Sequence record: MH494197.1
DNA length: 64,000 nt
Direction: 5' to 3' (one strand)
The notes under the pieces are model-generated. The model saw only the letters and a list, made by a program, of their open reading frames with translations, had not been told where the DNA came from and ran no database searches. This document shows positions 1-64,000 of this stretch, piece after piece (within the stretch, counting starts at the first letter, position 1; the number at the start of each line of letters is the position of its first letter). The translations under genes and the position numbers were made by a program.

Positions 1-271
1 TGAGATAGTTTGCAAGTACTTTCTACAAATACTTTTAAAATAGTTTTCAGTACTCAATACTCATATAATAGATACACTTATGCACCCTGTGGGCTAGTGA
101 GCTATCTCTCAATGAATATATAATAGCAAAATGGCTGACCGAGTCAACCACTTTTTCATTTATTTTAGCTTTTAGAATCGCCGCCTTTCGCGTCATGCCT
201 TGCTTGATGTATTCTGTACTTTCGCTTTACGTGCATTCGCTTTATTTGCTTTCGTAAACGCCGAACAACTT

Positions 272-529
272 TTATAGTTTAAACCTGTTGGATTCATTTA
301 AATCACCATAAAGAATAGATAGGTTACTAACAACGCCGCGATCAATGCACCGACCGAACTGTAATAAGCTAATGATCTCATTTTTAGCCTGAAAATAATG
401 TTTAATTTGAGCGGCGGTCAGTGCACAATTACGCAGGAAGTTTTCTGTATAACTTTTGCGAGTACTGAAAGAGAATTGACCTTTGCTGCTGCCGATAGTA
501 ACATCAAACCGAGCGTTGTATTGTTTCAT
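272..529 (-). CDS. Hypothetical early protein (MKQYNARFDV..., ~85 aa)
   Basis: The ATG at 529 lies just downstream of cassette 549-610. The ORF-track start at 580 runs through the promoter hairpin. Confidence 0.7.
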   Translation of the reverse strand: MKQYNARFDVTIGSSKGQFSFSTRKSYTENFLRNCALTAAQIKHYFQAKNEIISLLQFGRCIDRGVVSNLSILYGDLNESNRFKL

Positions 530-1691
530 TTTGTTTCTCCTGTTATTGGGGAGAATCATTTCTCCCTTCATGTAAAACATTATACAGTACTAAAACTAAT
601 TGCAAGTACTATTTTTAGATTTACGCAAACTTTCTACCATCTCAGGAGTAAGGTCTGCGGGTAGGAAACTACTTCATCAACGAAACGTAAAGGAATACCC
701 CAGCGAAAGGTGAACGTGCTTTCTTAGTATTACTCTTTTTGATGCTTTCATTTCATATTCTTAATTAGTGGGGAGAATCATTTCTCCCTTCATGTAAAAC
801 ATTATACGCGTTTAAAACTAATTGCAAGTACTATTTGAAAGTAAATGCTCATACGCTACATTAACTACGTTTTCAATAACCGACTGTACAGAAAGATCCC
901 CACTTCCGGCTATAGTAGAAATCGCTTACAGTAGTGTCATCGTATGCAAATACTTTACCGTGACTGCATCAATCACATACATATTAACCTTTAAGATGTC
1001 GATCTTATCCTGTACAGTAAGCATATTAATTAACCTTTTAAGTACTGACTTAAGTAATCTTGTTGATCTTCGGTGATTGCAGCCATCTTCCCTAGTACTG
1101 GATTAATGATATAATCCCTGTAACGTCCTGTAACGCATTCTCAGGCGGTTTAACGGCTGGGGTAGCCATAGCCATTGCCGACTTGTTCGACGCTGTAACG
1201 CTCATAAAGGCGGCATTCTTCCGGTGTTAACATAGCATCAATGCGTTTCATTGGTTTAATGATGCTTTCGATCTCATTCAGTACTTGATTAACGTTCATG
1301 GTATAATCCCAATATAAGCGGCCTAAATCGACCGCTAACGATGTTTTGATTAATAGGTGTATGGTTGACGTTCAAACAATGATTGCACGTTGTACGCCCC
1401 GCTTATGGGCTTTGCTGGTAAATCAATTTTATATTGTTCACGCTTAAAGATAATAAAACGGCAATTGTTTTAACATCAAAATTGATTGAACGTTCCGAGT
1501 TTACCATCGTGCACAAATACAAGATAACCGCTCGCTACTTGTTTTGTAGTACTGGTTGCAACCATAGACCGCCGAACATGTGTACCTGCGTCGATTAAAG
1601 TACTGATATTTTTCATTTTACTATCCTCTTAAGTTGATTTAATTTCTTTCCCTATGCAGACACTGTACCAAAGTATCTGCATAAAGTAAAG

Positions 1692-2013
1692 CTAATTAAA
1701 GATCTTTTTACGTTTTACATCCTGTACAGTACAATGCAACGGGATAGACAAATCATTGCACAAACGATAGAGGGAGGTTTCATCAGTATTAAGCCCGTCT
1801 ACTGATTCCTTTAAGAGAGATAACGCCGTTTGTTGGTATGCATCTTCATAGCCATAAGTAAATGATTCAACCGCCAGATCATTCAAGCCGTTATCCAGTT
1901 CGACGCTTACATGACAAGAATGATGTATTGCCATATGAATCAGACCAACGTTTACCGTCAACATTGATTGCACGGATTGCAGCCGAAACGGTGTTAATGA
2001 TAGTTTTAGCCAT
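1692..2013 (-). CDS. Hypothetical early protein (MAKTIINT...KKIFN), one frameshift
   Basis: Promoter TTGACA-17-CATAAT at 2057-2085 and ATG at 2013; joins to ORF 1692-1973. Confidence 0.55.
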
Positions 2014-2338
2014 TTTAGTATTCCTTAAATTAATATGTGTCGTCTTGATAAAATCTATTATGCCAGTACTATCAAACTATGTCAATAGTACTGTGATAAT
2101 ATTTTTACTTACTTTTTGCTTTCTTTATTGCTTCCACCGGTCGGCCCATTCTTTACCCCATACTTGTAAATTATAATGGTACTGGCAAAGTGCAACGCCC
2201 CGCTTTAAACCAGTAATAGATTTTTACCACATTGACAAGTTTTCATTTTAGTTTCCTTGTAGTGGGAGAACCATTTTCCCCTTGATGTAATGTATTATAC
2301 TTTATTCGATTTACTTTGCAAGTACTTTTTAATTTAAT

Positions 2339-2551
2339 TCATCCGTAAAGGATACGCTCAACGCCCAAATCAGTTAAACTAATCGACGGCACTTGATAGG
2401 TTTCAATGTATGCTACACTTGCCCACTGACCGAACTCATTAACGGCCGTATTCATTGCATTTTGCAATTCCACACCTTCCTTGTTGGTAATGACTGCAAC
2501 TACTTGTTCGTTGCCAGTAGTACCAGATACGCGAGTAATGATAATAGCCAT
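2339..2551 (-). CDS. Hypothetical early protein (70 aa)
   Basis: Intact ORF directly behind promoter 2574-2612. Confidence 0.75.
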   Translation of the reverse strand: MAIIITRVSGTTGNEQVVAVITNKEGVELQNAMNTAVNEFGQWASVAYIETYQVPSISLTDLGVERILYG

Positions 2552-2987
2552 TTTTTAATTCCTATTCAGTAGTTGATGTATGTATTATGCCAGTACTTAA
2601 AACTATTGTCAAACTATTTTTAAAGTTTATCAATGATTGATGCCGTTTCATTGATAGTCTTGCCGTGTTTTGCACACGCGATAACTGCTTTAAATTCCTT
2701 TGATGACCAATCTTTCTTACTGCATACTGACATTACTTGTAAAGTAAAACAATCCAGTTCATAAGTATTCATCTTTATATCCTCAGTTAGTTAAGGTGTC
2801 TGCCTTGATGTAATTAATTATACGCTAATCTCTTAATCGTGCAAGTACTTTTATTACTTTTTGCAAAATACTTTAAACGCTCTCAATCGCATTACAACGA
2901 CCTTAACGCCACCAGCTAGGCAATGCATCAGATAATCAGTTTAAAGCGTTAGAATCGTTTCTAGGCGGTGCTGGTGGCGTAAACGAT

Positions 2988-3015
2988 AAAAAAAGCCCAC
3001 CGTTTAAGGTGGGCT
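2988..3015 (-). terminator. Rho-independent terminator
   Basis: Minus strand AGCCCACC-TTAAAC-GGTGGGCT followed by a T7 tract, just after the stop at 3028. Confidence 0.85.
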
Positions 3016-3027
3016 AGTGATTCAGTT

Positions 3028-3494
3028 TTATGCTTCAACTTTGCGATGAGCTTCGATCCATTCCTCGCGAGTCATACCACTGGAGTTAATCGCGTCCAGT
3101 ACTACCGCAATGCAGTTACCACGCACCGGAATCAGATATTCTTCCCGTTGTACTACCGCTACGCGTTCCTGAATCCATTTTTGGCTTTTACTTCTGGCTT
3201 GTCTTCCCATACTTAACCGCCGTGGCTTTTGTGCCATCTCTGTAACTACTTCCAGATCCAACTACTGCCGCCTGAATACTTTCGATTGTTGCTTGTAGTT
3301 CTGCTTCACGGGCCGCCTTTGCCGCTTCAATTTCTGCCGCTTTATTTGCTTGTAGTTCTTTCGCAGTACTGTAAGCGATGTTAAAATTATTGCGTACCGC
3401 TTTCATGGTATCGTTATCCAGTTCAGCCGGATCTCAGCCGCGACGTTAGTTTCATTTGCACCAGTGCTTTGATGAATGATTTTACATTAGCCAT
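3028..3494 (-). CDS. H-NS/StpA-like protein (~155 aa, frameshifted in this sequence)
   Basis: Re-joined frames give MANVKSFIKALGANETNVAAEIRAELDNDTMKAVRNNF...AREAELQATIESIQAA-LDLEVV...EEYLIPVRGNCIAVVLDAINSSGMTREEWI. By eye this aligns with the H-NS coiled-coil (KLQQYREMLIADGIDPNEL) and C-terminal domain ([32 protein letters not shown]). It has its own promoter (3604-3646) and terminator. Confidence 0.55.
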
Positions 3495-3979
3495 TTTATA
3501 AATCCTCAATTAAAGTTTAGTTTACGTTTATTAGTGTATCAAAGTTTTCTGACGTGTCCAGTTTTTCGTTCGACTTACTGGCGGTCTACTTAGTGCTCCC
3601 CGTCTTGATGTAATACATTCTACGCCTTTTTGCGGTAATGTCAACTACTTTCTTAAAACTATTTTCAAAGTATCTCAGTACTACGATACTACAAAACAAA
3701 AAGCCCACCCGTGGGCTGTATTAATCAGTAAGTAAAATATTAAACACTTTACCATTTAACGTTATTGGTGCACTGCTACCGTGCTCAAGATCCGTTAGTA
3801 TACCTGCAATCGCTTTATCATTGGCGACCTTTCCAGTGTCCAACAGTACGACAGTACTGATAAGATTAACGCTCGTTTCAATATCATAATGCACGGCGTT
3901 AAGGAGTTGTGTATACTGCTTTCGTTAAGTAAAACTATTCGTGCTGTCATGATGTACCCGTAGTATCTATCAACGGCAA

Positions 3980-4267
3980 TTAATAACGCCGGAATGCGTT
4001 ACTTTCAGTATCCATAACAGTGACCGAACCGCGTTTAGTACTTGCATCGTAATAAATTGTCGTGCTACCTTTTTCGTCTTCTTCATGGAACGGCCCGTTT
4101 TTAAATGCTTCTGGCTGGATCTCTAAATCCTTTAAAACAATCTCGCCAGTACTTTCATTGGTCATCGCTACAGTGCACTGAATGAATTTTTCACTACTTA
4201 CATCTAACGACGCATTAACAGCGAAAGAGGAAACAGATAAAGCCGTGGCGATGATTGCAATTTTCAT
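3980..4267 (-). CDS. Small secreted/periplasmic protein
   Basis: Signal peptide MKIAIIATALSVSSFAVNA; sits behind cassette 4286-4343. Confidence 0.75.
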   Translation of the reverse strand: MKIAIIATALSVSSFAVNASLDVSSEKFIQCTVAMTNESTGEIVLKDLEIQPEAFKNGPFHEEDEKGSTTIYYDASTKRGSVTVMDTESNAFRRY

Positions 4268-4677
4268 TTGATTATCCTTAGTTACGGGAACCGCTCTTGC
4301 GATGTAAAATATTATACAGTACTAAAAACTATTATCAAGTACTTTATGATTTTTATAAAACATTTCAGCAGTGATATTTTACCCGTTGGCTGTACTTTAT
4401 CCAGAATTTTTGATGTCCGGCCGTCCAAATGAATATGATCCGTAAACCGTAAACCAGTAGTTACCCTCAGTGTTTACATGTACAGCATAATAGGGAACGC
4501 CCGCGATTCATCACTAGTAAAGTGTGCTACCGTTCCGTTACATTCGCAGACGTTGATTTGATTTGTTCAAGCATTTTATTATTCCTTAGTTACCGTGGGA
4601 ACTGCTCCTATGCAAAACATTATACGCGTTTAAAACTAATTGCAAGTATTTTAATAAAAGTATTTGAAAAATAGTTG

Positions 4678-4706
4678 TTGACAAGTGCATCCAGTACTGG
4701 CATAAT
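4678..4706 (+). promoter_or_regulatory. Plus-strand sigma70 promoter with no downstream ORF
   Basis: TTGACA-17-CATAAT followed by TACTACATCAAG, the same start motif as the minus-strand cassettes. Confidence 0.75.
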
Positions 4707-5443
4707 TACTACATCAAGACGAAACAGTCACTAACCCACCGGGTGCATAGATCCGTCTATTAAATGATTCAGTACTGAAAAGTAACGGGAGTTATTATCT
4801 CCCCGTTGTTATTTTGTGGTATAAACAGAAGTCGCCTTTATTTGCTACGCCGCCAGTGTAACGCGAGGAATAGTCACCCGACTTCTGCTATTACCAGTGT
4901 ATCATCATTCAATTCGCGCAAACGGCTGGATCTTGTACGCCGATTTTGTCGGCATGTTCCCGCATAGATTTAACCAGTGCTTCCAGTTGGGAAAGAGTAG
5001 TGATATTAGCCATTGTATTTTCTCATTACCGTGGAGAACCATTTCTCCCTTTGATGTAAAACATTATACAGTACTGAAAACTAATTGCAAGTACTTTTTA
5101 ATATTGTTTGTCGTCGTCTTCCTCGATGAATTGACCGACGAAATGATCTACTTTCGCTTTGAGGCTTTTATAATCTTCTTCTACTTCCTTTAAACGTTCC
5201 GTAGTATTCCAGTGCCTCAACATATGCGGCCTCAGCCGTTTTCTCACGCATAGCTAAATTCATTCCACGCGTTTCATCAAATAGCCAAAACCATCGGTGC
5301 ATTCACTGATAGACAATGATTTGTTTAACACATTGTACTTTATTACTTTACTCATTAGATAACCTCAGTAAAGGCGGGAACTATTACCCGCCTCGATGTA
5401 AAGTATTATACGCTTTTAAACTTAGTTTGCAAGTACTTTTAAA

Positions 5444-6034
5444 TTAATATTCGATTGATTCTACTACGCCATCAATAACATTGAATTGATACTCGTTTCA
5501 ATCAGTGCCGTAATGTTTTCCAGTAGTGAATTGATCCTCATATGCATTCTCTAAATCACGGTACAACTTGCGGGACAATTCACGAATAGTGTCAGTGAGT
5601 AGTTCCTCAAGCTCATTAACTAACGTTTTTGTTTTGCGGTTAAATCCAGTGTAAGCCGATTCAATGTACCCGCTTACAGTATTCTTGAGTAGTGGGAGTG
5701 CGAACGCTTTACACTCATCGCCAAACCATCTTCATTCAGCAAGTGACGGATTGAGCGATTAGTTAATGCTTTACCTTGCGTAAAACTTCACTGCGTCAAC
5801 GTGGTCAGTACTGATTGATGCACCGTCCCCGGGACCAAAAGCCACTGAATCGTAAATCAGCGTCATTAATGCCATATTCCGGTAGTACTGTTTCAGTATT
5901 CATTTCACTTTCAGAAAAATAATCATCGTTTAAGTTTTTTCACGTTCCCGAACCAGTTCGATAGCTGACGTTTGTTGTTCTGCGTTCAATTCAGAAAAAT
6001 CCATAACGAAAGTAGTAGTAGTGATAGTTTTCAT
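5444..6034 (-). CDS. Hypothetical protein (~195 aa, contains FSGFWSRGDGAS), frameshifted
   Basis: Starts MKTITTTTFVMDFSELNAEQQ behind the promoter at ~6054-6090 and ends VVESIEY*. Not in the ORF track because of indels. Confidence 0.55.
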
Positions 6035-6241
6035 TTTGTAACCCTCATTCAGTAGTTGATGTAAGTATTATACGCTTTAAAAACGTCAAACTATTTTATC
6101 AGGGAGTTTTGTGCCTATTCCTCGGCTACTTAACGGAAGTTACTTATTTGTTCCCCGTCCTGATGTAAAACATTATACGCCTTTAAACATAGTTTGCAAG
6201 TACTTTTAAAAATAGTTTTCAGTACTGAATATTAAAAAGTA

Positions 6242-6401
6242 TTGACAGCATTATCAGTACTAATATAATTCCCATGACAACAGCTAACCCACGGTGCAAT
6301 TGTAACTGTAATAAACTTTTTCTAGATACACTTCCGCACCCTATGGGCTACGGCTTATCTGCCAATGAATACATTATGCCAGTACTGACAAAATAAGTCA
6401 A
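6242..6401. promoter_or_regulatory. Convergent promoter pair enclosing ~100 bp of non-coding DNA
   Basis: Plus TTGACA(6242)-16-TATAAT(6264); minus TTGACT(6401)-17-CATAAT(6373). Confidence 0.7.
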
Positions 6402-6750
6402 TACCGGCAATTGTAAAGATTTGTAAACTGCTTATACTGCAATCGCGTCCGTGCTATAATAATAATAAGTGCTATGGTGTGACTTACCTTTTATTTCAGT
6501 ACTGAATGAATCCGAACGATTTGCATATGATGTTAATTTAAAGTACTTTGATTTGTTGATACGTTACACCACAGATCCGCGTAAGTAGTTTTATTAGTGG
6601 TAGTATCTTTACGGTTTTAACTTCAGTCATATACATATTAGTCATTTTTATTACTCCGAGTTATAGGGGAACTATTCCCGCTCTCGATGTAAAACATTAT
6701 ACGCTTTTAAACTTAGTTTGCAAGTACTTTTATTCAAGTACTGCAATCTT

Positions 6751-6975
6751 TTAGTACGGTACACGGTCACGCGGTTGCTTTCGGTCGAGCTTTATTTCTA
6801 CCACTCGACGCGATACACTATCAGGACTTTTCAACGCCGCTAACCAGTACTGTAATGATCTGGCTGTACTACGCTTTACAATGGCCCAACGTTTACCACG
6901 TTCCGATTGTACGCCCATATCTTTAAACGTTGCCCGTCCGGCGTGCTGCGATCCGAGCTTGTTCACGCGTCGCAA
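6751..6975 (-). CDS. Small basic hypothetical protein
   Basis: Arg/Lys-rich ORF; the true start is probably slightly upstream (indel). Confidence 0.55.
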   Translation of the reverse strand: MRRVNKLGSQHAGRATFKDMGVQSERGKRWAIVKRSTARSLQYWLAALKSPDSVSRRVVEIKLDRKQPRDRVPY

Positions 6976-7829
6976 AATACTTAATATTCATGTTGTTCTT
7001 ATCGTTGGTGTATGAATAAACACTATTATAAAGTACTATCATCGTGCAATAGTACTTTAAATCTATTCTATTACATTCCAACCATTGCAGCACGGATCGA
7101 TAGTGCTATATTTGAATCCGTCCGGTGTTTTTCTTGTCCAGTCTGTTCTAAAAAATAACATCATATGACGGGCCGCATCATTGCGATTAGTGCTATCGTT
7201 AATAAAGTCCCAACTGGTATAATGATTCATCGTTATTAATCCAAAGGCTTACATTCCAATGAGTTTTGTTTTTGTGACCTAAGAACATTTTGATTTAGCC
7301 ATTTTTAATCTTATATAGTGGGGAACTATTTCACCCTGATGTAAAACATTATACGCTTTTAAACTTAGTTTGCAACTTTATTAAACTTATTTGTAATTTT
7401 GCACTGTCAGCCCATACTGTGAAACGATGCATATTATCCCATGCATCTTGTTTTAAATTTAAACTGTGCAATTCCTCAGTAGTTGCTATCCCCATTGGCT
7501 TACTACACACCGCGAAATTTTTCTCCATGTACTGATAAACCATCGTTAAATCATTTGAGATCATTACATGGATCATTGAATCAGCTATGAAGTAGCGTAT
7601 TGTTCACGCACGGCAACGGTTCCCGATAAGCTGTAAATGTGAATTTTACAGTTTCAGCCGGAAGACCTTTCATTTCACGGAAGTTAACCGTGTTAAGCAT
7701 GATTTTATTGATTTGAGTCGCCATCGTTTTAATCTCTTAATGTAGCGGGAAGTGTTCCTGCCTCGATGTAAAACATTATACGCTTTTATCAGTATGCAAG
7801 TACTTTCTACAAATACTTTTAAAATAGTT

Positions 7830-8700
7830 TTCTCTATATAGGGAACTATTATTCAGTACTGCAACCATCCGTGGGAACTATCTTTCTATAGTAGTACTAT
7901 TATTCAGTACTGAATCAATCCACCAAATCATCCTGATACCCGTAAAACGGCCTCAGACGCATTCTAACGCATTAATACACCTAAGCTATACATTTGCACC
8001 ATTCCAATCTTGGCTGGGCCGTTTAAACGCGTTAAATTATTTTCAATTATTTTGTTTTAGCTATTGACTCAGTACTAAAAAGCGTATAATTACACATAGA
8101 CGCGAGAAAGGAAACCAGAGGGTGCGGAATTACGCCCAAAATTCAAGATATAAAAAAAGGATACACCGCACCCTAGCAGGTTAACGCACTTTCTAGTACT
8201 GAAATATAGTAACATAGTCCGCTGATAGCAAGCAATTAAAACTTTTTCATCCGGTATTGCTTTATTTTTCCAGTACTGTATAATAGTTCCATCGTCGAGA
8301 AAGACTCAGCCCACCGTATAGTTACGCCCAAAATTCAGTACTGAAAATTTTAAAAATATCCGTCCGTGCGCGTTGTTCCCCCAGTTTATAAGATAATGAT
8401 TCCAGACTCCAGAACGGTTCATCCCACGCGGTAGGGGAACTATTGGAAAACAAAATAAAATTTTGATTTAGCCGTCTATACTTCCAGACGTGTAACCATC
8501 TAGCCGTTTAGCTGTCCAAACGTCAGCCATCCAGCCATCCAGAAATCTAGCCGTTTAGCCGTCCAGATGGATAGCCATTTCCAGACTTCTGAGGGCTAGA
8601 CATATCTACGTCCAAAATCCATCCGTGGTAACTACGCCCAAAATCCGTCAGTACTATACCATAGATCATCTTTGGAGTATTCAGTACTGCCATCAGCCCC
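7830..8700. repeat. Non-coding repeat cluster (candidate origin or terminal-repeat boundary)
   Basis: Four (T/C)TACG(C/T)CCAAAAT copies (8130, 8322, 8606, 8632), eight YAGCYRTY units at 8469-8580, GGGAACTAT repeats, plus-strand promoters at ~8064 and ~8257, and no ORF. Confidence 0.65.
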
Positions 8701-9816
8701 TCACATGTTACCCTAGGAGGATGAAGATCACCGCGGTACTGAATACTGTTAGAGGGAATCCACCAGCTTGGTGGTATAATCGTTTAGATTAAAATCAGTA
8801 CTGACACCATTCTGTTAATATCAGTACTGTTATTGATTTTCATATGAGGTTCAAAAAGATGTACCCACCACAGGAGGAACTATCTTTTCTGTACTGTCTC
8901 ACAGGAGGTAGAGTAAATGAATCGTTCGCAACTCATCTCTATGTAGAACATTATACAGTACTGAATCATAATGTCAATAGCTTTCTTTCATTATTCAGTA
9001 CTGATATTCTTGAGAACTACCCGACTACAAACATCATTATATCCCACAAATCATAAACGTCCCAACGTAAATTTCAACTTTCGAAGATCCAACTTTATTT
9101 CATAGGTACTCCAAAATTTTAGGATCGAGATTTAGGATGGAGTACTAACCAACTTTTGCTGAGCTCTGGATATTAAGGTGAAAGTAATAATTCAGTAATT
9201 AATCATTGGTGATTACTTTTGATTACATTTGATGTAATTTGCAAAATGGAAAAGGAGCTTGAAACTAGTACGGCAGACTTCCTCTGCCTACTAGGTGCTG
9301 GTTTCATCTATCGGAGGGAAATGGATTAACCTTAGCAATACGTAACTGAATACGTTCTTGATTAAACGTGCACATTCCTGTACTCTATTACACTCTAGTA
9401 CACTCTAGTACTCAATACTGATCACTACAATGATTATAAATGATTACTTAAATGTTTATATATGATTACTTATGACTACATATGATTAGGGTTTACTGGG
9501 AGAATCTAGTGATCGCATTTGTCCAGCTGAATTTTAACATATATAACATATGTTAAAGCCTGTCCAATGCTTCTGCGGAGCTTCTGTCTATATGTTGAAT
9601 TACTTCCTATATATAAGCATTAACATATAGTAGTACTGATTATGCTGTACATTCTCTTTAATATTATAAGGGTCTATAGCAATCTCGGTACATCTGTTAA
9701 ATGCATATCTATTAAATGCCAGTACTATTATAGATCTAATCCATGCTTGGTCAGTCGGTGGTAGTTTACTTATATAGTACTCTTTATAGTTTTTATGTTC
9801 TGCATAGTATACCTTA

Positions 9817-9996
9817 TTATTTCAAAGTACCATATAGTACTCTTAATAGGAAGTAGTACGTATTAGAGATATCATTACTAGTTAAAACAATCTTTGTACA
9901 CATATTAAATTCGTATTGAGTCATTGCTGGGATTAAATTGTTAACCCATGCTTGTTCGTTTTCTTTGAGTTTACTTATATAGAAGTCTTTATACAT
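9817..9996 (-). CDS. KEFY-family protein (MYKDFYISKLKENEQAW..., 59 aa)
   Basis: Hand-translated intact ORF, below the ORF-track length cutoff. Confidence 0.75.
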   Translation of the reverse strand: MYKDFYISKLKENEQAWVNNLIPAMTQYEFNMCTKIVLTSNDISNTYYFLLRVLYGTLK

Positions 9997-10228
9997 AGTA
10001 TTATCTCTATTAATATGATAGTACTAGTGTTAGTACTGAGCACAATTGTTCTTTATAGTTCTTAGGGTATATAGAATCTTTTATGCACTCATTGAAGTGC
10101 CATAGGTATAATCTTGGGTCGCATTCTTTATATATTTTACGCCATAGGTATATATCTTGGGTCGCATTCTTTATATATTTTTTACGGGGACGAATGTTAG
10201 TTTTCTTATATAGAAGTCTTTGTGTTCT

Positions 10229-10438
10229 TTATTCATATAGGAATAGTATACCTATGATGCCTGAGTACATGTTAGTACTGTTATTATTGGCGTTTGCGTT
10301 TAAAGTCATTTGAATACAATTGTTGTAGCATAATCTGCCGAAATATGTATCAGTACTTAAAGGTGCAGTAGTCCTTAGAAACATTTGTTCTGTGGGGCTG
10401 AGGTGTTTGGAGTAGAATTCTTTATGTTCATTATTCAT
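10229..10438 (-). CDS. KEFY-family protein
   Basis: MNNEHKEFYSKHL...YNNCIQ...YSGIIGILFLYE. Confidence 0.85.
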   Translation of the reverse strand: MNNEHKEFYSKHLSPTEQMFLRTTAPLSTDTYFGRLCYNNCIQMTLNANANNNSTNMYSGIIGILFLYE

Positions 10439-10634
10439 AGATATATAGGAGTGCCATTATGTTGGAGTATAGTTTATTGTTGTCATTTTCTTGCAGTGCT
10501 TGTATAGTACTACGTATACAGTTATTATAGCATATTTTTGTGAAATTATTTTGTAATTTCATTTTCATTGGTTTTGCTTTATAGAATGATTGTTTTGTGG
10601 GACTAAGATGATTTATGTAGAACTCTTTATACAT
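10431..10634 (-). CDS. KEFY-family protein
   Basis: MYKEFYINHL...YNNCIR...YSNIMALLYIYE. Confidence 0.85.
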   Translation of the reverse strand: MYKEFYINHLSPTKQSFYKAKPMKMKLQNNFTKICYNNCIRSTIQALQENDNNKLYSNIMALLYIYE

Positions 10635-10651
10635 GTTAGTACCTTAGTGCT

Positions 10652-10837
10652 TTAGTGTCTGTATATAAGTAATAGTAAGAATACGTACTGCACCTGTTCA
10701 TCTTTAGTATTGAGTACTGTACGTATTGCGTCATTAAACAAAAATATAGTACTTGGGTCATTAGAATTTAAGGGGTTTACGGGGACGGCGTGTTTGTAGT
10801 TCCCTTTAACAAATTGTATATAGTATTCTCTATGCAT
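10652..10837 (-). CDS. KEFY-family protein
   Basis: MHREYYIQF...FNDAIR...YVFLLLLIYRH. Confidence 0.8.
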   Translation of the reverse strand: MHREYYIQFVKGNYKHAVPVNPLNSNDPSTIFLFNDAIRTVLNTKDEQVQYVFLLLLIYRH

Positions 10838-10838
10838 A

Positions 10839-11027
10839 TCAGTACCTATATATTAGGGCGAGAATGTAGTACAGTTCATATGGAATGTAATTTGGGGTGA
10901 TAGCACACTGTGTATGGTAAATGAATTGTTGGGTATTTTTCTTATCCTTGATATCTATTGGGTTTAGTGGTATAAGCATTTGGGAGTTTAGTTCCAGATG
11001 GTTTAAGTAGAATTCTTTGTTATTCAT
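10839..11027 (-). CDS. KEFY-family protein
   Basis: MNNKEFYLNHL...YYILALIYRY. Confidence 0.8.
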   Translation of the reverse strand: MNNKEFYLNHLELNSQMLIPLNPIDIKDKKNTQQFIYHTQCAITPNYIPYELYYILALIYRY

Positions 11028-11226
11028 AGAAGAATATTAGTCCCATTACGCCTGAGTACTGAATATTTTTGTTATTGTTTTCTAAAGCTTCTAGAGTAAT
11101 ACGTATACAATTATTAAAGCAATCTCTGGCGTGTGGTGTATCTAAACGTAAAGGTGATACACTCCTTAGAAACATTTGTTCTGATGCACTGAGGTGTTTG
11201 GTGTAGAATTCTTTCTGTTCGTTCAT
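11020..11226 (-). CDS. KEFY-family protein (close paralog of 10229-10438)
   Basis: MNEQKEFYTKHLSASEQMFLR...FNNCIR...YSGVMGLIFFYE. Confidence 0.85.
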   Translation of the reverse strand: MNEQKEFYTKHLSASEQMFLRSVSPLRLDTPHARDCFNNCIRITLEALENNNKNIQYSGVMGLIFFYE

Positions 11227-11236
11227 ATTGGCCTCT

Positions 11237-11425
11237 TTAGTACACGAAAGCTAGGTACAGTGTATGATACAGTACTCGATGATAGCTATCAAAATCTAGT
11301 ATACATGCTTTAGTGCACATAGTAAAGTACACTTTATCGTTTTGAGCATTGATACCGCGAGGTTTATCTAATAGATTAGTACTGAGGTACATTGGGAAAT
11401 ATTTTGTGTAGTATTCTTTATGCAT
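11237..11425 (-). CDS. KEFY-family protein
   Basis: The family start MHKEYYTKYF lies at 11425, inside ORF 11237-11470. Confidence 0.75.
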   Translation of the reverse strand: MHKEYYTKYFPMYLSTNLLDKPRGINAQNDKVYFTMCTKACILDFDSYHRVLYHTLYLAFVY

Positions 11426-11807
11426 ATTAGTACCTGAATATAAGTAGGATAGTGTTATATAATTGGTCATAGCTACTACTATTTTCTATACTGCGTTCTA
11501 TGCAATTATTGAATCCCAGTACTGCCAAATCGTTATCCGGGGGACTTTATATCTGGCGTAGTGTTCAAATATACTGGGAGAAATTGTGTGTAGTATTCTT
11601 TGTGCATATTAGTACCTATATATTAGTAAAAGGATGTGATACAGTACTCGATTATAGTCTTCAATATATATCGAGGATTTAGTGCACTGAATGAAGTAGT
11701 CTTTTTCGTAGTTTTTTCTATACCCAATGGTTCTGTTGGTAGAAGGTGTTGGAGATACATTGGGAGTTTCTCTATGTAGTATTCTTTGTGGTTATTCATA
11801 TTATGTG

Positions 11808-11981
11808 TTATTTCGTGAAAACAAGGGTTAGTACTGCATAGTACAAGTCATACGTATCTTTAGGGTTAATAGCACCTTTAATACATTCTTTCATTACTTC
11901 ATTATAGATAATTTTAGTACTGAATGTATTGGATGTTACTATATCGGAATTAAGGTACGAGAGGTAGAATTCTTTATACAT
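11808..11981 (-). CDS. KEFY-family protein
   Basis: The family start MYKEFYLSYL lies at 11981, inside ORF 11808-12044. Confidence 0.75.
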   Translation of the reverse strand: MYKEFYLSYLNSDIVTSNTFSTKIIYNEVMKECIKGAINPKDTYDLYYAVLTLVFTK

Positions 11982-12080
11982 AGTTTGAAATATACGTAAT
12001 GAGGTGATGAAATTTCTTATCAGTACTGATAAGTTCCTGTACATGTTTTGTTAGTTTGTACGCGTTTTATAGAGTCCGGA

Positions 12081-12458
12081 TTATCGATTACAGTACTGTA
12101 CATGAATAGATCTTCTTCTGATAATTCTTTGCCGGTAATTCTTTGAGGAATTGCAGTACTGTATCAGTTTCGTTAGTACGTTGCTTTTGGAAGAAGTGCA
12201 TGTTATCGTGTATTTTTCTGAACCCATGCAGTACATATCTCCGATTTGGAATTGTGCAGTACTGATATCATGGGTGCTATTACAATTCCCGAAGAAGTAT
12301 ACATTCCCGAAAGATAGAATTATAGTGCACGGGATATTATCCATGTGTATATAGATAGATGCATTCTTTAGTGCTTTTGTGCTGGTATTAGTACTCAATA
12401 CTTTTAAATCAGTATTATAGATATTAATAAAAGCAAGAGCTATATTATTTTTCTTCAA
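12081..12458 (-). CDS. Hypothetical protein (125 aa) interrupting the KEFY array
   Basis: Long ORF on the operon strand with no family motif. Confidence 0.6.
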   Translation of the reverse strand: MKKNNIALAFINIYNTDLKVLSTNTSTKALKNASIYIHMDNIPCTIILSFGNVYFFGNCNSTHDISTAQFQIGDMYCMGSEKYTITCTSSKSNVLTKLIQYCNSSKNYRQRIIRRRSIHVQYCNR

Positions 12459-13207
12459 GTACGATTTGAGGTTCTTAGATACGAGAACATTTCTGGATTT
12501 TTCTTTTTATTTCGTTTCTTTAGTATATTCGGGTGATACGTATAAGATGATGTAACTGATTCTGCTTGAATACTGTTGAGGTATTTAAAGTGCTTAAGGT
12601 ATTGTTTGCTGTGTGCATTAAGTTTCATTTGGTTTCCTTTATACAGATGCGAGTGCGAGGATTTCCCTGAAGGGATTATCTTTTGTTAGTGCGTGATGAA
12701 TGCAGCTATTGAGATTAATATTTTTAGTACTGTTAGTTGCCGTTGTAGTACTTCACGAAGGTGTCGTACATGAAACGGTCTTTAATGCTTATGTGTTCTA
12801 TATAGTATTCTTGCATATTATTCCTTACATAGAGATGAGTTTCAGTACATCAATATACATATAACGTTCAGATGACTGTACACGGGTAGTGATAATCTCA
12901 ATCGATATATTTTAATTCCATGTGCAGATGATTGATGGTGCTGAATAAATGAGTTGTGCATACTTTGTTCTATGTGGTTTAGTTTATTGAAGTAGTACTC
13001 AAAAGTGTTCATGTCTACCTTAGATTGAGATTAGTTTAAGTACTTCTCTGTATGTGTACTTTTCGTTTTGTGCTTCTACTGTACATGATAGTAGGTATCG
13101 TTTTTTATCTCTTTTGTTCCCGACTGTGTAGTACCTTTGGAATTTATTATAGTTGTATCTATCTTTGTGCTGGAGTTTATAGATATAGAATTCTTGCATA
13201 GAGTACC

Positions 13208-13393
13208 TTAGATTGCTATCAGTTTCAGTACTTCAATATATGTGCGGTACTCTGCTTTAATTAAATTTGTACACACTGTAAGGGAATTTCTTTGTATAAG
13301 TTTATTGCCGCTTTTATACGCATTTCTCCACACATAGAGATGAGATCTTTCAGGCATAGATAGTTTATTTGTATAGTACTCAAATGTATTCAT
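13208..13393 (-). CDS. KEFY-related protein (MNTFEYY subtype)
   Basis: Paralog of MNTFEYYFNKL at ~12825-13012; both end ...Y(I)(D/E)VLKLI. Confidence 0.75.
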   Translation of the reverse strand: MNTFEYYTNKLSMPERSHLYVWRNAYKSGNKLIQRNSLTVCTNLIKAEYRTYIEVLKLIAI

Positions 13394-13995
13394 ATATTAC
13401 CTCAAATAGAGATTAGTTTAAGTACTTCTCTGTATGTGTACTTTTCGTTTTGTGCATCTCTTGTGCTTGTATATAGGTATCCTCGACGATATTTGTTGCT
13501 CCCGTTCTTGTAGTTGAATTCGAACTTATTGTAGATGAATCTATCGCCGCTGTAATTTACTTAAGTACAATTCAATGCTCATAGTATTCTCTTTACATAT
13601 CAATAAGTTTCAGTACTGCTCTGTACGTGTACTTAGTTGTTAGTGCTTCTTTATAGCAATACAGAAGTAATGTTGTTTGTCTCTTATACTACCGCGTTTG
13701 TAGTACCATACATTGGAGTTGTGGGTGTACTTGTCCCTGTCGGATAGATTTTGGTAATAGTATAATATATGATTCATGGTAATGTAATTAGCCTTATTAT
13801 GTTAAAGTACTCGGTCCCCGTACACCTTGTAGAATATTATCAACTACATTTTCTTGGTGCAGGATTAATACATTCGGTGCGGTTCTTTTAAGGTTTTTAA
13901 AGTACTGTATTCTTGTTTAAGGATGAACTGTACATCTTTAGGGAGAATATCTAAGTAGTACTGGTGTATGTTCATAGTTTTCATATAGTACTCTT

Positions 13996-14181
13996 TTAGA
14001 ACTTAAAGATGAGGTTCATGATAGATAAGTACTTAGTTTCAGGAAATTGATGTTCTATTGCATAACGTGTCTCCAGTCTGAAGTCAAATTTATAAAAGGG
14101 ACTATTCATATCCATAGGTTCATTGGGAAATGAATCTCTGTATTGTTTGTGCAGCTTACTACAGTAGAATTCTTTATACAT
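13996..14181 (-). CDS. KEFY-family protein
   Basis: MYKEFYCSKL...YLSIMNLIFKF. Confidence 0.8.
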   Translation of the reverse strand: MYKEFYCSKLHKQYRDSFPNEPMDMNSPFYKFDFRLETRYAIEHQFPETKYLSIMNLIFKF

Positions 14182-14182
14182 A

Positions 14183-14395
14183 TTAGTGCTCGATTAAAAG
14201 GGTTAGGATGTAATAGTATTGCATACTTTCTACCCCTTGTACAGCATTTCTTATTTTATTATTCCTGTACGAGTTCAAGAGTTTAGGACAATGTTTGAAG
14301 TTTATATAATTATTTTGTGTATACAGTAGGCTTTCTCGTAGACCTTTTGTTGGTAGTGCATCGATGTAGTACTGTTCAATGTTCATAGTGTTCAT
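14183..14395 (-). CDS. KEFY-related protein
   Basis: MNIEQYYIDAL...YYYILTLLIEH. Confidence 0.75.
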   Translation of the reverse strand: MNTMNIEQYYIDALPTKGLRESLLYTQNNYINFKHCPKLLNSYRNNKIRNAVQGVESMQYYYILTLLIEH

Positions 14396-14719
14396 AGAGC
14401 TACCAGTACTAAGATTTTTGATAATTGTTTGTTTCTATCCCGCAGATGTTGTTGTGTAAAATGCTCACTACAAGGGTATCAAGTGCATTGTTCAGCATAA
14501 GGTTACATCCAGTACTGTTATATTTTTTAGCTCAATTAGCCACGAACAATCCGCGAGAAATTTCCCGTACTCTAGTTCATTTAGCGTATTAATGTAGTAC
14601 TTAAGTGCATTTGTCATGTACAGTTCTCCTTATATTCCTTCTATAGTACATCAGTACTGAAAGGTTGTCAAGGGTTTTCTTTTTGGGGTAAATATGATAT
14701 AATGAATAAAGGAGGAAAT

Positions 14720-15866
14720 ATGTTACCTTTTGTAAGAATGGTTAAGTACGGGAATATTGCACCAGTACCGAAAAAATAAAGAAAGTTATAGCAGGATATG
14801 ATAATTTATATGTACTATATGGTGATGGTTCGCTATATGGTTGTGGAATCAATAACTATCAACAGTTAAATATTGATGGAACTGCTACACAAAATAATTG
14901 GGTACTAATTACCAATGGTGTTAGTAATGCATGGGCTGGTGGATACAATATTTTATATTTGAAAGAAGATAAATTTATAATGCACGGAACTAATGTCTCA
15001 TTAGGTTTAGGAAATACTACAATTCCATTAGGTGGAGTAGATGTAACTTCTTCATTCCCAGATATCTCTAATATTAAAATGATATCCATTGGTTTTGATT
15101 CAATGCACTATGTTAGTGCTGATGGTACAACTGTATATGGAAGAGGTATGAACACAAATGGTTCTGTTGGTTCAGGTAGTACTTACTCACAGAGTACTTT
15201 CACTTCAGTACTGAATAATGGAACTAATCAGGTTATTGATATATTTGGTAACGTTAATAATACAGTGCTTCTAACATCGAATGGTGAGCTTCGAGCATGT
15301 GGGACAAGTGCTTATGGTTCTATAGGAAATGAAACTGGTAAGTGGACATCGTTTGGTTTAAAATTATCTGGCACTAAAATAATGGGTGGTAATGGGTATA
15401 GTACGCTTGCATATACAAATTCGGGAATGTACCACTCAGGGTGGCAGTTAAATGGGGAACTAGGAAATGGTTTAGATACTAACGTACAGGTATATCCATT
15501 TCAATTTAACTCTAAAACGATAGATAGCAAGATAGATAAAATTGCCAAATCATCATCTGGGTCATATGTTAACATGTACTCAACAACAGAAGGAAAGATA
15601 TATACGACAGGTTCGTTTGGTAAAACGGGTCAACTACTGCATTGAATTTGTTCACCAATACATTAACACTTATAAATTACAATCCAGATACCGCCTCGTT
15701 GTATACGTGCACAAACTTCAGTGTTGTGTATGATGGTAATGAAACTATTGCTGTAAGTGGTAGTCCTACATATGTACCGAGGGCGTTGCCGCTAATAGAT
15801 GGACTACAATTCCATTACCCAAGTAATACTATGCCAGTACTTGATGCTGGCTTTTCTTTTGATTAA
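14720..15866 (+). CDS. Leader-tagged RCC1/BLIP-II-like beta-propeller protein #1 (frameshifted)
   Basis: Hybrid leader MLPFVRMVKYGN; the body is closely similar to #13; LYGCGxN..QL and GWQLNGELGNG repeats. Confidence 0.8.
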
Positions 15867-15893
15867 ATATAGTATAATGAATAAGGAGGAATT

Positions 15894-17017
15894 ATGTTAC
15901 CTTTTGTTAGAATGTTTGATTATGGGAATATAATCGAAGTTAATAATATAAAGAAAAGTGTTGTTAGTTACACTCTTGAAATGTTTCTAATGCAAGATGG
16001 CACTGTATATGCACACGGTGAAGATTCAAACTATAATGCGGGTTTAAGTACACAGTTTGTATCGTTAGGAGCAGTTCAACAAATCACAACTGAAGTTGAT
16101 GACTTATGGTTAGGATCGTTTTCCGTTGTTATTAAAGGTGATAAAATATATGGTTCAGGTTCAACATATGCATTCACGAATTCTAATACTTTCCAACAAG
16201 GATATACTGACTGGGCTGTGTATTTCACTGGTATAGATGTTACCCAAATTAAAAAATGTTATGTGGTTATACAGCATTTATATTAATGAAAGACGGAACA
16301 CTTTATGGAAGAGGATGGAATCGAAGTGGTACATTAGGTTTAGGACATAAAAATTATGTTTCAGCGTGGACTGTACTTGACACTAATGTGGATAATATAT
16401 TTGGCGGTTACCTTGGCGATACATTGTTTAAGATTAAAAACGATGGAACTGTATATGGTTCAGGTTCAAATAACAGCTTTCAAGTTAAAGCAACATCGGG
16501 TGATGCAACCACATTTGTTCCGTTGTTTGATGATATATCTTATGATATAAAATGCAGTTTTGTTTCTGGTGTTGGTTTTGTAATGATAACATCTGATAAT
16601 AAAATATATGCAACTGGAACTACTTTTGCTGGTAGTGGTGCACATAGTAAAGTTTTTGATGTTGGTTTTACTATAGGTGATATGAGTAATATATATCATC
16701 CTGATTCGTTGGACTATTCGACTAGTGTTGTATTTTTAATTAATGCAGATACAAACAAACTAATAGCAACTGGGCATACCCATTTACGGAAGTAGTTCAA
16801 GTTCCTTCCATATTTTACAGCATTTCAAGAATTCAATTTTACATCGTTCAATTCGAATACACGATATAGTGGGTCTTTATACTGGAATACATTTTACGAA
16901 GGTAATAATGTATGGATGAATGGATATAATCCTGAAAATACGGGTGGAAAGAATTTCTCATTGTGTTCAATACCGTTAGATACTATTATTACTAAGCAAA
17001 TTGATTTACCTTTTTGA
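15894..17017 (+). CDS. Leader-tagged RCC1-like protein #2 (frameshifted)
   Basis: MLPFVRMFDYGN; LYGRGWNRSGTLGLG repeat. Confidence 0.8.
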
Positions 17018-17087
17018 ATACTATGCCAGTACTCAAGTACTGGCTTTTATTTTATTAAATATAGTATAATGAATAAAGGAGGGAAAT

Positions 17088-18273
17088 ATGTTACCTTTTG
17101 CAAGAATGGTTAAGTACGGGAATAAACAGCCTATTCCTGAACCAGTTGAGTTCACTGATGTTTTACAGCAACATTATACTAATGCTATGTATCTACATAA
17201 GCCCACGAATACACTATACGGTTATGGTGGTAATAACTTGAGCCAATTAGGTCTAGGGAATCAATCGACAGTTTCTACTTTTACAGTACTGGCAACGCAC
17301 TGTGCAGCCTTTTGGTTAGGCGTTCATGGCTCATTGATGATTGACTTGGATAATAGAATATATTTCACAGGGAATACAGTAGCATTCCCCGATTATGGAG
17401 ATGCAACTCCAGTTAATGGTTATTTTAGAACATGGACTGATGTTACTGCCGCATTTGACAAAATAAATGTACACGCTAATTTAATCAAGAGTGTACATAT
17501 AGGTGAAAGTACTAGAATATTACTACACGATGGAAGAGTAGTTGTTTGTGGTAAAATGCAAATGCCGAATGTGGAACAGGTAACCAAAATCCCATACCAG
17601 TACTAACAGTTGTTACTGGTATGGGTGAAGTTCTCAATTGGCGTGTTCATTACAGGGTACGCACTATCTCAAAACAAATAAAGAAGCATGGTTTTGTGGT
17701 AAGGATAACTTTGGTGAAAGTGGTGCTGGGACTAGCTCATACGTTTTACTAATAAGTTAATACGATCCAACGTCGATTATATAAGTGCTACTTATGATGT
17801 TACGGTGGTTCACTGCCGGTAGGGTGTACTGGAGTGGTAGAAACAATTCTGGACAAGCTGGGAATGGTACTACTTCAACCACAAACCAATTAACTACAGT
17901 TCAGAATTCACAGGTTATAGTGAATATTAGTGATGGTTTCCTGTGTCCTAGTAATATGGGTAACTCAACAATTGGTGCACCTATGGCTCAATACCCATCA
18001 TATGTCAGAGTGCAGGCATCAATACATATGGTCAAGAAGGGACGGAAATACAACAGTAATTACTTCGTGGGGGCGTTTTCTTTAAGTGCGATACAGGGTG
18101 GATATGACAATGTTCTTATGGCATCCAAAGACTGGTCCAGAACAATAATTATAACTAAAGATTATAAATTATATGCATGTGGGGGCTTTAACGGTTCAGG
18201 TGGTAACTTACCGGATGGTACTTCCGTAATTAAAACATTAACATTAATGCCAACGCAGTTATGGCAATCATAG
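17088..18273 (+). CDS. Leader-tagged RCC1-like protein #3 (frameshifted)
   Basis: MLPFARMVKYGN; LYGYGGNNLSQLGLG and YWSGRNNSGQAGNG repeats. Confidence 0.8.
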
Positions 18274-18282
18274 GAGAAAATC

Positions 18283-19404
18283 ATGTTACCTTTTGTTAGA
18301 ATGTTTGATTATGGAAATGAAGCACCTGATCCTAGTTCGGGATTTCGAATAATAAGTACAGGAGACGCATTACTATTAATTACTAAGAGTGGTGATTTGT
18401 GGGTGCGTGGTTATAACCGTTATGGCAAGTTAGGTATAGGTAATAACACCACTACCTATGTACTTGATTGGACGAAGGTTAGAAGTGATGTAAAGTTTGC
18501 GTGTGGTAGTGGATTGGTAACAGTTATCTTTACTAAGGGTAATCGCATATTGTACTGTGGTGACAAATGGTTTGAAACGGGTGGTGTTGGTAGTGCACAG
18601 ATTTTCACATGGACAGATGTTACGCACCAATTTGGGGCAGTAGATTTGAGTACAGTAAGGGATATGAAAATGTCTTATTACACGATTGGATTATTGACTA
18701 CTAATAATCAATTATACGCTAAGGGATATGATAATAACCTATCATTTGGTGGGGTTAGTAATAAGGCGACTGCTGTGTTTATTGCGAATAATGTACAAGA
18801 GTTGTATACGAGTTTAGTTAGTACAATCTACGTTGATACAAGTGGTATATTACATCGTTGTGGCATGAGTGATAACGGTTCGTTGGGTAATAATGTTAAT
18901 TTAACTTCGTATCTAAGTTATTCACAGACTGGTATGACGATTAAGGACATTGGAATGATGACTACGAACACTGGGTTATTATATACTGATTCTAGTGCAC
19001 GCACGAGATATTTTATTGCTGGACAGAACTTGAATAAACAGATGGGTAATGCGGCGGCTGCGAGTGCCATTACGAGTACTTACACAGAGCTTTCTGGTAG
19101 TGTTGATAAGTTTTCTTCTTTATGGGCGAATGATGGGATATTGATGACATTTGCTGTGGGTAAGAACACTAATCAGTTATTTTATGCTGGGATGAATACT
19201 TTTCATGCGAGTGGTGGTGTATCTTCATATGCGGATACATATGAGTTAGTCCCGATGGTGTTTAATGACATACAGGAAGTGTTATGTGCACAGCGTTTAT
19301 CGGTGGTACATGATTCTACGAAGTGGTATTACTGTGGTGATGCTAATTCAATGTATGGTTTACCGGACGTAAGTACTTTTACTGAGTTACCGTTGCCCTT
19401 TTAA
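18283..19404 (+). CDS. Leader-tagged RCC1-like protein #4 (intact, 373 aa)
   Basis: MLPFVRMFDYGN; LWVRGYNRYGKLGIG and LHRCGMSDNGSLG repeats. Confidence 0.9.
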   Translation: MLPFVRMFDYGNEAPDPSSGFRIISTGDALLLITKSGDLWVRGYNRYGKLGIGNNTTTYVLDWTKVRSDVKFACGSGLVTVIFTKGNRILYCGDKWFETGGVGSAQIFTWTDVTHQFGAVDLSTVRDMKMSYYTIGLLTTNNQLYAKGYDNNLSFGGVSNKATAVFIANNVQELYTSLVSTIYVDTSGILHRCGMSDNGSLGNNVNLTSYLSYSQTGMTIKDIGMMTTNTGLLYTDSSARTRYFIAGQNLNKQMGNAAAASAITSTYTELSGSVDKFSSLWANDGILMTFAVGKNTNQLFYAGMNTFHASGGVSSYADTYELVPMVFNDIQEVLCAQRLSVVHDSTKWYYCGDANSMYGLPDVSTFTELPLPF

Positions 19405-19476
19405 TAATAGGTCAGTACTGAAATATGTACTGGTATTTTTGTAAATACTATATAATTTAATTACGGAGATTTTATT

Positions 19477-20653
19477 ATGTTACCTTTTGTTAGAATGTTT
19501 GATTATGGGAACGTCGTTGAGCGACCTGTGGGTACACGTTATACCTGTAGTGACTATAGTGCGACTTATAGTTTAATAAAGGATGGTGTGTTATATGTAT
19601 CTGGGATGAATAACTATTATCAGTTAGGTAATAACACTAACGTAACACGTTACAACGAGTGGTTAAAAGTTCCAGAGACTGATAGTGTTAAGTTTTGTAG
19701 TACTGGTTATAGTCAGACAATGTATATTACTAACAATGGGAGGATAATGATAGCTGGTGAAGATCCTACTTCCAGTGCGACGGCGGTAAGTGTTAAGGTA
19801 TGGACTGATATAACTTCTAGATTTAGTGCAGTTGATACAAAGAAGATTGTTTATATTTCAATAGAACGCTTTGGTGTAATGATGATCATGCAAGATGGTT
19901 CAGTATGGGCGTGTGGAGTTGATAATACTGGTTGGAGTGGGCAGGAAGTAAAACTGTTGGTTTCTTTACTTTCAGACAAATATACACCGGAAGTGCAGGA
20001 AGTGCAGTTGCTGGTACTGCTGGTACTGGTACTGCGAGAATTCTGTTAGCTAATGGAACAATCTTGTCCGCTGGTACTAATACATATCATCAATGTAATG
20101 CTAGTACTGATCCGGCTGTTCTAACATTCACTGAATCATTCCACGGGTTGATCCTTCATTGATATATCAAATCAAGATGTGTAATAACAACTGTATTATA
20201 TTTTGAGTGATAAGAGATATTACGGTACTGGCTGGGAAGTTTTGGTGCATTGGGTGATGGTGATATTACGGGTTCGAATAATAAATTCTATGCAGGTACA
20301 TTGTCAGTTGCTCCTAAAACATGCGTGCTTATATGTCGTATCTATGTAGTTCTTCTGGGGATTCTAGTATGTACATAGGCGATGATAATTTCATATACAC
20401 CTGCGGTTATCGTGGGAGGAACTTAATAAATGCCACTACAGATATTGGTACGTTCACGAAATGCATTCAAAGTGCACAAGGATACAAGAATGGACTTATA
20501 TATAGTGGGAATTATTGTGCTGTAGTTTTTGATCCAGATTTGGGTTCAGGAATGTCATATGCGGTTTCATCACCAAAATTGAATGCACCAGCACCACAGG
20601 CGAGTGTTCCAACATTGGGTATGAGTTCGTTACAAGCTATTATTTTACCATAA
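19477..20653 (+). CDS. Leader-tagged RCC1-like protein #5 (frameshifted)
   Basis: MLPFVRMFDYGN; LYVSGMNNYYQLG repeat. Confidence 0.8.
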
Positions 20654-20726
20654 CATTATACCAGTACTGAAATATGTGCTGGTATTTTTTTAAATACATT
20701 ATAATTATTATATGGAGATTTTAGTT

Positions 20727-21851
20727 ATGTTACCTTTTGTAAGAATGTTTGATTATGGGAATACAGTGGCTGCTCCCACTGGTATAAAGGATTTCAAGCA
20801 AATGGAAGCCACTGTATGGCACTAACATATAGTGGTGAGATGTGGGCTTATGGTACAAGTACAAGTGGATCAATGGGAACCGGATTCACGGTGGGTGCTG
20901 CTGATAAGGGTTGGTACAAGTCTAACATTAGTAATGTTAAATCATTCAGTTCTAATATGCAGACTAGCACAGTGGCTTTGACAAATGATGATAGAGTGCT
21001 AGTTTGTGGCTCAACTAGATTTGACAAATTCAGTACTCCAGATATTGCATCATCTAACCTTGATTGGTTGGATGTTACTGATCATATTCCACAGGAAGTT
21101 ATTGATGCTGGGATGAAGCAAGTTATTAACCACGTATATTATGTTGCCATTTTACTGAAAACAATCTATTATATAGTGTGGCATTATCTTTGGGTAATAC
21201 TAGTACTATAATAGATAGAACATGGAGAAGAAATACATTTGGTGATATACAAGTTGAACGTGTTGTTTCGTTGACACAAACCCCAAGTGGTCCTTTGTGT
21301 ATAGTTCAAGATGCAGACGGATACCAGTATGGTATTGGATATAATGGTAATAAGATTATTGATAATACTTCCACTAATTCATATTCTGTATATACCAAAA
21401 TGGGTACACTTCCTTACAATGAATTTGCCATATCGAATAGCGGGAAATTCAGTTCAGCGGTATTATCAGATGGGAGAAGTGTTTATAGTGGTACATTTCC
21501 AAAGTCATTCAATAATAGTTTTGGTTCATTTTGAAAGTTGGTGCGGTATCAGATACTGTGTTTGGTTTAGATGCAAAAATATGCGTGGTCAATATGGTCA
21601 AAATCAATTACCAATTGCGTCGGCTGATAACAATGCAAGTAATGGCGTTGTGAACCTTCGTAATGTTCCAGCGGGAACACAAACGAAAGACATTCGATTT
21701 ATATGCGGAAATGATGTAAAGAACGTTTATATCATATACACAAATGAAGACGGCATTAGCTCATTTTATGGATTGGGACCAAACTTTGATCAAAATTCCT
21801 CAACATATGCACAATTCGTCAAAGTGGATTTGCGGGGCATTATCAAATTAA
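20727..21851 (+). CDS. Leader-tagged RCC1-like protein #6 (frameshifted)
   Basis: atgttaccttttgtaagaatgtttgattatgggaat at 20727; MWAYGTSTSGSMGTG repeat. Confidence 0.75.
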
Positions 21852-21861
21852 GGAGAGAAAT

Positions 21862-22960
21862 ATGTTACCTTTTGTTAGATTGTTTGATTATGGGAATATC
21901 ACACGGTCCTAAAAATATAATTAAAGTTGGTGCTTCTACACAGGGTCAATTCTTATTGACAGATTCACATGATTTATATTACATAGGTAGAAATCAAGGT
22001 GGTGAATCTGGAAATGGAAATACCAACACAGTATCCTCATGGATATTAGTAAGTACAGATGTTTCTAATTTTTTCGTGGGTGATCGTACACTTGTTATTA
22101 TTAAAAATGATAATACGATATGGTCATCAGGTCAAACGTACTGGTTCACATCTTCCACAACTACTTCTTACAGTACTGTATTAGTTGATAGAACCAGTTG
22201 GTTTACCAATGCCATACCAGTAAGTGAAATTGCTGATATAGTATGTTCGTATGGTTTAATATTTGTACTTAGCACTAGTTCAGTACTCTATGGTGCAGGG
22301 CTAATGGATATCGTGGTGCTTTAGGTATTGGTTCATCATCAATTTACACATTAACTCAATGTGCTACTAATGTGCGTAAAGTAATGACGAATGCAAATGA
22401 CAGTATGTATATTACATTAGATAATAAGTTATATAGTTCTGGGTGGAATGACCGTGGATTACATGGCACAGGAACAGAACACAAGTTAACATTTGGGGAC
22501 TGCGTAGTTCTGGTGTAATAGATGCAGCTATTGGTGGACATACACTCAATTACTATAATGGTACATCATATTTCACATGTGGTACAACTCCAAACTTTCT
22601 TAGTTCAGATTCAACTACATTCAAAGCAGTTCCTGTAAGTACTTTACCTAATAATTCACCTTTGTTTATGACAAATTCAGAGGCAACAAGCACGGCTACG
22701 CAAATTATATTAACTAGTGCATATCAGAAAGGTATTGGAAACCGTGGTTTGGGATTAAACAATTCTCAAACGGTGCTATCTATAGTGCTGCTAATTTACA
22801 ATTACCTGTAGAAGTTAGTGAGATTAGTGATGTTGCTTTTAGTGACGGATTAACATCATTATTAACCAAAGACGGAATGTATATAGTACTGGATCGTATT
22901 ACGCCATTCCGTGCAAGTGCAGATGTTGCAGTCTTTACTAAAATTGATTTACCAAAATAA
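21862..22960 (+). CDS. Leader-tagged RCC1-like protein #7 (frameshifted)
   Basis: Leader MLPFVRLFDYGN at 21862; LYYIGRNQGGESGNG repeat. Confidence 0.75.
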
Positions 22961-23028
22961 CATAATGCCAGTACTTGATACTGGCTTTTCTTTGGTTAAA
23001 TATAGTATAATGAATAAAGGAGGGAATT

Positions 23029-24198
23029 ATGTTACCTTTTGCAAGAATGGTTAAGTACGGGAATATTGCACCTGTTCGCCCTGAAATAAAGAAATTGGAT
23101 GGTAGTCAATTACATGTCGGATTACTATATAGTACTGGTAATATGTATATGCGTGGTTCTGGTTCGAACTACAAGTTAGGTACAGGTGATGCTAGTGATG
23201 TATTAGATGGTTGGGTACATGTACCCTATGAAGTTGATGATTTTTGGGCGTGTGTGTCCGGTACATTAATAAAGACTAAAGACAATAAGTTATATTGTGC
23301 AGGACTATACATGGGTGGATATTTTGGTGCTAGTGGTTCATATGTTAACTGGACTGAAGTAACTTCATTATTTGTGGGTATTAACGTCTCACAAATAAAG
23401 AATATAGAATTTACATCAGCGAGTACTTCCGGTAGTACACTAATATTGATGTTAGATGGTAGTTTATATGGGTTCGGTATGAACAGTAGGTCGGAGTTAG
23501 GTGTTAATAACAAAGTCGTATCTCCTATTCTTATAGATACTGGGGTAAGTTCAATAGGAGCACATAAATTAGGTGGTTCATCGTTCCATTATATAAAAGA
23601 CGGTAAGTACTACAGATGTGGGACCGCGATTGGTAGTAATATAGGAAGTTCTTCTTTAACTACATTTACTGAATTGAGTATTGCTGATAATGTTATATCT
23701 ATGCAAATATTATTTGACAACGTACAGTTATTATGTTTTGGTAGTACTGGATATAGTATCTATATGGCTGGTTCTAATGATTATGGTGGAAGAGGTGTTG
23801 GTGGTAGTACTGTTTACACTACATTCAGGAAAATAGATCTTACTGGATTTGGTGTTGTTCCCAGTGAAATACTATTTGAAAATGCAGGGAATGGTTATGT
23901 TAATATATCAACTGATAGTACTGGCATATATACATGTGGTGGTGGTGCTGGTGTTAATGGTTTAGGTAGACCGAGTAATGTTATATCAAGTTCACAGTTG
24001 GGTTTGATTGAGTTCAGTACAGGATTATACCCAGCAAATATAAGTCGTGTATTTTCACAGAGTTCATCTTCTGTTATATATTGTATAGTTAATAATGAAT
24101 TGTACTGGGCTGGGAGTAATTCATATTTTACTGATCAAACTACAAATACTGGTACACAATTTTCATTTATTAAGATGAAGGATATGCCTTCTGCTTAG
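23029..24198 (+). CDS. Leader-tagged RCC1-like protein #8 (intact, 389 aa)
   Basis: MLPFARMVKYGN; MYMRGSGSNYKLGTG and LYGFGMNSRSELG repeats. Confidence 0.9.
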   Translation: MLPFARMVKYGNIAPVRPEIKKLDGSQLHVGLLYSTGNMYMRGSGSNYKLGTGDASDVLDGWVHVPYEVDDFWACVSGTLIKTKDNKLYCAGLYMGGYFGASGSYVNWTEVTSLFVGINVSQIKNIEFTSASTSGSTLILMLDGSLYGFGMNSRSELGVNNKVVSPILIDTGVSSIGAHKLGGSSFHYIKDGKYYRCGTAIGSNIGSSSLTTFTELSIADNVISMQILFDNVQLLCFGSTGYSIYMAGSNDYGGRGVGGSTVYTTFRKIDLTGFGVVPSEILFENAGNGYVNISTDSTGIYTCGGGAGVNGLGRPSNVISSSQLGLIEFSTGLYPANISRVFSQSSSSVIYCIVNNELYWAGSNSYFTDQTTNTGTQFSFIKMKDMPSA

Positions 24199-24265
24199 AT
24201 TTTATGCCAGTACTCTGTACTGGCATTTCTTTATTAAATATAGTATAATGAATAAAGGAGGAAAT

Positions 24266-25420
24266 ATGTTACCTTTTGTAAGAATGTTTGATTATGGGAA
24301 TGAAGCACCTGTGCCAGTTGGTATAAAGATGGTAAAAGTTTTACAGAATAATGTGTTTATTTTATTAGAAGACGGAAGATTATATGGCAGAGGGCATAAT
24401 TTTTACTATCAATTAGGTACTGGTAGTAGTTCTCCTACTATAGTTGAAGAGTGGGTTTTATGTTTAACTGATGTAAAGGAATTTTGGACTACTGGTGATA
24501 CACAAGGAATATTAGTACGTAAAAATGATGGCACATGGTGGAGTACTGGTACTCAAATCTATCGTGGTGTTAATACTACTTATCGTGTATGGACAGAAAT
24601 ACTTGGTATTTTTAATGATGTGAATGACACATATAGTAAAATAGTTATAGGAAGCGGCGTTACATTATTATTAACAATAGATAATAAATTATATAAGATG
24701 GGTGACAATAACAACGGTGAAGTTTTACTGGGGCTGTTGGTCAAAGAGTATCAGTACTGACATTGACACCAGAAGTTAATGTTAAAGATATTGGTGTAAC
24801 CGCGAATAATGCTTCATTTGTATTATACAATGATGGAACATTAAAGTACAGTGGGAATAAATCTAGTATTGGTTCGACTGGTACGACTAGTACAACTCCC
24901 ACATTGACTACTGTTACTACTGGAGTATTACAGATAAATTCGGAAAATGCATATAGTGCTAATTACGTATTAAAGAGTGATGGGCTATATGTATTCGGTT
25001 CACAAATAGATGGACAGTTGGGTGATGGCACTGATGGCACTATTAACAGTCTTAGAACAATCACAAAGATACCAGCTTCTAGTATTCCTAGTACTGCTAT
25101 TGATTACATAGGTGGTTCTAATTTTGAAGCACACGTTAGAGCAGGTGGTATATGGTATTTCGCTGGGCGTGGAAACGCTTCTGGAGATGGAATAACGAAC
25201 TCTAATGTTATTAAAACATGGCGTGCATGTACTAATATAACTGAACCAGTTCCATATGATAAAATGACACATGGTTATATGATAACATTCATGTTAAAAA
25301 CGGTGAATTATATGGTTCAGGGAATGGTGGTAGAACTGCTGGTATGGGTACAATTCCGTATGAAGAAGAAAATGCCGGAAATACAGGATTATTTAAAAAA
25401 TAGTTACACCGAGTTAAAAT
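24266..25420 (+). CDS. Leader-tagged RCC1-like protein #9 (frameshifted)
   Basis: MLPFVRMFDYGN; LYGRGHNFYYQLGTG and LYVFGSQIDGQLGDG repeats. Confidence 0.8.
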
Positions 25421-25488
25421 TAAAAGCCAGTACTCTGTACTGGCATTTCTTTGTATTAAATATAGTATAATGAATAAAGGAGGGAATT

Positions 25489-26626
25489 ATGTTACCTTTT
25501 GCAAGAATGGTTAAGTACGGGAATATTGCACCAGTTCCGGTAGTTCCTACAATAAAAGATTTTAAGATTGGATTTTCACATGAAGTGTTATTGGACAGTG
25601 CAGGTGATGTATGGGGTATTGGATACAATACAGATGGGCAGTTGGCTTTTTGGATGCAAACACCAATTCATTAGGTGCGTGGTCTAAGATATATACTGAT
25701 GTTCGATTAATTGGAGTTACTGCTAGATATACAGTGGTAGTTACTAATAATAATAGAATACTATACGCAGGAAATAACTTAATTTCTAGTACTACCACTC
25801 TTGGGTGGACCGATATAACTACCAGTATGGGTCCGGTTGCGGTGGATAGCATCGATGCATTATATTGTACAGAGGGTATGATGCATATTAAAACTTCAGA
25901 TGGTTCTTTATATGCATATGGTCGTAACATGAACGCAAACAGTGGTGTTACTGGTGGTGTTATTAGTGTTGCAACTAAGGTTAATTTGCCTTCTGCTGTA
26001 AATGACATGCGATATACGTTTAGTTATGGTTCAGTACTATGTAGATTGGATACGACTTCTATATACGCATGGGGACGAAACATAAATGGTGAATTAGGTC
26101 AGGGTAATGCAACAGCCATTGTTACTCCAAAACTATTGTCTGGTTCTTCTATTGCAATGGGTACTTCGTATAATGCTACTGCAATTGTTTCTGGTTCTGC
26201 ATTGTTGCTTACATGTGGTGGACAAAACAGTGGGCAGTTAGGTAATGGTATTACAACTGATGGTAATGTATACACCTTTGGTGTCAGGACATACCAGCGA
26301 TCTTAATACAATAAGAAGTCCAGTGGATTGCAGTACAACGTACACCTCTGCATTTATGAGTCCAGATGGTATATATTACACTGGTGCTAACCGAAGTATG
26401 TTTGGTGGTATTAGTGGTGGTGCTACCGTTGGAATATATACTAAATGTAGTGATTTACCAATAACATATTCTAATATAATTCAGTGGAGTAGTGGTACTA
26501 TTGGTGGTGCTATATGTAGTAGTACAGAGTTATACCAATGTGGTATAGGTAGATACATTGCTGGTGATGGTGCGAGCACAACCGTATGGATTTAGGAAGA
26601 CACCATTACCTTGGGATACTTATTGA
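25489..26626 (+). CDS. Leader-tagged RCC1-like protein #10 (frameshifted)
   Basis: MLPFARMVKYGN; IYAWGRNINGELGQG and TCGGQNSGQLGNG repeats. Confidence 0.8.
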
Positions 26627-26695
26627 CATTACGCCAGTACTTGATACTGGCTTTTCTTTTGATTAAATATAGTATAATGAATAAAGGAGGGAATT

Positions 26696-27884
26696 ATGTT
26701 ACCTTTTGTTAGAATGTTTGATTATGGGAATATCACACCTGAACCTCTTCAAATTAAGAAAATAATACCAACTGATACTGAGGTTGTTGTACTTTATACC
26801 GACGGTCAACTATACGCACGAGGCAGTAATAGTTATGGGAAGTTTGGTAGAGGAAATAATAATGCAGTAAGGTCGTGGACATTAATTAGAGAAAATGTCA
26901 AAGATTGCTGGATGACACAAGGAACTTTGTTAGTTCAAGATAAGGACTTAAATTATTTTTATTGTGGATATGGTAGTCATATTGGTTTAGAAACTAGTAC
27001 TACATCATTTTTAAGTTATAACCAATATATTGAAAATTTGTACACACAAAGTTCAGGTACTTCAATTAAACAGATGTATGCAGGTACTACTTGGTTTACT
27101 TTCTTAATGGATAATAATACAATATGGAGTACTGGTTGGAGTGGGGCTAGACAATTCGCTGATGGTACTGGTAGTACTCAACAAATAACAGATGGATCAT
27201 TTGTAAAAGCTGTCACGCCTAATGTTGATATTGCACGAATACAGTCAACAAATAGCTGTGTAATGTTTTATGATACACAAAATAATTTATATATTGGTGG
27301 TAGTACATCAGGTATAAGTACTACTGATACATGGACTCCATACAATCAATATACTTTATATCAGCCAAGTACAACATATACAAAAACATTACAATATGTT
27401 GTATGTACAATTGGTGCAGTCAGTGCTTTAGTGGAGAATCCAAGTACAGGAGCACGTCAGTTCCTAGTGGGTGGGAACGCCAATAATGGGGCATGGGGTA
27501 ATAACACTACGTCTAGTACAGCACGAGCAGTATTAGGAAATAATAGTACAACCTTACCACCGTACTTTGTATTCAATTCATACTGGATACCCAGCACAAT
27601 CTAGTATACTAGTTACGAGTTCTGGTGTATATGCAACAGGTTTAAATGCGAGTAGTTATGCTGGTTCATTGGGTGTTGGTTCTAATGTTACCATTGGTAA
27701 ATTTACTGCATGTCCATTGCCGTCAGAAATAACATATTCTATGTATGATAAAATAAAAATATATCGAGGGTCGTTACGTACTTTCCTAACTGCTGATATG
27801 AAAAATATATATTCAACCGGAACTTATGATGATGGTGGTCCTAGTACAAATAGATATGTACTGGATACACCTAGACAATTGTAA
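26696..27884 (+). CDS. Leader-tagged RCC1-like protein #11 (one frameshift)
   Basis: MLPFVRMFDYGN; LYARGSNSYGKFGRG repeat. Confidence 0.85.
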
Positions 27885-27948
27885 AAAAGCCAGTATCAAG
27901 TACTGGCTTTTCTTTGTTAAATATAGTATAATGAATAAAGGAGGAATT

Positions 27949-28683
27949 ATGTTACCTTTTGCTAGAATGGTTAAGTACGGGAATAAAATTGAATATAAGC
28001 CACATGGTGAACAATTAATCACGACAATAGGAACAACACAATTTACAGTTCCTGCTGGCGTTACCGAAATATCAGTATGTGTTATTTCGCCGGTGGTCAA
28101 CGTGGTGCTGGCGGCGGCTTATCGTGGCGTAATAATATTCCGGTTTCTGGTGGTGAGTACTTAAGTGTTTCTCTTACATCCCAACACTACTACAGCAGTT
28201 GAAAACGGTTTATATCGTGGAACTGAAAAACTATGTGTTAGCTTCACTGGTGCATATACGGTTGGTGGACTAGGTGGAAAAGCTGCTAACGCTATTAATG
28301 ATGGTGGTGGTAATGGTGGCAACACTGGTTTAAGTGGTGGTGCAGTCATTGGTGGTGGTGCTGGTGGCTACACTGGTAAAGGTGGTAACGGAAATGCAAT
28401 CACTGGTGAAAATGGTGCTGGGGGCGGCGGTGGTGGTGGTGCATTCTATAATACCTCGTTCATTGGTACGGGTGGTGGTACTGGTATCATTGTTCAAGGT
28501 GCTAATGGTATTGGTGGTAGCTACGATGGTTCATATAATGGTGGTGCTGGTAGTGGTGGTGCTGGTAATAGGTATGGTGGTGGTGGTAGTATATGGGATA
28601 ATTCTTCTTATACGGCGGCTGGTGGTGGTGCTGTGCGAATAATATGGGGACGTGGGAGATATTATCCTAATAATTCAGTCTAA
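27949..28683 (+). CDS. Leader-tagged glycine-rich protein #12 (not a propeller)
   Basis: MLPFARMVKYGN, then FTVPAGVTEISVCVI and GGxG-rich repeats ending GGGAVRIIWG, typical of Gly-rich domains on phage fibre/structural proteins. Confidence 0.8.
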
Positions 28684-28752
28684 AATATAGGCCAGTACTT
28701 GATACTGGCTTTTCTTTGAATTAAATATAGTATAATGAATAAAGGAGGAAAT

Positions 28753-29866
28753 ATGTTACCTTTTGTTAGAATGTTTGATTACGGGAATATTGCACCTGAA
28801 GCTCCAAAGATAAAGAAAGTACTGTGCGGTCTTGATAATTTGTACGTCCTCTATGACGATGGCTCACTTTATGGTTGTGGGGTTAATTCGTATTTTCAGT
28901 TAAACGTTACAAATACAGCAACAAGAAATACTTGGATATTAATTTCAGAAGGTGTTACTGATGCATGGGCTGGGGCGTACAATATTCTTTATATCAAGGG
29001 TGAAGAATTCATAATGCATGGAGTTACCACACAATTAGGCACAGGAAATACTATGATTCCGTTGGGTGGTTTGAATGTTACTTCTTCATTTCCACATATA
29101 TCTAATATTAAAATGATATCAATCGGTGCAGATACAATGCACTACGTTGATGCTAGTGGTTCGATTGTTTATGGTAGAGGCATGAATGGTAACTATTCAC
29201 TCGGTGGTGGGTATTCCACGGCTCAGAGTACTTTTGTTTCAGTTATTAATACCGGAGCTAATACAGTCCTTGATATATTGGGTACACAGAATAACACATT
29301 AATATTAACATCAAATGGTGAACTTCTCGGTTGTGGGAGTAGTGAGTATGGCTCACTTGGCGTAAGTCAAGGACAGTATACTACACTAGTAAGCAGGTTA
29401 ACCAGTGTTAAACTGTTTGGTGGTAACAGTACTGGTACTCTTGCTTATTCAGCCAGCAATATATACAACGCAGGTTGGCAGTATGTTGGTCAACTTGGTA
29501 ACGGTATTACAACGAACACACTAGTATATCCATTTGCATTTAACTCCACTACTATTGATAGTAACATACATAAAATATCAAAATCAAGTACATCTTCACG
29601 TGTTAATATGTACGCAACAACCGAAGGAAAGATATATAGTACTGGTGAATTTGGTAGAAATGGTTCTGGTGGTAGTTTGAGTAGATTCACCAATACACTA
29701 ACTTTAGATAATTACAACCCAGAAAAATCAGCATTATACACATGTGCACATTTTAGTATAGTATTTGATGGTAATAATCAAATTTATGCTTGTGGTTCTT
29801 TTTGTATGTGCGTTCTATTACCACGAACTCATGGTCTGCAATTACAATGCCGAAATGATACTATAA
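28753..29866 (+). CDS. Leader-tagged RCC1-like protein #13
   Basis: MLPFVRMFDYGN; nearly intact, close paralog of #1. A late indel lets the ORF track run to 29907. Confidence 0.85.
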
Positions 29867-29936
29867 AACTATGCCAGTACTTGATGCTGGCATTTCTTTT
29901 GTATTAAATATAGTATAATGAATAAAGGAGGAAAAT

Positions 29937-31070
29937 ATGTTACCTTTTGCAAGAATGGTTAAGTACGGAAATAAAAGACCATCTAATAATATCAAAAGAT
30001 TTCATGTACAACCAATAACAGTGTTTTGGTGCTCACCGAAAGTGGAGATTTGTATGGTTTTGGATTCAATTCAGGTGGTGAACTTGGCACTGGTGCAAAA
30101 CTAGTGTTACTTCAGTTATTCAAATTGACACTGGAGTTGATGATGTATGGGGTGGTAGTCTATGTGCAATGTACAGAAAAGGCGATGAATTCTTTGGCAG
30201 CGGGACGGTTCTTATTATGGTTCAAGTGCTGTTAACTCAACCACATTTGTAAATGTAACACACATATTCCAAGATATAGATATTCTTAATATTAAGAAAA
30301 TTAAAATGACAACAGGTTTGTTTATATTAATGCAAAACGGCAACTTATATGGATGTGGGGTAAACACCAATTGTCAATTTGGTACTGGTGAGGCAGTGAA
30401 TTTTCGTTATCCTATAGCTACATTAACACAAACGGATGTTGTTGATTTTGATATTTTAGGAAACTCTAGTATAATATTAAAGACCGATGGGTACATGTAC
30501 AGTGCGGGTGATAATGGTCGTGGACAACTTGGTAGTTCTACTGCAACCACACTTCTGGTATATACACAAATTAGTAAATTTCCAAACGTAACCAATTTGG
30601 ATCTGTTCGGACACTCACAAGTTACTTCATTATTCAAAGATAGTGATGGTAAAACGTGGTTGAGTGGTAATAGTTATGGTATTGATTACCCAGTAGTAGC
30701 TACAACATTATTCAGTAAAGAAGCACCAGTACCTGAAGGTACATTTCGTTTTATCAACACAAGGGCAGGGTCAAATACACCAATAATATGTACACCCACT
30801 GGGTATTATGTTGCTGGTACTAACCCTTATGGTGCATATGGTATAGGTACGAATGTAACTCTGACAACATTCACAAGAATGGATTCTATGGATAGATACA
30901 TATCTGATTATAATAATGTTCCTGTTTTCGATGGATGTTTCTATGGGACATATTTTGCAGTTGGGGAACGTCTGTTTGGTGCAGGTAATGGTAATACTGG
31001 TAATGTTCCGGATATACTGGATCACAGCGTAACTATGTGGAAATTAATTATAAAAATAATTAAACCTTAA
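29937..31070 (+). CDS. Leader-tagged RCC1-like protein #14 (frameshifted)
   Basis: MLPFARMVKYGN at 29937; MYSAGDNGRGQLG and LYGCGVNTNCQFGTG repeats. Confidence 0.8.
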
Positions 31071-31138
31071 TACTATGCCAGTACTTGATACTGGCTTTTC
31101 TTTGGTTAAATATAGTATAAAGAATAAAGGAGGGAATT

Positions 31139-32308
31139 ATGTTACCTTTTGCTAGAATGGTTAAGTACGGGAATACTATACCCAAACCCGCTGGTGTGAA
31201 GAAAATTAGTACTTCCATTAATCACGTTGGGATGTTATTCGATAATGGAAATTTATATCTACGTGGGGTGGTGGTGAGTATAAGTTAGGAAATGACAGTA
31301 CTGGATTCGTACAGAATGGTTGGGTTAAGTGTCCATATAGCGTTGCTGATGTTTGGTGCTTCACTTACGCGACAATTATACTTACTACAAGTGGTGAATT
31401 ATACTTAGCTGGACAATTGGGTTATGTTGGTGTAGTTGCAGCGAGCGTACGGATGGACTAATATTACATCTAATTTATCCTCAATACCTGCACTTAGTAC
31501 TATACAAAACATAGCTTATACTGAGACTACAATTTACAATGGTGCTATATTAATTTTGTTAAGCAACGGGGACTTATATGGTATAGGTCGTAATGGTGGT
31601 GGTGTATTAGGCGTTTCTGGAATCCAATCAACTGCACTTAAGATTGACACAGGTGTTACTTTAATTGCTGGCACAGACCGTTCAGCGGCGTTACATTATG
31701 TGAAAAATGGTCAATACTACAGATGTGGGAATAATTCTCGCTACAACCTAGGAACAAGCTCTTCTGTTTTATCTACATTTACGGTAAGTACAGATATCAC
31801 AGGAACCGTACTGGGATTGCATGTACTACAAATGCGACTTCAGTACTGACATCATATAATGGTACTATTAGAGTGTATAGTGCTGGGACGAATACCGATT
31901 ATACGTTAGGTATTGGTTATGGAGATACCAGTATAATAATGAGTCCATTTAGTGCTACACCTCCAATTTATGGTATTGTACCAGATGCGGCATCACTGAA
32001 TAATTCTTGTATTAATTCTAATATGATTGCGATGACACAGGGTGGTAAATTGTATACATGTGGTAATGGTGTTGCTCTTGGTAGAGAAATCACTGCATCG
32101 ACACCTAGAACGGCGTACTATCCAGTACTATTTGAGGATTCAAATACTGCACTTGATGTTAATGCTTTTGCAGTGCAGGGGGTTCCGGTGTGTTATACGC
32201 ATTAGTGGGGGCAAATGAGGTTTACTGGTGTGGTAGTGGTTCTATGTTCCGGAACAGAGTGCAGGTACACAACAAGTTAAAATGAAGAAAATGATTTTAC
32301 CAGAATAG
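31139..32308 (+). CDS. Leader-tagged RCC1-like protein #15 (frameshifted; paralog of #8)
   Basis: MLPFARMVKYGN at 31139; LYGIGRNGGGVLG and YYRCGNNSRYNLG repeats. Confidence 0.8.
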
Positions 32309-32317
32309 GAGGAAAAT

Positions 32318-33449
32318 ATGTTACCTTTTGCAAGAATGGTTAAGTACGGGAATATAAAAGTAAAGAGTACTATCCAAAAAGTTATCCTTGGTGGTGGTGG
32401 TCAATGTGTGGTAACATTACTCAGTGATGGTAGAGTGTATGGACGTGGATACAATACAACATATGGGTTGGGTACTGGTACAACAACATTCGTAAGTGAT
32501 TGGGTATTAATGGGCGATAATATTGTTGATATCCATTCAAATGGTGTTACTGGCACATTCCTTATTACCAAAGAAAATAGAATTTTGTATTCTGGTTTTG
32601 CGACACCAATCAATGGCACAACATCACATTATACACGTTTCACTGATTTAACATCAACTGTATTTGCTGCGGTGGATGTTAGTAATATTAAAACAATTAC
32701 GGGAAATGGTAATGTTACAATGGTTCTTTTGAATGATGGTTCACTTTATGGGAGTGCAAATACAGGGTTATAGGTAATGGTAGTAACGTTGCATTATCAA
32801 CACAAACATATGTGACTAATGATGTGCGTGATGTGAAAACATATCCATCAATGAACACTATAACAAAAATAATAATCAAATATTGGCTAGTGGTATTTTA
32901 TACCAAGGCGTGAACGGTACAAATTCATCAATAAACACGTCTTCATATACATTACTGTACACATTACCGAGTTCTGATTGTTTTCAATTTGCATTTGATA
33001 CATATACATTTGGATATGTTGACCCTAGTACTAACACTTCTTATATAAGAGGTATACCAATAAATGGTTCATTAGGTAATGGCGTTACTAATAATACAGC
33101 AGTTACAACATGGGTTACTAAAGTTTGGAATACACCAATTGATAGTTCTATACCTAATAAATCATATACAACTAACCATGTCTCCTTGTTCAATGATGGA
33201 AACTTATGGACAACTGGTGCATCTAGTGTCGGCTATTCCAATGGTACAAATAGCACAACAGCTAATACATGGACCAGTTCATCTAATTTACCATTCAACA
33301 CTAATAACATAACAGACTATGCTTTTGGTGGTAGTATTACTGTGGTGGTAATCGACTATAGGACTATGTACATACTAGCTAACAACGCCATTGCTGGTAC
33401 TGCTACGACAACTTATAAATTTGAGCCATATAATTCTCCACCAGTTTAA
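32318..33449 (+). CDS. Leader-tagged RCC1-like protein #16 (frameshifted)
   Basis: MLPFARMVKYGN; VYGRGYNTTYGLGTG repeat. Confidence 0.8.
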
Positions 33450-33479
33450 TATAATGCCAGTACTATGTACTGGCTTTCT

Positions 33480-33857
33480 TTACATATTATATAATGTGAA
33501 TGCTGTCACTTTACCAGTTGTTGTTAGTTCATTATAAAGATACTCCAATATTCTCGCACACTCTAAGTATATCTCGATATCATCATGAATAAGTGAGTAC
33601 TGAAATAGCTGTTCTTCAGATAATTTGTATTGACTTCCTTTTAATGAATTGAGAATATCTTTCACATCATCAAGTACTGGGTAAAGTACGAAATCTTCAT
33701 CATATTTTGAAGCAATAAATTCAAATCCACCACCATCAGTACTAGATATACCAATCAGTACTTTATCAACCAAGTTAATGTTTATATAACGGTTGTGATT
33801 TGGGTGAATTGAAATCTCAAACATACGAGTACTGTTACAATCAACATCAATATACAA
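33480..33857 (-). CDS. Hypothetical protein (125 aa, EEQLFQYSL motif)
   Basis: Intact ORF inserted in opposite orientation within the array. Confidence 0.75.
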   Translation of the reverse strand: MYIDVDCNSTRMFEISIHPNHNRYININLVDKVLIGISSTDGGGFEFIASKYDEDFVLYPVLDDVKDILNSLKGSQYKLSEEQLFQYSLIHDDIEIYLECARILEYLYNELTTTGKVTAFTLYNM

Positions 33858-33903
33858 ATATACATCGTTGAATTTATAAGTTAAGCAACCGTACTCAAGA
33901 AAA

Positions 33904-34128
33904 TCAGAGCAAATAATTGATGAGTTTTTCTCGTCTCTGCGTAATGCATCTTGATATTCTTTTCACGCATAAGTAATTCGAACTTTGCACTAAACTTGCC
34001 ACCAGTAAGATAATTAGTATTAGGACGTTTGTAACTTGCAACTGGTCGGTGGGATGATGTAAAGTATTTTTTGTGAATCGTTTCTGTTTAGTGAAATATT
34101 CTTGATAGAACTTACTTCTTTTATTCAT
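33904..34128 (-). CDS. Hypothetical protein
   Basis: ORF upstream of 33480-33857 on the same strand; probably has an indel. Confidence 0.55.
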   Translation of the reverse strand: MNKRSKFYQEYFTKQKRFTKNTLHHPTDQLQVTNVLILIILLVASLVQSSNYLCVKRISRCITQRREKLINYLL

Positions 34129-34205
34129 GAGTACCTCAATTAAATCGCTGTAAAATTGTACATTATAAAATGATTAAATAAAGTATAACACAAGGAGATT
34201 TTATC

Positions 34206-35268
34206 ATGTTACCTTTCGTATTGTTATTTGATTATGGGAACGAAAAACAAGAAAGTTCTTATGATGTTAGTGTATATGGAAACAATAACTACATTTTAAA
34301 TAAACAAACTGGAAACCTTTTTGCATCCGGTGCTGCGCATTCATGGGTGATAACACAGTTAAGTATTATATTACCCAAATAGAATCAAATGTTCATAGCT
34401 GTGAGATAGGTTTCCTATCATCATGGATAATTAAGAAGGACAAAACTGTTTTCATTTTAGGAAACAAAAGCAGTATTGGATTAACTGATTCGACAACATC
34501 ATGGTTCGAAATTACAAACTTATTTTCTGCTGTTCCTGAAATATGGGACAACCTATTTGAATGTAAAGTTCAATTGGGATATAACTGCATACGTGTTATG
34601 ACACCACTAGGATCAATATATGCGATTGGTACAAACACTTATGGTGCATTGGGTACTGGTACTACATCCTCATCCACTTCGTTCGTTAAAAGTGGTGCTG
34701 TGGATGCTGTACGCATGGAATCAACAGAACGTTCAGTGTTCTATCAAAACAGTTCTGGACAATGGTTTGGATGTGGTGATAACACATATGGTATACTAGG
34801 TCTAGGAACTACCGCTAGTCGTGTAAACTCATACACCGCACCAGTATGGACTAATGCAGAAGCTGTTAGCTTCTCTAACCGTGGATCATATACAGCCTCA
34901 ATGGTACTCTATACTCATGTGGTGACAAAGTTAATGGTCAGCTAGGGATGGATATACACAAAGCATAGACGCTGCCGAGCACACCATACACCATAGGAAC
35001 CGCATTCCAAATTGGTAAGGCAATAACATCAGCTACACAAGCATCAGCCAACGTATTCATTGGTAAAGATAATAAGTTCTATGGTACTGGTAGTATTGCT
35101 GCTGGTATAAATGGTAGTACTAGTGCTGCATTAAGTAAAGTTACTGCGTTATCAGCATCACTACCACCTGACATTACATACAATGATATTATATCATTTA
35201 ATACAGGGACCGTAACTTTTATTCAAGCAAAGGACAACTATATTATGTTGGTAGAAGAACTTACATAG
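34206..35268 (+). CDS. Leader-tagged RCC1-like protein #17 (degenerate leader, frameshifted)
   Basis: MLPFVLLFDYGN at 34206; IYAIGTNTYGALGTG and WFGCGDNTYGILGLG repeats. Confidence 0.75.
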
Positions 35269-35312
35269 ATAATAGTTCAGACGTTACCACACAGTTCAGT
35301 GTAATTGGTGGA

Positions 35313-37790
35313 TTAGATAATTAAAATTAATCCAGTACTATTATAGTACTGGATTTTTATTATAACATACGTTTTTACGAATAGTATTGTGGATATTTTT
35401 AAGTAGTTCACACCTTTACACAACCCATAAAATACACCAGCACATACACCAAATGCAGGTATCATACATGCAAACATCGTTATCAATTCCCACATCTCCA
35501 TACCATCTTGATTCGGTCCAAGGTCAAAGATAACAACCAAAACCAAACCTGTGATACTTAGCATATAATATGCCATGAAGATAATAAAAGAAACAATACC
35601 AACATCAGAGCGAACTGAATTTAGCATATTATATACTGGGGTTACACAGAAGTAATACAATAACCAAATCAAAGAACCTAAACTAAACACAATAATAGTA
35701 ATGATTGAAAATATTTCACGATAACTCATTTTAGTCCCTCGTACCTAAACGATCATGGATTTCGGAAATCTTATGATACAACCACGCCATCAACTCAACT
35801 GATGCACAGAGAATAACCACACACAGTGTTAGTGAACATATCATAATACCAAATGTTATAAAATTCAAACTCGATGTTAATAATGCAACCAGCATTAGAA
35901 TAAAACCAAAATTGAATGCTATACTCAACACAGTATATGCTGGACTATATCTCCTTTGTATTACATCATATATATTTGATAATGGTCGCTTATGGAAGTA
36001 CTTCCCAATGCACACGAATGCATTCAGTGAGAAGATAAATGTATACGCCATTACCATTAATTGACCAATAAAAGATAATTCAATATTATTCATGTTATCC
36101 TCGTTTGCGGTATTTGATGCTTTGGTGCATTCTCTGAAAATGTGGAACTAATACATATTGTACGGTTTGCCAAATTACCATCAGATTATGGACAGCACCA
36201 CCGAGTAGACCAAACACTACACAGATAATTGCCAGTACTGGATCACCATCTACCATACCCCATTTGAATATATGTAAAATCCATACAGTGATAAGTAGTA
36301 ATAAACTAATCCAATACGTAGTAAAAATCCTGCATGTAATTCATAGTCATCAGCAATTTCATCGTATACGGTTTCCAAGAAGGATACACAGAAGAACTTG
36401 CCAATAATAACAATTGTACTAATAAACAACATAGCAGTTAATATAATAAGTGCAATTTCCATCACATCCCTCGTTTACGCTTTTGATTGCGTCTAAATTC
36501 GGTTAGCCCACGACTAATCGGTGGCATCAGACTACATAAAAAATAACAGTTGTTGGCAATAACATGAAATCAATCATAGCTGTATCATCAGGTGGATCAC
36601 ATACCAAATAATACAAACAAGTAATACTAATAATGGTTGACCCAATAAAAGGAATACAAAATTCTTTTATCTGTTTTTCAACATAATCAAACATCTTCAG
36701 TACAAATAAAAATCCAACCCAACACATAATAAAATAGAATGAATACAACGTGTAAATCAATGTTAAGATATCCATTAGTACCTCGCATCAGGAACTTTAG
36801 CACGTAATTTATGAACGACTGGGAACAACAACAAACTTACATATGCAATAGTTGAACCCCAATAGAATACTAATATAATTGGTTCACCATTGGAACGGAA
36901 CCCTCTACTAATCATTGAGTAGTGAATAATAGGCATAAACATCGCCATAAAACCATGCGTGTAATTTTAATTGCAGCATGTTATCAGAGATGAATACTGA
37001 AATTGGTCGTTTGAAGAACCACATCAGAAAGTAGAATCCAGCACTAAGAATATAGTACATAGTACTAACTTTCATATACCACGGCAGTAAGTGTAAAAAT
37101 ATTCCATCATTCCTCCGGTATCTTGTTTCGAAGTTCAATCATAACACAACAAAGTTTAATGGCCAAGTAAAAACTACACATATCATACCCAATGTACCGT
37201 AAACTGCGGAGAATGCTGGCAGTACCTTTCCTGTGAGTGTTGCTACAATACATGCTATCAATGTTGATGCAAACAACGATTGATTAATGAAAGAATTCAT
37301 AAAATCTTCACCATTACGCTTATAGAATTGTCGTTTAAAATACCATCCTAGAAACATAACTACCCAAAATGTTACATAACCTGTTAGAATAATCCCTGCA
37401 ATTGAATGTGCAACAGAACTACTCTTTAAAAACTCAAGATAAGCTTCAATCATTAGAAATCTCCACGAATTTTTGCTCTACCATTAATGATGAGATTAAA
37501 CAAGTATATCAGCACCCAAATTAGTAATCCAAGGAATACAATATATTGTGATATTGAGTTCAAGTGAGGATTAGCACAATAAATTAAGTGTGCGATAAGA
37601 CCAACAATTGCAAACATACCTTGGATAATAGTGAAAAGAAGTAGTGAAATGTTTCCATCAGGATACAGTTTGAAAACGATTTTCTTTTTAAAATACCATA
37701 GTACTACAACTAGTGCATGATAAAAGAAAAACCAAACAGATAAATCAAAGTAATACTAAGCATTGTATCTGAATTAAAAACTCAAGCATA
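35313..37790 (-). CDS. Cluster of ~7 small multi-pass membrane proteins (110-140 aa each, several frameshifted)
   Basis: ORFs 35313-35729, 35731-36093, 36250-36465, 36527-36775, 36908-37138 and 37139-37453 plus a broken one to ~37790; three hydrophobic segments and basic C-terminal tails. Confidence 0.75.
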
Positions 37791-37856
37791 TCGTATCTCC
37801 GGTGGTGAATATTAAGTTATAGTACTACACTATGGTAGTACTGTCAATACATGTAA

Positions 37857-38626
37857 TTAAATTTTCTCAAGGAACATGTTTTCTGCCATTGACTCCCAAT
37901 CATATGGAAATTTATTATACAGACCAGCGATCAGTACTGGCATACGCAGAGAAGGTGAACGCAGCTTTTCTTCGTTGTTCAGCATCCAGTTTAAGATAGC
38001 TTTACAACCATTTTTATTAACCCCATTGTTCTCAAGAATATTAGTCTTGTTCATGATGTTCTCAATGTGAATCATAACTTCTTCGTTAGTGAACAGTTGA
38101 AGATCAACAAAGATACTACGAGTAATCAGTGCATCAATGTGTGGTGCTAAACTGCTTTTACCTTTAGCAATCTGTGACAGGTTTTGTTCGTCAGGAAGAT
38201 TACCTTCCCACGGAATTCAAACTGCTTAGGAATACCCTGCTGTTCCGTACTTCCCAGAAGTTGCATAAGATACAACCCGCTTCTCTGACGTGTCCAACAC
38301 GGCTTTAAGTAAATCAATATTGGTTTCATCACTGAAGATATCAACGTCATCAAGTAACAGTACTGATGCGGCATGACGTGAACGATACAGTGCTTCGTAC
38401 AGACCCATAGTGGTTACTTTACCGCTGATCTTTTGTAGTCGATTTCAAAGTTATCATCAGCTTTCTGCAAACGCTGGTCAACGTTGTAAGTTTTTCCAAC
38501 ACCACCTTTACCAGATACAATCAGGGAATTGATTGAATTAGCTTGGGTATCAAGTAAACATTCCAAAGCTGCCATCATGCTGTTGAAGTTCTTTTCGATT
38601 TGGATTGCTTTCTCTGTACGGGTCAT
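37857..38626 (-). CDS. P-loop (AAA+-type) ATPase, frameshifted (~255 aa)
   Basis: Walker A SGKGGVGKT, Walker B VLLLDDVD and FEFRGKVIFLTN; joined from ORFs 38414-38773, 38226-38408, 38147-38374 and 37857-38075. Confidence 0.8.
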
Positions 38627-39042
38627 GTCTTTATCCTCTTGAGTTGATGAAATGATTATAGCAAAAGGGCTGACTAGTGTCAACCCTTTTGTTTTAGATA
38701 ATTTGTACTTCATCATAGATCTTGCACGATTTGCTTTCCGGGTTATTTGTAAATTTATACCTAGTGGAATCAAGAATTATTTTAAATCTTCTTTCACATA
38801 GTACTCATATAATTTAATTACTTTTGTATATTGAATCACATTGTCTACGCAATAGTTTATAGTATGCTTTACCACGAGGAAATAGTTTACGTGTATGTTC
38901 TCCTTTTCCCCACGGTCCTAAATATGTTTTACGCGTGTCGTGATTATTAAAGTTATTTGATACAGTTGATTTTGTACCAATCGGATCTTCCTTACTAAAA
39001 TAGATAGACATTATAAAGTTCTCTCTTCACTAAGTTTTTGTA

Positions 39043-40611
39043 TTAAACTATTTCGGTAGCTCCATACTTAAAGTAAATTTCCTTAATCATTTCAAGATTA
39101 TGGATGCTTGTAGTTTCAGACCAACCATCCTCCATCAATTCACGTTCAATAATACCTTTCGTATTATGGATTTTAATATTTTCAGTTTGAAACAGTTTCT
39201 TACATTCAGTTTCGGCAGCAATACAATCAACTGGATTTTCAAATTTAAAAGAGCTAATACGTTTTATATCATAATAACATTTTAAGTTTTGTTCATATTC
39301 ACGACGACCGAGGATTGTTTCAATTCCATATTTTAGCCCAATATATTCACCTGCATTACATATACCACTAATATATGCAATTTTTGATTGCGATGTGCCT
39401 TACGAGGATTGCCACATCCACGCAAATGTATAGATGGTGTTTGCCAGAATTCATCACCACTTTCTGGATCAATAATACACACATTAGTACGGGCATCAAT
39501 ATACTCTACTTTACTGTAATCATATTGTTCATCGTGAATTTCGTTAGCCCTGTTGATAAATTCATCAATTGACATTTTATTTTTCAGGCCAGTTGATATA
39601 TTAGCACGATCATTATTACCACATCCCATCAAATGTGATGATGGTGTTTGCCAGAATTCACCATATACTGGATCTATAATACATACCTTAGTACTGTTGT
39701 TTACGTATACGACCTTACTATAATCATACAGATTATCATGCACCAAATTGGCCTTCTCGATAAATTCATCAAGTGTTAAGCGTTTACTCTGTGCCGTTTT
39801 TCAAAACCACGGATTGGGTTTCCATGACCTTTCCAATGGTAGATTGGTTCTTGCCAGAATTCACCATATACTGGATCTACAATACATACCTTAGTCCATG
39901 CACCAGTATACTCCACTTTACTGTAGTCATATAAATGACCATGTACTGCACGAGAACGTTCAATAAAACTTCGTTGGTGAATGTTTTATTTACTGAAGTT
40001 CCTATACGCCCACGTTCCATGTTACCATGCTTGGATTTTAAATGGTCATATGGCGTTTGCCAGAATTCACCATACACTGGATCAATAATGCATACTGGAG
40101 TTTTACTATTAACATATTCTACGTTTGAATAATCGAACGTATTTCCAAAACGTTCGATAGCTTCAGCTATAAATGTTTCAGTTGTTTTTGATTTAAGTTT
40201 TTACCATTTTCAATGGCACGTTGTGGGCTACCTGCACCTTTTAAATGGGAGCTGGGTTCTTGCCAGAATTCACCATACACTGGATCAATAATACATACCT
40301 TAGTGCTATTATTTTTATAAACAACTTTACTATAATCATAGAGGTTGTTATGAACTTTTTCTGCTCGTTCTATAAACGTTTGGGTGGTTAATTTGCCAAC
40401 ACCTGAACGATATGGATTCCTGACCGCGAATGTGATGTGACGGAGTTTGCCAGAATTCACCATACACCGGATCAATAATGCATACTGGTTCTTTAGCTTT
40501 TACATACACTGCTTTTTCGTAATTATAGAGATCACCATGTACATTTCGTGCAGCAATTAAAAAGTTTCTTGGTCGGTAACACGCATTTTCTTTATCCCTA
40601 GTACGTTTCAT
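39043..40611 (-). mobile_element. Free-standing homing endonuclease-like gene with six DUF723-like repeats and a GIY-YIG/T5orf172-like C-terminus (frameshifted)
   Basis: Six ~204-nt repeats encoding YDYSKVxY...VCIIDPVYGEFWQxPxxHLxG; C-terminal AYI...LKYGI...RRxxEQN...AExxCKKxF...DGWSET. Confidence 0.7.
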
Positions 40612-40875
40612 TTCGATAGAGCTATAATAGCAAAGGGCTGACCGAAGTCAACTCTTTGATATGATAATATAATCATTCCATAAATTATATATATTGTTTT
40701 CAACACAATCATCATCGCTTAATTCTATAATTGACGAGATAAGTTCTGATAAGGTTTGTGTGTTCAAAACCGTATCACGATGTCTCAACCACCATTTCAT
40801 GGTGAGTGTTCGGATTTTGTACGGATTGTTTGAAAACTTGTATCTAGAAGTGTCAAGTATCATTTTAATCTCTAT

Positions 40876-41310
40876 TTACTTAATCATCTCGGTATAGTAC
40901 TCAGGTAACTCAACATCAGTAAATTTATACCACTTAGGCTTCATTTGGAGCTTCTCAATCAAGCGTTCACGAGACATTTTAATCTCTGAATCAGATGGTA
41001 CATAGTCCGCAAAACTCCGCAGGAAGCCGCTAATGTCGTTTAATTCAATGTTTTGAATCTTCATACCACGACGCAAACATTCGTTAACAATTTCAATATG
41101 ACGCTTCTGTAAGTACAATAACTTGTTGTAGAAGAATGTTACATGACCTGAACCTAACAGGTAAGTACTGTTAATTTTGAAATCACGTACACGCTTACGT
41201 GCTTGAACATGTTTTTGTACAGCACCAAATACACGTGGAAGTTCACGATATTCAGCCATCAGATGTTGGTCAGCAAGTTCTTTAACGTGTACTAAGTTAA
41301 TGCGGGTCAT
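40876..41310 (-). CDS. denV: Pyrimidine-dimer DNA glycosylase / endonuclease V
   Basis: [28 protein letters not shown]...[20 protein letters not shown]...KPKWY matches T4 endonuclease V. Confidence 0.95.
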
Positions 41311-41907
41311 GTATTCATCCTCTCGTCTTGATGAAATAATTATAGCAAAAGGGCTGACCGAAGTCAACCCGTTTTGAAAGGATTTTTAATGGTTTTCGTA
41401 CTGTATGTATTTTGCTTTGTAGTTCTTCTTCCCACAAAACATTTATATTATAAACTAAATCATTGTAGTCACTGTTCACAAAGATAAAATCATACTTCTC
41501 ATTAAAAGTATGAGAAATCAATTTCATTTTCATAAGTATTATTGAACTTTTAAATTTATATGTTTCTTTTTCTTCTCCAGTTTTTGAACTTTGTATATTT
41601 TTATAAATTCCATGAATTCATCATTGGTCATTGTTTCAGCATCCAACAATACCCAACTTCACAATCTCATACCCGTCCAGATATCCGTAGGAACACTCAG
41701 GTGTTTCATAAGATGAACCATCATAGATGCCCGCATTGGCTTTTGGAATTCTCAAGCAATCGTTGCAGTACTGATACGTCATCAAGAACGTAATACAAGT
41801 TAGCATATAAATCCGTTACAATACAGTACTCCAACATGTCAAATGTATCAATCGAAATTTCAACCTTAGCAAATCGTTTCTTTTCTTTATTATACAATGC
41901 GTACATA

Positions 41908-42278
41908 TTAATCTCCATAATCAAGTTTAACCAACTTACCACACAGATACCCAAAGTTTTCTGGCTTCGCATCTGAATAGAAGAAGTCAGTACTCAACTC
42001 TGAATCCAATGCTAAAGCACACAACTCCACCCAAAATAAACCCTATGTTGTACTGGCTTACAACGTTTCTGTACAGTTACTAGTCCAGTACATGATGACC
42101 ACAACGTAGGGCAGATACCACTATCACTACGCTTGGAGTACTGCATCCAAGAACGTTCATTGAGGTTAGCTATCATCCCTGTTAAGAATAGCTTCCAACT
42201 TTTAAAGGTTGGAATCTTGATAGCATATTCCCCAATGAGTATGACAGTTCGTGTTGCACCTTTCAAATCTATATTCAT
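41908..42278 (-). CDS. Minimal protein-kinase-like protein (~120 aa, one frameshift)
   Basis: GATRTV...YAIKIP (ATP-binding Lys), SDAKPENFG (catalytic loop) and KLDYGD (DFG equivalent). The last two motifs were read by hand from 41908-42010. Confidence 0.65.
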
Positions 42279-42754
42279 ATTTTTAATTAGAAGAACACAA
42301 ACCAAGTCCAGAATAAATTCCACACTACAAATAAAGACATAGTGGTTTTATGTACAATATCAGCAGTACTGGTCCATCCTCCACCGTGTCCTATTCCATT
42401 TATGAATAGAACTAAGAACAAGATACCATTTACTACAATAGTACATAGTAAGTACACAAACACATTCCATGCAAGTTCAGGAGATACTAACGTAAATGGT
42501 AAAACAATTAGTAGTATTAGAACTAATAAAATTTTCATTTATCGCCTCACTTAATTAACGTGACAATTAGTACGAATCAGATTCCCAGTACTCGATTGCT
42601 TCTTTCAGCAATTCTTTAGCACGTTGTTTTGCAATGCGAGCGGGTAACAGATATGTGTACATTAACTGACGCTTCACTTCATTCAGTGAAAGCTGTTCAT
42701 GGTACAGTGCATCCATCAGTCGATTACGAGTACGTAGTTTCATATAAGTTATCC

Positions 42755-43309
42755 TTATTTCAAAGAATCATAGTAAGCAGTGTCAAAGATTGGAGTCATA
42801 ATAACATAGTCAATACGGTCAATGTAAGTTGAACTCCACATTTCTGGTTTGTCATAAAATTGACGCTCGCGTTCATTCATACGAGTCAGTACTTCTTCCA
42901 ATTTACTACGTGAAGCCATCAATGTATTACGCGATCCATAAGTGAAGTACTCAGTCCATTGATATTCATATTCAGTACTGATAGATTGAATAGTACCATC
43001 TTTGAAATGAGCTAAGGCATATCCTTTCTCTACAAAGTTATCAGGTGGAAGAACACCATCTGGATTAGTTTTCAATGCTTTGGTTAACTTTTCTTTAATT
43101 TCAGTTAACGTGCATACTGAACGAATGTTCTTCAGGTTTGATACTTGAAAATCACTGTACTTTCCAAAGAAAAATACACGCCAATCTTTAGGTTCATTAT
43201 CAGATACGGTAATATTCGGATGATGGGCGAGTAAACGAAGAAGGCCAGCTTTGTGACCGTTAATGTAGATCTCATGGATGTGGTTAGCAGTTTTCTTAAA
43301 AGTAATCAT
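42755..43309 (-). CDS. Hypothetical protein (184 aa)
   Basis: Intact ORF behind promoter + stem-loop 43328-43383. Confidence 0.8.
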   Translation of the reverse strand: MITFKKTANHIHEIYINGHKAGLLRLLAHHPNITVSDNEPKDWRVFFFGKYSDFQVSNLKNIRSVCTLTEIKEKLTKALKTNPDGVLPPDNFVEKGYALAHFKDGTIQSISTEYEYQWTEYFTYGSRNTLMASRSKLEEVLTRMNERERQFYDKPEMWSSTYIDRIDYVIMTPIFDTAYYDSLK

Positions 43310-43384
43310 GACAATTCCTCGATTGTGGGGATGAGAAGTTCATCCCTTGATAAACATTATACAGTACTGAATGAGTTTGTCAAC

Positions 43385-43762
43385 TCAAAATAAATTCATT
43401 TCATGTGCGTATTGTGGTTCAAGATGCGATAAGTTTTTGAAGCTTTCTTTCAACTCAGCATCATCTACATACACCGTGCGTACATTCCCCATAGTGAAAC
43501 CTACCCACACAGTCATGTCACCAGTCCCTAAGCGTGGCATTGATAGCGAACCATCAGGTGAAACATCAAACGCTACACTGAAGTCATCAGTAACAACGTC
43601 TGAACCATTTTCGAGAATAATACATCCACTATCTTTAAGCTTCTGAATGTGGATAGCAGCCTCTACAGCACGTTTGAAGTTATAGTAAGACTCTTTATCC
43701 TCAAACATTGATTGTTTAATCAGACGCTTGTTTAGCTCGGTTACTTTGTGCATTTGACGCAT
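43385..43762 (-). CDS. Hypothetical protein (125 aa)
   Basis: Intact ORF. Confidence 0.75.
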   Translation of the reverse strand: MRQMHKVTELNKRLIKQSMFEDKESYYNFKRAVEAAIHIQKLKDSGCIILENGSDVVTDDFSVAFDVSPDGSLSMPRLGTGDMTVWVGFTMGNVRTVYVDDAELKESFKNLSHLEPQYAHEMNLF

Positions 43763-44025
43763 TACTTATCCATCTCCCACAGTTGTAGAATTTCATAAGA
43801 GCCGGTGGTGCTGGATTCCTGATCTCAGGAATTGAGTACTTTTAGGATTACCACCAGCATTAAATTCGTCAAGTAATGATTCCAGTTCGCGACGATCCTG
43901 AACAACATAAACACAATCACCTGAACCTTCTTCGAGAATCATTTCACTTCCTGCACAATCCCATACTGTTGAGATACATAGAATCTCTTTTGTATTTTTA
44001 TTACGCAATGCAAACATAGTAATCC

Positions 44026-45056
44026 CTATCGATTTGGCATTTTATCTCGTAATTTCACAAGATAATCAATCACGGTACATCCTGAAATAAAGGTAATATA
44101 AGTACTGAAAAATCCTACCAGAATAAAGGCAACAAGCGTACTCCCATTTGGTTCTTCAGCTTTAATACCAATGATACCATCAGATGCAGTGAAAAATGTA
44201 GACATAAACGTTAGACAGATGTACATCACTAATAAGAATTCATGTTCTAATGACGGATAAAACGGTCAAAAGTTTATAAAATTTAAAGTACAGTAGGAGT
44301 ATACCAACAAAGGCATAGAAAGTAAACAGTGTTGTTATGATATATGATATTAAATTTAAATTATACATCTCAACGCTCCGGTAGATTATCACGTAATGTT
44401 TTGATTCGATTATACAATTTCATTGCTACATTCCCAAATAAACCAGAACCCATTACTAAAATGTATGCGATGATCATAGTAATAATTACAATAGTACCTA
44501 GACTGTAATGTACTGCACTGATACCCATTATTGTTTCTACAATGATGTGAGCAACAGAAATCACCAAAAGTACTACTACAATTGGATGATTTGGATACAT
44601 TCGGTTAAACAATGTTTTGTACTTAAAGAAGTACAGTACTCCACCAAATAAGAAGTACACAATGTAGATTGATGCAACGGCATAAGCAAACGCATTAGTG
44701 TAAAAATCATTATCAATCCTTACTTTTCAGGGATTTTATTACGCCACTCATCGATGCGATGAAGCAGTTTAAAGAGCAAAAATATTGGAACTGTAGCTAT
44801 CATAGTAGCAATTGTTAGTAATGTCAACACCGATACGAGATTTAATTCGTCCGTACTATATCCACATACCAGTGCTTCAATTATCCCCACGTACATGCAC
44901 AGAACATCAAAATGAAATTGGTGCATCGTAGTATATGCGTTGATACAAGGTCGTGTATCGGAAGAATGCAATAATGTAACCAAACATGTAATACACCCAA
45001 ACTAACGATACTATATAAAATGATACCTTATTAATTAATTCAAAATGATGTTCCAT
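44026..45056 (-). CDS. Second cluster of three small membrane proteins related to 35.3-37.8 kb
   Basis: C-termini KLRDKMPNR, TLRDNLPER and EWRNKIPEK. Confidence 0.7.
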
Positions 45057-45842
45057 TTTACCCCTACATATATTCTAAGAATAATGTATTAGCTTCGTCT
45101 ATGTTCTTAAGATAATACATGTAATACAGATTTGGTTGTCCGTCTTTTGAACTCAAATCAAAGTACTTTAAACTATGCACCTTCATGACAAAAACAAATA
45201 ATGACTTAAAACCAATCTCACCGTACTTAATAAACAGTTCATCTAAATGAATGTAACTCTTAGTTTCAGATAATTCCTTCACATCAGCTTCAATTTCTTG
45301 TAAGCGAAGTTTACCGATTAAGTTTTCAAATGAACGCATGATCTTGTTCCTTATGCTGGTACACAATTTTTTATAATGAATACACGTTTCATGAATGAAC
45401 TTTCATATACGTACTTCAGTTTACCATTTTCACGCATACGATGAAACACATCTTTACCGCTAGTACTCCATGTTGAACCAGTCTCTGCATCAACATTGTT
45501 CATTACACCAGATGTTACGTTTACCCGTACTTGAAGCTAAAGGTACTACCTTCTTCTACCAGAGGGATTGGTGTACTACGTTCATGTTCCAGTACAAGTT
45601 TACTGCCGATGATGTTGTACGAAGTTATCTTGCATTTTAAAACACCCATCTCTTGTGCAGTTGGGTAATTCTTCTCAAACAAATCAGATACTTCATTTGC
45701 ATAACAAACTGAACTAATCATAAGAAGTAATGAACTGATAGAACGGAAAATAACTTTTAACATGTTTGCCTCCAGTAGTTGATGAAATGATTATAGCAAA
45801 AGGGCCGACCGAAGTCAACCCTTTTCTTTTATATTTTACATG

Positions 45843-46440
45843 TCATGTCTGGTTTTGGCTTTTCATTCTTTGGCTTTTCAAATGGATTTGGCTTAGGGAC
45901 TTTTTATCTTTGTCATCTTTAGCTTTCTTTTTGTTTTCTTTTTTATCCGATTTGTCAGCTTTGTCTTTCTTATCTTTTGAATCTTTGTCAGCTTTAGATT
46001 GTGGTTCCTCACATACAGCAGCTTTTGGCTCCGGCATATCACATGAGTTATCCACAGGTTTAATGAACTCTTTACAGTTGTAGAAGTATAAACTTTCATT
46101 GGTAGTAAGATTGTGGAATCTAAAGGTATTTTCACCATTAGTATATACTTTCTTAGTACTCTCAATATCATTACACATTGCAACCGTGTCACCGGAATTC
46201 ACGCTCGATACCTATTACATCCGACTTACGTTCAGATAGTATTCCAGACGTATATCGATCTTTGTTATCAAATGCATTGAACCCTATAGTTTTATTATTG
46301 TCATGTACCAATCCTCTAGTGTAAGACTTCGTATAGAACTCACCGTTTCTAAACTCCTGTCTAGCAATGGAGCACTGGTATTCAGTACTATAAACTATAT
46401 CAGTAAACAATACAAGTGAAAATAAAACATATTTAAACAT
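45843..46440 (-). CDS. Secreted protein with Lys/Asp-rich low-complexity tail (two ORFs joined by an indel)
   Basis: Signal peptide MFKYVLFSLVLFTDIVYS; tail KADKDSKDKKDKADKSDKKENKKK. Confidence 0.55.
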
Positions 46441-46507
46441 TGCATTACCTCTTATAAAACCCTCAACAATATTTACAAAAGGTTGACCGAAGTCAACCTT
46501 TTAAATG

Positions 46508-48004
46508 TTTATTTTTATCTTTTCCAACACCACGGTCGTACTCTTTGAATGAGTTATCAAGTGTAGTTAGTGCATACTCATATGCTTCTGGTGATTCAAT
46601 GTCAACATCATCTGCACCATTTACTAAATCAGCCCACGCCTTTTGAAGTTTACGAGCATTGTTACCAACATTATCTTTAATCCAACTAATGTTTTGTTGA
46701 TACTTTTACTATCAGCACCTGCTTTTTACCAATCTCGGATATCCACATCATTAGCTTTTGAAGTTCATGAATTGATTTATCGGTCATTTCAAGATGTTCT
46801 TCTTCCATACCTTCGGAATCAGATGAACTAACGTCAATTCCATGTTTAGCTAATAGTTTACCAAGTTCAAAGAATGCAGCTTCAGCAGGAAGTCATAACC
46901 TTTCTCTTTGTAGTTATTCCATGCACTATCAAACTCGTCAACAAAACGGTTAGCATAATCTGGATTTTTAACTAATGCTTTATATACTGCCATTGCATGT
47001 TCAAAACCTTCTTTATCTGACCCAAACTCTTCCATCTCAGGACGATGAATGTATCCATCCATATCAACGGTATCAGGTAGATCTTCTTGCTCAGGCTCAA
47101 CATCTTTCTGTTCAACTGCACCTTCTTCATCTGCACGCTTTAGATAACCATCTGGTGTTACCTTCTCACCATGTTCGGCTTCATACTTTTTCATAGTGTT
47201 GAATGCAGCATCCATAGCTGTTACGAAGCGACTTTTCTCACCTTGTACATAAGATTTAAGTGCACTGTTAACTGCATCTGATACGAGCTTAACCTTATCG
47301 TCTTTACCTTCTAAACGGTTTTCAAGTTTAGCCAGTACATTCTTGACTTGCTGGGCATTAGCACGGTCTGCTTTACCAATACTATCAAAAGTTTTAAGAA
47401 TACCATCAAGACTTGCTTCACCCTGTTCAGGTTCTTTGGAATCTTCTTTGTGTGTACCTTCAAGTGCACGCATGATAGTACTGAATACTTCAGTAGGTTC
47501 AGTGCTCTTATTACCTTTCATTGCATCAAGTACAGCTTGTGCTTTACCTTTGAGTTCTTCTTTAGGAACTGCCTGTAGTGCTTTGACAATACCCTGAATC
47601 AACTGTGGTTTGTTAGCAAAGATCTTACCTAAGTTATCAGATAACTCTTTAACAGGGTTAGCTGCTTTAGGAGCTTCTGGTTTTGGTTCTTCTTTAGGAA
47701 CTGCTTGTTCTTTCTCAGCACGTTCCATATCAGCAAGGCGTTGTTTCTGTGTTGCGTTAAGAAGACCTAATGAGTTAACATAACGTAGCTTTTCTAGCTC
47801 AGTCATGTTCTCAGTACTCTTAACTTCACCTGCTTCTGCGTTTGCCTTACCAGCTAAACCTGTCCCTTGATTACGTGAACCACGTGACCCTGTCCTGCTT
47901 GGTAGCTATTTTGACGACGATTGCGTTCACTCCATTTATCAGAGTGACCTGCCATGTTCCCGCCATTTTTATCAGTAAATTGACGGCATTTGATTTCTCT
48001 CCAT
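46508..48004 (-). CDS. Large highly charged hypothetical protein (~500 aa; core ORF 46850-47806)
   Basis: Long E/K/A-rich ORF; the reading continues through indels at both ends to flanking terminator/promoter elements. Confidence 0.7.
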
Positions 48005-48094
48005 AGATTTCATATTGTTTATTCTCTATGACTATATTTATAGTATAAAGAAAAGGTTGACCGAAGTCAACCCTATTTTCACTGTACTATACCA

Positions 48095-48392
48095 TTAGTA
48101 GTTACAGTCAGCTTTCGCTGTGAATGTTTTACTTTCTCCGCGTTGTGTGGTGATTCGTCCGAGTAAAGTAGTTTTGTCAATAGTCATTGTAGTTAGTACT
48201 GGAACATTACCTTCAAAGTCAATAGCTTTGAAATTGTAGGTGGTTTCATTCTCCACTACACTTGGACCAAAGAGTTCATATGTGTTGATTTCAAGTGTGT
48301 CACCATCCGAACGCATCAGTGTACAGTCCAGATTAGGAGTAGCCAGTACAGGGAAAGCCAAACACATCATCATTGCAATAATTAATTTCATT
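48095..48392 (-). CDS. Small secreted protein
   Basis: MKLIIAMMMCLAFPVLA signal peptide; Cys near both ends of the mature part. Confidence 0.7.
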
Positions 48393-48936
48393 TCACTTCT
48401 CCTGTTTTTTCTTAGGATCAACCAATGACCAAATGAAGAATCCGAGAATTACAAGTACCCACAGAATCATGATAAAGAAAGCAAACAGTACAATAGTATT
48501 TGTCAAAAGAAATACAATAGAATGTTCGACCCAATACTACATACAATCAATGCAGCTTCATGTTTAACAACACGAATGGCTGTAATGAGTGCGGGAAGAA
48601 ATCCGACAAATAACAGTACTAACGCATATAGTGATAATGTTTCAGCCATGATATCCCTTATTTGGTTTGTTCAGCACTAGGTGTATTGATATAGGTGTCA
48701 ATTGAATAACATACTGTACCCACTACAACAGCAGCGATTAGGGCAGCGATGATGAATTTAGTACCTTGCATAATTTAATACCTCACGTTGTTTGTATTTT
48801 GTATCACTTGATGAAAATATTATACGACAAAGGGCTGACCAAAGTCAACCCTTTTAATTATTTTTAAACTTATGTTTTTCGCCTTCAATAGAGTTCACGA
48901 TGTCATCATGAATCTTGCGAAGGTTATGAGTTTTCT

Positions 48937-49239
48937 TTAGTGCTTCATGTAGTGCACGGAATGCTGCGTGTACTGTTGCCTTGAAGTGCTCTTTAGAGTC
49001 ACTTTAAGTTTCTCAATGATATCACGTACATAAATTGGATGTTCTTCAAATACACGATTCAATTCATGGCCTAGTGATTCTAAACTGAAAGCTTTTTCGC
49101 GTGAAGGACGATCATGTGCAAGACTTTGGTCAGGCTTTAGTAGACCTAGTGAATCAAGATACTTATGCTTATGTGCATTATCAATTCCAGAAATATCCAC
49201 ATCATGCGATGGATCTTTCTTATTCCATTTATCAACCAT
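48937..49239 (-). CDS. Hypothetical protein similar to the N-terminus of 46850-47806
   Basis: KYLDSLGLLKPDQ versus RYVNSLGLLNATQ. Confidence 0.65.
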   Translation of the reverse strand: MVDKWNKKDPSHDVDISGIDNAHKHKYLDSLGLLKPDQSLAHDRPSREKAFSLESLGHELNRVFEEHPIYVRDIIEKLKVTLKSTSRQQYTQHSVHYMKH

Positions 49240-50375
49240 TTCATACTCCTTAAAGAGATAAATTACTTTAATATTTATACTTCATGTGCTGTTTATTTCT
49301 ACAGACACTTAAGATTATATCACGTAAGAAATGGTTGTCCCAAAGTCAAATCAGTACTGTTTAAGTTCTGAACTGAAGATAAAGGAATCCATATCTTCTA
49401 GTGTTAACTTCAAGTCCGGTGTGTACTTTAATATCACACATTCAGGTTTCTTAATGGCAGCTTGATAGGCAGCAATTGCCAACTGTTGAAGCTGCTCTGG
49501 CGTGTAGTTCATGCGTTCTGCATTGAATACGATGTTCTTAATATCACCACCGGCAGCTTCTCGAACTCACGCATAACAGCAGCCATCACATCATCAGATG
49601 TATTCTTATAAGCCCAATGAGGTAGTTGCATAACGTCATAAATCTCGCCATTGTCGTTCATAAGAGAGATCCATTTTTACCGTCCGATGAACTAAACAGA
49701 CGACCTTTAATAGCAATGTTCTCTACCAAATTAACAAAGGCAAATATGTCTTGCTCATTTAGCTCAATGCTATTAACGTTAATCCAACCCATACTACATC
49801 TCCAGTTATAAATCACGAACGACATTCATTAAACACAATTTGGGCTTTATCGCATTCAAAACCCATATGCATTCTTTGTAAGTTGCTATTATAGCATCTA
49901 AATGCTCAGTTACAATGCTTTCTTGAAAATATTCTTCTTCATTGAGCTTTGCTAAATTAGTCACATCACATGTAGGTACTATAGTTCTGGATTGTACACC
50001 CATTCCATTATTGATATTGGTAAAATGTAAAATTTGTACTTCACCACACCGTTATCTACACTTATGATACATGTCAAATGTTCCAACTCAGTTAGTTCGG
50101 TATTACAAGTGACATGGATGAATCCAGCATTATAGGCTCTATAATCATCTACTAATATCTCAAAATCATTACGTTCAAATATAAGTGAAATGAGTTTGTC
50201 TTGTGGTTTAACCTTCTGAAATTTTAACGAATTTACGTATGATACTTTAATCTTAGATGAAATTATCTTTTACTAAGTGCAGTTAATTCTTCTTTAGCCT
50301 TAAAAGTTAAAGTTATAGGTCTAAATCTAGAACTTTTGTTCTTCTTTGATACTTTGAACTTACCTTTTCTATTCA

Positions 50376-50666
50376 TTAATTAAACCCCACATAAAGTAAA
50401 AGGGATGGCATATTACCAACCCTATATCTTTTATTTTTAATAGATTCATAAAGCAGAAACAACCAAATAAACATTGATGAACAAACTACTACTGGGATTA
50501 ATGTAAATTCAGTAAAGAATAAAAGTATTCCATAAGTTAGTATGCAACATAAGTTTACGTACATAATTGCTTCTGCATTTTTATTTTTCATTTTATATGC
50601 AATGAATGTTGGTGACCACATTACCAAAAATGCAAACAACGCACATATGATGATTATAGTTTCCAT
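50376..50666 (-). CDS. Imm-like (superinfection immunity family) membrane protein
   Basis: WSPTFIAYKMKNKNAEAIMYVNL resembles the T4 Imm pattern P-x-x-IA-x-x-(R/K)...I-x-x-x-N. Confidence 0.55.
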   Translation of the reverse strand: METIIIICALFAFLVMWSPTFIAYKMKNKNAEAIMYVNLCCILTYGILLFFTEFTLIPVVVCSSMFIWLFLLYESIKNKRYRVGNMPSLLLYVGFN

Positions 50667-51927
50667 ATTACACCTCCGTAAAATAATGTTCTGTACTGCT
50701 ATTATTTACAGAGAATATCTGAAAAATTGATCTGATCAATTTTTAGTCACTTTACAATTTGAATCTTTTTGTACTGAACAATCACATTGTTCTTAAGGAA
50801 GATGATGGTCCCATAGGAACCTTGGGCTGCAACTTCAACAATATGGTTCTTATATGTTTCAGTATATCCTTCCATCTCGTTGATACACACTACATGATAC
50901 TTTGGTTTAGCACATACAACAGTACTCAAGAATAGCAGTACTAGTACTAGATATTTCATTTTATTACCTTATAAACAAGAACAGGAATCCTTTTACGGAT
51001 TCCTATAATTTAGTCCTTTAATGTACCATTGTGTAAACGATTATACACATCATTGCGACGCAACTCAACAATATCTTCAGCGTACTTCATTGTAAACGCC
51101 CATGCTTTTGGATGCACATTAAGCTTCATACGAATGCGATTCTTCATCAATTCACCGCTTAGGCGAACAAACTCATGAACACCACGACTTCCGTACTCTG
51201 AAATCAAATCATTGATGTACATGTTGCGAAGGGTTTCGTCTGTACATTCTTTAACCATTTCTACGTCTGCCACGATGCTTGCATTTACTGAAGTACTGAT
51301 CATTTTAAGTTACCTTATTTGAATTGGACTGTAATTTTATCACCTTCAACTACGAACTTACAGTCGTAGCGACGGCCATATCCATGTACATATGCTCAGA
51401 ATACCACGGAACATCAATCTCAGGATGCTCTGCGTATTGTAGCACTTCACGGTCACCAACAGTAGTGATGACAAAGGAATGTTCATCTCTCGCAAAACAA
51501 CTCAGCACCGGTGAACGATTGACAAACTCAGTGTCGTTACGCAAAGTAAAACCATTGTATTGTAATTTAAGCTTCATGATTATCCTCTAAGTTAATACCA
51601 TTCTTTTAAACCATCAAGTTCGGCTATGTGAGTAATTATAACACAGATAACACTCAGGTCAAGCATTATTTGCTCATAATTTAATTTTATTCTATCATCA
51701 TTGTATGCTCGAAAAACAACATCAAAGTCAAAGTAGTTATCGTTTTCATCATTCATTGGAATGATTCTATATCTACGTCTACCATCATCATTGAATACAG
51801 TCAAACACTGTTTGAATTTCTTCATTAACTGTGTAGTCAATGCATTGTAATATGCAACATCATATTGTGTACAACGTGGGTCATTGGGTAGATAAAACGA
51901 TACAAATTTTTTAATTCTATTTGAGTC

Positions 51928-52367
51928 TTATCCATATACAGCCTCATGTATTACTCTTTTACTTTGGCGGTACTCATCCTTTGCTTCTTTCACTGACATG
52001 ATACGAACCAGTTTAGCACTACCACAATAGTACTGAACCTGACTACGACCAATGTCAACATGACTATCAGGAACTTCATATACTGATACAGCAAACCCTG
52101 CACGATGTAATTTACCCAAGTCCATAGTAAAGAACTTAAACAAATCATTCAAACTCTGACAGCCAAATGCCCAGCCACGTTTGATTGAATAGATTCCATC
52201 TTCAGTTGGTTCTGGTTGGAATTGCGAAGGCGTGGTCATGCACAAACGGTCAAATCCATTTTTAGTACTGTATCGTGAAGAGTACCGTGCGAACGGACCT
52301 ACTGTTTTGCTGGATCTAAGTTAGGTTCAATATAACTGAATTTAAGTTCAAAACGATATACGTACAT
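51928..52367 (-). CDS. Conserved phage hypothetical protein (YRxE...GPF...PxPxED...FGxxS), frameshifted
   Basis: The start MYVYRFELK at 52367 joins to ORF 51928-52245; directly behind promoter 52396-52424. Confidence 0.6.
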
Positions 52368-54179
52368 AATTAAAATCCCAGTATTTGATGAAATAATTAT
52401 AACAAAAAGGCTGACCGAAGTCAACCTTTATTTTGAAGTTCTTGAACTAATTGTCGTACTTCTTTGATGTTACGACACTGCTTTACAGTGAAGTAATCAT
52501 ACTTACGACCATAGGTTCTTGGATCATCACCTTCCATATACTGCTGCACATCAAAGATTTGTAAGTAGGGATGCTGCATAACACGAATGTTACCACATTG
52601 ATAAATCAACATATGTTTAGTCCTCATATTTACACAAGCCACCGAATGTTGCCTGTTTTGCTGCCTTACGCATCATCACAAGTTTAACATACTGTTCGCC
52701 ATTACTATCTTCATATACATCAACTTGAAGAAATGCAAGCATATTGGGATCAGTATCGTTCGAGTACTGCGTAAAACTAATGTCACCTACGGTATGTTCT
52801 TTAACAAAATTATACACTTCACCGTCGATATAAACGATAGTATGGTCATCGCTATCACCTTGGTAAATGTGTTTAATATCACCTTCAGTACAGACTAGTC
52901 CGTAATGGTTCTGCATAAGACATACCACATATAATCATACAAACAAAAACAAAATTACTTTCATGATTTGTTTCCTTTGGATAAAATGGATTTCTTCACT
53001 TTGTACTGCTTGTAGTTATTATACCAAACATCGGTTACATAAATCAAGTACCAAAGTGATGGATATAATGATAGACCAATAAAACTGAAAAATACTTGTA
53101 TTAATAAAACCAATACAGTGCAGTGTAAATGCAACGATTAGAATACCAATCGTAATCATACTAGCTGAATATGGTACACTATCAGATGCGAACCATGAAT
53201 CAACCTTACTAATTAAAGTATACTTTCCAGTACTGACAGCATAAACAATTGCTGCTATACCAAATAATGCCATTGAAATAGTTATTACTGAGTTAATAAG
53301 AATCGGAGTAATTAATACATAAAGCATTACATCGTTTATCATTTGTTATACCTTACAGTTCACAATGAATATTCAATTTATCAATGTCCTGATCGCGTTT
53401 ATTCGACGAATCTTGATAAATGACTATGTAAATATCCCCATCCTTTGTCTTGGGGTCCACTATCAATATTACATTTGCTATTATACCAGCATCTGATTTA
53501 TATGTCGATACCTTTTTATTCCCAATCAAACTCTCGGCCTGAAACGGTAAACCTCATCATCTACGACAATATTGTTTCCATTTTGTGGGTCATTAGAAAG
53601 TACATGCCATGTTCCATCGTTTCCCATACAATCAAGGTAAGCAGGTACGGCTGTACTGAACCTTGAATAAAGCATGAATACTACAAACACCATTATCATT
53701 CTTATATATTTTTTCATTATAACCTCTAACGAGCAATACTTCTGCACATATTATTTGTACAGAAGTATTTAATACTATTAGAGACTTTTGAACGTTACTT
53801 CTTACTAGTTAGTTTATCTTTCAAGATATCAACCCAAATGGAAACTTTACCAGCAAACAATGCATTAGTAAACCATACAATACCAACAATGTTCTCAACT
53901 AAATTCATAATTGAAACAAATGGTCCAATTGGTAATACAAAACTTACTAACCATGACAGTACTGAAATAAGTACTACAACGAAGAAGATTCGTGCAATGG
54001 GTGAGTCTAACATAAACAACTCACGAAACTCATCACGCTCGGTTTCGTCTTTAATGAAGAATTCGAAAACCATAACCCATAACAGAATTAGAGCAGGAAT
54101 TGAAATTAGAACTGATAACATGTTTTATATCCTCAAGTTTAAGTGTTAAGTTTCAGACTACAAGAACCATTATACAGTA

Positions 54180-54422
54180 CTACAAACGTTTGTCAACAGG
54201 TTTTTCTTCAATAAGCATAAGATAACTGAAGACGAATAGTAATACAGATGCCATGTCAATAACCGTAAAGTTCACGGGAATGATAATAGACACTAGAACG
54301 AGTGCCACGTTTAGCAAGAATACCGTAGTGATATCCACCAGCTTTCGTTTAGTGGCTACTGCTACTAGTGTAGGGTAGAACATAAACAATAATGCGACTA
54401 CAAAACTCAATACTAGATACAT
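54180..54422 (-). CDS. Imm-like membrane protein
   Basis: FYPTLVAVATKRKLVDITTVFLLN. Confidence 0.55.
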   Translation of the reverse strand: MYLVLSFVVALLFMFYPTLVAVATKRKLVDITTVFLLNVALVLVSIIIPVNFTVIDMASVLLFVFSYLMLIEEKPVDKRL

Positions 54423-54804
54423 TTCTTTTCACCTTAAGAAAATTATAACATAAAACAACCTCAACATCTGGCTCATCATACAAGTACTCAAAGCGTTCTT
54501 TACTACGCTTAGTACCGATGTACTCACCATTCTTATGCCAACGCCACCCACCACTCTCTGGTTGGTCAGACTTCAGTACTGGATGATAGCACAAGACAAT
54601 TTCTTCTGGACCTTCAATAAGGTTCTTGTACTTCGTCAAAATCTGTTCAAGCGTATCTGCTACACCATAAGATGGGTGCATAAGATAAGACTCAGGGCGT
54701 GCACGACCACTTGGTAGAATGTCATCAGTACTATTAAAGATAGCACGGAAGTCTTCTGACGTGTATAAACTTCCATCTTCATGGATCATGGGATACTCAT
54801 CCAC
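54349..54804 (-). CDS. Hypothetical protein (GGWRWHKNGEYIG motif)
   Basis: Long ORF on the operon strand. Confidence 0.7.
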   Translation of the reverse strand: MDEYPMIHEDGSLYTSEDFRAIFNSTDDILPSGRARPESYLMHPSYGVADTLEQILTKYKNLIEGPEEIVLCYHPVLKSDQPESGGWRWHKNGEYIGTKRSKERFEYLYDEPDVEVVLCYNFLKVKRNVSSIEFCSRIIVYVLPYTSSSSH

Positions 54805-56825
54805 TACATCATAATCAGTGAAGTGTTCAATCGCATGTCCGGTCTGTAACCTGCGAGGATACCTGTATGTTTCGTCTGTACAATAGTCATAACAGATGTA
54901 CTATTGTTTACATTAGGATCATGAATTTCAGCCCAAAAGGATGATGAGGATCAAATGTAGCATTAACTAAAGTACAATCACCAATGTAGTCGAAATTAGT
55001 TTCTTTAAAGTTTAAAGAAACACCACGCAATGCCCAATCAGGAGAAGTGATGAAATTAAGATTAACTAACATAGTATCCTCAGTTGCGGTTGTTTTGATA
55101 CAGTTATTATATCAAAGACGTGTCAATTTGTACAACATTTATTGTAACTATTTCGTACATAAAATCAATTGCATTGAACTCTGCATACCACTCTACAATC
55201 TCACAAGCAGCATCAACTTGGTTTTCGCATTAACACGTCTGGCATAGGTGCTGCTCATTTTGAATCTACCATATTCATAGACATTGTAGACACCATGACA
55301 CCACCACATTTTAGTCATTAATGCTAGGCCATACAGTGAATTGTAAGTTCTGGTATTCGAATTTACCAATATCATTCTTCTTACGGAATGATTCTTCAAC
55401 CTGAATTTCTGCGTCGTACTGACCATCGGCCTTTACTACGTACTTAAAATTTTCTACATGTGAAAAACGATACCCGTCTCCGTCTTGCTTGGATACTTGA
55501 ACTGACCCTTCAACTAGATATAAATTCATTTGTCATTCTCCATCATATTCAGTGAGTATTACACTATGTACTGTTTCAACATAGCGTTGTGTTTTGGTGT
55601 GTTGTACTTAGTTACTTCATCAAACAATTTAAATAGTGCATGTGTTGGACTTAATGCACGAACAAACACATCAATCTTCTGTACTTCTTTCTTATAGCCA
55701 CGTACATTATTAAACTCAGACACATGCTCATAAACAATGTAGTAACGATTCATATATTAAGTAGTTCCATAAATTCATCGATCAAGGAAGTTCTAATGCA
55801 CATAACAAATTCAAAATCAACATCGATAGTATCGAGTAGTTTGAACAACTTTGGTACATTTGGGTCATTCAACTGGAAGTTATGAATCAAGCTCTGTTGA
55901 AACACACTTTCTTCAGTACTGTAATCAATAACAAAATATTCAGCTACACGGTGGTGAATAAACATCATATAATATCTGACGTTTATTGTGTGTTTCTGAA
56001 CCGACAATATATAAGTTCTATTTCATACGAACCTGCCGAGGATCTATCATAAAACACAATTTCAGTACTGATTATTTCACTACCATCACTTCGTTCATGA
56101 AAACATACATCGGCATATCGTTTACCATTGGGCTTCAAAATCTCATGAGTTGTTTTACCATAACATTTATCAGTTTCAATGTGAATTTTGTCTTGATATT
56201 CAGAACGTCTTACATCATTTCCACGATTAAACAATAAGATCAACAACTCATTAATATCCATTATTTCGCCTCGATAACCTTAAGGTTAACAAAATCACCT
56301 TTTACTTTCATGCATTTGAATTCAGTGCGAGTTTCATCCCCACTATCGCGAGGCCAATGAGTAGCAGAGTAGCACTGGTCAGGCGTTTTATATACACCTT
56401 CACCAATAGTACGAGTGATCTCACCATTGGTGAGAACTACTGCGAGATATAAAGTAAGCATGGGAATTCCTATAAAATTTATTAATAATAATAGCACCCA
56501 AACCAAGTACTGCAATAATTGAAGATACCCACATTACCGCATTCACTGCACCAGTAAGTTCTTTATCAAACTCCTGCACTTCTTGCGGTAATCTTCCCAC
56601 TCTTTGTTATTCACACTGCCACTCCTAATAGGTCGGTAGCTTTCTTCAGTACTACGTCAATTGTTTCCAGTACTGCACCTTTGTGTTCAATTGATACAAT
56701 ATTATTATAAGTATCAAGGTCCAAGTACTCCATGTATTCAGTTTTGAATACACGAACATCAGTACTAGTGATTTTAATATCACAACCTTTATCCCAAATA
56801 ACCTGCATCATTTCATTGGTAGTCA

Positions 56826-57083
56826 TTATTCAACCTTATCATAAACAAGTTTGTGTGTGCTTAGTACTTTGTTGAGATGTCGGGCATTCATATACATACA
56901 ATCGCTCTGACGTTTTTCCCAACCACCACAGATACGACCTGATTGTGTACATATTTCATACTCGTTAATAAAAGACTTACCTGTGAATGTACAATCCTGA
57001 CGAACTAAGTCTTTTGCACTAAACCTGCCGTCATCATTACATGCTGTAAGAAACATTGTACAGAATACAAAGACCACAGTCAA
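56826..57083 (-). CDS. Putative lipoprotein
   Basis: Hydrophobic N-terminus with lipobox FLTAC. Confidence 0.6.
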   Translation of the reverse strand: MTVVFVFCTMFLTACNDDGRFSAKDLVRQDCTFTGKSFINEYEICTQSGRICGGWEKRQSDCMYMNARHLNKVLSTHKLVYDKVE

Positions 57084-57460
57084 TAGTTTTTAATCATTGA
57101 ACATCACCCCAACGGAAGCCCTTCATATAATTCAAATTCACCTCAACTAGTTCATGTGTTTTGTACACCAAATTGAGAGAGTTTTTGTAACATCACCGGT
57201 TCAGATTCATAATTCACACAATACCCTTCGATTCGGAGAACATTGTTAGTCCATGACTCCACTCAATCCAAATTTCATTTGGATAATAAACCATATCTTC
57301 GTTGAACGTATGGAATTGGTCCATTGGTAAGTGACCTTCAACTTCAATTACTTCAGCACTTCGTGCCAGTTTTCAAGCTTGTACTTTATTTCAGCAAGAA
57401 ATTCTTCATTATTCAGACGAGTTAAATCACCTGCTACACGTGTTGTATCAAGGCTCATTG

Positions 57461-57706
57461 TTATTCTCCATGAATTACGGAAGTGTTGATTCGTGTTTTA
57501 CCGCTAGTGTATCCAGTACTTGTATTTGCATTAGGACAATAAACTGTATACAAGGTTACGTCAGCACCGTCCTTTTGCATACGATAAATCTTACATCCGG
57601 CTTCTTTTAATTCAGTCGGGAGAATAAAATCACTTGTGCGTTCTTTGGTTGAAGCATCACATGCAGTGAGTAAAAATGCGACGAGTACTGCTACGATATA
57701 TTTCAT
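57461..57706 (-). CDS. Putative lipoprotein
   Basis: MKYIVAVLVAFLLTAC lipobox. Confidence 0.75.
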   Translation of the reverse strand: MKYIVAVLVAFLLTACDASTKERTSDFILPTELKEAGCKIYRMQKDGADVTLYTVYCPNANTSTGYTSGKTRINTSVIHGE

Positions 57707-58886
57707 TAACGAACCTCCACTTCTTGAGAAAGAGCATGAGTCAGTGCATTTGAATTCGAACCATTCATTTCACGCTGACATACAAACATAATGGCATCTT
57801 GTACTGAACCTGCGATTTCATACTCACGACCTTCTGGATCAGTTACCAGATGTTCAACGATACAACCACCTCTCAGTACAGAAGCACCAGTACTTACACT
57901 AATTCTGTAACCTAAGAAATCAAACTGCATACATGCGTCAGTAGGTTTCATCCAATAACCGCTGTTTTGATTCAAATCGATGATTACAAAACCTTGAGTG
58001 TTAGTTTGAAACATAGTTAATTCCTCATTTAATTTAAAGGGCGGGAACGCAGTGACGAGTACGATTATGCTGTCTTTCCTTTCACTGCATTCCCTTTGAT
58101 ATAAACATTATACAGTACTGATATCTTATGTCAAGTATTAATCACCAAAAATCATCAGATACCCAAACCAACCCACACAGATGACTAAGCTAACAATACC
58201 AAAGATAATCTCTAAAGTCATGTTACATCCTTAATCAATGATTTTATATTCACGATGACCATAGAATCCAGCCTCAAGGATGCGATTACCGTCAGCATCT
58301 TCTAAATCCCACCCACGGGATGTTTCGGCAATAATAGTCATGATGTGACCTCTTGGGAAAATTCCACTCAAGGTGGATACATCCTCAAGTAATTGAACCT
58401 TCTTACCAACATTCGAATTTGATTTAAACATACTTTACCCTTATTCGTTGATTACGTCAAGTACTTTGTCCAGTTTCTTACCAATACTATCCTTTGGTTT
58501 ATCACTATTCTGGAATACATTAGTACTGCAATACTCAGGACGGGTATTAGGAAACTTCTCGTTCATCCGAGTGACCATATACACCAAGAATGATACCTAC
58601 GATAAGAATGATGATTTGCATGATATATCCTCTAATTAAATTACATACGGTTTATAGTAATGAATCTCGTTTGCGATTGCAGTGAAAACTTTATTATTAA
58701 ATCTTTCACCATAATCACGAAGTGATTCACCTTCTTCGCTTTCAATGAAGTAATTATATACTGGTAGACGTGCGGTGTCAACACCTATAAATGATTTCAT
58801 GTAAATTTGTACTAAACGATTCATTCCTTCATTTAAGCATTGCACCTCAAAGTGCTTGATACCTTTGTCTAAGTGTTTGAATGCAT

Positions 58887-59428
58887 TCATGATACCACGT
58901 TTAAAATCACGCTGCATAGTACTGAATAGATTCTCAGGAACACTGTAATAGGTGACATTGATTTAAGAATGTATGTATCTTTAGCATTCTTAATATACTC
59001 AATAAAGCAGTAGTTAACGTCAGGCTCGATAGAACGATCAGCGTTATGATACCAGTGTTTAAACTCACTGTACTCAGCGAACTTATGCTGGCGTAATGCG
59101 TTACAATCTTCACACAGTGCAGTCATGTTCTCTTTATCATTACCGCCCTGAAGACAGTCCAGTACATTATGGTCTAACGTCATGCGTACAAGGCGTTTCC
59201 TTTAAGTACATAAGGTCTGAATTTATAACGGTCTTTAGTACTGTGTTTATGTAAAGTGAATACCACATTGGATTCACCACAACAATCACATTTAAAGCCA
59301 TCACGTGACATTACATGAATGAGTTTTCGAGTATTTGGGCCGAACTCAGATTTAGTAATGTTGCCAACAATTTCTGATGGGTCGTAGTATTTTGAATTCC
59401 GGCGAATCAATTCATCTATAGTGCTCAT
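58887..59428 (-). CDS. HNH endonuclease (frameshifted)
   Basis: RDGFKCDCCG ... MTLDHNV...GGNDKENMTALCEDCNALR. Confidence 0.85.
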
Positions 59429-60517
59429 TTTATATTATTCCTTCTATGTTACAACCTATAATTATTTTTGTAACTTCGATAACTCTTACCAAATGGTATC
59501 CGTGAAAAAGTTAAAACCATACATTTGTGCTAATGCATCGGCTTCAGATTTTGCACGGATACATGATAGATATAGTTCTCGTATATCGTCATCCAACGAT
59601 GCTTGTTTCTCGTCATTGATAACAATAGAACGAATCTCAAAACGAACACCATAACTCATTTAGTTTGTCCAACAATTAGTTTCTCTCTAGTATTACTATT
59701 GTAACACCACATTAATTCTTCACCAACTGTTCTAAGTGAAACGCTGTTTACTTGTTCATAAGTACTGTCACGTACTGCAATGCATTGATTCATTGAATTC
59801 ATTGGGGTGATTTGTACACCAGATTGTGGTGAAAGAGCAATAATTAAAAGATTACTGAATTCATTAGATATTCCTTAGTGGTTAATCATCCATCTCTTCG
59901 AGATGTCTGTTCGCTTCTAATACTACGTATTCTACGCGAATGAATCATAACTGTCAAGGACTTTTAATATTGACGGGATTTGAGGAAGGATTTTTCTTCC
60001 CCACATGGAGGGAATTTGACGCTGATGGTATCAGAGCTATTGCATTGAAGATTACTCATAATGAGTGCGAAAGCGGGTCATCCTGTTTCTCTCTACTTCA
60101 GTTTCATATGACGGTCTACACTTTTAAACATAGTGTATCTTCATTAAGTATCTATGCAATCAAATACTTAATGTGAGTACTCAAATTTTGGACGCAACTT
60201 TCCTGTACAAAATTCGATAACTCTCCTTAGATAATTCGTAAGGTGTTATCCTTATATGTCTATCGAGGAACCATCAGCTATCCTAACGTGGTTCTTTATA
60301 CAGCCGCATTGCCGTGAGGGGTTCAAACTATGCCCACATCTAACGGGTTTCTTTTGCTGTTCGCTACAATGAAAAGCTCATCTATCCTTTACATTTTCAA
60401 GTGAAGTAGGGGAAGATTGTCAGTACCAGTACTGTCATTGTGATTGTACATAGATCATTGTATCACCATTAATAAATTTGTCCCATAAAAAGGCTGACCG
60501 AAGTCAACCCTTTAATC

Positions 60518-61480
60518 TTAAAAATCTTCGAACTCGTAACCTTGCATCTTCACCATCTTACGCAGTCGTTCCATTGCTTCAGAGTACTTACGGTGCAATG
60601 AAGAACGAGCAGTCATGACCTTACCCTTCTCATCTTCAAAACCACTCTCAATGATTTCTCGTAGCGTTTCTGGTTCAGAATAAGAACCAATACCATGTAC
60701 ACGTTCAATCAATTCACGGTCTTTGGCAGATAGGTTACTCATCATTTCTGCAATACTTTGTACCAGTGGGTACTGACAGTTTCTACGCCTAAGTTGTAAT
60801 CAGGTTCAACTGAAGTAACAATGTCAGATAATGTACTTTCTGAATCATTACTCATTTTCATATTCAATGCTACATAAGTGTTATTGTAAGTTAGACAATT
60901 CTTAACGTGTTGAATCTCAATACCAGTCTCTTTTGACACCATCTCAGGAGTTGGGTATTTACCATGTTTCCTTTGATACTCTTCTACACAACGTTTCACA
61001 TAAATGTTATTAACACTCATATAACGTGGGAAATGCACTAGATAATTAGCATCTGCACTTTCGTTATAGATTGTCATGTACACAGTTGTTGTTGCATATG
61101 TAATGAACTTAACATTTTGGTAGTGTCGAACGTATGAATTGCTCGCATTAAACCTTCAACACCATAAGAAATCTTATCTTCAAATGGGATGAAACATGTA
61201 CACTTACGTGCAACACTTACTACCATTGGATAGTTGTAGCGAACCAAAAGGTCAATATTCTTTTCAACGTCAATACCATCACGCACTGCTTGGATGAGCA
61301 TTTCATTCGTTATCCCTTTAGGGCGAGTTAAGCTGATACCTGTTTTGGTTTCTCAAACTTGTGACCGTCATGTTCTTCTTCTTCGACGGAATCAAGAGCC
61401 TCTAATACGTTGACTTCTTCACTAGCAAAACACTCATCCAGTACTTCTTCAGAAATTGCATTTAAATCAAGCTTTTTCAC
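60518..61480 (-). CDS. Phage-encoded sigma70-family RNA polymerase sigma factor (~320 aa, frameshifted)
   Basis: Acidic N-terminus (GTG at 61480 after GGAG); region 2 LLVRYNYPMVVSVARK / EDKISYGVEGLMRAIHTFD / KFITYA; region 3 YPTPEMVSKETGI; region 4 LSAKDRELI...TLREI...AMERLRK. Confidence 0.85.
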
Positions 61481-62416
61481 TTACTTCTCCTAATGAATGA
61501 AATCAAAAACGGTATACATTAATATTATCATCGGTATAGATATCATGGTTATGAACATCCATGAAGGTATCAAATACCTTATCAAGAAGAGTATTATACT
61601 CTTCATGTACTGCTATCAAGCATGTATTCACCACCACTACCCATAAAGAATGTATAATCATTATGGAGATAATCAATCTTCTTGGTAAACTTACCCTTAT
61701 TAACGATTAAGTGAATGATGTAATCTTTTGACACAAGAACACAGTGACAACTCGCCTTGCGGTCTGGTATCACAGTCTCTTGTGAAATCAAGTATCTCAG
61801 TACTTTGTTAATTTCACTAACCTCACCGCAAGCACTAAACAGTCGGTCGTGTACATACAATGTTTTTGTGAAACTACACCATAACTAAGTTTTGGTTTCA
61901 ACGGGAATAGGTTCAAAATGAACGTTGCTCAGTTGATGTCACTTTTGAATCAGTAAGTAATACTCCCAAGCGTTTATCAATATAAACAGTCGTCATATTA
62001 AACCTTATCTAAAATTTATCATAGATATAATATTCTTTATCGTTGAATACATTAATTCCGGATCGAAGCGTTGAAGTGTATTCATGTATAATGAACTTTT
62101 AAATAAAAATACAATGCAACAAATTCAGATATATGCATATTCTTTTTATTATTACATAAATTCTTTAGCATTTTAATGCTATCAAAATCATCTTTATCAT
62201 ATCTGTACTGGTAAAATTATATCTATTGAACTGACACTCATAGATACGAAGTGCCATTATGTCAATACATGCTTTAGATTTACAGTACTTATTCAATACG
62301 TCATAATCACCCACACATAATGCTACAAAGATTTTATGCAAGCGTAGCTTTACCTTCAATAGTATAATAACCAAAGAACTTACTGATTAAGTAATGTATA
62401 AATCTAAGCATTGGAT

Positions 62417-62674
62417 TTAGAATTTCTCCGAAATTACCAGTGTATCATCATAGTCATCAGCAACCGTATTCAGTACTTCCAAATTACTTTCACCAGAAAT
62501 ACTTTGTACTTCGTTCAAAAGATAGTTTAGATCAACTTTAGTTACTTTTTCTGAATCAAACACACAGAAAGTCAATTCAGCGTTTGGACAGATCTTCTTC
62601 AGATTATCAGCAACAACTTGTTTGAAGTTAAAAGATGGGAAGCAACGGTTAACTGCAACGAGAATAGATTTCAT
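62417..62674 (-). CDS. Hypothetical protein (85 aa)
   Basis: Intact ORF on the operon strand. Confidence 0.7.
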   Translation of the reverse strand: MKSILVAVNRCFPSFNFKQVVADNLKKICPNAELTFCVFDSEKVTKVDLNYLLNEVQSISGESNLEVLNTVADDYDDTLVISEKF

Positions 62675-62748
62675 AATGTTTTCCTTTTTAGCTGATAATT
62701 AAATTAGGAGCACATTGTACTCCATGTTATTGGTTAAGTCAAATACTT

Positions 62749-63000
62749 TTAGATACCGAGTGCCGAATTTAATTCTTTACGCTTATTGTATGAATCAGAT
62801 TCAATCTTACTTTTCTTGTTGAAAAGGGATTCGATATCCTTATAGATTGCTTCGATAGATTTAGTTACTACCCATTCGGATTCCTGAAGCATAGCTTGAA
62901 GACGTGCGTACTCAACTTTGATAGTACTGCGAAGTTCTTCACAAGCTTCTTCGTTCTTAATTAGTGCTTCACTAAGTTCTTTGACCTTATCGATGTTCAT
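62749..63000 (-). CDS. Coiled-coil hypothetical protein (83 aa)
   Basis: Heptad-like E/K/L pattern; behind promoter TTGACG-17-TATAAT at 63035-63063. Confidence 0.7.
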   Translation of the reverse strand: MNIDKVKELSEALIKNEEACEELRSTIKVEYARLQAMLQESEWVVTKSIEAIYKDIESLFNKKSKIESDSYNKRKELNSALGI

Positions 63001-64000
63001 AAGTTCCTTACCATTTCCCAGTTTTGATGTAATAATTATATATCTCTCAATAACTCACGTCAACTGTTTTCCGTACCTTTCTCTGCCATTTTTGTGATGT
63101 GCCATTTGAGTACTGATTTGTGTACCATAAAAATGTGAATGCAAAGACTGTAATGGCTGCTGAAGTAACACTATTAGATAAAGACCAAGTTGGATGTTAG
63201 TACCTAAAATAACAATAAATGGATATAACACAATCAATCTACTGTAAGGTTCGTCTCCAGTATCACGGATAAATCCAAGCCTTTCATGATCAGTATCCAT
63301 AGTGACAATTGGACAGAACATAAGTGCAGACATAACAGCAATACCAATTTGTGCTACATTGGCAATTGTAAACCACAAAGGATTTAAACCATATGAAATG
63401 TTGTTTTCAGTACAGTAATACCCAAATGTATTGATTGCACAAACTAAAAATACAAAAATACAAATCTTATTGTATCCCTCATTTGTTTAGCTCCGTTAAT
63501 TTTCGTTTAACTTCAAGATCATAATACTCATCAGCATATGAGTTTTGAACAGTTCTTGTATATTCCAACATAACAAACATAGAACCACACACCCACAGAT
63601 AAGTATAGTAATCAAATACAAAAGCATAGATAATACATGGTATTAAAATAAATGTAAACACAAAACTATATCTCTTAGTACCGAATACTTTAACAAAAAG
63701 CAGACGGCGGCAATCACGTGCAAATGTATGAATACATATAGAAAATATAATCAATGAATACCATGAAATGCCCGGATTACACCTGAAACATTTACAAGTT
63801 TATGTCCGTCTGAAACCCCAGTGCATTAAGCACTGGAGCCATAACCCAATAATAGCAATAAGAAATAGATACTTTGCATTGCTAAGTGTGAACATTATTT
63901 CAGTCCCCATGCCTTTTAATAGCATCCACTGCGTTCTGGTCTACGACTTCCTGTTTAGTAGCACTGGTTTGTAGTTTATCAATTACATAGTTCTTAGCAT

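Follow-up and report, generated by a model that had tools for sequence, protein, structure and literature searches.

The window, a 64,000-nucleotide stretch of record MH494197.1, comes from Escherichia phage CMSTMSU (Asteriusvirus), a 121Q/RaK2-like jumbo phage of E. coli, and carries an array of genes whose products join a shared 12-residue N-terminal peptide, the tag, to a variable body. On balance, we regard the tag as probably a modular address for incorporation into the virion, one that is held in a cassette resembling the PeSL of T4-type phages and is swapped by recombination.

Organisation of the array

The array comprises 17 tagged genes in tandem, all on the + strand, with products starting MLPFxRMxxYGN, and a search of the whole record found the tag confined to the array. 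Two main versions of the tag occur, A..VK (K-type) and V..FD (D-type). The features are as follows, with tag positions 5 to 10 given for each gene and "broken" denoting genes disrupted by indels.

14688..14719, + strand: promoter-like element and Shine-Dalgarno (SD) before #1; first cassette of the array, hairpin absent
14720..15830 (end approximate), + strand: gene #1, RCC1-like; tag VRMVKY (mixed); broken
15833..15893, + strand: cassette before #2 (hairpin, T run, promoter-like element, SD)
15894..17020 (end approximate), + strand: gene #2, RCC1-like; tag VRMFDY; broken
17025..17087, + strand: cassette before #3
17088..18273, + strand: gene #3, RCC1-like; tag ARMVKY; broken
18283..19404, + strand: gene #4, RCC1-like; tag VRMFDY; intact, 373 aa; directly after #3 without a cassette
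19411..19476, + strand: variant cassette before #5
19477..20653, + strand: gene #5, RCC1-like; tag VRMFDY; broken
20658..20726, + strand: variant cassette before #6
20727..21851 (end approximate), + strand: gene #6; tag VRMFDY; broken
21862..22960 (end approximate), + strand: gene #7, RCC1-like; tag VRLFDY; broken; no cassette
22967..23028, + strand: cassette before #8
23029..24198, + strand: gene #8, RCC1-like seven-bladed propeller; tag ARMVKY; intact, 389 aa
24204..24265, + strand: cassette before #9
24266..25420 (end approximate), + strand: gene #9, RCC1-like; tag VRMFDY; broken
25426..25488, + strand: cassette before #10
25489..26631 (end approximate), + strand: gene #10, RCC1-like; tag ARMVKY; broken
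26633..26695, + strand: cassette before #11; hairpin -10.2 kcal/mol, z -4.7
26696..27884, + strand: gene #11, RCC1-like; tag VRMFDY; broken
27885..27948, + strand: cassette before #12
27949..28683, + strand: gene #12, glycine-rich, not RCC1; tag ARMVKY; broken (intact orthologue 245 aa)
28689..28752, + strand: cassette before #13
28753..29907, + strand: gene #13, RCC1-like; tag VRMFDY with K-type TAC; frameshift near the 3' end (orthologues 369 aa)
29871..29936, + strand: cassette before #14
29937..31070, + strand: gene #14, RCC1-like; tag ARMVKY; broken
31077..31138, + strand: cassette before #15
31139..32305 (end approximate), + strand: gene #15, RCC1-like; tag ARMVKY; broken
32318..33449, + strand: gene #16, RCC1-like; tag ARMVKY; broken; no cassette
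33456..33474, + strand: terminator-like hairpin closing the main block
34206..35330 (end approximate), + strand: gene #17, RCC1-like; outlying tag VLLFDY; broken

The record carries an UNVERIFIED flag, and 15 of the 17 array genes are broken by frameshifting indels that look like errors of the record itself, which is without bases that the probable source run and three other runs have. All four sequencing runs compared show an extra A after position 17552 in gene #3, and in gene #1 the A run near +57 is short by 1 nt in the record. When set against the contigs of run X2, the record has 0 other letters and 1-4 gaps, so its errors are indels, not substitutions. The contigs of the sequencing runs break at the cassettes. 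Gene #2 has a close orthologue in none of the seven phages compared and was found in metagenome runs, and for gene #15 the compared phages hold only a distant relative.

A hairpin with a T run lies upstream of 12 genes, terminator-like sites number 21 against 8.9 expected, and the tag codons and the 60 nt upstream of them are nearly identical at the nucleotide level within CMSTMSU. The promoter-like element belongs to the array alone; of its 13 genome-wide matches in the related phage fEgEco12, 12 fall there. A scan with a promoter consensus gave no excess (80 found versus 97 expected), and no -35 hexamer was found 16-18 nt from the TATAAT, which sets the element apart from a sigma-70-type early promoter. 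Given this missing -35 box, and since virion proteins are what the genes encode, we infer that the promoter-like part is probably not early.

The PeSL of T4-type phages is a repeated intergenic stem-loop terminator and promoter that flanks variable genes, and the insertions, deletions, and replacements that distinguish related phages occur there (PMC2839356, PMC4122927). Like it, the CMSTMSU cassette is a stem-loop terminator-promoter unit repeated between variable genes, and it holds the junctions at which one related phage departs from another. Unlike PeSL, it has a promoter-like part without a sigma-70 -35 box and accompanies genes for virion proteins, its homology continues into the coding region (the tag), and several exchange ends lie in the tag or linker and not in the hairpin.

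The bodies show both the RCC1 repeat signature and a seven-bladed propeller fold. Gene #13 matches PF13540 with 38.3 bits (cut-off 22), while PF25390 is matched with E 1e-12 to 2e-24, under its gathering score, and phrog_4219 with E 1e-55 to 1e-82. An AF2 model of the propeller (pTM 0.84) is seven-bladed, and its best Foldseek matches are UVR8, RPGR, HERC, and RCC1 (E down to 7e-20, TM 0.67-0.76). Arrays of RCC1-like genes are annotated as "DNA condensation protein" in 121Q, PBECO4, and phAPEC6, where they represent the same gene family at the same locus. The name is an annotation carry-over only; neither our analysis nor the literature searched gave evidence of guanine-nucleotide exchange or chromatin binding.

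The tag as a module

Residues M1, P3, F4, R6, Y10, G11, and N12 of the tag are invariant while the bodies are only ~24% identical, and variation is confined to positions 5, 8, and 9. The shared part runs to residue 12 or, more loosely, to residue 23. In two AF2 models the first strand begins at residue 20-21 and is preceded by the tag, with tag pLDDT values of 55 and 34, while the body matches UVR8, RPGR, and RCC1 at TM ~0.75. By these models, the tag is outside the folded body. Were the tag peptide to form a helix, itself a low-confidence prediction, positions 5, 8, and 9 would lie on one face. The tag is modular: in Asteriusvirus genomes the same peptide heads bodies of the RCC1-like, Kelch, and glycine-rich kinds, and in CBB, BF, XbC2, 7t3, and jumbo UViGs (metagenomic genomes) it heads Kelch, LamG, and others.

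One could suppose that the tag does nothing of its own as a peptide and is conserved as RNA or DNA (as a translation start or part of a promoter cassette), for which the near-identical nucleotides of the tag and upstream 60 nt would speak, or else as the first propeller strand, given that propellers often close with an N-terminal strand. However, across genera the tag residues are constant while synonymous codons vary freely, the tag is retained at #4, #7, #16, and #17, which have no cassette, and it stands on LamG and glycine-rich bodies that are not propellers. AF2, at low confidence, places it before the first strand. Codon variation, cassette-less tags, and non-propeller bodies largely refute both forms of this explanation, and we consider it very improbable.

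Exchange of tags between bodies

A sequence-only reading of the window had proposed that crossovers fall inside the tag and cassette. Comparing the body tree with tag class shows that the two are incongruent and that the tag does not follow body lineage. A minimum of 17 changes of tag class map onto the body tree, well-supported branches force at least nine of them, and an AU test rejects a single clade of D-tagged bodies (p 6e-34). Near-identical bodies carry different tags, and the same body is found under either tag in different phages. The orthologues of #7 and of #13 in 121Q and phAPEC6 have K-type tags, and those of #11 in phAPEC6 and SHEFM2K have MN-type tags. Tag class differs in 30 of 137 ortholog pairs; in these 30, the mismatch rate per site is highest in the linker (0.272), followed by the tag (0.167), and low in the body (0.028), and the mismatches concentrate at nt 14-62. 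Swapped patches end between +25 and +62, in some cases within the tag. The Tyr codon is tied to tag class (D-TAT 40, K-TAC 29, D-TAC chimeras 6). Array order and content vary among phages cassette by cassette, and the cassette or tag is the point at which the upstream context changes. Exchange in the tag/cassette region, with reshuffling of bodies and tags, is supported by these data. The clustering of tag differences could partly reflect selection rather than conversion; compare one UViG in which a genome-specific Ser at position 8 is encoded by both AGY and TCN codons. The VK and FD haplotypes appear to have been copied among paralogues via short-patch recombination, by gene conversion or crossover.

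The statements that the earlier reading made about the sequence itself, namely two main versions, an alternating run, and mixed tags at #1 and #13, are all correct. The 5' part of the #1 tag is identical to #9 and its 3' part to #10, and the #1 body is the sister paralogue of #13 on the body tree (~70% nt identity). In #13, TTTGAT is followed by the K-type (A-type) TAC, and its orthogroup has the same D-type core followed by a K-type Tyr codon. The mixed sequence of #1 is real, but calling it a hybrid overreaches: the tag is a single base from the A form (GCA to GTA) and requires no crossover. Because this one-base change explains the tag equally well, and because three phages share the state, #1 alone is weak evidence of recombination.

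With an UNVERIFIED record, 15 frameshifted genes, and bases missing that four runs contain, the mixed tags might be taken for sequencing or assembly artefacts. The record's errors, however, are indels rather than substitutions, and the same mixed tags occur in independently sequenced phages: that of #1 is identical in the fEgEco12 and WPEC3 orthologues, whose bodies are 99.6% identical, and that of #13 recurs in fEgEco12, Turkey3, and BF17. These orthologues refute an artefactual origin, which we hold to have practically no probability, and the mixed tag of #1 is inherited.

The same reading had treated the two versions as alleles in strict alternation that may address two docking sites or form K-D heteropairs. 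The run A,V,A,V,A,V,A from #8 to #14 is present but does not exceed chance (P about 0.06 to 0.16): by permutation, a longest alternating run of at least 8 has P=0.056 and at least 11 transitions P=0.157 in CMSTMSU. Nor is alternation significant in Turkey3, BF17, or WPEC3, so that it is non-significant in four of the five arrays and nominally significant only in fEgEco12, with nine alternations in a row (P 0.006 to 0.017). That run, the roughly equal frequency of K-type and D-type haplotypes in the five phages, transitions at or above the expected number in all five, and the genome-specific constraint at position 8 in the UViG are what one would expect if the two types were functional alleles with separate docking sites or K/D charge pairing and the alternation reflected pairing. 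Yet the three sister phages 121Q, phAPEC6, and SHEFM2K have K-type tags only, CBB virions hold together proteins whose position 9 is E, Q, or K, and the same body occurs under either tag. K- and D-tagged bodies also form no paired lineages, so there is no two-gene duplication unit. We therefore find heteropairs or two docking sites unsupported by these data and doubtful. The two main versions are real, but "two alleles" is a simplification, since relatives vary widely at positions 5, 8, and 9 (at 8-9: VK, IK, LK, MN, LS, FD, LE, FE, and others). What looked like alleles is mostly ordinary variation, the two most frequent states at three positions that tolerate change, and the data in part show VK and FD to be a pair of nucleotide haplotypes at positions 5, 8, and 9.

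Virion incorporation and the proposed role of the tag

Homologues of the array proteins are virion proteins in other phages. Mass spectrometry detected eight RCC1-like proteins in phAPEC6 (PMC7247149), all eight of which carry the tag by our sequence check, as well as seven of nine tagged proteins in CBB and the RCC1-like protein gp001 of GAP32 (PMC5259590). The mass spectrometry concerns virions of relatives, not of CMSTMSU, and peptide counts are low. Multiple copies of the RCC1-like array genes and their presence in virions are thus already published; the literature searched makes no mention of a shared N-terminal tag on the RCC1-like array proteins, of the tag on Kelch, LamG, or glycine-rich bodies, or of tag-body incongruence.

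We propose that the array encodes binding-module proteins, each with the shared 12-residue N-terminal peptide and a variable body, the bodies being RCC1-like propellers and one glycine-rich protein in the window and also Kelch propellers and LamG lectin folds in relatives. The tag would be their shared address label: docked on a single partner, it would carry them into the virion. Docking is the most likely function of the tag, and for the location in the virion we lean towards surface hairs or fibres, with packaging inside the head as the alternative. The near-identical cassette before most genes gives, together with the tag codons, roughly 100 nt of homology, through which related phages have probably gained, lost, reordered, and re-tagged bodies. 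In CBA120-like phages and among the K64-1/RaK2 depolymerases, alternative receptor-binding heads share a conserved N-terminal anchor into a common virion structure. The CMSTMSU array likewise has many heads with a conserved N-terminal part, for which docking is predicted. Whereas the anchors of multi-tailspike and branched-fibre systems are folded domains of ~100 or more residues on trimeric spikes, only 12 residues are shared here, on monomer-like propellers, and no folded anchor of ~100 residues is present.

A possible but less probable explanation is capsid targeting of the kind known from T4. The tag would then load the proteins into the core of the prohead or the inner body, and they would leave with the ejected DNA to act as binders directed at the host. 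A tag that starts at Met1, spans ~10-12 residues, and is common to unrelated virion proteins encoded at a plastic locus of a T4-related lineage would fit this, and phAPEC6 possesses an inner body. Many relatives have [LIM]-x-E at tag positions 7-9, which resembles the consensus of the T4 prohead protease site. In CMSTMSU, however, position 9 is K or D and the tags contain no Glu, E9 being found in some relatives only, and Y-G-N after the putative cut site is invariant, which would be unusual were a propeptide removed there. In T4, the internal proteins (IPI-III and polymorphic IP loci) are diverse, fast-evolving virion proteins from a plastic locus that share only an N-terminal address peptide (PMC3012670). 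The tag is likewise a short N-terminal peptide on otherwise unrelated proteins, which mass spectrometry places in virions of phAPEC6 and CBB, but by eye there is no sequence likeness to the T4 peptide. T4 internal proteins are small and basic, whereas the bodies here are large propeller and lectin modules of 25-45 kDa, typical of surface binders, and both phAPEC6 and CBB bear hairs and fibres on head and tail. If capsid targeting were nevertheless true, the hypervariable array would be an arsenal of injected proteins, not of surface adhesins.

With docking on a shared partner as the preferred reading, positions 5, 8, and 9 could further form a genome-specific "dialect" read by a matching virion socket, VK and FD being two orthogonal dialects of the CMSTMSU clade that sort interchangeable binding heads to two places, an extension that we think unlikely. 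Were it true, the places might be, e.g., capsid-hexamer fibres and tail rings, and a conversion patch of 15-60 nt would move a body between them.

Distribution of the tag and its link to virions

The motif M-L-P-F-x-R-M/L-x-x-Y-G-N starts 17 plus-strand genes in the window (#1 to #17, numbered 5' to 3'), and counts in the full records of Escherichia phage CMSTMSU (17), fEgEco12 (15) and 121Q (11) all fall within the array. In the protein alignment, 7 of the first 12 columns are invariant and identity across the bodies behind the tag averages about 24%. The variable tag positions are 5, 8 and 9, which would lie on one face if the tag is helical; positions 8 and 9 separate the two main versions, a K type with VK (e.g., ARMVKY) and a D type with FD (e.g., VRMFDY).

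The tag heads more than one kind of protein. The array bodies are RCC1-like seven-bladed propellers, but #12 is a tagged glycine-rich protein with no Pfam match, and BF17 and Turkey3 have tagged Kelch propellers. Pectobacterium phage CBB carries nine clustered tagged genes with Kelch, LamG and other bodies, and the tag was also found in Serratia phage BF, Xanthomonas phage XbC2, Salmonella phage 7t3 and GAP32. When IMG/VR was scanned for the pattern, nearly all matches were on contigs 348-378 kb long; two matches on 20-kb contigs look like chance, with a differently continuing motif and a 548-aa protein. A 366-kb IMG/VR contig (L035) has nine clustered tagged genes, comprising four RCC1, four LamG and one Kelch. 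Its tags are nearly all A-R-I-S/V-K, with AGY and TCN codons both in use for the serine, which points to a genome-specific constraint and to selection on the "variable" position 8 within that genome.

Support for virion association comes from papers on relatives rather than on CMSTMSU itself. The virions of phAPEC6 contain eight RCC1-like proteins (PMC7247149), and all eight carry K-type tags. CBB virions contain seven of the nine tagged proteins, and GAP32 gp001, counted here as an RCC1-like protein whether or not it is tagged, is structural (PMC5259590). Hairs and fibres are present on the tail of phAPEC6 and CBB, and on the head too in phAPEC6, which also has an inner body. The tag is a modular and probably virion-addressing peptide of the RaK2-like jumbo phages. 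It behaves like the capsid targeting sequence of T4 (PMC3012670), although the Glu site of that sequence is missing from the tag in CMSTMSU.

Other roles for the tag were weighed against predicted structures and comparisons between genera. AlphaFold2 models of #8 (K tag; pTM 0.84, tag pLDDT 55) and #4 (D tag; pTM 0.79, tag pLDDT 34) both begin their first strand at residue 20-21, and one of the two has a short helix at residues 3-10. The tag serving as the closing strand of the propeller was rejected, since the first predicted strand lies behind it and non-propeller bodies (glycine-rich, LamG) are tagged too. A signal acting at the RNA level was likewise rejected because other genera keep the residues while the codons vary. 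A search beside the array for a gene encoding a partner also yielded no candidate that held, as the minus-strand gene next to it in fEgEco12 has no relation to the DUF1190 gene that flanks the CBB cluster.

Two further N-termini were observed. In the phages with K-type tags only, the last array gene (121Q gene 235, at L004:8018-8242; also at locus L006:14262) begins MLPFGRIITSSK, which is a decayed tag without Y-G-N, and this gene occupies the place of the outlying VLLFDY gene (#17) of the D-clade phages. In Escherichia phage W70 (Vequintavirinae, rV5-like), two adjoining RCC1-like genes (L011:1501-3606) have a common N-terminus, MLEMLNL, a sign that a different phage family may have its own parallel tag system.

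The cassette and the state of the record

A near-identical intergenic unit, the cassette, stands before 12 genes of the array and consists, in order, of a GC-rich hairpin, a T run, a promoter-like TAAATA..TATAAT element, AAAGGAGG and ATG. The tag is kept in all 17 genes, whatever the state of their cassette. The layout is as follows.

9600-14617, minus strand: packed array of genes of about 60-70 aa, immediately 5' to the tagged array and divergent from it
15894-17020, plus strand: #2
31139-32305, plus strand: #15
#1, plus strand: promoter part of the cassette only
#5 and #6, plus strand: variant unit
#4, #7 and #16, plus strand: no cassette, each directly behind the previous gene
#17, plus strand: set apart, behind a minus-strand gene

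The hairpin (-10.2 kcal/mol, z -4.7) and T run are the terminator of the preceding gene. Neither a -35 box nor a sigma-70 promoter was found in the cassette, and the promoter-like element belongs to the array alone (in fEgEco12, 12 of its 13 genome-wide matches are there), so other genes give no clue to its promoter class. The TAAATA part is similar to a late motif, ATAAATA, described in CBB and GAP32, which is a likeness only. In its behaviour the cassette is comparable to the PeSL elements of T4-type phages (PMC2839356, PMC4122927), but it does not have their early promoter.

The window is 100% identical to MH494197.1, record base 124001 being window base 1; CMSTMSU, a jumbo phage, belongs to Asteriusvirus and to the 121Q/PBECO4/RaK2-like group, and its record is flagged UNVERIFIED_ORG. 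No ORF in window 1-64000 is longer than 395 aa, and just 29% of the window is covered by coding ORFs of at least 150 aa, a shortage that is not confined to the array. An alternative genetic code was rejected, as stop reassignment restores no long ORFs and the breaks are indels. At the same locus, relatives have unbroken arrays of 370-400-aa genes; CMSTMSU has just two intact genes in its array, #4 and #8. The broken genes align over their full length with orthologues at 91-99.6% nucleotide identity, except #2 and #15, for whose bodies no close orthologue was found in the seven compared Asteriusvirus genomes. Metagenome runs from manure and wastewater nevertheless contain the #2 body with almost no change, so the isolates represent only part of the pool of bodies.

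To check the record, contigs from four public runs were aligned to window 14600-20500. Those of X2, a small 2018 run that is probably the source of the CMSTMSU record, show 0 substitutions and 1-4 gaps per contig, and all four runs have an additional A after 17552. The breaks in the array genes consequently look like record errors, mostly homopolymer indels; one A is missing from the record near +57 of #1. With the record appearing full of indel errors, gene-level reading of CMSTMSU is better done on relatives, for example fEgEco12 or BF17. At window 14740, X2 contigs also contain ...AGAATG followed by ATGAATTATGGAAATAAA, which translates as M-N-Y-G-N-K, a tag version in no gene of the CMSTMSU record; this stretch may be a paralogue absent from the assembly or may come from a second phage in the sample.

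Exchange between tags and bodies

The sequence-only reading had inferred crossovers inside the tag and cassette, and the comparative data support this. In a maximum-likelihood tree of 100 bodies with residues 1-24 removed, tag class is incongruent with body lineage: it must have changed at least 17 times, and well-supported branches force no fewer than 9 of these changes; constraining the D-tagged bodies to one group cost 4195 log-likelihood units (AU p 6e-34). Among 137 ortholog pairs with bodies at least 93% identical, tag class differs in 30, and mismatches per site in these 30 are 0.167 in the tag, 0.272 at nt 37-60 and 0.028 at nt 61-360. Turkey3_3809 and phAPEC6_4958 differ only from about nt -12 to +57, with near-identical flanks on both sides, and Turkey3_17378 and WPEC3_27499 have identical bodies with different tags, linkers and upstream neighbours. 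The 3' ends of such patches lie at +25, +33, +41, +48, +54-57 and +62, and some exchanges therefore stopped inside the tag. Contig joints were rejected as evidence of recombination, as contigs break at every cassette and the joints are repeat effects.

The stretches that had been quoted for the mixed tags of #1 and #13 are exact. The suspected mosaic in #13 is genuine and combines a D core with a K frame: the tyrosine codon is linked with tag class (D-TAT 40, K-TAC 29), four of the six D-TAC exceptions belong to the #13 orthogroup, and in the K clade the orthologues of #13 carry K tags and an identical linker. Nor is the mixed tag of #1 a sequencing artefact, since fEgEco12 and WPEC3 carry it identically on bodies 99.6% identical, and it is old. 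Orthologues in Turkey3 and SHEFM2K have G..LK and show 8 differences within the first 51 nt, compared with about 5% across the body, so the #1 tag was likely partly overwritten by standard K-type sequence. Codon 5 of #1 (GTA) may have come from a D-type donor or may have arisen by a single base change.

The two tag versions and the meaning of the tag

Genes #8-#14 do alternate between the versions (A,V,A,V,A,V,A), but permutation of the tag labels leaves alternation beyond chance unproven in CMSTMSU (longest alternating run, P=0.056; number of transitions, P=0.157). In fEgEco12 P=0.006-0.017, and Turkey3, BF17 and WPEC3 gave no significance; the arrays are of common ancestry, and these tests are not independent. 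A two-gene (K+D) duplication unit as the source of alternation was rejected, as K- and D-tagged bodies interleave on the tree. The proposal that the versions form K-D heteropairs or address two docking sites found no support: the tags of 121Q, phAPEC6 and SHEFM2K are all K-type, FD being seen in CMSTMSU, fEgEco12, BF17, Turkey3 and WPEC3; tagged CBB virion proteins have E, Q or K at position 9; and one body can carry either tag in different phages. These observations speak against obligate pairing or two required sites, while the serine constraint in L035 keeps the idea of a tag "dialect" alive.

Overall, what had been read from the sequence is real, though partly over-read; the alternation, the two alleles and the hybrid #1 carry little weight on their own, and the tag itself is the more interesting result. 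RCC1-like arrays and their presence in virions are already published. A literature search for the tag motif returned nothing relevant, and the papers searched make no mention of the common tag, its spread over unrelated body types or its exchange. The 12-residue tag marks virion-associated binding modules (RCC1, Kelch, LamG, glycine-rich) across several genera, is a direct handle on the make-up of RaK2-like virion proteins and hair-like fibres, and could be used for display or packaging in the way the T4 targeting sequence is. The array is a clean natural case in which shuffling mediated by a regulatory cassette extends into coding sequence, so that address and cargo can be swapped separately.
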